Assembly (NCBI GenBank): GCA_004431415.1
Contig: QPMI01000560.1
Location: 248,001 to 312,000, forward strand
Direction: 5' to 3'
DNA length: 64,000 nt
DNA from: Cyanophora paradoxa CCMP329
Taxonomy: Eukaryota > Plantae > Glaucophyta
This document shows positions 1-64,000 of this stretch, one piece after another. The notes under the pieces are model-generated. The model was not told the DNA's origin and made no database searches. It saw nothing but the letters and a program-made list of their open reading frames with translations. Position 1 is the stretch's first letter. The number at the start of each line of letters is the position of its first letter. The position numbers and the translations under genes were made by a program.

Positions 1-45
1 CAGTGCTAGATAAACGAGCGGAAAGGGAAATGGGCGGACTGCCGG

Positions 46-1671
46 CTACTGCGGTTGAGGCGGCTCGAGTGGCGGGGGCGGGCAAGGTCCGGAGGGGAGG
101 GCGGAGGGGGATGGGGGCAGAAAGGATTCGAAGAGGGCTACGAGTGTCTGGAGGCCGAGGATGTACCCCTCATCCCGCTCGCCGGGCAGGGCGCGGTGCG
201 TGTGCGCGAAGTCGATCATGCGCAGCTCCACGCGGTGCCTCCGCCGCTTCCACTGCAGGCCGCCCCCGACGCGGATCGCTCGCTTGCGCAGCTCGTCCCC
301 CGCGGCGCCCGTCGCCCGCAGGGGCACCGGCGGCGTCGCCGAGGGCCGCGACGACGCCGAGGCCGACGCTGCCGCGTCGGGCTCCGAGTTGTCGCTGCTC
401 GAGGCGTCCCCCGCCTCCGAGGCCGCGCACGACGAGGCGCCCGAGCCCTCGCCGTGCCCGTTTCCCTCCCCCTCCTCCCCCTCCTCCCCCGCCTCCGGCC
501 CCCGCTCCGCGTCCCGCGAGCCCGACGCCGCGCCCGGCGGCCCCGCCGGCGGCTCCTCCCCGTCGTACACCAGCAGCAGGCTACTCGAGTAGAAGCTGCG
601 CCGCCGCGTCGGCCGCGGCAACCGCGAGGCGCGCGGCGCGCGGCGAGCGGCGCACCGGAACTCCCGCTGGTCCAAGAAGAGCGCGAGCAGCTTGCGCAGG
701 CGATCCAGGAAGAGCGGCACGAGGTCCGTGCGGTACCTGCGCCCGCCGTCAGCTGTACGTGCATGCCCCGCGCTCCGCCGCTCGCGCTGGACTCGCCTGC
801 TGCCGTTGTGAAAGTACCGCCGCACGCAGTTCCTGAACGTCTCCTCGTCAAGCTTCTTGCCGAAATGGCGGTCCCTTCGGAAGAAGTTGTGTGCATTCGT
901 GTCGTACACCTGCTCGTACGCGGGGCTATGAGCTACGATAGAGATTGAGATCACTAAGCGCGGCTGGGGACGCGTGCGCTGCACCTGCATGCCCGTGAGG
1001 CGTACGCCGAGCTTGGCCGACGTCGAGTTGAGACACTTGGCCATCATTGCCGCGATCTTGGCGGGGGGGGCGTCATCGTCGTGCTGACGTATACCCATTT
1101 TCAGATCGAGCACGCATGGCTGCTTCATCCCGCTCGTCAGGTCCTCCAGCAGGATGAATCGTGGGCGAATCTGTCAAGGTCGGTTGCGGGATCTGGTGCG
1201 AATCTAGGGCGGGGAGCTAAGCAAAAGGCATAAAGGATATGTCGCAGCTTCTTGGAGTCCACGGTCCTGAACGGTACACAGCGCGGGATACCCGCCAGGG
1301 CGAGGGCGCGCTCGCGGTCCATCTCAGTGACGAGGGACTTGGAGAGGCAGCTGCGGACTTCCTGCGACGGCGACGAGCCGAGTACAACATCCTCCTCAAG
1401 TTCGCAGCTGCCGAGGTAGGACGGGACAAAAGGCCAGAACCGCCGATGCGCTTTCACGGCTTCGTAGAACTCCCCCTCCGTGGGGATGAAGGGCTTGCAG
1501 ACGCAGTCGGGAGAAGGCTTTAGAAGCCTTCCGTGGCCCGCAACCTGCCGCGCCCGGTGTGAGACCGCATGAATACCCAAGCGCCTTTCCGCGGAACGCC
1601 CAGATTCGCGTCACCTGGTGCTCGTAGTTTCCCAACGTTGCGAAGCCCACGCTCTCGTCCAAAGATGCCAT
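46..1671 (-). CDS. Inositol polyphosphate kinase (IPK family, IP6K/IPMK-like), multi-exon
   Basis: Spliced translation gives HQ|VAGH at the N-terminus, PCVLDLKMG (PxxxDxKxG), [12 protein letters not shown] and MIDFAH, the catalytic motifs of the IPK family. Confidence 0.9.
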
Positions 1672-1961
1672 CCGCTCATCGACCGGGAGGACCCCGAGCT
1701 TTTTCAGGGGGGTAGGGGGTTCTCAAGCGGTTCGTTCGATCGAAGCCGCGGGCGGTCCGAAGTGTGCAGGTCCAGGAGCGAAGCATACAAGGGGCGCGCC
1801 GATAGATAACGCGAGGTGGACGCGCGTCGGCGCCCGAACTCCCCATCATAGCTCCCGCATCCGCGGCGCCAGCGTGTCCTCATTGAAGATCCGAGGGCGT
1901 AAACCTAACGGCAGCACCAGCCCGCTCGAGTCACGACTTTTCAGTCCGGCTCAAACTTTCG

Positions 1962-3488
1962 ATGCTTCGCACGCTCTCTGCCGCATCGGCGGCGCACCGC
2001 GCAGCTCCGGCAGCGCAATACGCGGTCTCGGCGGCTTTGCCACACGCCGTTCCTCGCCGCGGGATGGCAGGCCCCACGATGCGCTTGAAGCCGCTTCCGC
2101 CCAGCATCCGCCGCATTCCGGGCGTCAGGCAAGTTATCGTGGTGTCGTCGGGTGCGAGCGCCTGCCGATTCGCAGCGGCCTCGAGCCCCTGCGCTTGACG
2201 CGCACGCCCCAGCGAAGGGAGGCGTCGGCAAGAGCACGGTCGCCGTCAATTTGGCGTGCGCGCTAAGGCGCTACTACCCGCGCGTTGGTGAAACTCTCGG
2301 TTCACGTTTGCGCCCCTACGGGAGTGCCGAGCCGCGCGCGCCCCGCAGGCATCCTCGACGCCGACATCTTTGGGCCCTCGCTGCCCCAGATGCTAAGGCT
2401 TCCGGACAAGAAGCCCGACGTCGACGAGAGTGCGCGCGCGCGTCGCGTCCAGCTGGCCCCGATGGGGATCTGGAGCTCGAGCCGCTGGGGCGGGCCGCAG
2501 ACAAGAACATGATCCCGCACGAGGTGCACGGGATGCAGTGCAACTCGATGGGCGTGCTCGTGCCGAAGGACTCCCCCATGATCTGGCGAGGCCCCATGGT
2601 GCGTCCGCCCGCGCGTGCGCGAGTGCGGCGCATGCAGAGGCGGCGGCGGCGAGCGCGCGGCGCACTCGCGGACAGTCGGCATACTGACCGGCGGCGCGTC
2701 CCGCGCAGGTCATGTCGGCGGTGGAGCAGCTCTTCTTCAAGACGGCGTGGAAGGACATCGACGTGCTCGTCGTCGACATGGTGCCCCCCTCCGGCCCGCC
2801 GCTCGCCCGCCGTCCACGCCCCCACTCACGCTCCCCCGCAGCCGCCGGGCACCGGCGACACGCAGCTGACGCTCGCCCAGAAGGTCCCCGTGGCCGGTGC
2901 GGCGCGCCGGGGACCCTCCCCGGGTCTTGGCCTTCGCGGGCTCACGCGGGGCGGGGCGGCGCAGGCGCCGTGATCGTGTCGACGCCGCAGGACGTGGCGC
3001 TCATCGACGCGGTCCGCGGGGCGCACATGTTCAGGAAAGTCAACGTCCCGGTGCGCCCGTACCCGGCCCTCGATCCCCCTTGGCGGCTGCCCTCGCTGGC
3101 CTCAGCGGGGCGTGCGGGGCCAGATCCTGGGCCTGGTGGAGAACATGAGCATGTTCCACTGCCCGAGCTGCGGGCACGAGAGCGCGATCTTCGGGAGCGG
3201 CGGGGCGCAGGCGAAGGCGGCCGAGCTCGGCATCGACTTCCTGGGGCGCATCCCCATCTCCACCGAGATCCGCGTGCGCCCCGCCGGCGCCGCCCGCCCC
3301 GCCCCCCCCGCCGGCGCCGCGGCGGGCGAGAGGGCGGGCCGCAGGTGCACGCGGACGAGGGGCGGCCGATCGTGCTGGAGCGGCCCGAGGGCCCCGAGGC
3401 GGCCGTCTACCTCGACGTCGCCCACCGCGTCTACGCCAAGCTCACCGACCCCGCCTTCATCGCCGCCAACCCCACCCAGCTCCCTTAG
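1962..3488 (+). CDS. NUBPL: Mrp/NBP35-family Fe-S scaffold ATPase, mitochondrial Ind1/NUBPL-like, multi-exon
   Basis: Ala/Arg-rich presequence, then VSS|AKGGVGKSTVAVNLA, LDADIFGPSLP, MIWRGPM, DM|PPGTGD, STPQDVALIDA and ENMSMFHCPSCG. Confidence 0.88.
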
Positions 3489-3708
3489 ACCCACGCCCAG
3501 CGCGCCCCCGGCGACCCCGGCCCTCCTCCAAACTTCGTAATGTATTCAGACTAATTTAACTAACTACGAGACCTAGATGGCTGCCTATAGGCGCCGCGGT
3601 GCTGGGCGCATCGTCTAACGGTCGCGGAGGTGCAATCGCACACGCTCTGAGGAGGCGTGGCCGTGGTAAGAGGAATACAATATCGAGGGGAAATCGCCTA
3701 GCTACATG

Positions 3709-4658
3709 CTACAGCCAACTCTTGAGGGCACTGGCCGCCCCCGCAATCTCTTTAAGGAGCGCGAGCTCGTTCAGTTGTTGCCGAACGTGTGGGCGTATCT
3801 GCATGCGTGCCAGGTCAGAGGGGCGGGAGCTCTCCGAACGGAGGGCAGACCGGCTGTGGCGGACGCTGTGCCAGTAGCCGCCAGGGCGCACGATCTCAGC
3901 GGGGGCTGGCGTGTGCTGCGCGCCGGGACGCGCGTGAGGGGAAAGCGGTGGGCCGGGGCTGGGTCGGCGTACCCGAATGTCCTCGGGGTTGATCTTACCG
4001 GCAGAGCCGCCGCTGCTGCTGCTGCCGCCGCCGCCAGACTGCTGCAGGTGCCGCCGCTGCGGCTCCGCTTCCTCCGCCGCAGGGCGAGCTTCGGGCTGCG
4101 CCTGCGGCTCGGGCGCTGACTGCGCCTCCGCCTTGGAAGCAGATGCAGGCTCGACCGCCGCCTGGGCCGGGGGCTTGGCGGCCGCGTCGGCCTTCACTTG
4201 AGCCTCGACCCGGATGGGCTGAGATGGCTCCTTGGGCGCCTCGACCTTCGCTGGCGCGTTGACTTTCGCTGGTGCCTCGACTGGGGCGGCCTTCGCTTCC
4301 TTCTTCACGGGCTTGGCGACCACTGGCTCGAAAACCGGGGGCTCTACGCGAGTCTCTGGTACTGCTTCCTTCGACTTTGCATCCACGCTCTCCTGCTGGA
4401 CTGGCGGCACAGCTGACTCCGTGCGATCGGCATCCTCGAGGTCCGAAGCCGCAGTCGCGGGCTCAGGCTCGATGGATTCCTCAGGTAGGGGCGCGTCTCC
4501 AGCATCCAGAACTGCGGCGCAGCGTCAGCGGTCGCTCGAACAGCGAAGACGGGAAAGGGGGCTTGCGTACACGCGTAGTCCGCCGCAGGCTCCTCGGCGA
4601 GCGCTACGGCGGCCAGGAATCCAAGAGCAAACACCAGGGCGAGCGCGGACGGGCGCAT
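3709..4658 (-). CDS. Hypothetical secreted protein (signal peptide, acidic Ala/Pro/Glu/Lys-rich region, RRHLQQ site)
   Basis: Signal-peptide-like start MRPSALALVFALGFLAAVALA-EE; in-frame splicing into the 3709..4410 ORF. The frame of the last exon is uncertain. Confidence 0.6.
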
Positions 4659-5263
4659 TTCCGGTGCCCGCATGGCGTTGGTCGCAACGATGCAAAGCTG
4701 CGTCTAGCGCTGGGACGGAGTGCAGGCTGCTTAGCCCACTTCAGGCCGTGTATCGGTCGTCTGGTTGGCCTAGGAGAGACTTTGCACTGTGCACTTAGCC
4801 GGGGTACGTGTGGCTGCGGAAATTTGGCCCGCACGCGCATACGTAGACCCGCCAGCCGGCATTGCAACTATCTCTTAAGCTCGTGCTGCTGGGACGCGCG
4901 TGGAAGCGTAGAAGCTCTCAGACGCCACGAGCATCCAGCTGTCGCATCTTTAGCTGAGGAGAAGCCAGCTACGGATTGGCGGGTGCTTCTTTAGAGCACG
5001 ATGCGCTTGGACGGAGGCTCGCCGCCCCCTAGCACGAAGAAGAACGCGTCGCCGTCAAGGCCAGCGCGAGCGTCTCCGGAACCCGCCGAGCCTCCGCCAA
5101 CACATCAGAGAGCCCCTGATGCAGTCGATCCGGATCAGCAGGTACAGTCAGAACTTTCGTCTCGCTGTAGGAGGCCCGCGGGCTTGCGGGGCGCCCCGGG
5201 GCGAGGCCGCCGCCCCCGCGGCCCGTCGGCGTCGGGGGGCGGCCGGTCGGCGAAAGCTTAGCT

Positions 5264-7099
5264 ATGGCGCAGGACTTCGAGGCGCTGAAGGCGCTCGTGG
5301 ATAAGCTGAAGGAGCGCGGGGACCTCGCGACCGCACACGACTGCATCGCACAGAAGCTTGGGGAGGGCCGCTACACGGACTTGCACCGCGCGGAGCTCGC
5401 ATGCGCTGCAGCGGCCATCCGGCTGCAGCTTTTGGATAACGATGGGGCCTTGGATTTGTATTCTCAGGCACTCTCTGTATATCACGCCGTCAGGGGCCCC
5501 GACGACCTGGACTCGCTCCTGACCGCGCACGAAATCGCGTCCATCCTCGCCGTGCGCCATGCCCTGCCCTGCCGCGCGCCGCCGCCGTGGGCGGGGGCCG
5601 AGCGCGGGGAACGGGGACAGTATGTGAAGGGGCGGCCCGGGGAGGCGCTGGAGATCTTCCGGGACATCGCGCGCCGCTGCGAGGCGTCGTTCGGGGGCGA
5701 GAACCAGGACGTGACGTACGCCGCCCTGATGGACCTCGGGACGTGCCTGCGCGACGTGAACCGCACGGCGGAGGCCATCCTCGTCCTCCGCCGCGCCCTC
5801 GACGGCTACCGCGGCATGGTGCGGCCCGCCGGGCGGCTCGGATCGCATCCGCGCTGCAGCCGGATGACGGCCGGGACGCGCAGCTGGGCCCGGAGTCGGC
5901 GATGGCGGGGCGGGTGCTCTCGGCGATTGGGGACTGCTACCGCCGGACGGGGGAGCACGAGGCGGCGCGGCGGATCCTCATGGAGGCCGCTGCCGTGCAG
6001 CGCAAGGTCATGGAGGCCGCCCAGGCCGACGCCGAGGCCGACGCCGAGGAGGGCGGGGGGGAGGCCGCCGAGGGCGCCGGCCACCAGGCCGCCCTCGAGC
6101 TCGCCGGCACCCTCAAGTCCCGTGCGCCCCGCCGCCCCCGCACCCTGCCCCGCGCCCCGCGTCCCGCGCCCCGCGCCTCTGCCTCACGCCGCCCGCCCCG
6201 CAGTCGGCTTCGCGTGCATGTGCCTCAAGGACGGGCAGGCCGCGACCGAGGCCTACGCGAGCGCGCTCGAGGGGTACCGCTCGCAGCTCGGGCCCGAGAA
6301 CCCCGCCACGCTGCAGGCACAGGTACGCCCCTTGCCCTTCCCGCCCCGCTGCTGCCCCGCCTGTCCGCCCCTCCGACGCGGGCCCCGCGGCAGGACGACT
6401 ACGCGTGCGTGGTGCGGGACTTCGGGGGGGAGCACACGCGGGCCCTCCACCTCTTCCACGAGGCGCGCCCCCGCTGCTTTCCCTCCGAGGCTGCGTGCGT
6501 GCGAGCGGGGCGCCGGCGCAGGTGCTCGCCGCGCGGCAGAGGCTCTACGGAGACACCCCGCACGCGGTGCGCGCCTGCGCCGGCCCTGGGCCATCCGAGC
6601 CACCGCCGCCGGCTGAGGGGCCTGGCGCAGAGCGTGGCGTGGTCGCTGTGCTTCGTGGGGGACACGCTCTTCGCGATGCGGGACTACGCCAAGGCGCGGG
6701 AGCACTACAAGGCCGCCCTCGCAGTTGCCTCCCGCGCCCTCCCGCCCGGGGACTACCGCCTCGCGCACTTCAAGCACAAGTGCGACTCCTGCCCCGAGGT
6801 GCGCCCGCGGCGGAGTGTAGGAGCTCCGTATCGGGACCGCGCGGCGTCCTGAGCGGCGGTAGGTGGTCACGGGCGCGGTTAAGAACCACTTCCGCGAGAA
6901 CGCGAAGGCGAGGATCGACACGCGATCCCCGCCGCGGCGCCCCGTGAGGACGCCGCTGAGCCGGTCGCGGTGGAGCCAGATGGTGCCGAAGTACGCGGCG
7001 CAGCACCCGTCGTCGCCGGCCGGCAGGACCTTGACCTCCGCGAGCGCCAGCTCCCTCCACCGCACAGCGTCCCCCTCGCGCCTCTCGAAGACACGCTAG
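5264..7099 (+). CDS. TPR-repeat protein (kinesin-light-chain-like TPR type), multi-exon
   Basis: Repeated units such as ALDLYSQALSVYHAVRGPDDL, AEAILVLRRALDGYR, AYASALEGYRSQLGPENPATL and AREHYKAALAV. The start could lie further upstream (ATG 5001). Confidence 0.75.
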
Positions 7100-7255
7100 C
7101 TATCGATATCAGCCCCTTGTTTGTTGAAGCTTGGAAATGGCTCCTGCGCAATTTCCGAGCCTCCAGCGGGGGGCAAGCGCTGCAGCCAGCTATAGCTGGG
7201 CAGCCTCCCGCAATGCAAATTTAAACGGGACCCGCCTGGAATCGAAGGGCCGTCG

Positions 7256-7267
7256 AAAAAGCGAAAA
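7256..7267 (-). terminator. RNA polymerase III oligo-T terminator of tRNA-Phe
   Basis: TTTT and TTTTT runs immediately 3' of the tRNA on the minus strand. Confidence 0.7.
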
Positions 7268-7268
7268 G

Positions 7269-7341
7269 TGCCACCTTCGTGGATCGAACACGAGACCTTT
7301 AGATCTTCAGTCTAACGCTCTCCCAGCTGAGCTAAGGCGGC
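7269..7341 (-). tRNA. tRNA-Phe (GAA), intronless
   Basis: Reverse complement GCCGCCTTAGCTCAGCTGGGAGAGCGTTAGACTGAAGATCTAAAGGTCTCGTGTTCGATCCACGAAGGTGGCA: 73 nt, cloverleaf, CTGAAGA anticodon loop, TTCGA T-loop. Confidence 0.97.
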
Positions 7342-7761
7342 ATGTCGAGGGCTGATTCAATGTGGAAAGTGGACAAATCTGCAATCTATCCCCAAATACG
7401 GTCGGCGACGCCGCGTCCAGACGTTCTGCAGCAGCTTCGGAGTGACTGTGAGCCGGAGCTTTGACAGAATACGCGAACAGCTCCCTTGCGCGAGGACTTC
7501 GACCCCATCAAGCTGCATACAGCCTGTACCCGCCGACACTTGCATTTCACACGCGCCAGAACTTTGACCCGGAGAGCGCGACGCCGGCCACCGCGAGGTG
7601 GCGATTTTCGTGAAGTTGATACAAGACATCTCCGTCCTGCGGAAGGCTACGCTTGCCGCCACGTTCGTGTTTCTGGCCGATTCCATGTCGGATTTCGGCT
7701 CCGTTGACGCGCACGGCTTCGCCGCGCAGGCCCGACCCGTGTGCCTCAAGAGTCGGTTGCG

Positions 7762-10700
7762 ATGGCTGTGCACTACAAGTTCAAGGCGGCGAAGGATTAC
7801 GACACCGTCTCCTTCGAGGGGCTTTTCATCTCGATCTTCAACCTAAAGCAGGCGATCGCGGAGCAAAAGAAGATCAAGCTTCTGGACTCTGACTTTGTCA
7901 TCTCCAACGCCCAGTCTGGCGAAGGTGCGGGAATCCCGATCGCCTTGCCCGCCATATGCTAATGCGCCATCGCGGCCACAGAGTACCTGGATGAGGACTT
8001 TCAGGTGCCAAAGAACACGGCGGTCATTGTTCGCCGCGTTCCTCGAGGAGCTCCAATCAGCAAGAGTAGTTTGGCGTCTCTCCAAGCCGGCACCGGGCCC
8101 TCAGTGTTCGTTTGCATTTTGCTTGACCGTTCTGTCAACAGAAGTAGCCTCCCGCATGCGCACATGCGGACCGCTGCACGCTTTTCGTCTGGGCTGTGTT
8201 TCTCCACTTGGGCGGGAGGGTCGCTCGTCTAGGGCTGTCCTTGATGCTCTGTCTTTCTTTCTAGATGAGAGTTTGGTGACCACCGCAGTCTCTCTCCCGC
8301 AATCCCCTTGGCGTTCACCCTCCAAAGTGTTTCCCGCGAATCCTCCTCGCGCCTCCCGCCCACTCCGTTTCATCCATTTCACCCTCCTTTCTTTCTCCGG
8401 GGGGGCTTACCACTGCCAGCAGCTCTCGCGCCCCTCCCGCTCCCACAGGTCCCGCGTCCTACCCAACGACGGTAAGCGGCGCTCGCCCTCGCCTCTCACT
8501 CATTCATTCTTTCGGATGTTCTCCTGTCTTTGTCCGGCGGGCCTCCGGGGACTGCCGCCTTCTCGCATATGCTGGACGCTTCCTCTCCTCACTAGGCGCC
8601 CCCCGTCGCCCCCTCAGAGCTCTGAAGACTTCAGTACCTCTTTCTACAATCGGACGGCCGCCGCGGCGCCGGCTGCTGCGCCCTCCTCCTCGGCTGGTCC
8701 CTCTGGAGTCGCAGGATCCGAGGCGGACGAGCTGGCAAAGATCTCGGCCACGGTTAACCAGGTCGCAGAAGATTGGCGCAAGTGCGCCCTTTCCAGCGTT
8801 CCCCGTAGCCCGCACGGCCTCGTCTCATGTTCGCGCCCCGTGTTTGTCGATAACAGGCCCTCTGTGCCCCCCGCGGGGCGTGGAGGATTCCAGCAGCGCC
8901 AGCCGTACGGGGCTGGTGAGACCGCCTGCCGCGTGGCCTCTATGCAGCACTCTTAGGCGTCGTGAGCAGGGCGCGGCGGCGCGTTTCCCCCAGGCCAGTC
9001 GCAGTATGGAGTTCCCCCCGGTTTTGGACAGTCCGGCCCCACGCCTCCCCCCCACTACTCGTGCTACCGTTGTGGGCAGCCGGGTGCGGACGAGTGCTGC
9101 AGGCAGACCCCTTTGCTCTGCCGTCGAGATCTGAGGGCCTCCTCCCCCTCCCCCTGCCCCGGCGCCCCTCGAGCAGGCCACTACATTAAGTTCTGCCCCA
9201 ACTCGGGCCAGGAGAACGAGATCGTCCGCATCAAGCGGCCCGTGGGCATCCCCCGCGCCTTTCTCCAGGTCCGGGCCGAGGCCGCGCGCCGCGCCCGCCC
9301 CCCGGGCCCCCCCGACGCGGGGCCGCAGACGGTGGACGCGGCGCAGCTCGCCGAGGGGACGGCCAAGACGGCCTTCGTCCTCCCCAACGGCTCCCTCGCC
9401 GTCATGAAGGCCAACGAGTGCGCCCCGGCCCGCCCCCCGGGCCCCGGCCCCCCGCCCCGTGCCCCTCCGACGCCGGCCGCAGCGCGGAGTTCGAGCGGCA
9501 GAAGGCGAAGACGGCTGCGATGATGGCGCCTGCGGGGGCCTCGGCGGGGGCGGCGGGGGGCGGCGCGGGCCCCGAGGAGGAGGTCATCCCCGAGGAGTTC
9601 CAGTGCCCCATCTGCAAGCAGCCGTTCACAGACGCCGTCCTCATCCCCTGCTGCGGCTCCTCCTTCTGCGACGCCTGCGCGCCCCCTCCCCGCCCCCGCC
9701 CCCTCCTGCTTCTGGCCGGGCTGACCGGGGCGGGCGCAGGCATCCGGGAGCACCTGGTGGAGACGGAGGACCGCTCGTGCGCCTACTGCGGCAAGGCCGG
9801 CCAGTCCGCCGACCAGCTCGTCCCGAACCGCAAGCTCCGCGAGTCCGCCCCGCCCCGCCCGCCCCGCCCCGCGCCCCGCCCCGTTCAGCCGGCTGAGCCC
9901 CCGGGGCAGGTCCGTAGCGGCCTTCCGGCGTGCGCGGCAGCTCGCCGAGAACGCCTTTCGCGAGCCCCCGGCCCCGGCCCCGGCCGCACCCGCGCCGACC
10001 GCCGGGCCCTCCATCTCCCCCGCCCCGACGCCCCCCGCCCCGCCGCCCAGGCCGCCCAGGCCCCGCCTCCTCCGCCTCCTCATCCCTCTCCGCCCATCCC
10101 CAGTCCCAGCCACAGCACCGGCCGGCCGCCGCGTCCGCGGCGTCGCAGCCGGCGCGGGGCCAGCCGGCGACGGGCCCTCGCCGCCGCCCGGGGCGCAAGC
10201 CGGCGGGGCGGGGCGTGCGGCCCCGGGCGGCCGCGGCGGGGCAATGTCGTCTATTATGAGCTTCCTCGCGCCGCGCCCGCCCACCGCGCCGGGCGCCGCC
10301 GGCAGCGCGGCCTCGCCCTCCCGCCGGCCGCCGTGGCGCGCCCGGCCCCGCCGGCCTCGGCCGAGGCGCAGGCTTCTGCCTTCATGGCGACGCGGGCCCC
10401 GCCCCCGGCCAGCAGCGCCCGGCCCCGCCGCCGGCGCCCCGCGTCCCCTCCGAGCGGCTCACGCCGAGCCCCGGGCCCGAGGGGCCCCCGCCCCGCTGGT
10501 CGCAATCAAGCCGGACCCCGACGCGCCGCCCCTGGCGGGGGCCCCGGAGGCCGCCCCGGCGGTCTTCATCAAGCAGGAGAGCTCGCGCGACGCTGAGGAG
10601 GCCGCAGGCGCCCGCACGCCGTCCCCTCCCCCGACGGGGCCGCCGGCAGCCCGGCGCGGCTGGCGGCGGAGGGCGGCGAGCCGCGCCCCGCGGCCCCCGG

Positions 10701-13208
10701 CTCCCCCTCGAAGCAGCAGCCGGGCTCCCCTCGGGCCGGCGAGCCGTCGCCCACCTCGCCCCGCGGGGAGCGCGCGCGCACCCCTCCCCGCCGCTCCCGC
10801 TCCCGCTCCCGCAGCCCCGGCCGGCGCCACGGCGACGGGTCGTGGGACCCTCACGGCCGGCCGGGCTTCCCACCCCACCGCGGGTACCCGGAGCACGCGT
10901 ACCCCCCGCACGACGGCATCCTCCCCGGCCCCCACTTCCCGCCGCACGGCCCGCTTCGGGGCGCCCCCGTTCCCGTGCGGCCCGGGCGGCCCCCCGTCCT
11001 GGTGCTGCCCCCTGCGGCGCCCCCGCCGCGCTCCTCTAACGCGCCGCGCAGCCGCCCTGCTTCAATTGCGGACACCCTGGCCATGACGCTCGGGACTGCC
11101 GCGCGCCCCCGAGCTTCCACGGTGCCCCCCGGCCCAGCCGCCGCGTTCCCGTCCTGCTCTGAGCGCCCCCGCAGGCCACCATCCCGCGCCGTACGGCATG
11201 ATGGGGCCAATGGGCATGATGGGCCCGCCTGGTATGATGGGCCCGCACGGCATGCACGGCCCGGCGTTCGACGTGCGCCGCTTTGCCTCGAGCGCCCGCC
11301 GCTGCCTCTGACGGCCCTCTGCAGCCCTTCGGTCGCCCCGGCTTCGTTCCGGGCGTGATCGCGCCTCCCACGATGCCGATGCGCCCGATGCCACCGTACG
11401 GCGGCTTCCCGTGCGCCCTCCCCGCCCCCCGCGGCCCGTCCGGCTGCGCCTGACGGGGGAGCTGGCAGGGGCGAGTTCTACGACCCAGGGCGCCCGATGT
11501 CGCGGGAGGAGTTCGAGCGGATGCAGGAGCACGCCCGCCGCGAGCGCGAGCGCCAGCCCAGCCGCCGCTCCCGCTCCCGCTCGCCCCCGTGCGCGCCGGC
11601 CCCGCCCAGCGCGCGAGCCGGCGCCGCGCCGCGCTCGCTCACGGCCGCCGCAGGCGCTCGGGCCGGCGCTCGCGGAGCCCGCCGAGGAGGGAGGGCGACA
11701 GGGACCGGCCGCGGGAGCGCGTGCGGACGCCGCCCCGCGCGGAGAAGGACCGGGAGGAAAGGGACCGCGAGAAGGACAAGGAGCGCGAGCGGGAGAAGGA
11801 GCGCGAGCGGGAGAAGGAGCGGGCGCGGGAGCGGGACAGGGCGCGGGACAAGGACCGCGACCGGGAGCGCGAGCGCGAGCGCGAGAAGGAGAAGGAGCGG
11901 GCGCGGGCCAGGGAGCGGGAGCGGGAGCGCGAGGCGGAGCGGGACCGGAGCCGCTCGAAGGGCGGCCGCGACGAGCCGCGCAAGCGCAGCCGCTCCCGCG
12001 GCCGCGACGCCAAGGAAGCCCGCAAGGCCGCCAAGGACGACAGCAAGGGCTCCGACGCCGAGCGGAGGCGCCCTGCGGAGACGCCCGCGGCGCCGTCGTC
12101 AGACGCGGCGGCTGCGGCGGCACCGGCGAGCTCCTCTGAGGCTGCGCCGGCGCCGGCTCCGGCTCCGGCCCCGGGCGAGGGCGAGGCGGGGGCGGGGGCG
12201 GCGGAGGCGCGGCCCGCGGATGACGTTCTGGAGGAGGGCGTCGGCGTCGAGCCGGCGGCGCCGGCGGAGGCGGCGGCGGAGGCGGCGGCGGCCGGCGGCG
12301 CGGAGGAGGCGGCGCGGCCGGCGGAGGCCTCGTCGTCGTCCCGCGAGCAGCCCCGCAAGTCGAGCTCGAAGGAGGACGGAAAGGAGCGCGGCGCGCGCGA
12401 GCGGGAGCGGGAGCGGGAGCGGGAGCGGGCGGGCGAGAAGGGGGACGCCGAGGAGCGCAGGCGCAAGGAGAAGGAGAAGGAGAAGGAGAAGGAGAAGGCG
12501 CGGGGCGAGAAGCGGGGGCGGTCGAAGGAGCGGGAGCGCTCGAGGGAGCGGGACGGGGCCAAGGAGCGCCGGCGCTCGCAGGAGCGCGACCGCTCCAAGT
12601 CTGCCAAGGACGGGAAGGAGCAGGACAAGGCCGAGAAGGCCGACAAGGACAAGGCGGGCCCGCGCCCTGACAAGGAGAAGAAGGAGAAGGAGAAGGAGAA
12701 GGACGGGAAGCACAAGGTGCGGGGAGGCGGGCGCCTCGCGGTCGCGCGCGGTCCCTGACGCGGCGGGCCGCGGCGCGCAGGAGAAGGACACCAAGGAGCG
12801 CCGCGAGAAGAAGGAGAGGAAGGAGAAGGAGAAGGAGGAGCGCAAGGAGAAGGCGGCGGCCCCGGCGGCTCCGGCGGCGGGGGCTCCGGCGGCGGGGGCG
12901 GCGTCGGCGGGCGACTTCCCCGACCGGTACGTGCCGACGGCGGCGGAGGAGGAGGAGGCGCGGCGGCGGAAGCGGGAGCGCTCGCGGGAGCGGGAGCGCT
13001 CGCCCGAGGGCAAGCGGCGCCGCTCCTCCAAGTCCCCGCGCCGCAGCAGCGCCGCCAAGGGTGCCCCGCCCCCTGCCCCGCCTGACCCTGCACCCCTCAC
13101 CCGCCCGCTCGCGCCCCAGGCTCCAAGGAGAAGGAGAAGGAGAAGGAGAAGGAGAAGAGCAAATCCGACAAGCCCGACAAGGGCGACAAGAAGCGCCGAT
13201 CTGCGTAG
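7762..13208 (+). CDS. RBBP6: RBBP6/Mpe1-like DWNN-domain protein (mRNA 3' processing, E3 ligase), multi-exon
   Basis: DWNN start MAVHYKFKAAKDYDTVSFEG, zinc knuckle CYRCGQPG|HYIKFCP, RING-like FQCPICKQPFTDAVLIPCCGSSFCDAC|IREHL and LVPNRKLRE, then Pro-rich, RS and charged tails. Small indels break the frame in the middle. Confidence 0.88.
11740..13160 (+). repeat. Coding low-complexity repeats (GAGCGG)n and (GAGAAG)n encoding RE/KE tracts of RBBP6
   Basis: Several visible runs of gagcgg/gagcgc and gagaag. Confidence 0.8.
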
Positions 13209-13897
13209 GCCGCGGGCGCCTCGACACCGCCCCCATCTTTTTTCCGCTTTTTCCTTTTTTCGCCGGAGGCAGCTTTTTTGTCGGCATCGGCCCCCGCGTT
13301 AGTCGTGCGCGGGGCAGCAAATCCGACGATGCTTCTGGGCACACGAATGAAATCCCCAAAAATTGCCTCGAAGCCCTGCTGCCTCGCCGCCCCGCCGACG
13401 CTTTCGGCTGGCGATCTACACATACGTGCAATCCCGATTGGAAGTCTCATAGCCACAGGAATTTGGACCTAGAATGGACCCGGAGCGGCCCTACTTAGGC
13501 TATGGCCATCACTTGCATCATGGCATCGATATCGATATGTTTTTTGGCGCGGTGGACGTGGACTGGATATGGATTCGGATTCGGACTCGCATGCAGCACT
13601 GGCACTGCGGCAGCCTGGCGGTGCCTGCGCTCGTGGCCAGCGCGCCCCGACTGGCGCGCCCTTTAATTCACCAGGCCCCGGCCCATTGCCACAAATTTGC
13701 CAGTCGTCTGCCTGCGCCCGCTCTATAGCTAGATCTAGATCTCGCCACCAATAGACTGATAGCATTGATCTCGTGTTCGTTTGTGCGCAACAAAGACAAT
13801 ATCCAATATTCAAATAACTGGGTATGAATTCGGGGAAGGGGGGTTGCGGAGCGGGGAGGGTGGGGCCTTCGTGACGGGCAGGGGGAAGGGGGGCTGG

Positions 13898-15367
13898 CTA
13901 GTGGGGCGCGGAGACGCGGGGGCGCCAGGAGGGGGTGGAGGAGGCCGGGGCGGAGGCGGCGGGGGCGAGGCCGCCGGCCTTGGCCTCGAGGTGCTGCATC
14001 ACGTTCGGCGCGAACGAGCGCTGGAAGGTCTTGCCTGCGCCCCGGCGTCAGCCTCCTCGCCGGCGCGGCGGGGCGCGCAAGGGCCGCGGCCCCGCAGGGC
14101 CTCACGGGGCGCACCGGCGGCGGTCTTGCGCTCGGCGCCGCCCCGCTCGGGGCGGGCGCGGTTGAGGACCTGGAGCAGGGCGGAGAAGCGATTCCGCATG
14201 CGCGAGTGCAGGTACGCCTGCCGAACGCCGGCCCGTCGTCCTCGTCGGGGGCGGGCGGGGCGAGGCGGTGCCTGGGGCGGGCGGGGCGGACCTTGGTGCA
14301 CTTGAGGTGGTAGTGGATGTAGTTGCGGAAGCCGAGCAGCGCGGTCGCCACCGCCTCCCGCCGCTCCGCCGCGCCCTCCAGGTTCCGCCGGTACACGCCT
14401 GCGCCCGCCGCCCGCCTCGGCAGCCGCCCTGCAGCCGCCGGGGCGGCGCGGGGCGGCGGGGGCGGCGCACTGAAGGAGACGTAGGCGCAGTCGTCGGCGG
14501 AGGGGGCCTTGGGGGGGAGCTGCCCGACGAGCTCGATGGGCGGCTTGTCGCCGTACTTGACGATCGGCGCCTGCCGCAGCTCCGCCGAGCGCTGCACCTC
14601 CGCGAACTCCTGCGGCGGCCGCCTCGGCGGGGCCCTCCGGGGGGCGGCGCGGGGCGGCGGGGCGCGCCTGCAGGACGACTTTCGCCACGGCGATGTCGTC
14701 CTTCTCGCGGAAGCGGACGGAGAAGACGACGAGGACGCGCTCGTCGTCGGGCTGCGCGGGGCGGATCCAGACGCACTCCTCGGGGCGCCACGGGATGGAG
14801 ATCCACGCGTGCTCCAGCGCCCGCCCCTCCATCAGCGCGTCGAACGCGAGCCGCAGCGGCGCCGCGAGCACGTTCCGCTTCAGGAGCGCGATCGAGTCGT
14901 CCAGCTCGACTGCGCGCGGCGCGCGTCAGCCCCGCCGGCCGCGCGGCCGCTGCGGGCCGAGGGCGCACAGGGAGACGTGTCGCGGCGCAGCTCGACGGTC
15001 ACGTCGAACTCCACAGTCGCGGAGCGCTCGTCGAACGGGTTCAAACGCCAGCGCTCAGGCCCGGGCCGCAGCGCGGAGCCGTAGATCTTCTTCAGCCGGT
15101 CCCGCACGCCGTACTTCTCCAGCGACTTGAAGCAGTCCATCTTCATCGAGATGGTCATGAGATTCGGCTCCTTCTTCCGGTCCGGAACATCCACGCGGTA
15201 GAAGACATCGTCGAAGTCCGTGAACGTGTACGCCTCGATCTCCTCGCCGCTGCAAGCGAAACGATTAAATCCCACGCCTTCCGGAGCAAGTATAAGCGCC
15301 GCAGCGCTCACTTCCTGAACTTCTTGACGATGTCCTCACTGAAGCGGTTGGAAGCGGACAGGAGCAT
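13898..15367 (-). CDS. ARPC2: Arp2/3 complex 34 kDa subunit, multi-exon
   Basis: MLLSASN, FTDFDDVFY, VVFSVRFREKDDIAVAKVVLQ|EF, FRNYIHYHLKCTK|AYLHSRMRNR and KTAAG|KTF match ARPC2 motifs. Confidence 0.9.
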
Positions 15368-15726
15368 CGTGCCCCTTCCGCAGATTGAGCCTCAAGCTAA
15401 CAAGCTGTGTTTCATGCAGCGAGGGCCGCTGCTCACGAACTTCCCGCCGCAGCGCGCCTGTACTTTGAAATGTGAGCAGCGCGACGCACGCCAAGCGCGG
15501 CACACCGTATCTATGCCATTACGGGAGATGGACAGCGGCGCGATGGCCGCTGCCGCGCCGCCCGCCGGCCGGGACCAAGGCGGCGAACCTTGCTCAGCCC
15601 CCGCGCAGGTCGCGGCACAAATCGTTGTTTCGGTCGCTTCGGAAGCGGAATCCTTCAAGCCCAGGTCCCGGCGAGCTGAATTCGGCGATTTCCGCAAAGT
15701 TGCCCGGGTACGCCGCCACAGTTGAC

Positions 15727-18700
15727 ATGCGGCGCGGAACCGGCCCGGCGGCCTCAGGGCCCGCCAGCAACATCGAGGATGCGATCAAGAAGAAGTACAG
15801 GGACCGTCTCTACCAGGATTTCAGGATTGGCGATGAGCTCGCGGCGGCAGTGCGGTGCGCACCAGTCTGCGCTGCGGCGCGTGGCACCGATCGGCCTTTC
15901 GCAGGGATTTCTCAGACGCTGAAGCTCGTGACTTTGCGGAGTCGCTGGCTGTCATGCTGGAGAACGCTCAGGCCGGGAACATCGCCACGCAGGTGCCGTG
16001 CCGTCGATGCACCGCCCGCTGCGTTCGACGCGACGCGTTTATGCGCGCACGCGACGCAGTTCGTCCGCAACGCGGCGCACAACATCTTGGAGCAGTACTC
16101 ATGTGCGTGTCTACCACTAGAATGGAATGAATCGCTGACCCTTCCACGCCATCTCCCGCGTAGTGCTGCGTCAGCTTGATGGTGCCGTGGCGATTGAAGC
16201 ACGAAAGCTCGTCGCTCGGAGGCTCGCGCCCGGCAGCAAGAAGAATGTCATCATCAATGACCAGCTCTTCCGCATCCTGAAGTGCGCTCGCGCAACAGTA
16301 TCGCTGACAGACCGGACCATTCGAGCGATGCTGTTGCGCTGCGCAGGGCGACCGAGCCGAAGGAGGCCGTGGCAAAGCTGCAGGAGATCAGGAACCGGTT
16401 GCGCACCGATGGGCCTTTCATGGACTTCGCTCAGGATCTGTTCCTGCCGGCATTCAAGCCAGGTGCCGTTTTCCGCAGGCCGCCCGCCGCGCGTGCGCTG
16501 ACCGGGCCGCAGATGCCGTGCGGCAGCGGGCGGGGATGGACGGCCAGGGAGGGCAGCACTCGGCGCCGGCGAGCAGGGAGCTGAAGGCCACGCTCCCGGC
16601 GGACGTGCAGCGCGCGGTCGCCGAGATGGAGGCGAGCGTTCGCCTCGCCGACCGCTCCCCCTTCTTCCTGCCCGAGGAGGCCGTACCCCACCTCAAGTGG
16701 GCCTCGCCCCGCCCTCCTCCCGCCCCTTGCCGCCGCCCGCCGACCCGTCGCAGGGCTCTGGATACTGCCACGCAGCTGATGGTCCGCCCTGGCCGCGCCT
16801 CGGCCGGGGCCCAGCGCCGGCCTCTGACTGGGCGGCGCAGGTGCTCTCGGCTGCGAACGAGGGCATCAAGGCAGGCGTCGCTCGCACGCCGGTCTTCCTC
16901 TGCAACTACCTCCGCAACCTCGCCACCCGCGCCTCCGGTACCCCCGCCCCGCCCCGCTCCGCCCCGCCCCGGGGCCCCGCCCCCGCCTGACCCTTCGGGC
17001 AGACGCCGTGGCGTCGAACGTGCCGACGCCCCTCGTGCGGCGGCTGCTGCGGCTGGAGTCCTCGGCGGCGCAGCAGGCCGGCGCGGGGGCCGGGGGCGGG
17101 CAGCAGCAGCGCTGGTCCGGCACCCTCTTCGTGCGCTACCAGGTCATCATGCCCCTCGCGTGCGTCCCGCCCACGCGCCCCCCTGCCCGCCCTCTCCCCC
17201 GCGCTGAGAGCCTCCGGCCGGGCGCGCTGGCAGGCGGCTGCCGGAGGAGGCGGCCCGGGCGGTGCTGGACACGGTCGTCTCGGACCTGGCGCAGAACTTC
17301 GGCTGCAGGCCCTTCGGCAACCACCTCGCCGTGAGCACGCCCGCCGCGCTGCCCGCGCTGCTTGCGCCCCGGGGCCGACGGGGCGGGGCGGGCAGTACTT
17401 CGCGGGGGTGTGCCGGGCCGTGGCGGGGCGGCTCCCCGCGCACGCGGCCGCCCTCGAGGCGGCTTCCGCGACCATCGAGCGCAGCGTCTCCCAGAGCCCG
17501 CCCTCGGCGCCCCGCCCCGGCGCCCTCGCCGTCTCCGCCCCCTCCTCGGGCTCCTTCGAGAGCGCCGGCCCCGCGTCGCCCTCCGCGGCCAGCGCCGGCC
17601 CCGCCGCCTCCAGCCCCGTCCTCCCCAGGGACCTCTCCGGTGCGTGGCGGCGAGGGCGGCCCCCGTCCTCGCGCCGGCCGGGGCCGACGGGGGCGGGCGC
17701 AGCGGAGGGGATCTTGCGCGCGCTCCCGCCGGGCGTCGGGGAGTCCCTGGCGCGCATCGAGGCGGCGCGGGGGCCGGCGGGGGGCAGCCCCGGCGGCCCC
17801 GCCGAATCGCCCCGCGCCGACACCACCCTCCTCCGCACCCTCCTGTCCGCCCCGCCCCGCGCCGCGCCGCCGTGCCGGCTCCACGCGCGGGGCTGACGGG
17901 GGGCGGGGCCAGGGAGGCGGGCCCGGATGCGGAGCTGGTGGCGGGGGTGCTGGCGGAGATGGCGGGGGCCGGACTCGCGCCGGACGCCCGCTCACTGCGC
18001 GCGCACGCCAACAGCCTCGTCGTCCGCGCCTCCAGTGCGCCCCGGCCGCCCCCGCCCCGCGCAGCTCGCGCGGCGTCCGGCTGACGGCGCCGCTGGCGAG
18101 CAGACAGCGCGGGGATGGACGAGGAGGTGCGGGGGCGGCTGCTGCGCCTCGAGCTCTTCGTCAACCCCGAGGCCGGCGGCGCCACGCTCCCCCGTCCCGG
18201 CTCCTCCTCGCCCCGGCGCGCCCCTCGCAGCCGCGCCCGCGGGGCGACCTGAGCGTGCGGCTGCCGCCGGAGACGATCGGGCGGCTGCGCGGGGCGGGCC
18301 GCGAGCCCGCCCTCCGCGCCCTCGAGCTCCTCGTCGGCGAGCTCAGCGCCGCCGCCGTCGCCGAGGCCCCGGCCGCCGGCTGGTCCCCGGCGCCACCGCC
18401 GGCCGCCTCCTCGACCGCATCCTCGCCGAGCTCGCCCCCGCCCCAACGGGCCCGCCCGCGCGCCCCCGCCCCGGCCGCCGCCTCGGGCCAGCGCGGCCCG
18501 TGGGCGGCGGCCGCCGCCGCCGGCGCCAGCCGCGGCAGCGACTCCCTCTCCCCGCCGGCGGCGCCGCCCGTCGCGCCGCCCCCGGCCAGCTCCGCAGCCT
18601 GGCCGCCCCTCTCCGCCACAGCGCCGGCTGCGCCCGCGCAGTGGCCCGTCCCGCAGCCGGCCCCGGTCCCCGCCGCTGAGAGCCGCTCCGCTCCCCCGGG

Positions 18701-20372
18701 CCCAGCCGGCGCCCCCGCCTCTCCCGCCCGCCCCGCCGCATCCGGTCCCGCCATCCCGCCCTCGCAAGGCCTCCCGTCCTCCGCCGCCCCCGCCCCCGCG
18801 CCCTCGACAGGCGCACCGAACCCCCCGCCTGGCTTCGCGCCTCAGCCGCAGCAGCGCGCGGAGGCCGCGCCGTCGGCGCCGGCCGGCCCGTCGCACGGGG
18901 GGGAGGCGGCGGAGCTGCGGGCGCTGGTGGAGGAGCTGCGGGCGCAGAAGAAGGCGCTGGAGGGGGAGGCGGCGGGGCTGAAGCAGATGCTGCGCCAGGC
19001 GCACGAGAGCGAGCAGGCGCTGCAGACGGAGGTCGTCGGCATGCGCATCGAGGCCGGCCAGCTGCGCGGCGAGCTCGACGAGGCCCGCGCCGAGCGGGCG
19101 GCCCTGCAGCACGAGCTCAACGCGGCGGTCGCCAGCGCGCAGGAGGCGCAGGCGATGCTCGAGGAGGTCTCCGAGAACGCCCGCAACGCCGCCGCCTCCG
19201 AGACCGCCGAGCTCCACGCCCTCCACGCCCGCATCGGTGCCCCACGCCGCCCTCGAGGCCCCGCCCCCCGCTCCCGGGCGCCTCTGACCGCGGCCGGCCC
19301 CGCAGAGCGGCTGGAGGAGGAGAAGGAGCGGCTGGCGCGGGAGCTCGAGGCGAGCCAGCGCTCCTGCGCCGACCTGCAGGTCCGGCCTGCGCCGCCCTGC
19401 CCTCATCGGCCTTGCTCTCGCCCCTTCTCACGCGCGCCGCCAGCTGCGCTTCTCGTCCATCGCCGCCTTCCTGCCCCAGGCCACGCCGGCGGCCATCGCC
19501 GTCCCGCACCCCGCCGCCGCCGGCCCCCACGCCTCGCCCCCCACCACCCCCCACGCCCCCGGCATCGCCCCCAACGCCCCGGCGCCCCGCCCGCTCCCGC
19601 CCCCGCCGCCCCGCACTGGCCGCCCCGCCCTGCTGGCCCCGGCCAGATCCCCTACGCGCCGTACCCCTACGGCTACGGCCCGGGGCTCCCGGCGGCCCCG
19701 CCCGCGTGGGTGCACCCCGCGTACGGGGCGCAGTACCCCGGCGGGTACGGCGCCTCGGTCCCGCTGGTGTGGGACCACGCGAGCCAGCGCTACGTCCCGG
19801 CGCTGCCGGCCGCGGCGGCGGCGGCGCACGCGGCGCAGGCAGGCAAGGGCGGCCCGCTGGCGGCGCTGCTGGCGGACGCGCGGTGGCAGCCCGGGGCGCT
19901 CTGCGGGCAGATCGCGGCGCTCGCCTCCGAGGGGGACGAGGGCGCCGGCATCGGCTCCCCGCCGAGCCTCGTCCCGAGCCTCTCCCCCGCCGAGGCGGCC
20001 GCCACGGGCGCCTCGCTCGCCATCACCCTCGTCCCCTGCCTCTCGACCTCGACGGTGGAGCAGCCGCATTTCGACCCGAACGCCTGCCGCGACGCCTACA
20101 ACGCGGTGCGGGCCGTGGGCGCCCGCGCCGTGCAGCTCGTGGTGATGCAGGACGTGGGGGAGGAGGAGGCGGGGCGGGCGGCGGCGCACACGTTCACGCT
20201 GCCCGAGGTCCCCGGGATGCAGGCGCCCGACGGGCGCCGGGTGCAGGCCTACCGCCTCCTCCGCAACGCGCAGGACGGGAGTCTACACGAGGTCCCCGCC
20301 AACCGCGCCGCCGCCCGCGCCCTCCTCCGCGCCGCCGAGGCCGCCCGCCCCGCCCAGCACCCCCAGCAGTAG
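15727..20372 (+). CDS. Large hypothetical protein (helical N-terminus, Pro-rich linker, coiled coil, Tyr/Pro/Gly segment, globular C-terminus)
   Basis: Consistent in-frame exon chain with G(T/C)-AG introns from MRRGTGPAASG to AQHPQQ*; heptad-rich segment at about 18900-19380. Confidence 0.6.
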
Positions 20373-20663
20373 CCCCGCGCCCAAGGGGGGCCGAGCGCAG
20401 TCGCGCGGCCCCAATTTTCTGAGTATGCATATGTCTATTCGAGTTCACAGGCTTTCTTTGATCGATCGGCGCGGCGTGCACGAGGAGGTCCAGCGGGAAG
20501 GACGAGGAGAGCTGGAGGGGCCCATGGCCAGGAGGGGAGGCGGGGCCGGGGGTAGTGGGGATCACTTCGTGCGCGATCAAAAGTCGTTCAGCGCCGCGGC
20601 CCGAGCAACTCGAGCTCAAAGACGCACCTCAAGCTGAGCTTATGCGATAGTGTCGAGAGTCCC

Positions 20664-22324
20664 ATGCCCACGGCGTCCGATTTGAGCTCGAGCGAGGCCG
20701 GGCTGAGCGAGGCGGGGCCGAGCAGCGCAGGTTTGGGCAGCAGCGCGCCCAAACCTGCGCCGACGAGCTCGGCCGTGGTGCCCGCCGTCGATCGGAGCTC
20801 CGCGCCGGAGTATGCGGTTGACATGCGCTCGCTCTTCGTGGAGTACGAGCGCGTGAGTTCCAGCGCCCGCCCGACCGGTCGCGCGCTCACGGGTGCGGCG
20901 CAGCGGAAGGACAACTCCTTCGACGGTTTCAAAGAGGCGTGGAAGGCGCTCAACTTCAGCACCATCTTCCGCGGTCGCCCGCCGGACATGGAAGATCGGG
21001 AATACGTTCGCGCCCTCGCCTCCCTGTGCTTCGGTGAGCGGCGTGCCCCTGCGCGGCTGCAGGCGCGCCTCGTCTGACGCGGGCGGCAGGCTACCTCGGC
21101 CAGGCGCTGCACCTGCGCTGCGGCGTGGTCTACGCCCTCTACCTGCTGTACTCGACGCAGCCGTACAAGCCCAAGATGCGCATCGGCCTGTCCATCGGTG
21201 CGCTCTGCGCCCCGCACGTAGCACTCTCGTTTGTGGCGAGCGCTTGATTGCAGATCTGTGGAAGGACCTGCGGAAGATTCAGGAGGAGGCGCGGGCGGCG
21301 GGCGCCCCCGACGCCGCGGATCTCGTCGACACGATGATCCACGGCGTGCGGGCCTTCAGCCTCTGCGCCGCCATTCACGTCAACACGGCTGCGGCCGACA
21401 TGCACCTCTCCCGCGCCGCCCGCGATGCCATGTGCAGCCCGGCCCGCCCGCGCGCACGCGCCGGGGCACGGGGGCCGACGCGTATGCGGCAGGACCGCGC
21501 AGCGGGCGATGGAGGAGGTGCCGCCGGAGGCGAAGCGGACCGACCGCCTGGCGAGCCGCGCGCGCCCCGCCCCGGCCGCGCGCGGGGGAGCTGAGCGGAG
21601 CGCAGAAGGGGCTGCTGGACCTGGAGTCCCTGGAGCGCATCAACGGGGAGTACATGCAGCTGCGGGAGCTCGTGGCCGTGGCGCGGCCCTCGCTGCCCCC
21701 GGAGGCCGTCGTTCCCTTCGTGCAGAGCCACAACACCGCCCGCCAGACCGCCGCCCTCGCCCTCGTGCGCGCGCCCCCCGGCGCCTTCCGCCGCTCGCCC
21801 CTCACGCCCCGCAGTCCAACTCCGAGTTCGTCAAGGAGCTCGGAGGTGCGCAACTGTGGGCGTCGCGCGCCTGCTTCCCGCGCTCACGCGGCTCCGCGGC
21901 GCGCGCGCAGAGGCGCGGGAGCTGCACGAGCTGGCGGGGGCGGCGGCGCGCCACAAGCTCCCCAAGCCGCCCGCAGCCTCGTCGTCCACGACCCCCGCCC
22001 CGGCCCCGAAGCGCCGCCCCGCCCGCCCCCGCGCCCCCGCCCCGCCTCTGGCCCGTCTCGGAGGCGGAGGGCGCGGAGACGCCCGAGGGGGAGGCCCGCC
22101 CGGCGCAGCGCGCCCGGGGCGAGAGCTCCTCGGAAGAGGCATCCGCCGCCGCGGCCGAGGCGCGGGCCTCGCCTGCGCCGGGGCGGCGGGCGGGGGCCTC
22201 GTACGCGTCGGGGGCCGAGGAGGAGGAGCTGGAGGACGTGCCCGACCTCTTCGCCCTCGCCGGCCGCCTCCCCCTCGCCGCCCCCGCCCCCGCCCCCGGC
22301 CCGGACCCGGGACCCGCCCCCTGA
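20664..22324 (+). CDS. SNAPC1: snRNA-activating protein complex subunit 1 (SNAP43/SRD2-like), multi-exon
   Basis: FDGFKEAWKALNFSTIFRG, RCGVVYALYLLYSTQP and KMRIGLSI|DLW match the SNAPC1 N-terminal pattern. Confidence 0.75.
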
Positions 22325-22494
22325 TCCGCCGCCTCGGCTCGGCTGGCGCTGGCTAGTTCTTACGTTGCGCTTCTTAAAGCTTAGTCCTGCCAATACATAC
22401 TACAATAGGCGACGCGGCGTGCTGCACTGGGTATACTATAAGTAGTAAAAAGGGGCCGGCGGCGGGGCGAACGACCCCGGGCGCGGGCGACGGT

Positions 22495-24625
22495 TCAGAG
22501 GATGAGGAGGAGGGCGGCGCAGATGGCGAGGACGCGGCCGTTGCCCTCGGAGGGGCGGCGGTCGGCGGCGGCCTCCTTGGCCGAGGCGCGCAGGAACGTG
22601 ATCTCGGCCTCCAGCGCGCCGGCCCGCGCCTGCTCCGCCTCCAGCGCCCCCGCCGCCGCCTCGCGCGCCGCCCGCAGCTCGCCCTCCCGCGCCGCAGCTG
22701 CCCCGCCAGCTCCTCCGCCCGCCGCCCCGCCGCCGCCGCCGCCGCCGCGCCCGACTGCGCCGCCTCGCGGGCCGCCCGCAGCTCGTCGGCGCGGCCGGCG
22801 CGGGCGGCGGCCTCGGCGGCCGTGGCGGCCTCGCGGGCGGCCTCGGCCTGGGCGCGCTGGGCCTCGGCGGCCTGGGCGCGCTGGGCGGCCTCGGCGGCGG
22901 CGGCCTCCTGGTGGGCGAGGCGCTCGGCGTGGAGGCGGGAGGCCTCCTCGGCCTCGCGCAGCTGCTGCTGGAGCTCCGCGATGCGCGACGAGGCGACGGC
23001 GAGCTGCGCGCTCAGCTCGTTCGTCGCCCGCGCCTCCGCGTCCAGGCTCGCCTGCCCCGCCCCACGTCAGCGCCCCGCCGGCCCCCGCCCCGCCGCGGCG
23101 CCCGCACCTGGGCGTGCCGGAGGCGGCCGTAGAGGTCGTGCTCCGCGATCGCCGCGATGGCGCAGTGGCCCCGCGTGACTGCGCGGCGGGCCCTCGGCGC
23201 CGGCTGGGAAGGCGGGGCGGGGCGGGGCGGGGCGGGGTGGGGTACGCACGCTCGGCCTCCTTCTGGAGGACGTCGACCTGCGTGCGCAGGTACGCCACCT
23301 CCGCCCTGCGCGCCGGCTGTGAGGAGGGGCGCAAGCGGGGCGCAGGGGGGCCGGGCGGGCGCACAGGGCGGGGGCAGCGGCGGCGGCGTAGGCGGCGACG
23401 GATCCCGAGTCGCAGGACTCGGCGCGGGAGAGGGTCCCGTCGAAGAAGGGCGGGTGCGGCTCGTAGTACTCCAGCGGCCTGCGGGGCGCTCGGGGCCGGC
23501 CGGCGTCGCGGGCGAGTGCGCCGGCGCACCGGAAGGCGTTGTTGGGCGAGGCGACGCCGCTGCCGGGGCAGCAGCCCGTGGAGACCGTCGGCGCCAGCGC
23601 GCTGTACGTTGGCGATACGCCCGCCAGCGCCGGCGTCGACCTGCCGCCAGCCCGTCGGAGGGCGCGAGCGGGCGGGCGCCGTGCGGCGGTGCGGCGTGCG
23701 GGCGCACGCGCGGGAGGAGGCGGAGGAGAGGAAGCGGTCGGAGGTGGGCGGCGTCGTGAGCAGGTTCTGCATCTCCTCCTCCACGGGCGCGCTCGCCGGC
23801 GCGGCGTGGCCCTCCCCCGGCGCGGCGTTGCCCTCCCCCGGCGCCTGGTAGCTCGGCCTCGGGAGCCGCTTCGGGCGCGGCTCGACGCTCGCGGATGCGT
23901 CCCACCGCTCCTCCTCCGGTGTGCCGTAGACCAGAAGCGCAGGGCTGCTCTCCGCGCCGCCCGCGCGCCTCGCGGCCTCCAGCGACTCCGCAGAGAGGTC
24001 AAAGTCGTAGCTGGGCGCACGATCAGAGGGAAACCAGAGGGAGGGAGGGAAGCGACTCACACTCGCACGTCCACCAAGGTCCGGCTCGTCCTCGTCTTCG
24101 CGCGGACGACGATCTGTGCGGGAGGCCGTGAGATCCCGTGCACGACGCGATCACGGGCGGTCTCACCTTCGCTACGTTCTTCGATGCCAAGTGCTGGGCC
24201 ATGTAATCTCCTATCTGATGAAGGCGTCGACTGCGGGAGGGCCAAGTCGGCAAAGGGACGGGGGAGCTCACGAGGTTGCGCCTCGCCCCCAGATCCTTGA
24301 ACTGCTTGGAGAAGAGAATCTCGAACATGTCCAGGGCTGCAGGCTGTTCAGGCGCACCCCAAGCGAATGGGCCGGCCGTCGCGTTCAAAGACTAACCGAC
24401 GTCGAGACGACGAAACTTGCCGTCCGCGGACTTCGACATGTGGACAGACACCCAGCGCTGGAGCGGTTCACGCCACGGGAGTCCAATGGGCGGCTGGCAC
24501 GAAATTCACATTCGAGTCTCACACATTCGACTCACACATATACCGACCTTTGCAATCTGTGTTGAATTCATTGCTGTCCCAGTCTTCGTCAGGGGCGCCA
24601 CCGCCGCCGGCGCAACCGCTGCCAT
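22495..24625 (-). CDS. Hypothetical coiled-coil protein with a C-terminal hydrophobic tail
   Basis: Exon chain MAAVAP...IAK|PPIG...LD|PAALDMFEILFSKQF...|IVVRAKT...VRV|YDFDL; Ala/Glu coiled coil; ends RVLAICAALLLIL*. Confidence 0.55.
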
Positions 24626-24846
24626 TTTGCTTCCCGCTTTTTGAAACCTGCACAAAAAAGAACGCCAGGGTACAGGCAAGAAGCAGACCATTGCCCGGCG
24701 TTCCACCGCGCGCTGTTCCACCGCGTTCTGTTCGAATCAGTAGCGCGCTCCAAAATCTTTGGAGGTCGCGGACGCGACACGGCGGATGACAGCGGACCCG
24801 CGGTAGCAGCCAGGCGATCGGAGCGTGAGAAGTGACTGAGGACGAT

Positions 24847-27458
24847 ATGGGGAAAGCGAAGGAGCAGAAGGGAAAGGTGCGCGCGGCGCGTACGCGCGTG
24901 GAGGCCCCTAGACGAACGTGGCGACGGCGCAGGCGCAAGCGGCGCAGGCGGCGCAGGCGGCGCAGGCGGCGGGCGAGGAGAAGCTGGAGAACTCGGATGA
25001 GTTTCTAGACGTTGGTGCGTAGCAGTTGTGAGTGTGCCTGGTGCGCCCTGACCGCACCGAACCCACGCGATGCGTTTCTTCACGTAGCGTACGCGTACCT
25101 GGTGCTTTATTCCCGCCCCTCCTCGTGCCGACTCTCGATGGCACTCACCCCGACGATGGCACTCGTAGGTGGAGTTCGAGGCAACAAGGAACCCAAGTTT
25201 GCACAAGGTTCGAAGATCTAGAAGAAGCACTGCAGCTGGGTTATTCTGCTCACGGCGGCAGCAGATCATCAAAGTTCTGGCGAAAGAGAGTGGACTCATT
25301 GGCGCTCTCGTTGCGCCCGCTGTCCTCCTGTTGATTCGGAAGCCCATGTCCTGATTTCTGACTCGCATGGACCTGCAGGCAATGCGGAGGAACTACACGC
25401 ATTCGCCTCAGCTGCAACGCATCTTTGTGCAGGCGTTGAAGGAATTTCACAAGAGGTACAATGGAGACGACATAGTCTTCAGACTCATCGTAGACTCGGC
25501 GATGGACAGACTGCGGGCCACAAGCTCGGCTGCCGCCCGGAACCAGATTCTGCTCAGCGGCCTGTTCGCGCAGCTCAAGCCCACGAAGCCGAAAACTGCG
25601 CCGCAGCCTGCGCACCCCGCTCAACCAAGAGCGCCCCGCCAGGCGCAGCGCCCAGCCCTGCAGCAGGCACCCCGCAGGCAATACAAACCGGCGCCCGCCC
25701 CCTCCCCCGCGTTCCGCCCGGCTTTGCACACGGCGGCGGCCGCGGCGGTCGTCTCGGGATCTGCGGCCAGCCGGGGCGCGTCCGACTGGATGGAGCGGGA
25801 GAGCGTGGCCGGCAGCTCGGCGAGCGCCAGCAGCGGCGGCTCCTCCAGCCTCGTGACATCGCGCTCCGACGGCGACGGATGGGAGGTCGCCCGCCCGCCG
25901 CCCCCGCGCCCGCTTGCGCCGCGCCCGACCCGCCGCGCAGGTCGTGGCCCGCAAGGTCCCCGCGCCGAAGAAGGCGGCGGCCGGCGGCAAGGGCGGGAGG
26001 CGCGGGAGGGGCGGCTCGCAGTACCTGCGGCAGCCCTGGGAAGAGGACGAGGAGGAGGAGGCCGAGGAGGCGACCGTCGAGTTCGAGGCCAACCCGTGCG
26101 CGCGCCGCCCGCGCCCGCTGTGCCCGCCGAACGTCTCACCGCCTCGAAGGCTGCTGCGGCCGCCGGGGATGTCGGACGCGGAGTACAACCAGCGCGTGCG
26201 GGTGATGATGGCGCGGAGCCGGCTGGAGGAGGAGGCGCGCCTGCGCCGCGAGGAGGAGAGCATGAAGCAGGAGTGGGAGGCCTACTACCAGGCCCTCGAG
26301 GAGAGGTGCAGGAGGCTTACGTCCAACCCCGCGCCGCGCCGCGCCCCGCCCCGCCCCGCGTCTCCCCTGAGCTCCGCGGCAGCAGCCGGGGGCAGGAGGG
26401 GGCGTGGGAGGGCGCCGGGGGCGGCTGGTCGTGGGACTTGGAGGAGGTGCCGGACCACGAGCTCCAGGCCGCCGTCGTCCGCCTCCTCCCGCCCACCCCC
26501 CCCCCCCCCCCCCCCCCCCCTCGCTCCTCTCCCGCCCCCAACCTCGCCGCAGGCCGCCGCAAGGCAGGAGGGGGCCGGCCAGTGGCGCGCCGCCCCCGCC
26601 GCCGACGCCGCCGAAGGAGACGACGCGCTCCTGTGCGCCCCTCGCCCGCCGTGCGCGCCCTTGACCGCTCGCATCTCATGCGGCGCGCAGTCGTGAGCTC
26701 CTCAACGCGGACGCGCCTCACGCGCCGCTCTCGCACGCGCCAGCGCCGGCTGCGGTCGCCCCGCCGCACGATCCCGCCCAGGCCTTCCTGAGCCCGGCGT
26801 CGGCGGAGGAGGCGGAGGAGGCGGAGCTGCGGCGGGCGCTGGAGGAGAGCCTGCAGGAGGCCCGCCGCGAGGAGGCCCGCCGCGCCCGCATGGCCGAGCT
26901 CTTCGGCGAGGCGGCCTTTGGCCCCGCCCCGGCCCCGGCCCCGGCCCCGGCCCTTGCCCCTCCCCAGCCCGTCCCCGCCCAAGCTCCCGCCCCGCTCCCC
27001 CCCTCCCATGCTGGATGGGCCGACCAAGCGGCCCACGCAGCTTACAACCCCTATCCACCCGTCGCCGCCCCTGCATCCCACTACATCCCTCCCGCACCCG
27101 CTACTTCCGCCTCCCTCCCTTCTCCCGCCCCCGCTACCCCCTCCTGGACGCACGCACCAGCGCCCCCGACTCCCACCGGCCCATCTACGCCCCCTGTCTA
27201 CACCAGTGCGTTTTGATTCGGGTCTTGCTTTGCTGTCGCGGCGTTGGAATGACTCCCTCCGCTGCTGCAGATTGGAGTCCTGCGGCGCCGCCCACGGCGC
27301 CGACAACGGCGTGGACGCCCGGCGGCCCGGGCCCGGGGCCCCCGAGCCCTCGGAGTGCGACGCCGACGTTTGCAGCGCCCGCGGCGCCACCCGCGCCTCC
27401 GGCGGCGGAGGGGGACGACATGGACCTCGACGAACTCACCCGCCTCTGCCTCTCGTAG
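24847..27458 (+). CDS. Uncharacterised UIM-containing protein, paralogue A
   Basis: Spliced N-terminal domain (AYAYLVEF...GLIGA...PQLQRIFVQALKEF), UIM-like EEAELRRALEESLQE at about 26806-26859, Pro-rich tail, ends DLDELTRLCLS*. Confidence 0.7.
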
Positions 27459-27691
27459 CGCAGCGGCCTCCCCTCTGTACATGTAAACGCAGTCTTTTCA
27501 ACCAATTATAACCGCTGGTCAAGCGATGCCAGCTAGCGCTAGCTATAGCGTGCGACGTCGACGTCGGCGCCGACGCGGGAAGGAAGCTGCAGAGGGGTAC
27601 GGCCTCGAAGTGTCGCAAAGCGATCGCACGTGGTGCGGCAGCGGTAGCGAGCTCGTGGCGGGCGTAGCTTCGTATATCGCAGTGAATAGAG

Positions 27692-29754
27692 ATGTCTGCG
27701 TTTGTCGGCTCGACCACGGCGGCGTCCGCCGTCCGCGCTCATCGCGTCATCCTCTCCGCGCCGTCGACTCCTGCTTCGGCATTGGATTTGGCCACGCCCA
27801 GCGGCCGCGCGCCGCGGCGTCGCGCGGGGAGGCCGCAGCGCGGCGAGATTTCGTGGCATGCCAGTGATCTGACCGGCCAGGCCGTGAGCGCGGGTGCTCG
27901 GACCGCAACGCCCGCTAGGACATTCAGCGTCATCGCGAAGGCCGATGACGAAAAGAGCCCGTCGTGGAATCCGGTCCCGAGCCCAGCCCGTGCGTCTGCC
28001 GCCGCCGTTGTCTCCGGGAGCGCGGTCGCGGGCACGATCTGATCAAGCTTTCTAGGCATGCAGCCGTGGGAGTACGCGTTCCGCGCGACTGGGACGAATC
28101 TCCCCGCCAAGCGGTTCGACCCGATCTGCACGCAGCTCTAAATCTCTGCTGGTCGCCCGGGGGCGCCGTAGCTAAGCGTCCCCCGTGGCGCAGCATCGCC
28201 TTCGTGTGGAAGGATCAGATGGGATCAGGTGCGCCTTGGGCGTCGGACCGCCGGGCCGCCCTCGCCGCGGCCGACGGGGGCGCAGGGGCGTACGCGGAGT
28301 CGGCCCTAAGGACGTGCTTCTCGTCGAACGAGTACGAGGCATTTCCGGTCGAGAACTTCCGCTCCGCCTTTGAGGTCCGCTCAATCGGCGCCGCCGCTGC
28401 CGCCGCGGGGCGAGCGTTGAGCGAGCGGCGCGCGGTTGGGGGCGCAGGCGGTGTCGGAGGGGGTGGCGGACTTGGCGCTGGTGCCGATCGAGAACGACGC
28501 GGAGGGGAGCTTCCACCGAAACTACGACCTGCTGCTCCAGTTCCGGGACCTCACGGTCGTCGAGGAACTGGTCTTCCCCGTGGAGTACTGCCTCGCCGCC
28601 AACGCCGGCGTCGCCAGGAGCGACCTCCGCCGCGTCGTCGGCCACCCCCAGGCCCTCGCCGCCGTCCGCCCCGCACCCCGCCCCGCCCCGCCCCGCCCCG
28701 CCCCGACCCGACCGGCGCCCTCTCAACGCCCTGCCTCCCCGTCGCCCCGCAGTGCTCGAAGTACGTGGACGCGCTGCGGCTGCCGAAGGAGCAGAGCAAC
28801 TACAGCAAGGGCGCCGCCAAGATGATCACCGAGGAGGGCCATCGGTACCCCCCCGCCCGCCCGCCCGCACCGCGCAGAGGCCTCCGCCCGTCTTTTCCTC
28901 GCTCAGCGGCGGGGTGCCAGGGACATGGGGGCGATCATCCCGCCCGTGCGGGCGCGGGCCTTTGGGCTGGAGATCCTCGAGCGCGGCATCGAGGAGGAGG
29001 CCCGCCCCCCGCCCCGCCACGCGCCCACTACCCCCCCCCCTCACTTCGTTCGCAGCGGTCGGTGACGCGCTTCCTGGTGCTGCAGCGGACGGGGGAGCAC
29101 GAGAAGCAGGGGGCGGCGGAGGGCCCGGCGGGGCAGACGCAGCGCCCGATGGAGCTGCGGCGCTGGGGCGTCAAGACCTCCATCGCCTTCGCCCTCAAGA
29201 ACCAGGTCGGCGCCCTCTTCAAGGTGCCCCGCCCCGCCCCGCCCCCCACCGCCCCGCCCCGCGCTCTAACCCCCCTCCCCCCTCGCTTTTCGCGCAGGCG
29301 CTGGCGATCTTCGCGCTGCGGGACATCGACCTGACGAAGATCGAGTCGCGGCCGGACGGGGACGGGGGGTACGCGTTCTACGTGGACATAGTGGGCCAGC
29401 GTGCGCCGCCTCGCCCCGCCCCCGGCCGGCGCTTCCTCCCGCCCCTGACATGACCCCGGGCCGGGGGGCAGAGGAGGACGAGTCGATCCAGCGCGCCCTC
29501 AGCCACCTCGAAGAGGCGCGGCCCCGCCCCGCCTGCCCCCGCCCCGCCCCTGCCGGGCTGATCCGCTGCCTGCCGCGTGCAGGTCGCCGACTGGGTCCAG
29601 GCGAGCCTCGCCGGCGCCGCCCCAGCTGCGTCCCCTCGCGCCGCCGCCCTCCAGCTGAGCCCTGGGCCGCGCGCAGGTGATCGGAAGCTTCCCCGTCTTT
29701 AACGTTCCCACGGGCGACGAGCTCGAGGGCGCCGGCGCCGGCCGTTCCTCCTAG
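27692..29754 (+). CDS. Arogenate/prephenate dehydratase with ACT domain, plastid-targeted, divergent, multi-exon
   Basis: Ser/Ala/Arg-rich transit peptide MSAFVG; GAYAES, PIEND..GSFHRNYDLL, HPQAL, TRF, KTSIAF and FALRDIDLTKIESRP. Confidence 0.88.
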
Positions 29755-29998
29755 CTACTATAGGCGCGGCTAGCTATAGTCGTCTAGCGCAGCTAGCTAG
29801 CGCTAGCGCGAGCTCAAGTTCGAATTCGAATTTGGGATTGATCGATCGCGAAATCGATTCGCGATCGCCGGGTCGCGTGCATCAATATCACATGCACGTG
29901 AGTCGCGATCGTGACGTGACGTCGACGCGTTTGCATTGCAATAGAGGACGTCATGATCAGTGACGTCACCGCGGAGCGTCGATCGCGAACTCAGCCCA

Positions 29999-32033
29999 AT
30001 GCAATTTGGATGGGTACAGCGCGCGATCGCTTCGGCGTCGACCTTTAAAGGCCGCTGGTGGCCGTCGAGGAGGCAGCGCCGCAGCGGGCCTCGGCAGATA
30101 AAGCCCGAGGAACGACTCCGAACGAGTGGCGGCGGCGGCCTGTCCACGGGCTCATTCGCCCAGCCGTGAACACCAGCCTTCCGCAGCTCCTCGGCTCCCT
30201 GCCAGCAGCCCCCCCACCCGCTCCTGCCGCGGATACGAGGGTGGATTTTGAATCAACGATCAGCCTGTTCTCCAGCGCAGCAGGCGACGAGATGTCCGGT
30301 GGCTGTCGGAAATCGGCGCTTACAGCACTCCTGAGGCCGTGGCAACCGTCGACGCCTGAGCCCTCGGCGCTCAAGGTGATTGTCTTGGATGCTTTGAACT
30401 TCTCCGATTGTCGTTCCTCGCGTATCTCCTGACGTACGCAACCCTCACGCTGACGGCCCTTTTCACGCCCGCGTCCGTACAGGTGGAGCCCCGAGCCATG
30501 CCCGTCGACAGTGAGCTCAGGGAAAAGTTCCTTCTTGTGTCCATATCAGGTCCGGTTCCGTCCGATTCCTTGGAACTCGGCCGCGGCCGCTTGCGCAATC
30601 ATCGTTTCGTCCCTTCGCCCTCCCCTCGCTTCCAGCGGCACGACCATAGCTTACGACTCGTTTCAATAGCCATAACCACACCATTTCCGACATGTGGACC
30701 CTCGGTCGCGTTGATCTCACGGCTGGAATTTCGCGCAGACGTCATCACAAGATTGAACAAATCCGATGTCCAAGTCATCGACTTGGAAGGCCAGTTGAGC
30801 GAAGGAGAGGTGCGTACGGTCGCGATCCTCCAGCGCGATCGTGAGTTGACGCCACAATCAGGAGACGACGAGCCTTCCTACCAGAAGCAGCTCGTCTTCG
30901 ACTCTCGCATCGGCCGAGGTTCTCGCTCTGGAAATAAGGATCAAAGAATTAGAAAAGCACCTGCACGCGGCCACCGAACTGAGCCATGTGCGTGTCTCAC
31001 CGAATTTGATCTCGGCTTGCTGGCCTGACGCACTCGAATCGGCAGGGTCTGACGCTGGAGAACCACGCGTTGGCGAGGCACGTGCAGGAGGAGCGCGAAG
31101 GCCGCGAGCGGATGTACAAGGAGCTCATCCGCGCGAGGGCGACGGTGGAGGAGGGCCAGGCGGAGCGGCGGGCGCTCGCGGCACAGCTGCGCGAGGCAAA
31201 GGCGGCTGCGGCAGCGGCGGAGCGGGAGCTGGCGGCAGAGCGCGAGGAGTCGCAGCGGGTCCGGGAGGGCCTGCGGATCCAGCTGGGCGAGCTCCGGGGC
31301 CGCGAGGAGGCGGTGGCGGTGGCGAGCGAGCGGCTCTGCAGCTCGGCGCTGGCGGCGCGGTGCCTGGAGCTCGAGGCGCGGCTCGCGGCGGCCTCCTTCG
31401 GGGAGGCGGAGGAGAAGCACCTCGGGGAGCGGTACCGGGGCGACCTGGAGGGGCGCATCGACTGGCTGGAGGGCGAGCTGGGCCTCGCCCGCGAGCGCGC
31501 CTCGGAGGCCCAGCAGATGGTCAACGCCGCCAGCTTCCGCCTGGACGCCCTCCAGGCCGCCCTCGTCGACGCCGAGCGCCGCTCCCGCCAGCTCCGCGCC
31601 GCCCTCGCCCGCGCCGAGGGCGACGCCCCGACGGCGGAGGCGCTGCGGCGCATGGCCGAGGCCGAGGCGCCGGCGCTGCGGGGGGCCCTGCGTGAGGGGA
31701 ACCTCGAGTACGGCTGCGGCCTCCGGCGCCGGAACGCCTTCTTGGCGCTGGCGGAGGTGCCGGAGGGGGAGGCGGTGGCGCCGGGGCCCGAGCGCTCGGA
31801 CGCCCTCGTCGAGAAGCGGCGGCGCGCCTCCAGCCTCTACTGTGCGCCCTCCCGCGCCCTTGGCCCCGCTGTCGGCCTCGCTGCGCGCTGAGGCGGGCGG
31901 GGCGGGGCGCGCAGACGTGCCGACGCTGGGGAACAGCCTGGCGTTCCGCTACGGGGGCCTGCCCGGCGCCCCCAAGTGCGGCAAGGACTTCCTCGCCTAC
32001 GTCCTCTCCGGCACAGCCGTCCCCGCCCACTGA
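29999..32033 (+). CDS. Hypothetical coiled-coil protein
   Basis: Long Glu/Ala/Arg heptad exon at 31046-31840 and a final exon ending YVLSGTAVPAH*. The 5' exons are tentative. Confidence 0.55.
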
Positions 32034-33213
32034 CGCCCCGCCCGGCGCCCCTCGGCCCATCCCCGGCGCCCCCGGCGGCGCGGCACCGGCACTCTTCGGC
32101 CCTCGCGGCCGGCCTCCCAGAGTGGCCTTGGGAGTATCACACATGCAGTACAGACGACCTCACCCGATATAATCCCGATACATCATAATCCGTGTCAGTT
32201 TGAGTCAGTTTTCTCGCGCGGACTTGCCTCGGGATCCAGCCGACCCGTGCGCCTAGTTCGTTTATAATTACGACAGTTCGCCTTGCACTCTCGACTCAGT
32301 GAGTTACAGCTTGAGTTTCATTGCTTTGCTTGCTTGTGTATCTGTTTGGATTTGGCAGTTGTTTCGTGTACAGTGCGACTAGATATGCAGATTTAGTTAG
32401 CTATGGATTGCGCTCTCCTGGTTCGAACGTCAGCGGCTCCTTTTTCTAGTTGGCTGAGGGCCAGGCCCATGCAGTCCTAGCTATATAGTGTGGTTTCAAG
32501 CCTTGAGTCCCGGGCACAGGTTTCCTTGCGTGTACAGACCGGGGAATCTCTCGGGCGCTCAGTGTATCTATTTCCATCGTTATCAGCATCATGATCAGAA
32601 CACTTTGAATTTTTCTCAAGAGTCTGACAGAGATCGATACCGCAGTCCCTTCGACAGTTCGTTCGGCGCTTTAGCGAGGAAACGTTTACATGTCACTCGG
32701 GTGCTTGTCCAAATGCAGTCAGAGTTTCAATCGATATCGAAACTTGAAATCGACCCCCGCCGCCGGGGCGGCGGCCACACTGTGACAGGCGGCAGCGTGC
32801 GCGGTCCGGCCCGCGGCGGTGCGCGCGCATGCCGCGCCGCAGTGCGCATGCCACGGTCACCAGGTGCCCCGGCCCAGCCTGGCAGTGCCCACGGTGCGCG
32901 TGCGCATGCCGCAGTGCCTCGTATGCAGATCCATTGGGCCCGGGCCACCAACTCAGTGACTTGCTGGCAACTCCCTGGTCATCCGATCCACCACAATCGT
33001 CGTCATGGAAATCATTGAATGGCAAAGAAGGGGACTCGATCGAAATTGATCGCTCGAGATCCGATGATCAGGCTACACTGCGACACAATTACACTCGGGG
33101 CTGCAATCGCGGATGCGTCGAAAGAACTGCTAGGCAGGCGAATGGGTCCGTCTGCACGGGGCGGCCGGGCCGTCCAGCGCAGCAGAGAGAAAGAAGAAGG
33201 GAAGGGGGGCGGG

Positions 33214-35881
33214 TCAGGGGGCCGGGGACGCGAAGTCGGAGTCGAAGGAGAAGATGCGCTGCGGGCGGGTCGCGTCAGCGGGCGGCGCGGGGAAGGAAGG
33301 GGCGGAGGGGGGCGGGCGGGGGTCACCTCGAAGTCGATGGCCTCGAGCTTGCCGGCGCCAGCGGCCTCGGGCTCCCCGGGCTCGCCCCTTGAGCCGGCCC
33401 GGCGCCCCCCCGGGGTCGCCCCCAGCAGGAGGTCCACCCGCTCGCAGCAGTCGCCCCCCGGGGGGCCCAGGAACGAGGCCAGCACGCCCTCCTGCGCCGC
33501 CCGGCCGGTGAGGCGAGCGAGCGCGGCGCTGGTGCGGCGGGCGGGGCGGGGCGGGAGGGCGCACGGCGGCGAGGAAGTCGTCGAGGGGTCCCCGGGGGTG
33601 ACGCCCGCGGGAGGGCGGCGCGCGGTCGGGCCGCCGCCGCAGCGCCGCCGCGACGCGCTCCAGGAGGGCCCCGGGCTGCTGCCCTCTGCCCCCGCCCCTC
33701 AGGCAGCTCCACCCCGCCCCCGCCTCCGGATCCGGGTCGGGGTCGGGCAGGGCGCCCGGCTCCTCGGGGGGCCCCGGCCCCGCGACCGGCTCGGGGGTCG
33801 CGGCGTGGGAGCCGCTGGCGGGGCCGGAGTGGGAAGCGCGGGGGGGCGGGGCGCGGGCCGGGGCCGGGGCGGAGGCGGTGCGGGCGAGCTGGTGCTGGTG
33901 GGGGAGGAGGAGGAGCTCCATGCGGGAGGCGGCGTCGAGGCCCGAGGGGGAGGGCAGCGGGTCGGAGAGGGCCCGCGGCAGGTGCGACACGGGCGCCGTG
34001 AAGGGCGAGACGAGCGCCCCGGGGGCCCCGCCGGGGGGGCGCGGCGGGCCCCGAGAGGACGGTGGGGAGGGGCGGCGTGAGGGCCGGCGTCTCCGGCGAG
34101 GGCGGCGAGTCGGCGTCCTGCGGCCCCGCCGAGGCCGAGGCGCACGCGGCGCGCTGCGCGGCCGCCCGCGCCGCCCGCGCCGCCGCCGCCCGCTCCGAGG
34201 CCGAGACCTGCGGGGGCCAGGGCCGTTAGCGGACGCCGAGAAGGGCGGAGCGGGGCGGGGAGGGGCGGGGCGGGGCGGACGAGGCGCTGGCAGAGGTCGT
34301 TGAAGGCGGCGATCTGCTCGCGGATGCGCAGCCAAAGGCGGTACGTCAGGAAGAAGGCCCCGTTCTGCTGCTCCAGCTTCTCCCACACTGCGCCCGCCCG
34401 CCCTCGCCGCTCAGGGCAGTGTTCAGCGGCGCGGAGCGGGCGGCGGGCGGGCGGACCGAGCTCGGTGACGGGGGGGTCGACGCGGTGGGCGGCGGCGAGG
34501 TGCGCGGCGGCCTCCTCGCGGGTCATGTAGCGCTGGAGGCAACCCTCGAGCAGCGTCTGCACCATCTGCACCTCCTCGATCGCCAGCCGCCCGGGCTCCG
34601 ACGGCACCGCCGGCGGCGCGCTGCTCGCCGCCGGCGCTGGTGCAGCCAGCGCCGGCGCGGGGAACTCCGGCGTGGGCGAGCGCTGCAGGGCGGCCGAGCG
34701 CCTGCTGGGCGAGGAGGAGGAGGAGGGCGGGACGGGGCTGAAGGCGGCGGCGGCGGGGCGAAGCGGGGCGAGGAGGGCCGCGGGGCGGGCGGGGCGGGCG
34801 GCGGGGCGGCGCTCTGCTGGGCGCGGCGGGCGATGATGGCGGCGGCTGCGACGGCGGCGGCCTCCGCGAAGGCCGGAGGCTGCGGCGAGAGGGAGCTCTC
34901 CCGCGAGCGGCCCGCCTTCGCCGGACCCCGCCCCTTCCGCTGCTGCTTCCCGCTCGCCTGCCGCGCCGGGGCGCCCTCGGGCGGCCACGCCTCCGGCGGC
35001 TGCGCGGCGAGCTCGGGGGTGCGCGGGGCGGGCGGCTCGGGCGTGCGGAGCGCCGGCGAGTCGGGCGTGCCGGCCTCGTCGCCGGCCTCAAGCGGCGCCG
35101 GCCGCGCGCGCTTCGTCGGCGCCGGCGGCGCCGGCGGCTCCGGCGTCGTCGGGGCCGGCCGCGGCGCCGGCGAGCCCGGCAGCGCCGGCGAGGGGGCCCC
35201 GGGCGAGTCCCGCGCGCATCGCCCCGAGGCGAGCGCGGCGGCGACTGCGGCCGCGCCGCCGTCGCCGCCGGCCGCCGCGCGGATGAGAGCCTTGCGCGAG
35301 ATCACGACCACCGAGGCGGGGGCGCCGGGCGCCGCAGCCGGCGGCGGCGCCGGGGACGGGGACGGGAGGAACGGGGCCGAGTTGGGCGGCACGTTGACGG
35401 AGAGCGGGAGGGGGAACACGGTCGGGAGAGCGCTGCCCGCATCTGTTGGCCCGTAGAACGGCCGCTGCGAGGGGCGCTGCGGGCAGAAGGGGTTCTGAGG
35501 CTCTGTGCGGGGCGGTTCAAAATGCCACTGCTCGGCCGGATCCCGGCCGGCAGGCGGGGCGGGCGCGGGCTGCGGAACGCTCGGAAGGAAGGTCGGCTGG
35601 ATGTCCGGCTGGTTTGGAGGCGGTGCGGCGGCCGCGGCCGGCGCGGGCGACGAAGCTCCGGCGGCCTCCTGGTTTGCGATGGGGACGAGGTGGCCCGCGC
35701 CGACAATCAGGAACTTCCGGTCGCCGATGCTGATCATGCGCGCCTGGGGGACCGTCCGCTTCTTCTTCTGGGCCGGCCCGTCCGCCAGGGGATCGCGCGA
35801 GTCATGGCGCCCGCCAGCCCGCCCCGCGTGAGGGTCAGGGAAATGATGGCCCTGTGCTGTTGCGGCATAGGGCCTCTCCAT
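33214..35881 (-). CDS. Protein with an A_thal_3526 (TIGR01589, plant protein 1589) domain
   Basis: VQTLLEGCLQRYMTREE...VDPPVTEL|VWEKLEQQNGAFFLTY...REQIAAFN matches the domain pattern; last exon RIFSFDSDFASPAP*. Confidence 0.78.
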
Positions 35882-36319
35882 GGCGCTAGTCCAGGCGAGC
35901 TATCGCCTTTTCATATTCCGCCCGTGCGCGCTGGAAACGACGCCCACGTCGCAGGAGGTCGGAAGCACTCCGAATGTGTCGCTGGTCAAGTTTAATGCAC
36001 AGGTTGCTGTGCTGACCAAGCTGACAAGGGTTGTGAGTTGGAAGCAATTCCGCGGTTAGGGGCACTGGGGCTTGCAGAAGAACGAGAATGCTCCCAGCAA
36101 CGTGCCCGCGAGGTGAAATCGCTCGCGGGACTCCGGTTTTCGCGCGACTCGAAGCGGGACGCCTGGGGTACGCGATCTATTCGAAGTCGACGGCGGGCGG
36201 CGTCCGACGAGCTTCCCGTCCACCGAGAATCCATTAGGTTCGTCGCGAATGACGCGAGGCTCGGCGCGCGTACAACTTTGCTGAGGTCCAGCGCGGCCCG
36301 CAGCCCGACGCGGCCGGCC

Positions 36320-36537
36320 ATGCCGCCTAAGAGCGAGGAGAGGAAGAATATAGATCGGCTCATCACCTACGCAGCACGCTGCGCTCGTGACGCCGTCTAC
36401 TACGGTAAGAAGCTTTGCCGCGGCGCGCGCGAACTGGCATCGACGCATTCCGTGCGCCAGGTGTGCCAGTCGTAGCGATCCTGCTCATCCTGGTGTCGAA
36501 GCCACGCGCGAGGCTGTCGGCGCTCCTTTCGCCTTGA
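36320..36537 (+). CDS. TOM7: Tom7-like mitochondrial outer-membrane translocase subunit (53 aa; exons 36320-36404 and 36461-36537)
   Basis: Removing the 56-nt GT-AG intron gives MPPKSEERKNIDRLITYAARCARDAVYYGVPVVAILLILVSKPRARLSALLSP: YG-x-P motif, one transmembrane segment and the terminal LLSP typical of Tom7. Confidence 0.72.
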
Positions 36538-36572
36538 GATTGCCAGGATACGTAGGAGAGGCGAAGCCGGCA

Positions 36573-39500
36573 ATGGACGCGCTCGCGGCAGAAGTGGAAG
36601 CGGCGGTGACCGCGTTCTTCGACCCGGCGCGGGCGAGCCAGCGGGTGGAGGCGGAGCGCCACTTGGTCGCGTTTCGGCAGCGGTCCGACGCGCTGGCCGT
36701 CGCCGCCGCCCTTCTTGAGCGCGCCTCGAATCCCTTCGTGCTCTGGTACAGCGCAAGCGTCGTCGAACACACGCTTCGGGCCGGCGTCTGGACGTCGTTC
36801 CCGGATGACATCCGCCTCGCGACCCGCTCCGCGCTCACGAAGCTCGTCGGCCAAGTGCGCACGCGCACCGCCCGTCCCCCGCGCGGGGCGCGGAAGGTCG
36901 ATGCATGCGACGCGCACGCGCCCGCAGGCGTCGCTGCCGGGCTACGTCTCGAACAAGCTGTCGACCGTCTACGTGCAGCTCGCGCAGTCCGAGTGGCCGA
37001 ACACGGACCTCGTTGCGAACGTCATGGGCGCCATGCAGGACGCGCGGTCGCGCAGCTTCGGCCTGGCGCTGCTGAAGCTCGCGGCGGAGGAGTTCCACAG
37101 CACGCGGGAGGACGCCACGAGCGAGCGCAAGGCGGAGCTGCGCGCCGGCTTCGCCGCGCACGTCCCGCGCCTGCTGGACGCCCTCGGCGCCCTCCTCTCC
37201 GCCGGCTTCCCCGCCGCCGCCGCCGGCGACCGCGAGGCCCTCTCCGCGTGCGAGGGCGCCGTCGGTGCGCCCCCGCCCCGCGCGCCCCCGCCCGCGCAGC
37301 CGCCGCCGACCCCGCCCCGCGCGCAGCGGCGATGCAGCAGATGGTCGGCTGGCTGGGGGCCCCCAACGCGGCGGCGCACCTCACGGGGGCGCACCTCGCG
37401 GCGCTGGCGGCGCCCGTGGCGGCGGCGGCGCGGGCGCCCGGCGGCGGGCCCGGCGACGCGCTCGCTGCAGAGTGCCTGGCGTGCGCCAGCGAGGCGCTCT
37501 CGCGGCCGTACCCCTCGCCGCAGCCGGTGGCGGAGCTGCTGACGGCGCTGCTGCCGCTGGCGTGCGAGGCGTGCTCGCTGCTGGCGGCGCAGGGGCGGCA
37601 GGCGCTGGCGGGGGCGGACGCGCGGCTGCTGGTGCAGCTGCTGGCGCTGGTGCAGGCGCTGGTCTCGCACCACGCGGGGCGGCTGCTGGGGAGCCCGGCG
37701 CAGCTGGACGGCCTGCTGACGGCCTTCTTCGGGCTGACGCAGGCGCTGCCCTCCCCCGAGCTCTTCGTCGTCGCCCTCGAGGCCTGGGCCTCCCTCCTCG
37801 AGCTCCTCGCCGCCTCCCTCCACGACCCCGCCGCCCCCCGCTCCCCCTCCGCCGCCGCCGCCGCCGCCCAGTGCGCCGCCCCCCCGGCCCCGCCCCCGCC
37901 CGGAGCTGAGTCGGCGCAGCTTCCGGGGCGGGCTGCTGGCGGTGGCGGGCGGGGCGCTGGAGCGGGTGCAGTGGGCGAGCAACGGGCGCACGCTGCGCAT
38001 GCTCGACGACACCTTCGACGACTCGGACAGCGGCTCCGAGGAGGGCGAGGCCGGCCCCGCATCCTCCCCTACCGCCGCCGCCGCCGCCGCCGCCCGCCAC
38101 CGCCGCCAGGAGCGCAACGCCAAAGCGGCGGCCGCCGCCGCCGCGGCAGCCGCGCGGGAGCAGGGGCAGGGCGAGGGCGAGGAGGGCCCCGAGCCGGGCG
38201 AGGGCGAAGAGGAGGAGGAGGAGGAGGATGAGACCGGCGCGGCCGCCCACGAGGCGCGCCCCGCCCGCCCCCCCGCCCTAGCAGACGAAGGGCGCTGAAG
38301 AGGGGCGCAGACGGACGTGGGGCGGTACCAGGCGGCCGGCTGCGAGGTCCTCGCCCGCGTCGCCGACCTCTTCCCCGAGGGTCCGCCCCGCCCCCGCCCG
38401 CTTGAGCGCCCGCCCCGCCCACGCCCGACCGCCCGCCCGCTCCGCAGAGGTCTTCCACATGGCGGTGCCGGCCCCGCCTCACCATTCCCCATTCCGCCTC
38501 GCCCCGCCCCGCCTGACGTCGCGGGCAGCACGAGGCGCTGGGGAGGCACGCGGGGGCGCTCGCCGACCCCGCCGCCACCGCCGACTCCGTCGAGGCCGGT
38601 GCGCGCGGCAGAGTGGCAGAGTTCGCTCTGCTCTGCTCTGCTCCGCGGACGTCTCACCGGCGGGGGCGGCAGCGCGGGACGGGGCGCTGCTGGTGCGGCT
38701 GCTGGGGCGCCTCGCGGGGGCCCACTTCCCCGCCGAGCCGGCCCGCCACGCCCCGGCCGCCCTCCGCCTCGCCCGCGACGCCGCCGGCCTCGCCGCCCTC
38801 GCCGCCCACCCGCTCCTCGGGGGCCCCGCGCCGCGCCCCACGCCCCCCTTCGTCCTCCACGACCTCGCCGCCGCATGCCTCGAGGCCCTCGCTGGCCTCG
38901 CCCCCTGGGCCGCCGCCGCCCGCCGCGCCGCCCCGGAGGCCCCCGACGCGGCCGCGCTCGCGGGGCCGGCCGCCGAGCTCGCCGCCGCCCTGCTCCTCGC
39001 CTCCCCGGCCCCGCCCGAGCGCCTCCGCGCCGCCGCCGCGCGCCTCCTGCGGGCCCTCGCCCCTGCCTCCCGCTCCCGCCGGCCCCCGGCTCGGCCCCGT
39101 GCAAGCGCTGCTCGCCGCCGCGCCGTCGCTGCTGCAGGGCCTGCCCCTCCCCGCCGCCTCCGCGACCCTCGCCGCCCTCGCCGCCGCCCTCGCCGCCTCG
39201 CCGGCGGTGGACGCGGGGGCCCTGGCGGCGCTGCTGGAGCCGGCGACGGCGCCTCTGGCGGCGGCGGCGGCGCTGCCGGGCCTCGCCGAGCAGCGCCTCT
39301 TCCTGCGCCCCGACGTCGCCGCCGCCGTCGCCCGCTGCCCCCGCCTCCTCCGCCGCGCCGCCCTCGCCCTCCGCCCCGCCCCGCCCCGCGCCCGCGCTGC
39401 CCTCGCCGCCGCCCTCGGCCCCGCCCTGGGGCCGGCCCTCGCCCTGGCGCGCCTGTACCTCCCCGCGGGGCGGACGACCCGGCGGCCGCCGCGCCGGCGG

Positions 39501-40691
39501 CCGCCCTCGCCTCCTTCCTCTCGGCCGCGCTGGGCGCCCTCAAGGCCTCCCTCGGGCCGCCCAGCTCGGGCAGGCCCTGGGGCCCTCCTGGAGCCCTTCC
39601 CGGGCCCCGCCCTCCGCGCCGCCGCCGCCGCCGCCCGCCCCGCCCCGCTCGCCCTCCTCGCCCGCCTCGTCTCCCTCTGGCGCGCCGCGGCGGGCGACCC
39701 GGCGGCGGCGCTGGAGCCGTTCCTGCGGGAGGCGGCTGGGCGGGTGCTGGGGACCTCCTCCCGCCCCTCCTCGCCTCGCGCGCGCCCCCGCAGCAGCACG
39801 CCCGCCACCACGGGCGCCGGCGCGCGTCAGAGGGGGAGGAGGATGGGGACCCGACGGCGCTGCGGCGCGCCTGCTTCGCCTTCCTCGACGCCCTCCTCCG
39901 CTCCCACTGGCGCATGCTCGCCCCGCCCGCCGCCCCCTCCCCCTCGCCGCCGCCTCCGCCGCCCTCGCCGCCGCCGCGGGGGCGCCCCAGCCGGCCGCCC
40001 CCGCCGCCGCCCCGCGGGGGACCCGAGCGGGGCCCTCCTGCTCGCCGCCCTCGACGCCCTCCGCCAGGGCGTCGCGTACCCCGAGGACCACGAGGCGCCC
40101 CGTACCCCCCTCGCTTGCGCCCGGGCCTGGGCTGACCGGGCGGCAGGTGTGCCGGATCTGCTGCGGGGCGCTGGAGCGGCTGCTGGGGCGGAACCCGGCG
40201 GCGGCGCGCTGCGTGGCGGGGCCCTTCGGGGCGGAGCGGGGCCTGCAGCGCGGCCTCTGCGGGGCCCTCCTCGCCGCCCTCGCCGAGCGCTCGCACGAGG
40301 CGCTGCGGGAGGAGCTCACGGCCGCCCTCCTCGCCGCCGCCGCCGCCGACTGGGGCGCCTTCTACGGCCAGGCGCGCAGCCCCCTCCTCTCTTTCTTTCT
40401 TGTCTCTTACTCGGCTACAGGCGCTGCCCGAGTTCCTGGAGGGGCGGACGCGGCCCGGGGCCGAGGGGCAGCCGCCGGGGCTCGCCCCCGCCGAGGCGGC
40501 CGCCCTCCTCGCCCGCTTCGGGCGCGAGACGGTGCGTTTGTCCCCCCCCCCCCTCCTCCCCCCTCCCCCTCCTTTTCCTAACCCCCGCTAAGGAGGGCGG
40601 GGCGTTCGGGCGGCGGGTGGGCGAGCTGGCACACGACGTGGCGTTCCTCCGCAGGCGCCACGCCGCCGCCCGCGACGCCCAGCTCGTCTAG
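36573..40691 (+). CDS. XPO6: Exportin-6-like karyopherin-beta, multi-exon
   Basis: N-terminal importin-beta domain; LPGYVSNKL..V..EWP; GLALLKLAAEEF..REDAT.ERKAELR; NGRTLRMLDD; C-terminal LAERSHEALREEL...DWGAFYGQ|ALPEFL and LAHDVAFLR resemble XPO6-specific blocks. Several small indels in C/G runs. Confidence 0.75.
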
Positions 40692-40787
40692 CGAGGGCCC
40701 GCCCCGCCCCCGCCCCGCCCCGCCCCGCCCCCGCGCTTGCTGTTACCACAGTGGCGGGCCGCGCACTCGCATCGAACAGTCGAACAG

Positions 40788-41099
40788 AGCAGCTTCGGCG
40801 GCAGCGACCGCCAGGAGAGCAGCGATCACGAAACGGGCAGCGCGCGAGGCAGCGAGCTCGAGGAATTCGAGGACAACGAGAGCGAGAGTGAGTAGGGCAG
40901 CTGCAGAGAGCACTACAGCAGCGAGGATGCATATAGTAGCGAGAGCGATGGCAGCGAGTGCGCGGAGGGCAGCTGCTCGAGCTCTGTTGTTTCGCACCGT
41001 GGCACGTTTTCGGCCACATCGAAATCTGGGTGCTGCGCCCCCGGCCCGGGCTTGGCGGCCCTCGAGGCAGCTGCAGCTCGCCTGGCCAGACGGAATTGA
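40788..41099 (+). pseudogene. Degenerate Ser/Glu/Gly-rich coding-like fragment
   Basis: Reads SSFGGSDRQESSDHE...ESESE*GSC...; internal TAG at 40893-40895 and no start codon. Confidence 0.3.
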
Positions 41100-41684
41100 C
41101 GTTGCTGCAAAATATACCGTGGAATAGACACACGATTTTGCTGGGTCTAGATCTACCGTAACCCTTTCATCGGGTTTCTTGAAAAATTCCTGATTTACAA
41201 TCTGCACAACAGGGTCATGATCACGAATAGCCTAACCTAATTGAAAACTTGAAAAAACTTCGATCGGAAGAGACGCAAAAATTAAAAATCCGATAATCCT
41301 CGAATGGGATGTGTACACACGCGAAAAAGAGTCATCGGCGTCGCAAACTAGTCGCTGATCATGAAGCCTAAGGGCTGCCAAGCCTGACTCATGGAAGTCA
41401 CTGAGTTCACGGTTCAACGGTTGAAAAAAGTACCGCGCTGCCCAGTGTCGCGCTAGTTACGGAGCCATGGAGCCTCGGGCAGCAGGACACCTGCTACTAG
41501 GCAAAATTGACTGTACAAGAAAATACGCGGCTATAGCTAGCTGCAGCCGCTGAGCCGCTGAGCCTCGGAGCTAGAGAGTGAACTCGCAATCATGGAGTCA
41601 CTGATGAATTCGAAGTGGCACGCGAAGAAGGAAACATCGCAATAGATACTCGAATTCTACGTGTACATCCGATGATAGATATCA

Positions 41685-43125
41685 CTAAGTTAGGGAGCCA
41701 ATAACCCATGGAACAGCGCCGGCGTCGGTACCGGTGGAGCCTGCCGCAGTGCGGTTGGGCCGCCGGCCGGGACGGTCAGGCGGCGCCGGGGGGGAGGGCC
41801 GCCCGGGCCATGGGGTCTGCGGCGGCGGGGCAGGCAACGGGCCGGAAGAAGGCGGCGCCGGCGCCGCGGGCCTGGCGCGCGACGGGCGAGCCGCGGAGGG
41901 CGGGCGAGCGGTGCCCGGGGAGGCCTCGGGCCAACCGGCGCGGGGCCGGCGCGCCGGTCGGCGGCCGGGCGCGGGAGTCGCGGCCAACGTCGGGGTACGG
42001 GAGCGGGAGCTGCCGCGGGAGGAGCGGGAGAGGGAGCGGACGCGTTCGCGGAGGGGCGTGCGGGCCGCCCCGGCCCCCGCCCCCTCCAGCGGCGGCAGGC
42101 GCGTGCACGAGGCGCCGCCGGGCGAGTGGGAGCCGTAACCGGAGGGCCCCGCCGAGGGGCCGGCGGAGAGGGCGGCCCCGGCCGACTCGCGCCGGAGCCG
42201 CTCGAGGGCCCCCGCGGGGCGGGGGACGAGTCGCCTCCGGCCGCGGCGGGCGCTGGAGGCTGGGGAGCGAGTGGTGGCGGGGCGCCGGCCCGCGCCCGGG
42301 CCGGCGCCGCTGCCGGGCGGTCGGTGAGGACCTCCAGGGAGCCGCTGCTGCTCGCCCCGTCCCCGCCCTCCCCTCCTCCTCCGGATCCTCGTCCTCCTCT
42401 GCCTCGCCGCCGCGGCGGCGGTCCACGAGGTCGTTGAAGGCGCACGGCGTGCTCCGCGCTCCCGCCGGCCCCGGCGCCCGAAGCAGGCCGGCGCCGACGC
42501 CGGCGCCGGCAGACCCCTCCGCCGGCTCCGCCGGCTGCCCGCCGGCGCGGATCGCGATCGGGGTCCACTTGCGCCACATCTCCTCCAGCAAGAAGCTGCA
42601 CGGGTCGATCTCGCGCGCAAGCTCACGGTGCCAGCTGCAGTCTTGGCTCGCCCCGCTCCCGCTACTGAAGCTTGCGCTCGGCGTCGACTGCGCCGCCCAC
42701 GTCTTGCGTGCCGCGCCCGGGAGACCTAGGCCTGAGCGCATGCACGTGCACGCAGGTCGACGTCCGTTCTCAACGCAGGGGCGGGCGATCGTGCTCGCGC
42801 ATGCGCACCGCGCGTCACGATCATGGCTGAGGCCGCCAGTGACACTGGATGGGGGCCGATTCGCACGCCTTCCGCCGGAGCTGCGCGCGCGCGCACGCGC
42901 GCAGGGCCATTCCGATCAAAAGAGTCCCACGCCAGCGCTGAAGCCGCAAAACGCTCACCGAGGTGTTGATCACCGACCAGAAGCACTGGATAATGTGCAC
43001 GAGAAGCTGCAGCAGGCGCCGGCCGGCCGCGGGCTGTGGCTGCGCATGCTCACGCGTACGATCAGTGCAGTTCGCGCTCGCCGATCAGCAAAAGCAGCGC
43101 GTGTACGTGAAAGAAGACGGGATTA
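41685..43125 (-). CDS. Hypothetical protein, boundaries uncertain, apparent indels
   Basis: Coding-like stretch WHRELAREIDPCSFLLEEMWRKW...PCAFNDLVD...EEDEDPEEE, and candidate upstream exons (VILNPVFFH, LLVHIIQCFWSVINTS). Confidence 0.35.
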
Positions 43126-43984
43126 AGAATGACCTGCAACAGCAGCTGGTGCTCCGAGTTTCTCAATCGATCCGGGCGAGATACGTATACGCCAGCACCG
43201 GACCGGATCGGAGCGCACGGCTGCGTGGGCGGTGCTCCCTAGCTTCCGACTGACATCGGCAGCTTCGCTGCGCTCGCAGACGCGCGAAGCACCATCTCGG
43301 ACGGCAGTTAACGTTCTTCCGGACTCTGGGCCGGTTTTCGCTGTCGCGTACGCGTAGCTTCCGTAATTTGGCGGAGTAGATATTGAAAAAGTCACTCGGC
43401 CTTTGGAGTGTAAGAGTCGTCGACGATCGCCTAAGCTACGTCAACGGGACCCTTAGCTCCATGAGAATCCTGTAGCCGGGCAGGGCATCGAAGGTGATTG
43501 GAGGCGCCGTACCGCCGGTAGCCCGCTAGCGCCCGCCCCCCTCGCCTCGGCGACGTGCCGTAGCGCTCGTCGACGAGGCTTAGATCCGAAGGCGGGACAC
43601 TAATTGCTCAAATAGTGTCCCGCGCTAGCTACGAAATTATTTCGGCTAGCTTACGAATTAACATTTCCTTAATGAAGTTTTAACGTAAGCCTAAGCGTAA
43701 GCCGGACGCGGAGCCCGTCATCATACAAAGTCGCGACAGCGAAAACCCCCCCTGCTGGCCGTCCTCGATCGATATATATCGATCGATATCCCCCTGCGCA
43801 AAAAAGATCCTCGGATCGACGCTTGGGGATCCCCGGATAACCGAACACCGGTACCAGCGTCGAGCGGACTCTAGATCTGCGCCGAGTCTGCGGAGCCGCC
43901 GCTGCGCCGGAGCGCCGTCCGACCGGCCCGGCGGGTCCGACGGTCCACCTGCCGGCGCTGCTCCGGCGGCACCCGACGGTCCAC

Positions 43985-44455
43985 ATGGTGCGAGGCTGGC
44001 ACCCGGCGGAGGGGAAGCTGGACCTGAGAGGAGAGGGCCTAACGGAGTGGCCGGCGGCGGAGATCGCGCGGGCGGGCCCTGCGAACATCCGGGTCCTGCT
44101 CCTCGACGACAACAGGCTGACGAGCATCCCAGGATCGGAGCTCGCAAGGCTGACGAACCTGCGGACTCTGAATGTCAACAGTAATCGGCTGGCGACGCTG
44201 CCGCCGGAACTTGGCTGCCTCTCGACCCTGGAGAAGCTGATCCTGGACAGCAACCGGCTGACGGCCCTGCCGCCGGAGATCGGGCGTCTTTCGAACCTGC
44301 AGTACCTGTGGGCGACATACAACCTGCTGACGGAGCTGCCGCTGGAGATGGCACTGGGCCAGCTGACAGCTTTGCGGGAGCTGAACGTGAGCGGCAACCC
44401 CCTGGCGGCGCTGCCGCCGGAGATCGAGCGCCTGCCGAACCTGCGGTTGCTGTAG
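43985..44455 (+). CDS. Intronless leucine-rich repeat protein (156 aa)
   Basis: About five 23-25 aa repeats of the form LxxLxLxxNxLxxLPxEIGxL. Confidence 0.85.
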   Translation: MVRGWHPAEGKLDLRGEGLTEWPAAEIARAGPANIRVLLLDDNRLTSIPGSELARLTNLRTLNVNSNRLATLPPELGCLSTLEKLILDSNRLTALPPEIGRLSNLQYLWATYNLLTELPLEMALGQLTALRELNVSGNPLAALPPEIERLPNLRLL

Positions 44456-45362
44456 CTCCAGTCGCCCTCGAGCTAGCACCTCCGCTCCATTCACGCCCCC
44501 GCCCCCGCCGTGCGCCTCTCCCCGCCGGGGCCCTCCCGTCCCATGCCCCACGACCCCCCGCAGCGCGCCCGCATGCCCCTGCGGCCCTCGCCCGCGAGCG
44601 CGCCGCGCTGAGCCCGGCTCATCGCCCCGCCGCGCTCGACGCGCCCGCTCGCCGCCGACGCGACCCTCCGCCATCGAGGTCCTCAGCTCTTTTCCCGCCC
44701 GGCCCCCGCCCGGCCCCTCACGCTGCCGCAGCTGCAGCTCGCCCCGACGTCGACCCTCGTCGTCCTCTCCAGCGCGGGCCGGCTGCGCCCGGTGCAAGCC
44801 CCGCCACGCGGCCAGGACATTCGCCCTTCACAATGCGGCGGCTGAGGCGGCGGTGCACCGTGGCCCGGGGGCCGCGGCGTGGCGCTGGGTGGCCGCCCGC
44901 CGCGGCCCCCTCCTCGAGCTCCCCGCTCCGGCCCGCGCTCATGACGGCCCCTCGAGCCCCTCTCAGCTAGATCTGCCCGCGGCCCCCTCCCCTCCGAGCC
45001 GTCGAGCGTCCCCTGTACCCCTCTATCGTGATCGCGTTCTCTCCACAGCACCCTATAGTTGTGCACCCCCCTGAGCACCCCCGGGCTGCTCGCCTCGAGC
45101 TTTCTAGCCTCCTGAATTCAAAGTGCCCGATGTAGCGTGCCGCGCCCCAAGTCAAAAAGCGCCCTCCACACCCCGGCCGTGAGCTCCTCGAACCTCGAGC
45201 CTCGGAGCGCCCTCTAAGCTTAGCTGCGCATGCCCGGCCCTCTCTGCAGCTGGCGAAGAGGCGTGATCGCGAGGCGGTGCGAGTGAGCCTCAGTGGCGGC
45301 GCACTGGCCACCGGCCCTCAGCGCACTGTGGCGCCATGAATGAAAGGGGGTTGGGAGTGTGA

Positions 45363-47010
45363 TCATGAGCTACTGGAGGGGGCTCGGCCGCTGCCGCTGC
45401 CGCCGCCGCTGCCGCCGCTGCCGCCGCTGCCGCCGCTGCCGCCGCCGCTGCTGCCGCCGCTGCTGCCGCCGGCCCGCGGAGTGCTCGGTGGCTTGAAGCC
45501 AAGACCTAGGATGTAGATCTCCTCACTCTCCTGCGGGCGCCAGCGATAGAATTCAGAGGGCGAAGCGCGGGGCGGGGTCCGAGGGCAGCGGGGCACCTGC
45601 CGGCTCGCGGCGGGCTTGGCCCACTGTACCTGTTGCGAGCGGGGGCACAGCTACGGTCATGGACCGGCGCTGCAGTGCTAGCTTGCGGGGGTACGAAGCA
45701 AAGCTCGAGGGGGGAATTCAGGTACCCGGTTGAAGTGCGGGTCGAGGAGCGCCTTGAACTCGTTCTCCGTACCGCCCCGCGTGGCCTTCGCGACGAAGGC
45801 CCCCCCGCGCCTGAGCACCTGCTGCGCCAGCTGCGGCGGGGCTCGGCCGGCGGGCGAGGGAGGCCGGGGGCGGGGGCGGGCGCGGGAGGGGTACCGCCCA
45901 GGCGTCCTCGCAGAGGCGCATGACGCGGAGGTGGTCCGTGCCGTGGTCCCCCGTGAAGGGCGGCGCCATGTCGCTGCGCTCCGCTCAGGCGCGTCCCTCA
46001 GATGACTCTGAGCGGCCGGAGCGGGGGCAGGGCGGGGCGCGCCTGACGACGGCGTCAGCGCCGGCGGGCCCGACGACCTCGCGCAGGCGGCGCGCGGCCG
46101 CCTCCTCGCGCATGTCCAGCTGCAGTACCGTCGCCCCGCCCACGTCATCCATTGCTGCGCATGCCGCCGCCCGGTCGGCACAGCGCGCGGGATGCGCGGC
46201 GCGGCGGCGACACCGTCGAGGCGGCGCGCGCACGGTTCATGTCGGCAGCGACGACCCTCCCGCCTCCCGGCGCACCGGCCCGCACGCGCTGCACCAGGAT
46301 CTGCACGGGCGATCGCACGTACGCGTGGCGCCGGCGAGGCGAGACCGGGATGGCCTGAACCCAGGTCAGGCCCGGCGCGCACCTCTGTCCATCCCCCGGG
46401 AGCTGCGCCACTGCGAAGATTCAGAGCCCCAGGACGGGAAGCGAGAATTCGAAGATGAGCTCACAGGTCAACAGCGACAGCGCCGGGCTTCAGAAACTTG
46501 AACTTGTCATCGAGCTGCGCGAGCTTGAAGGCCGACCGCGCTCCTACGAGAGGCCGGCTCAGCGTAGACGTCGACTCACGCATGCGCGGGTCTCGGGGCA
46601 CGTACGGAGGCCCTGCGCTTCGCGCTCGCGCACGAAGATATCCTTCGACTGCCGCCGTGCCCAAGATGCGGATCTGAGGCGCAATCGTTATCAGCGCCTG
46701 GGTGCACCCGCGATGACCTCTTCCCGGCCGCAGCGCACGATCCGGACTTGCTGCTGAGCGCGGCAGCACCGCTCGATATCGGCCGCCGCAACGCCGCCGC
46801 GCACAGTCGGAGCGCCAGCGCGAGATGCCAGTCGAGCGCGAGATGCCTCGCCCCGCGCGTGTACCGGTCGTAGAGCGCGAGATGCCAGTCGAGCTCGCTT
46901 CGCGCGTGTACCCGGGCAAAGCAAGCTTGAAGCTTGAAGCTTCGTTCAGCTAACAGCAGCCATCGGCCTTTGGCCGCAGCCACGCACGTCCTGGAGATTG
47001 AACTGCGCAT
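45363..47010 (-). CDS. MRM2: FtsJ/RrmJ rRNA 2'-O-methyltransferase (MRM2/RlmE-like), multi-exon; start uncertain
   Basis: WARRQSKDIFV, R|ARSAFKL, VDL|GAAPGGW, SDMAP, FVAK and KPAASRQ|ESEEIY give the K-D-K-E tetrad. Confidence 0.82.
45386..45470. repeat. GCC/GCT microsatellite encoding a Gly/Ser tail of MRM2
   Basis: Run of gccgccgct-type units inside the last exon. Confidence 0.85.
46817..46915. repeat. Local imperfect tandem duplication
   Basis: gcgcgagatgccagtcgagc twice, gcgcgagatgcc three times and cgcgcgtgtacc twice. Confidence 0.7.
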
Positions 47011-47116
47011 ACCGCAGCCTGCAACCTCCAGCTCGCCCCAGAGTCCAAGTTCGATAGAGGCGGCGTCCGGGCGCTTCAGCACGACGTACCGAGGTGGCCT
47101 CGACGTTTAGCTAAGG

Positions 47117-48578
47117 ATGGAGGAGCAGGCGAGGAGGATCGCGCGCCTGCGGAAGCTGGCGACGGAGCCCGAGGCTGTCCGGCTCGTGGACTTGATCGAG
47201 AACCACAACTTCAGCGTGAACCGCAGCGTGGAGATGCGGCTGCTCGACGACGAGAGCGAAAGCGACGAGGAGGAGGGCGAGGCGCAGTCGGCGGCCTCCT
47301 CCAGCAAGAGCGAGGCGAGGCGGCGCCCGAGCGGGGTGCCGGCGCTGGCGGCGCTCGAGGCCGACGGGGAGGGCAAGCTGGGGCACGAGCAGCACGTGCT
47401 GGGCGCCACCCTCAAGCGCGACCTCGGCGCCCGCATCAAGCGCCTCGCCCAGGCGCGCCGCCGCCGAGCGCGAGCGCAAGGCCCCGCCGCCGCCCCATTG
47501 AGCCGCGCCGCCCGCAGAAGGACTTCGACGCGCGGGCGGCGGAGATGGTGCAGCGGATGCTGGGCGAGCGGGCCGAGCGGCCGCCGCTGCTCTCGGCCCG
47601 GCAGGAGCTGCAGACGCGGGCCCAGTGGCGCATGCCGCGGGAGCGCGCGGGGGAGGAGGGCCGGCCCGGGCGCATCTTCGTCGCGGGCAAGGGGTACGTG
47701 GTGCTGGAGGGCGAGGCGGGGGTGCAGCGGGACCCCTCGGAGCGCCCCGCCGAGCTCCCGGGGGCGGCCTCCTTCCGGGAGCCCAAGCGCGGCGCCGCCG
47801 CCCGCGCCGCCGCCGAGGCCGAGGAGGAGGCGCGCCGCGCCGCCGCCGCCTACCGGGCCGCCCACCCCCGGAGTGGCGCCTCGACGGCAAGGGCAACCTC
47901 CTGAACCCGCACGGCCCGCCCCGCCCCGCCTCGCCCCGCCCGCCCTGCGCTCCCCGGGCGGCGCCGCCTGACGGGCCCCGCAGACGAGTACGACCTGCTG
48001 AAGCTCGACGCGTACGCCTCGGGCAAGGCCTCGGGGGGTACGCGGCGCTGTGCCCCCGCCCCGTCCCGCCCCGTCTCCCAGCGCCGAGGGCGGCCGCCTC
48101 GCGCGCGGATGCGCAGGGCGCTCCTCACGGCGCGGTGGCAGCGGATGCGGGGCGGGCCCGAGCCGGCGGCGCCGGCGGCCGCCAGCTGGAAGGACTCGCC
48201 CCGCCTGCCGCCCGCCGCCCGCCACACGTACCGCAAGGTGAGGGGGCGGGCGAGGGGGCCGCCCCGGGGCCCTGCCGCTAGGCAGCCGACGCGGGGGTGG
48301 CAGTACCTGTCGGCGCTGAACGCGGGGGACGACGACGACGACGACAGCGACCTCGACCTGCCCGGCCGCCCCGGCCAGAAGGAGGAGGAGGAGGAGGAGG
48401 GGGGGAGGGCGGGGCGGGGGCGGTCGAGGGCGCGGGGGCGGGTCAGCAGCAGCAGCAGCAGGCGCTGCTCCTGACGGCCCCCTCGGCGCCCTCGGCTGAG
48501 GAGAGGGAGGCCCCGGTGGCCGGGGCGGCCCCCAGCACCAGCGGCAGCGGCGAGGGCGGCGCCGTGGGCGGCGGCTGA
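47117..48578 (+). CDS. Hypothetical protein, multi-exon
   Basis: Exon chain MEEQARRIARLRKL...RLAQ|KDFDARAAEMVQRML...|DEYDLLKLDAY, with acidic tracts. Confidence 0.55.
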
Positions 48579-49391
48579 GCGAGCGAGCGCTCGGACCGCC
48601 CGGCGCCCACTCATGCCGCCCCCAGCGCCCCCCGGCGCTCGAGGCGGCCGCCCGGCAGACGAACCACCCTTCGACCCGCCGCAGCTGGCGCCGCGCGCGC
48701 CCCGCCTGCTCACGGGGCCGAGGGCCTTCAACCGGGCACGGGTCTCGGCGCTCATCACGAGCCTTGGAGGCTCGCGATCGAGGCACTGCGGCACCCGCGG
48801 CCGCTCGCGCAGCCGACGCTTTCGCTTATTTCAGGAGTAGATGAATTCATCTCGGCGAGATTTAATTACACGAAAGAAACTTTGAAAGGCTGAGAAAAGG
48901 AATCGAAACATCATGTGTCTGCTGCTGTCATACTCATGATTATCATGAGTGACACTGTGACATGCCATGATGGCCATGGGTCGGTATTGCTCAGCGGCTG
49001 TTAACGTTAGAAATACGTATACTGAAACTGCGATTGACTAGATCGAAAGTCTTGGAGGTGCACTAGTACTGCTTTGAAACGTTCATATAATACCATTAAG
49101 ATATACTTAAGAAACTTCGGGCTTTCAGTCCACCCTACGGTATCGATTGTCTGAATTCGAATTTGAATCGGATGACCTGCCTAAGACTGTCGACGCTACG
49201 ATCGGTTGATCCTGCGTAGCCTAGTTTACGTAGGGCACTACGTATACTCTCTCTATTACTCTGACGTGTCTAGATCTAGATCTACACTGCTTGAAATGCA
49301 ACTATCGCTACGGTTCGAGTACGAGGGACGGCGCGGAGCCAAGTGCGGGCCCCGGTCGCGGGCCCGGCGGCCGGGGCGAGCCGCGGCTGCT

Positions 49392-50928
49392 CTAGGTCTC
49401 GAGGAGGGTGTGGCGGCCGGAGGGCCAGGTCTGGTCGAGGACGGGGGCGCAGGCGGCGCGGACGGCGGAGACGAGGCCCGGGTCGGCCGGCCCGCGGAGC
49501 ATCTGGGCGACGGCGTTCTCGACCTGCGCGGCGCTGGCGAGGCCGACGAAGGTCGAGGCGACGCGCTCGTCGAGGTGCAGCGAGTACTGCAGCGCCACGT
49601 CCGCGATGTCCGCGCCCCGCGCCCTGCACAGCGCCGCCCCCCGCCGCGCCGCCTCGCGCGCCGCCTTGCTCGCCGGGTGCCAGTCGGGGGGCCCCGCCTC
49701 GGTGAGGAGGCCCATGGCGAGGGGCGAGGCGTTGAAGACGCCGAGGCCCCGCCCGACGAGGTACGGCATCTTGCCCGCCAGCGTCGTGTCCAGCAGCGTG
49801 TAGTGGCAGTAGGAGAGGACGACGTCGACCACGTCCGCCGCCCCGCCCTGCTCCAGGATCTCCTGCGCGCGCGCCTCCCCGTCAGAAAAGCGGTCCCAGG
49901 TCGAGATCTCGATGCGGGCGCGCCTCGTAGATCTCGAGGGGCAGGCCGGTGATGCCGACGTGGCGGACGATGCCGCGCTCCTTGAGCTTGCGGAGCGCCG
50001 GGAGCGTCTCCCGCACGATGTACTCCGCGCTCGGCGCGAACTCCACGTCGTGGCAGTGCAGCACGTCGATGTAGTCCGTCCTCAGCCGCTGCGCGCCCGC
50101 CCCGCGCGAGGCGCGTCGGCAAGAGAACGCAAGCCCGGCGGCTCGAGCTCGAGCTCGAGCTTGAGCGGGGCGGACCTGGAGGGACTCGCGGACGGACTCG
50201 GTGATGCGCTTCGCGCTGAAGTCGAAGTCGGTCGCCCCGTAGCGCCCGCACTTCGTCGCGAGGACGTAGTCGCCGCGGGGCACGCGCGCCTCCTCCAGCG
50301 CCTCCCCCAGCAGCGCCTCCGACTTGGTCAGGCCGTCTGCCCCGAGCGCGCCCGCTTCAGCGCGCGCGCCCGCACGATCCGCGCGCCACGCTAGGGGCGG
50401 AGGCGGTCTAGATCGCTGGCGGGTCCTCAAGCGTGCGGTTGCGTAATCGCCAAGTTATGCGCACGAGCTCGAGCTCGGGGGGAAAGATCACTCACAGAAG
50501 GGGCTAGTGTCAAACACGTTGATGCCGAGCTTCAGGGCGGTGTGCACGGCCGCAATGCCATCCTGCGCGTGCGCGGGGGGTTCGTGTGAGTGATGATGTT
50601 TCGCAAAATAATGCGCGTTAGGGTTCAATAGCGCTCGCTAGAATCTGCAAATTGAGGCGTTGCGCAGCTTCGCGCGGCCGCGTGCCGCGTGCGCGGCGGG
50701 CGGATCGAACCGGCACCGGATCGCCTATGGCAACCGCGCCGCGCCGCGCAACGCGTCCCAGCGCAACGCACGGGAAAGACTATAGCTAGCACGAGCACTG
50801 GCGCTAGGCGCTATGCGTGCTCAGCCGACCTGGCGCGTTATAGGCGCGAAGACGCCGCCGAGTGGAGAAGCACCGAACCCCACGGGCGACACCAGAAGGC
50901 CCGTTGTGCCGAGCTGACGGCGCTCCAT
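49392..50928 (-). CDS. L-galactose dehydrogenase-like aldo-keto reductase, multi-exon
   Basis: MERRQLGTTGLLVSPVGFGASPLGGVF, GINVFDTSPF|YG, ATKCGRY, LHCHDVEF, VGITGLPL, VLSYCHY and NASPLAMGLLTEAGPPDWHPA. Confidence 0.88.
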
Positions 50929-51077
50929 CGCTACAGTGCTGCAGCTGCTGGCAGACGAGACGGCTGTACCCTAGCTCAAGCCCAAGCCCAAGCCGCCTCC
51001 GGCTTGTCTGCGTCAGCATTCAAGTTCGCAGGCCTTCGACGGAGCGCGCAGGCGCGTAGGCGGTGTAGCTAGCGAAG
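50929..51077. promoter_or_regulatory. Compact bidirectional promoter between L-GalDH and DPAGT1
   Basis: 149 nt between the divergent ATGs; contains aagcccaagcccaagcc (AGCCCA, site-II-like). Confidence 0.5.
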
Positions 51078-52717
51078 ATGGGGCGACTGACCCCGGCCTT
51101 CGTCTTCCTGCTGGCTATCCCGCTGTCGGCCCTCGGGCTGCTCGTGCCGCGCGTCGAGAGCCAGCAGACGCAGCGCCAGATTCTGTACTGCTTCGTAGTC
51201 TCGATCCTTGCGTTCTTCGGGACGCTCCGGCTCATCCCAGTCATCGCCGTCTACACCAAGAAGGCGGGCCTGGCGGGCCGGGACATCAACAAGGCGGCTC
51301 CGAAGAAGAGCGACGACGCCGCGTCGAGCGATGGACCCGCCGAGGACGCGAGGATGTGCGCGCCTCGCAAGCGCGAGGCTCGCTCCGGCCCGCGCGAGCT
51401 GACGCGCGGGCGTCCAGACCCGAGAGCCTCGGCCTCGTGTGCGCGACGGTCTACATCGTCGCCACGATCGTGCTGCAGCTCTTCATGGTCATCCCCGAGA
51501 GCGCGGTCCGCACCGCGTCGCCCCGCCGCCCCGCCCCGCGCGCCCCGAGCGCCCCGCGCCGAGCCCGCGCGGCGCAGCTGGACGAGTACAACGCGGGGCT
51601 GACGTCGGTGCTGCTGATGACGCTGCTGGGGTTCGCGGACGACGTGCTGGACCTGCCGTGGCGCTACAAGATCATCCTCCCCGCCTTCGCGACGCTGCCG
51701 CTGCTGGTCACGTACTCGGGGTCGACGACGGTGCTGGTGCCGAGGCCGCTGCACCCGTTCCTGGGCGCGTCGCTCGCGCTGGGCGTGCTCTACAAGGTCT
51801 ACATGGGCTTCCTCGCCATCTTCTGCAACCAGTCCATCAACATCTACGCCGGCATCAACGGCCCGCCGCCCCGCGCTCCCGCCCCCGCCCCGCCCCCCCC
51901 GCCCCCGCCCCGGCGCTGACGGGCGGCGGCAGGCCTGGAGGCGGGCCAGTCGTACATCATCGGCTGCGCCGTCCTCATCCACAACCTCCTCAACCTCGAC
52001 TCCGAGTTCTTCTTCCAGGTACCCCCCGCCCCCCGCCCGGCCCCGTGCCCCCTCCTGACCTTGTGCCCCCGCAGCACCTCTTCTCGATCTTCCTAATCCT
52101 GCCGTTCATCGCGGTGACGCTGGGGCTGCTCTACTACAACTGGTACCCCTCGGCGGTCTTCGTGGGGGACACCTTCTGCTACTTCGCCGGCATCGCCCTC
52201 GCCGTCGTCGGCATCCTCGCCCACTTCTCCGAGGCCCGCCCCCTTCGGCCCCTCGTCCCTCCCGCCCGCCCGGCGCGGCCCCGGCCTCGCTCACAGAGAT
52301 CCCCCGCGCAGCTCCTCGCCTTCTTCTTCCTCCCCCAGGTTTGCGGGGCGGTGGGAGGAGCGGCTCGCCCCGCGCCCCGCCTGACGCCCCGCCCCACAGA
52401 TCCTCAACTTCCTCTACTCCCTGCCCCAGCTCTTCAAGCTCGTCCCCTGCCCCCGCCACAGGGTCCCCAAGTGCGGCCCGCGACCCCCTTTCCCCCGCCC
52501 CGCCCTCCCCGACGCGCCGGGGGGCGCCGGCAGGCTGAACCCGACGACGGGGAAGCTGGAGAGCAGCAAGAACTACACGCTGCTGAACGCGTTCCTGGGG
52601 ACCTTCGGGCCGATGACGGAGCGCAACCTCTGCGTCGCGCTGCTCGTCTTCCAGGCGCTCTGCTGCGCCGGCGCCCTCCTCGCCAAGCACTACGTCGTCA
52701 GCGCCCTCTACGCCTAG
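51078..52717 (+). CDS. DPAGT1: UDP-GlcNAc:dolichyl-phosphate GlcNAc-1-phosphate transferase (ALG7), multi-exon
   Basis: [41 protein letters not shown]|[24 protein letters not shown] and PCPRHRVP. Confidence 0.95.
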
Positions 52718-52969
52718 CTAGCCACAGCACAGCAGCCCACAGGATCGCCGCAATTTCAATGCAGGCGCACAGAAGCGCGTGCAACAGCTAGCCGGGGCCG
52801 CTCGCGGGCCCGGCACGCCCCGAGCTCATGCGCAAGCGTTTAAGGAACGCATCAGAGTCGCAATAGCTGCAGTGTGCAAGCTTGCAGTTCGTCTAAGAGG
52901 GGGGGGGGTCGAGCCGGGGCGGGGTACCAGTTCCGGGGCCTTCATCGGCAGGCACAAGCAGTTCGTCCG

Positions 52970-55667
52970 ATGTCTCTGTCCCTCGTTCGTCAGCTCGCCC
53001 CGCGGGCGTCGTCGTCGCTCCGTGCCACGGTGCGCGCTCCCGGCACAGATTACGAATCCACGGCCCGACGCTGCGGGGCGGGGCGTCGTCGTTTCCTCGC
53101 GCAGCTTGTGCCGGCGCGGTGCTACAATGCCCCCTCGGTGAGCCCTCGCGCATCAGAAGCGCCGACGGGCGCCCGATATCATGCGCGCGCCGACTTGCGC
53201 CGGCTGACCTATTTTGTCTTCGCACCCGTTAGAGCCTCAAGGCGAAGCTGAAGGAGATCATTCCGATCAAGGCCGACGAGGTCAAGACGATCAAGACTAA
53301 GTTCGGCGATGAGGTGCTCGACAAGTGCACGATCGAGCAGGTCCGTTCCATTTTGATGACCCCCCATAGTCATATGGCGTGCGCTGGCTCCAGCGCAAGT
53401 GCAGTCGCCCCTCCCGCAGCTGCCTCCGCTGCCGCTTCGCCGTCGCGGTGGCCTTTCGTACCGAGCGCTGGATCGGTGCTTAGAACACATATAGAGAGCC
53501 ACGGGGATGCTTTGAATTGGATTAAAAGAGATCGGACGTGCCCGCGGCCCCGGGCCTTGCCGATTTTGCCTCCTGTCCTTGTCCCTTACTCTTTTTTTCC
53601 TTAGCCTTGGCCTTTACTCCGATTGCTAGCTTCTTCCAACTCTATCTTCTTCTGGTTTTCTTAATCTGCCCAGCCTAGCTCGGCCCATGCCTTGACGCTT
53701 GTCCTCTGCGCAGACCTACGGTGGCGCGCGCTCCGTCAAGGTCCGGCCCTCCCGCTGCGCGCCACTTCTTAGCTATCCTTATGCCTGCGCGCAGTGCATG
53801 ATCTGGGAGACCTCTCTCCTCGACGCCGATGAGGTGCGCCCCGTCCCACGATCACCAGCTGGTGCTCGGGGGGGGCGCCTGACGCCGCTGGGCGCGGCAG
53901 GGCATCCGCTTCCGCGGCAAGACGATCCCGGAGGTGCAGGCGGCGCTCCCGAAGGCGCCGGGCGGCCAGGAGCCGCTGCCGGAGGCGCTCTGGTGGTTCC
54001 TCCTCACGGGCGAGGTCCCCACCAAGGAGCAGACCGCCGAGGCGAGCGAGCGCGCTACCGCCGACCGTCCGCCGCCTCGTCTGAGGCTGCGCGGGGCAGG
54101 TGACGGCGGAGTGGCACGCGCGCTCGAAACTGCCGGCGCACGTGCCGGCGCTGCTTAAGAGCCTGCCGGAGGACATGCACCCGATGACCAAGTTCAGCAT
54201 CGGCATCATGGCCCTCCAGCCCCAGTCCGTCTTCGCCTCCAAGTACCAGGTCCGCCCGTTCCCCCGCCCGTTCCCCCGTTCGCCTTGCCCGCCGGAGCTG
54301 AGCGGCGGGGGCGGGGGCGCAGCACGGGATGAAAAAGGGCGAGTACTGGGACGCCACCTACGAGGACGCCATGACCCTCCTCGGCCAGATCACCGGCGTG
54401 CGCCCACCGCTCGGCCCCCGACCCGCCGGCCAGCGGCGCCCCCAGACCGAGCGCGCTCGGGCGACAGGTTGCGGCGCACATCTACCGGAACCAGTACCAC
54501 GGGGGGAACATCATCCCGGCCGACCCGAAGCTGGACTGGTCCGCCAACTTCGCGCACATGCTCGGCTTCGACAACAAGACCTTCCACGACCTCATGCGCC
54601 TCTACCTCGTCCGCGCCTCTCGCGTACCCCCGCGCGGCCCGCCGCCCACGCGCCCCGGCAGGTCATCCACTCGGACCATGAGGGCGGCAACGTCTCGGCG
54701 CACACCGTCCACCTGTCCGCCCCCCGCCCTGCCCGCGCCCCGCCGCCGCCACCGCCCCCCGCCGGCCGCCGACGCGCCGGCAGGGTCGGCTCGGCCCTCT
54801 CGGACCCGTACCTCTCCGTCTCGGCCGGCATGAAGTGCGCCCGCCCGCCCCGCCTGCGCGCGCACCCGGCGGGGCCCGGCTCACGCGGCGGCGCAGCGGC
54901 CTTGCGGGCCCGCTGCACGGCCTCGCGAACCAGGAGGTCCTCAACCACCTCATCTCCATCCAGCAGCAGCTCGGCGGCGAGGTCCGCCCCGCCGCCCCCG
55001 CCCCCGCCCCCGCGCTCCCCCCGCCTTCGGCCCTTTCTCAGCGGCGAGCTGCGCGCAGGAGCCGACGGCTGAGCGCCTCACGAAGCTCTGCTGGGACCAG
55101 CTCCAGTCGGGCCGCGTGATCCCGGGCTACGGCCACGCCGTGCTGCGCAAGACGGACCCGCGCTACACGTGCCAGCGCGAGTTCGCGCTGAAGCACCTCC
55201 CGAACGACCCGCTCTTCAAGCTCTGCTCGACGATGTACGAGGTCGTCCCGAAGGTCCTCACCGAGCAGGGCAAGGTCAAGAACCCGTGGCCCAACGTCGA
55301 CGCCCACAGTCCGCCCCGCCCGCCCGCCCGCCCGCCGCCCGCCTCCCGCACCGACACGCGCGGGGGCGCGCGCGCGCAGGCGGCGTGCTCCTCGTCCACT
55401 ACGGGCTGACGCACCAGAACTACTACACGGTGCTCTTCGGCGTCTCCCGCGCCATCGGCACCCTCGCCCAGCTCGTCTGGGACCGCGCCCTTGGCATGCC
55501 CCTTGAGCGCCCCAAGTCGGTCCGCCCGCCCCGCCCCCCGCCCCGCCCCGCGCCCGCCCCGAGCGCCCCGAGCTGCCCCGCGCGTGCTGTTGTTGACTTG
55601 GGATGGCGCGCAGGTCACGACGGAGTGGGTCAAGAAGTGGCTGGCCGGCCACGGCAAGCACCTGTGA
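52970..55667 (+). CDS. CS: Mitochondrial citrate synthase, 14 exons
   Basis: Full splice reconstruction: presequence, [54 protein letters not shown] and ERPKS. Confidence 0.97.
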
Positions 55668-56119
55668 GGGGCCCCGCCGGCGCCCCCGCATGCTCCAGCT
55701 TCGTCGGGCCCCGCCACGGGTCAAGCAGCGCGCAGCCCGCGGCCGCCCCGCCCCCGCGATTTTGCAGTTTCGCAGTTGCATGCCATTGATGATCGATGAT
55801 TTCAAGCACCCAGACGCAGGTAGTAGGCCCCGTGTACCACTTCGTGTTCAAATTAAGTAATTCTGGTACATGGCCCTGAGGCTGCCGGCTGGGTTCGGGA
55901 CGCAGGCGCTGCGTTGCAGAGAGCGGGGCGGGGCCGGGATGTACACGCGCGAGTGCGGGGCCAGCAGGTTCGCCGGCCACGGGCGAAGCGGCGCGCGGGC
56001 CATGTCCCCTCGCGATCGAGCCGGCAACCCGACATCGATATCGCCAGCGCCTCTCCGGCATCAGTGCAGCGTGCGGCGGATGGAGAAGGGGATGGGGGGC
56101 CGGGGGGCGGGAGGGGCGG

Positions 56120-58025
56120 TCAGAGGTCGGCCGTGTCGCGTGCGGCGAGGTGCGCCATGTATCTGTCCCCGGCGCCCCCAGCGTCGGCAGCCGTCAAGCA
56201 AGCGGGGCCAGAGCACGCTCGACTGGAGCGCGGGCGGGCACCGGTCGAAGACGAGCGGGCTCTGCGTGTAGTTCAGCGCCTGCTTCACGAACTGCGGCGC
56301 GGCGGCGATCAGCGCGGCAGGGGCGCGGGGGAGGAAGGGGCGGGGCGGGGCGGGGCGGACGCGGCCGTCGGCGACGTAGAGGATGCGGTCCGCGTAGCAC
56401 TCCACGTCCGGGTTGTGCGTCACCTGCGGCCGGCGCCTCAGGCGGGCTGCAAGCCGGCGGGGATGTCGATGGGCCCGCCGGCGGGGGCGGGCGCGCCATG
56501 ACGCAGGTGGTCTTGCGGGTCTGGTTGATGCGGAGCAGGAGGTCCATGATGTCGATCGTGTTCCTCGTGTCTGCCCCCGCTAAGCAGGGGGGCGGGAGGG
56601 GAAGGCGGGGCGGGGCGGGGCACCGAGGTCGCCCGTGGGCTCGTCGAGGAGGAGGATCTCGGGCTCGTTCGCCAGCGCCCGCGCGATCGTCCTGCGCCGC
56701 CAGCGCGAGGCCAGGGCCTCAGAGGCCCGCGGAGGGGAGAGGTGGAAGGGGGCGCGGTTCGCTCACACGCGCTGCTGCTCCCCCCCGGAAAGCTCCGACG
56801 GCTGCCACAGGCCGGCGGTCGGTCGCGGCCGGTGCGGGAGGGGCGGGGCGGGGCGGGGCGGGGCGCACGAGGTGGTCCATGCGGTCCTGCAGGCCGACGA
56901 CTGCGAGGGAGGGCGGGGGGGCGCGGCGTGAGCGGCCCCTCGAGCGCCGCACGCTCCAGGGGCGCACGGGTGAGGAGCTCCTTGGCGCGCGCCCGCATCT
57001 CCTTCGCCGGCAGCTGCGCCCCCGCCGCGGCGTGAGCGAGCGGCTCCCCTGGGCGGGCGGGGAGGCGCGAGGCGGGGCGCCTTGTTGAGGATGGTCATGG
57101 GGAGGGCGACGTTCTCGTAGGCGGACATCGTCGCCAGCAGGTTGAACGTCTGGAACACGAAGCCTGCCGCCGCCGCCGCCGCCGCTCAGAGGAGCGAAGG
57201 GCGGGGCCGGGGGCGCGGGGGCCGGGGGCGGGCCGATCTTCTCGAGGCGGAGGTTGGCGAGGAAGCTGTCCCGCGAGTTCGAGTCGATCACGTGCCCCAG
57301 CAGCTCTGCGCGAGGAGCGAGGGCGCGTGGGCGGCGGGCCCCGCGGGGCGGGGGCGGGGGCGGGAGCGCCCACCGAGCGTCCCCCCGCTCGGGCGGTCGA
57401 TGGTGCCCAGGAGGTTCAAGAACTGCGTACGCATGCGCGTCCGGCGCGTCGGCCGCCGCCGCGGGGCCCGCGCGGCCCACCGGTAGGCGCGGCGCGCGTA
57501 CCGTCGTCTTGCCCCCGCCGCTCGGGCCGCGGATCATCACGAACTCGCCCCTGCGGCCCCTCAGCTCTCCAGAGCGCGTCAGTCCCGCGCCGCCGCCGCA
57601 CCGCAGGATGGGATAAAATTCGCTGTCCGGCGCCAGCGTCACCTCCTCCAGCGCCTTGACAACTTCTCCGCTATCCGGAATTTTGTACGCTGCGCGGAGC
57701 ACGGATCAAGCGTGCGCCCGGGAGACGAAGGTACAGCCGGCAACGCGCGCGGGCGCATGCGAGCGCCCAGCGCTCACGCGTACCTTTGTAGAGCTTGGTG
57801 CACCTGCGCGCAGGCGCTCAAGCCCGGCGGCGGCAGGGCGGGCAGACAGCGAGCGCACTGGATGACGACCTCTCCGAGTTCCTTCGAAATGGGCGGCTTG
57901 AAGCTGAGGGGGGGCCCGGCGAGAACGTGCTGCGACTCTTGCACCTGCTCTACAGGCGGCGGGCTGTGCGAGGGCGGCCAGCTGCTTGGCTGCAGGTCGA
58001 CGGCGCTCGTCGACACCGCGCTCAT
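56120..58025 (-). CDS. Stand-alone ABC ATPase of the LolD/MacB (MJ0796) type, multi-exon
   Basis: GPSGGGKTT, IG|FVFQTFNL, LSGGEQQRV, ARALANEPEILLLDEPTGDL|D and VTHN; no transmembrane domain. Confidence 0.88.
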
Positions 58026-58413
58026 CGCTGTCACGGCTCGTGGCGGGGGTTCGGGGCCTATCTCGTATATGACGTGGGTTACGTCGTTCCTTTCCGTCGT
58101 TTTTGCAGGCTTCTCGCACAGTGCAAACGCGCGTGCGCTGTCGTGCGCGCCGGGGGGTGCCGCGGAGCGGTTACACGCTGCACGCACTGCTCGTTGCTCG
58201 CCTGCTCGCTGCACCGTTTGGCCTCGGCGCCCTCCTGTTTTGTGTAGCCCCCCGCCGGCGGGGATACAGCTTTTGAAGCGTTCAACCTGACCGAGCCTCC
58301 CCTTCACTCGGGTCAGCTTCTCGCGCCTGAGCTTCTCGTCAATCTTGTGACTTCCTCCAGCGCACACACCCTGACGACCCGGCGCGCTGACAGCACTAGC
58401 TGTAAAAGCAGCA

Positions 58414-60453
58414 ATGAAGTACAGGACCGAATTCCAGCAAAGGAAGGAGGCGAAGAAGCAGGCAAAGCCGCTCACGCCTGCGGAGCGGATAGAGCAGCTT
58501 CGCACCGACGAGCGAGTGCTCGAGAAGGGTGCGCTCGGGATGTGCTTGTTCGCTCTTTAGATCAACGTATAGCACCGCACGTTCCGCTCGAGCCCTCGCC
58601 CCATGAAGAAGTTTGAACGGCGCGCGCTGATCATGACAGGAGACCAGACCAGAATTTTGAGCGCGCGTTCTCCTGGACTCCGGCGCGAGCGCGCGAGAAT
58701 CATGCTCGCTTTAGATCATGAATTCCTTTTTTATCAAAGCCCGCCCTTATCCTAAATTCTTCTAGAGCCTTCGATTCAGAGGACCTGTTCCCGCCCCTTT
58801 CTCCCGCGTCGACCCCCTGCGCACGCAGCGTACGAGTGGTTGGTCGATTGGGCTTCCGAGAACGACCTCAATCTCAGACGCGACCTGACGGCGCTCAAGC
58901 GATTCGGCTTCATGGGTGCGCGCGTCTTCACGGAGCAAAATCACAGCAACCCGGCATTCTCTCGTACCGTCCGAACGCTTCTCAAAGAGTGCGCACGAAA
59001 CGTCGTGGAGTCGCTGTGACGCGACCTCTCACTCTTTCACACTCTTTCGCCCGCGCAGGTTTCTGCAGGAGTACGAGGCGCGCGAGCGCGGCGTGCTGCC
59101 TCCATCGGGATCAGGCAAGCCGCAGTCGGCGCCGTCCATCGGGTCGGCGGCGTCGGAGGAGACGCCGGCGCTGGAGGACGACGAGGAGTCGAGCGCGCCC
59201 TCCTCCCCGCCCTCCAGCACCTCGCCCAAGCCCGAGTACCTCCCCAGCGAGGTGCCGCCGCGCGCCTCCACTCGCCTCCCGCTCCCACCCGTCTGACCGC
59301 GATCGCCCCGCGCATGCGCAGGTGCCCACGAACGGCGTGTTCATCATGCGCGGCAAGGAGAAAGAGACGGAGGCCGAGCGGGAGCGGGAGGGGCGGCAGC
59401 ACAAGGCGGCCCGCAAGGCGGCGCGCAAGGCGGACGTGACGAAGCTTCTCTTCTCCGGAGACGGCCGCTCCTGGCAGGAGACCCGCGAGCTGATGGCGCG
59501 CCCCGCGCCCCGCTCCGCGGCCAACGCGGGCCGCCCCTCACCCCGCCCGCAGGCGCTCGGCGAGTCCGAGGCGGCTGCGCCTCCCGCGGGCGGCTCTGCA
59601 TGGGCCCAGCGTCCCCCCGGCGTCGCCGCGCCGTGCGCCCCGCCCCGCCACGCCCCGCCCCGCGCCCTCCAGCGCCCCGCCGCCCGGCCCCTGACGTGCG
59701 CCGCAGGCCCACCGCCTGGAGTCGCCCGCCGGCCGTCGCCGCCCCGCCGCCTCCGCCGCCTCCGCCGCCTCCGCCGCCGCCGGGGCCGCCGGGGCCTTCG
59801 CGGCGCTGCCGGCGGAGGCGCTCGAGGCGGAGGAGCAGCGGCAGCTGCAGGCCGCCATACAGGCCTCCCTCGCCACCCCGCAGCCGCGGCCCTACCCCCG
59901 GCCCGCCCCCGCCGCCCCCGCCGCCCTGGCACCGGCTCCTACTCCGGCGCGCACGGCCCCCGCGCCGCACCCTCTACACGACTCGGTGCTCCTCGCGCAC
60001 TGGGCTCCAGCCGCACGCCCACAGCCTTCCGCCGCGCCGCCCGAGCCGGCCCCGCGTCCCGCCCCCGCCCCTGTCGACCCCTGGGCCCCGCCTCTTCCTC
60101 AACACCCCCTCGCGGCCCCCCATCAATCTCTTCTCTCCCCCGCGGCGCCGCCTTTTCGGCCCAAACCGATATCCCCGCCCCCCGCCCGAAATCCACCCTC
60201 CGCCGTCCCTCAAAGTCTTCGCGCGGGGCCCGCCGCCCCCCCGCCCTTCTCGCCCTTCACGCAGCACCCCGCGGCGAGCCTCTTCTCGCAGCCGCTCCCC
60301 TGGGCCCCGGCGGCCCCTGCGGCTCAGCCGGCGGCGAAGGCGGCGCCGGCCGCTCTCACAAAGGCGCCGGCCGCTCCCGCGCCGGCGGGGGCCGGGGCGG
60401 AGGAGGACGAGGACGAGCTGGACGCCCTCGTGGCCCTCTGCCTCCAGGGCTAG
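58414..60453 (+). CDS. Uncharacterised UIM-containing protein, paralogue B
   Basis: Exon 1 MKYRTEFQQ...VLEK, intron 58529-58828, then AYEWLVDW...GFMGA...PAFSRTVRTLLKE|FLQEY; UIM-like EEQRQLQAAIQASL at about 59827-59874; ends ELDALVALCLQG*. Confidence 0.7.
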
Positions 60454-61349
60454 CTGGCCCGCAGCTGGCCCAGGCGCGCGCCCCCCGCGCCGGGGCTCCC
60501 CGTGGACAGTGTACAGCCCTGTACGAAGGCTAGGCTGCAGGCATGCGATCCTTTCTCTCGTTTCGAAGACTCGGTGTACAGCCTCGTGGGTCTTCGTGGG
60601 TCCCTCGTAGTTGCTTAACTTCGAATTCCGGAACATGTTTCAAGTTCGCAGACTAGGCTCCTCAAGTTCGCTGCATTCTGCGATCCTTTCAGCTTCGCTG
60701 CATTTTGAAGGGTAGCTATAGGCTGCAGACACTGTGACATGCGATCCTTTCGGAAACAGAGTGATCACAACTGGCAATCTGGCGGCCTCGGGGCTTGGCA
60801 CCGTGGCACTGCGGCAGTGTGAGAAGCGGAAGCACTGCGGCACCTCCGGACCTCGTTGCCACTGGGCCCCGCCACTCAGTGACTGGGCCAGGCTGAGGCT
60901 TGAACTCCGAGGCTCAGCCGCTGAGCGGCTCGGAAACTCTGAGCCTCATGATCTGCCTGGCTTCGAATTCGAAGCCCTAATTTGCCTGGCCATGGCTTCG
61001 CCCCGGCGGACTCATGCCCAGCGGCTCAGTGGAGTCGACGTCCTGACTCCTGACCACAAGGCCTCACTGACTCTGAGGCTGAGTCAGCCTGGCGGGGCCT
61101 TTCAAGTATGAAGTTTTGAATCTAAACTTGAAAATTTCCTGCCAGGCCGAGCTCCCTCCCCGGCCCCTTCGAATTCCATCCGCTTAGACTTCGACTAGTA
61201 CTGGAACCTCAAATAAATGTCGATGCGAATATCTTCTGCACATCATCGGCATAACATACTCCAACAGGAAAAGGAGTGGACATGGGCGAAGGGACGCCGG
61301 GAGGGGAAGGGATGAGCGGCAGGGCGTGGGGCCGGGAAGAAACGATCGC

Positions 61350-64000
61350 TCAGTCGTCGTCGTCGAAGGCGATGGGGTTCGAGGCCGAGCCCGCTGCGGG
61401 GGGTACACGTGAGCTGAAGGCGCCAGGGAGGGGGAGGGGGGTGCGCACCCGGGGGCAGCCCAGGACCAGCGGGGCCGGGGGCGGGGCCGGCTGGAGGCGC
61501 GGGGGGGCCCTGCCGCCCCTGCCGGCGCTGCGCGTTGGCCCACAGGACGGGTATCGTGTACGTCGCCGCCTGGCTCGGCCCGTGCGGGGCCGGCGGCGGG
61601 GCCGGCAGGGCGGGGACCGCCGGCGCCCCCTCCGCCCCGCCCTCCACCGGCAGCACGCACGGCCGCACTGCGCGCGCCGGCGTCAACGTCGACAAAGGGA
61701 GGGGGGCGGGGCGGGGGGACCGGCGGGGCCTGGGCGTCGGGGGCGGCGTCGGGCTCGCGGGGGCGCTTGGCGCGGCCGGGGCGGGCCCCCGAGCCCGAGG
61801 AGGAGGCGGCCGAGGAGGAGGCGCCCCGGGGCGAGACCAGCGCCTCCACTGGCGCCCGGGGGGCTCAAGGGGCGGGAGGGGAAAGCGAGGACGGGCGGGG
61901 CGTGGGGGCGCACGGAGGGAGGAGCGGGAGCGGTCGAGGGCGCCGAGGCGGCCGCGCTCCTTGCGGAGGCGCGAGAGCTCCATGGAACGGTTCCGCAGCA
62001 CGCCCCGCTTCCCGTAGTACATCGCGCAGGGGCGGCACACCTCCAGCCGCCCCGCCACCACCCGCCCCGCGCCCCCGCCCGCCTGCACCTCGATCGCCAG
62101 CAGCCGCCCCGCCGGCCACGGCCGCCCGCACGCCGCGTTCTGGCACTTGCAGAGCCCCGCCTGCTCGCTGCACGGGCGCCGTCAGCGACCGTTGAGGGCG
62201 CCGGCGCGCCGGGCTCGCGGGGGGTACCCGTCCTCGGACTCGTCGTCGGGCTCGTGGGTGGGGGCCCACGCCTCGTCGGGGTACGCGGCGCGCAGCTCGG
62301 CGAAGAGGCGCCGGTGCCGCGCCCGCTCCTCCCCCGCCTCGGGGGCGCGGGGCCGGCGGCCTCCGCCTCCGCCTCGGCCGCCGCCTCGCCGGCCTCCAGC
62401 GCGGCGGCGACGGCGACGCACTGCCGCACGTTCCGGTAGAAGAGCTCCGGCTGCGAGGGGGGGTACGGGATCAGGAGGGGGAGGGGAGGGGAGGGGGTAC
62501 AGGTCGGGGCACCTGGATGATCTCGCGGAGCTCGGCGTAGTGGCCGCTGTTGTACTTCTTGAGGCGCCCGAAGGCCTCCGACACCACCCCGGCCAGCCGC
62601 CCCTGCGCGGCCCGCCTCGCGCGGGGGCCGGGGCGGGGCGGGGCGGCGGGCGGGGGCGGGGCGGGCGGGCCTGGAACCACTTGGCCTCCTCCTGGGCCAT
62701 GTGGCGGAGCATCCCGCGCACTCGTCCCCGAGCTCGGCGGCCGCGGGGGCGAGGGCGCGCCCCAGGGCCTCGAGGCGGGCCTCGCCGCGGGGCTGGGCGA
62801 GGGCCTCGGCGGCGGCGCGGGCGAGGCGCGGGGCGAGCTCGGCGGCGAAGAGGTCGCGCAGCTCGGCGACGGCGGGGCCGAGGCGGGCGGCCGCCTCCCG
62901 CACGGCGCGCTCCATGTCGCCCTTGAGGCGCCGGTGCTCGAAGGAGAGGAGGATGGGGCCCAGGCGCACCTCCAGCCCCGCCCCCCCCAGCGTCTCCCGC
63001 TCCCGGCCCCCGCCCGGGCCCCCCTCCTCCTCCCGCGCGAAGTGGAAGCACAGCTGCCGCGCCGCTGAGGGGGGAAGGGGAAGAGGGGGGGGGTACGGGG
63101 CGCTACCTCGCGGTAGCGGTCGCGCCAGGTGCGGCGGTAGATGTGGCGGAGCTCGGCGGCGACACCCGCGGCGGCCTCCTCGGGGAAGAAGGCCATCAGC
63201 GGCCCGAAGAGCGCCTCGGCGACCCGCGGCTCGGGCTCGCCGCCCCGCCGCGTGCACGCCAGCAGCGCCGACCCCAGCTCCCGCTCGCTCGCCAGCAGCT
63301 CGCGGTGCCGGCCCCGCAGCGCCTCCAGCATGTGCTGGGGCGTGCACGCCGCCGCCCGCTCCTGGATGTGCGCCGTGGCCTCGGCGACGCGGGCGCGCAG
63401 GGCGGGGTCCTTGTCGGCGTCGTCCAGGGTGAGGGCCTTCTGGATGGCCTTGGCCTTGGCGCCGCGGCGGCGGAGGGCGCGCTCGGCCTCGGCGAGGGCG
63501 CGGCGGGCCTCCTCGCTGCCCCGCTCCCCGCTCTGGAGGATCTCCCCCGCCTTGAACATCTGGTGGGAGAGGATGGCGAAGGGCGCCAGGCACTCCGACG
63601 CGAGGCGGGCGGCGAGCTCGGCGCGGCGCTCGCGGAGGCGGGCGGCGTGGCGGGCGGCGACGTCCCCCGCGAGGGCCCCGAGGCCGTAGAGCTCGTCGGA
63701 GCGGAGGCCGGAGAGGACGCAGGCCGTGCGGAAGCGCAGCAGGCCCGCCTCGTCCGTCGCCCGCTGCCGCCCCAGCCGCCCCCGCTCCGCCGCCCGCCAC
63801 GCCTCCATGTCCCCCGCCTCCTCCCCGCCGCCCTCCCCCTCCTCGTCCATCCTCTCCAGCGCCGGCACCAGCTGTGCCCCGCCGCCCGCTCAGAAGAGAG
63901 GGGAGAAGAGAGGAGAGAAAGTGCGGGGAGGGGCGGGCGGACGCGGCGCTCGAGGGCGGCGAGCTGGGCGTTGTTGAGGCGCTCGTCGGGCTTGAGGTTG
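61350..64000 (-). CDS. 5'-truncated protein with an atypical GATA-like zinc finger
   Basis: Helical exons followed by CQNAAC-x30-CRPCAMYYGKRGVLR; probable end PIAFDDDD*. The gene continues beyond the window. Confidence 0.6.

Follow-up and report, generated by a model that had tools for sequence, protein, structure and literature searches.

The locus raised the question whether two proteins of the glaucophyte Cyanophora paradoxa, a putative small protein resembling the mitochondrial Tom7 and the large transport receptor exportin-6 (XPO6), are encoded by one and the same nuclear mRNA. The window, i.e. the whole analysed stretch of 64,000 nucleotides of contig QPMI01000560.1, to which all positions refer, contains on its forward strand an ATG at 36320 (context gccATGc), which opens the 85-nt first coding part of a Tom7-like open reading frame (ORF1). 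This part is followed by a GT-AG intron of 56 nt in phase 1 (36405-36460, GTAAGA...GCCAG) and by a second coding part of 77 nt (36461-36537), which encodes a hydrophobic segment with the motif G-V-P and a basic tail ending in LLSP. Together, both parts yield 53 codons plus a TGA, which ends at 36537. After a spacer of 35 nt (36538-36572), the ATG of XPO6 (ORF2) is located at 36573 on the same strand (context gcaATGg). The two ORFs lie in different frames and have separate start and stop codons, and stops are present upstream in the frame of XPO6.

The coordinates, the splice, the 35-nt gap and both start contexts had been given in a preliminary description of this DNA and proved to be exact on re-reading; the sequence likewise confirmed that no ATG occurs in any frame between the two starts. 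According to the same description, other co-oriented neighbours are at least 230 nt apart, and the two further same-strand gaps measured in the window amount to about 233 and 252 nt, with two ATGs in each. Compared with these two gaps, the Tom7-XPO6 pair does stand out. The Tom7-like gene had also been described as hidden, but it is already annotated as tig00021127_g18781.t1 (EukProt EP00741_Cyanophora_paradoxa_P019456), an unnamed model of 80 amino acids. This model contains the intron at 36405-36460 and an upstream intron at 36238-36303, and adds 27 N-terminal residues by an exon at 36088-36101, which is followed by an intron extending to 36186. Its start at 36088 was rejected, since RNA contigs run unspliced into the first intron of the model, to 36172-36180.

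Two other readings of the frames were discarded. A frame of 614 codons from a GTG at 36387 crosses spliced introns, and a Tom7-XPO6 fusion or a read-through of the stop codon is contradicted by the differing frames and by a TAG at 36551-36553.

The exportin-6 gene and its surroundings

The assignment of ORF2 to a full-length exportin-6, as named in the preliminary description, is well supported by sequence comparison. Its second exon (36928-37264) contains a Pfam Xpo1 domain (PF08389, E 5.8e-7, for 36931-37260), and 40 relatives of this exon were found among 1.84 billion proteins. Many of them, from insects, a mollusc, a scorpion and Balamuthia, bear the name exportin-6, whilst no relative is named as a different exportin; the loci of these relatives carry the domain TPR_XPO6_C. 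Furthermore, a profile built from 18 long XPO6 homologs is collinear with the region 36591-40374, covering positions 10 to 1017 of 1077. As this mapping begins at position 10, at the N-terminus of the family, the ATG at 36573 is the natural start of XPO6.

The coding start (36573-36854) forms one exon with the second Tom7-like part and the spacer, corresponds to profile positions 10-97 and shows a weak IBN_N match (E 0.097); a homolog search with this first XPO6 exon found none. The third exon (37327-37825) is covered by the profile and lies on an RNA contig shared with the earlier exons, and joining of the initial three exons gives a continuous frame free of stops. For the remaining gene (37826-40691, TAG at 40691) the exon map is incomplete, with collinearity up to profile position 1017. 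In comparison to the exportin-6 family (IBN_N, Xpo1 PF08389, TPR_XPO6_C PF26714), the family-named homologs of the second exon are all exportin-6. In contrast, the identity to homologs is 27-43% in the best exon alone, PF26714 gave no match on the separate XPO6 exons, and the assembly has single-base gaps which break the frame. In the RNA contigs, one extra C or G is present at each of 39059, 39094, 39466, 39553, 39578 and 39748, in short runs of C or G. These six bases are probably missing from the assembly due to deletion errors of long reads.

Neither of the two protein searches returned an XPO6 protein of Cyanophora. Protein searches and two metagenome scans yielded no glaucophyte homolog of either protein, but length limits and introns leave these blanks with little weight. 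Three distant exportin-6 genes, represented by eight loci, showed no Tom7-like ORF in their upstream flanks of 57-641 nt. Weak tblastn matches upstream of XPO6 on four metagenome contigs (L001-L004) were dismissed as chance, being located on the opposite strand and containing a stop. On marine and freshwater metagenome contigs (L001-L007), there are exportin-6 genes of protists that contain few introns, and relatives were also found in amoebozoans and in Ancoracysta; the family is therefore wider than animals. Beyond the stop codon of XPO6, RNA contigs extend for another 400-500 nt (40767-41200), which might belong either to an extended 3' UTR or to a different transcript.

Upstream of the pair, a divergent gene is located on the minus strand (33699-35881, likely ATG at 35881; with its RNA contigs 33699-36155). 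Its product contains an A_thal_3526 domain of plant type (Pfam, E 1.6e-11). In four runs, the RNA contigs of this gene extend up to 36138-36155, and those of the Tom7-XPO6 pair begin near 36172-36180. The contig ends thus lie head to head at a distance of 17-40 nt, and such contigs show neither the strand nor the true ends of a transcript.

Housekeeping genes in the regions 1-30000 and 45000-58500 were read by eye. They comprise putative genes for an inositol-phosphate kinase-like protein (1671, minus strand), a NUBPL/Ind1-like protein (1962), a TPR protein (5264), an RBBP6/DWNN-like protein (7762), an SNAPC1-like protein (about 20665), a prephenate dehydratase with a Phe-type transit peptide (27692), an RlmE-like methyltransferase (about 46700, minus strand), an aldo-keto reductase (50928, minus strand), a DPAGT1-like protein (51078), a citrate synthase (52970) and an ABC ATPase (58025, minus strand). 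Two genes (24847-27458 and 58414-60453) possess, as judged by eye, similar proline-rich ends, acidic tails and a closing motif resembling LDxLxxLCL, and they are possibly paralogs. An intronless ORF of 156 amino acids at 43985-44452 contains leucine-rich repeats (Pfam LRR_4 and LRR_8) and appears by eye to have a GC3 below that of its neighbours.

Spliced RNA across both ORFs and its possible origins

Four sequencing runs marked as 'RNA?' contain 0.70-0.73 of the words, and they can be regarded as derived from RNA because their contigs lack five GT-AG introns of the downstream gene. In three of them (X17, X19 and X20), a single contig each covers 36460-36854, 36928-37263 and 37326-37825, i.e. 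the second Tom7-like exon, the spacer and three exons of XPO6, and lacks two GT-AG introns. In the fourth run (X18), there is a hole at the locus and the contig is absent. X19 and X20 represent one sample, and the evidence consists of three RNA runs from two samples and two studies. The assembled spacer is also backed by DNA, since 16 DNA runs contain 0.99 of the words, although they may stem from the source strain; a misassembly of the spacer was rejected on this basis.

The genome match of the three contigs stops at 36460, whose G is shared with 36404, and upstream of this position the contigs contain a further 166 (X17), 158 (X19) and 102 letters (X20). These upstream pieces were placed by depth arithmetic and not read as joints, 15 of the 99 contig joints being listed. 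Only a model in which both introns (36405-36460 and 36238-36303) are removed fits the depth bins, whereas the unspliced and the one-intron models fail. In the bin 36073-36263, for example, the two-intron model predicted 6.36 and 14.19, and 6.36 and 14.2 were observed. The arithmetic suggests a spliced RNA that begins with exon A (36172-36237; fit in X17 and X19, donor AG/GTTCGT), whose 5' limit is approximate as the contigs end near 36172 and 36180. It would continue with exon B (36304-36404), which comprises 16 nt of leader and the first Tom7-like coding part and is also in agreement with the length of the X20 contig, and then with exon C (36461-36854) and onward. The 5'-UTR intron of 66 nt at 36238-36303 also occurs as an intron in the public model. 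The splice at 36405-36460, which had been read from the sequence in the preliminary description, is thereby supported by the RNA contigs, the depth bins and the public model.

The sole ATG upstream of the Tom7-like start is located at 36249 within the intron 36238-36303 and would open an ORF of 11 codons if the intron were retained. Since this intron is removed together with its ATG, the Tom7 AUG is the first and the XPO6 AUG the second in the spliced RNA, whose leader has a length of about 75-85 nt. The residual depth over the bin of the Tom7-like intron (0.5-0.7; 0.45-0.6 left over by the two-intron model) equals the level in X18, which has no such contig, and therefore no XPO6 leader containing this intron was seen. 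One end of the X20 contig coincides exactly with the 3' boundary of 36238-36303, which hints at a branch between spliced and intron-retaining leaders.

A bicistronic mRNA had been proposed for this gene pair. As the spliced RNA contigs run unbroken through the second Tom7-like exon, the spacer and XPO6, they support a shared mRNA, but contigs assembled from short reads by de Bruijn graphs prove neither a single molecule nor its strand or ends, and they may fuse overlapping transcripts or drop minor forms. It is likely that a shared mRNA is the source of both proteins, be it by leaky scanning or by reinitiation. A bicistronic mRNA of the green-algal type that is read by leaky scanning is, on balance, the probable explanation. 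In such a mechanism, a single promoter near 36150-36180, facing away from the neighbouring A_thal_3526 gene, would give rise to one spliced mRNA consisting of the leader of about 75-85 nt, the 53-codon Tom7-like ORF, the 35-nt spacer and the ORF of exportin-6. Removal of the intron 36238-36303 would eliminate the only upstream AUG, and most scanning ribosomes would initiate at the Tom7 AUG (-3 G, +4 C). A minority would bypass it and, after 194 nt without an AUG, initiate at XPO6 (-3 G, +4 G). Much of a small subunit of the TOM complex and little of a large transport receptor would be formed in this way. We infer the single molecule, the lack of a poly(A) site behind ORF1, the translation of both ORFs and the leaky scanning from these observations.

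The signs of leaky scanning that had been listed before, the gap without ATG and the C instead of a G at +4 of the upstream start, are real but weak. At the given composition, an ATG-free stretch of 194 nt is expected with a probability of 0.09 to 0.14, and its occurrence is within chance and not significant alone. Both starts possess a G at -3 and differ at +4 only, and the context of the Tom7-like start is intermediate and not weak. Of 16 further starts that were read by hand, 9 possess a G at +4, and this sample is too small for a genome consensus. No poly(A)-like motifs were detected after the Tom7-like ORF, which says little because the 3' region of XPO6 is also devoid of them. A scan for sigma-70 promoters found none at the locus and, being based on a bacterial model, is irrelevant to a eukaryote.

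Alternatively, two overlapping mRNAs with a single ORF each might have been fused by the assembler, with the Tom7-like mRNA ending in the first XPO6 exon and the XPO6 mRNA starting in the second Tom7-like exon. Contigs cannot show one molecule, and dense genes with many overlapping UTRs were reported for the genome of C. paradoxa, although the example given is on opposite strands (Price et al. 2019, PMC6704402). The earlier statement that the gap leaves no room for a 3' UTR, a poly(A) site and a promoter is somewhat weakened by these overlapping UTRs. The contig bearing the Tom7-like ORF has 1.0 to 1.5 times the depth of the best downstream XPO6 contig, but this excess permits at most about two-fold additional Tom7-like RNA and is a poor measure, confounded by GC content (0.73 versus 0.86). 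Moreover, as no intron-containing leader was seen, the XPO6 promoter would have to be located within a coding exon of 77 nt in a gene that is itself transcribed. Two overlapping mRNAs are thus considered unlikely.

One promoter with two splice forms is a further explanation, in which the main form would make the Tom7-like protein and a minor form would skip exon B (36304-36404), so that the AUG of XPO6 becomes the first. No ATG is present in exon A or in exon C upstream of 36573, the joining of these two exons (36237 to 36461) creates none, and a minor path could have been dropped by the assemblers or be missing from the 15 of 99 joints that are listed. However, all three contigs pass through exon B, and the main form would have about 4 kb of untranslated, spliced RNA behind its stop codon. 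Transcripts of this kind are normally a target of decay. Exon skipping is therefore quite improbable.

If both ORFs share one mRNA, XPO6 could also be translated by reinitiation after termination of the Tom7-like ORF. The short spacer of 35 nt and a Tom7-like start that is not clearly weak would be compatible with this, but the length of 53 codons of ORF1 disfavours it, as reinitiation declines after ORFs of more than about 30-40 codons. The spacer does not form an unusual fold (z 0.65-0.72), which also speaks against reinitiation and led to the rejection of an IRES-like fold in this region. Mutations in green algae spoke against reinitiation and led to its rejection there (PMC11291117), and it is very doubtful for this locus.

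Identity of the first reading frame

ORF1 is, judged from its predicted protein, very likely a Tom7. The best three clusters in the ESM Atlas were all Tom7 (scores 0.85-0.86; 186-191 of 256 features), the family hits agreed in 10 of 10 cases, and nothing usable remained when the Tom7 clusters were left out. Scores below 0.9 are leads and not proof, and Tom7 had been named before this test. The peptide of 53 amino acids contains one hydrophobic segment (hydropathy 2.57 over residues 26-40) with Pro31, which by position alone, without an alignment, is near the conserved Pro29 of human Tom7 (PMC7522991). Like the Tom7 family (PF08038), ORF1 encodes about 55 amino acids with a basic N-terminal part, a hydrophobic segment with a proline and a short C-terminal tail, but it differs from the family by the lack of a Pfam or PDB sequence match.

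The spliced peptide was examined by means of the public protein record, and for the other spliced models each exon was searched separately. By the Pfam test, ORF1 is not a member of PF08038: neither of the two short exons, nor the public protein, nor its last 53 residues matched the Tom7 profile, and the filters of HMMER drop weak matches. The call made in the preliminary description thus failed at the profile, whereas the features of the ESM Atlas point to Tom7 alone. A search of PDB sequences with the peptide found nothing, and homolog searches, one of them with the unspliced frame of 51 codons, returned only the Cyanophora model. An AlphaFold model from the single sequence, with three fold searches, gave one plain straight helix and generic coiled-coil matches only; a model of this type cannot test the kink. 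The GC3 of ORF1 (0.71-0.79) is below that of the XPO6 exons.

It is highly improbable that ORF1 is something other than Tom7, namely an upstream ORF in the XPO6 leader with a regulatory role or of chance origin: the missing Pfam, PDB-sequence and fold matches, the Atlas scores below 0.9, the low GC3 and the lack of homologs would agree with it, but it is opposed by the uniform Tom7 clusters with their shared features for a protein named in advance, by the length, the single hydrophobic segment and the position of Pro31 as in human Tom7, and by an intron that preserves the frame.

The locus therefore supplies a candidate for a glaucophyte Tom7 which is missed by Pfam and whose public model carries an unsupported N-terminal extension. 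It is also a warning that, in the genome of C. paradoxa, small mitochondrial genes can be mis-modelled if they are located in the leader of a larger one.

Comparison with polycistronic transcripts of other algae

Green algae are known to possess nuclear bicistronic mRNAs such as TOM22-SDHAF3 (Gallaher et al. 2021, PMC7896298; Dueñas et al., PMC11291117), and leaky scanning was demonstrated there by mutation, also at the TOM22 locus (PMC11291117). The green-algal loci have an ORF1 with a median length of 291-357 nt, a spacer of 40-183 nt (median 40 nt in Auxenochlorella) and a leader of 54-83 nt (PMC11291117). With an ORF1 of 162 nt, a spacer of 35 nt and a leader of about 80 nt, the geometry of the Cyanophora locus fits these loci. 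It also shares with them the short mitochondrial ORF1, the short spacer without AUG, the long ORF2 in another frame, the short leader and cis-splicing, and no sign of trans-splicing was observed. In contrast, the host is a glaucophyte and the pair is Tom7-XPO6. In addition, a single promoter, a single poly(A) site and both proteins were demonstrated in green algae, whereas the present evidence consists of the sequence and short-read contigs. The locus thus resembles a green-algal bicistronic gene and is a candidate member of this group.

Polycistronic transcripts were also demonstrated by Iso-Seq in Cyanidiophyceae and were interpreted there as an adaptation (Cho et al. 2023, PMC9812998). Common to both are the gene-dense genome of an archaeplastid and, if the shared mRNA of the Cyanophora locus is correct, several ORFs of the same strand on one nuclear mRNA, but Cyanidiophyceae are intron-poor extremophiles, whereas Cyanophora is rich in introns and not an extremophile. 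With ordinary upstream ORFs, the locus has in common that a small ORF precedes the main ORF and would be passed by leaky scanning; it is distinguished from them by a spliced ORF1 that appears to encode a conserved functional protein. Glaucophytes and Cyanophora are absent from the main texts of PMC7896298, PMC11291117 and PMC9812998, and Tom7 from those of the two green-algal studies. A literature search, which covered few subscription papers, found no report of a bicistronic nuclear mRNA in glaucophytes.

It is conceivable, though rather unlikely, that the glaucophyte genome regularly employs leaky scanning of bicistronic nuclear mRNAs whose ORF1 is small and often mitochondrial. The habit would then be common to green and red algae as well as glaucophytes and may date back to the archaeplastid ancestor, and a 5'-UTR intron with an upstream AUG could tune the amounts of both proteins by its retention. 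If the proposed bicistronic mRNA is correct, nuclear bicistronic expression would be extended to the glaucophytes as a third algal lineage, and it would become testable whether it arose by shared ancestry or repeatedly in compact genomes.
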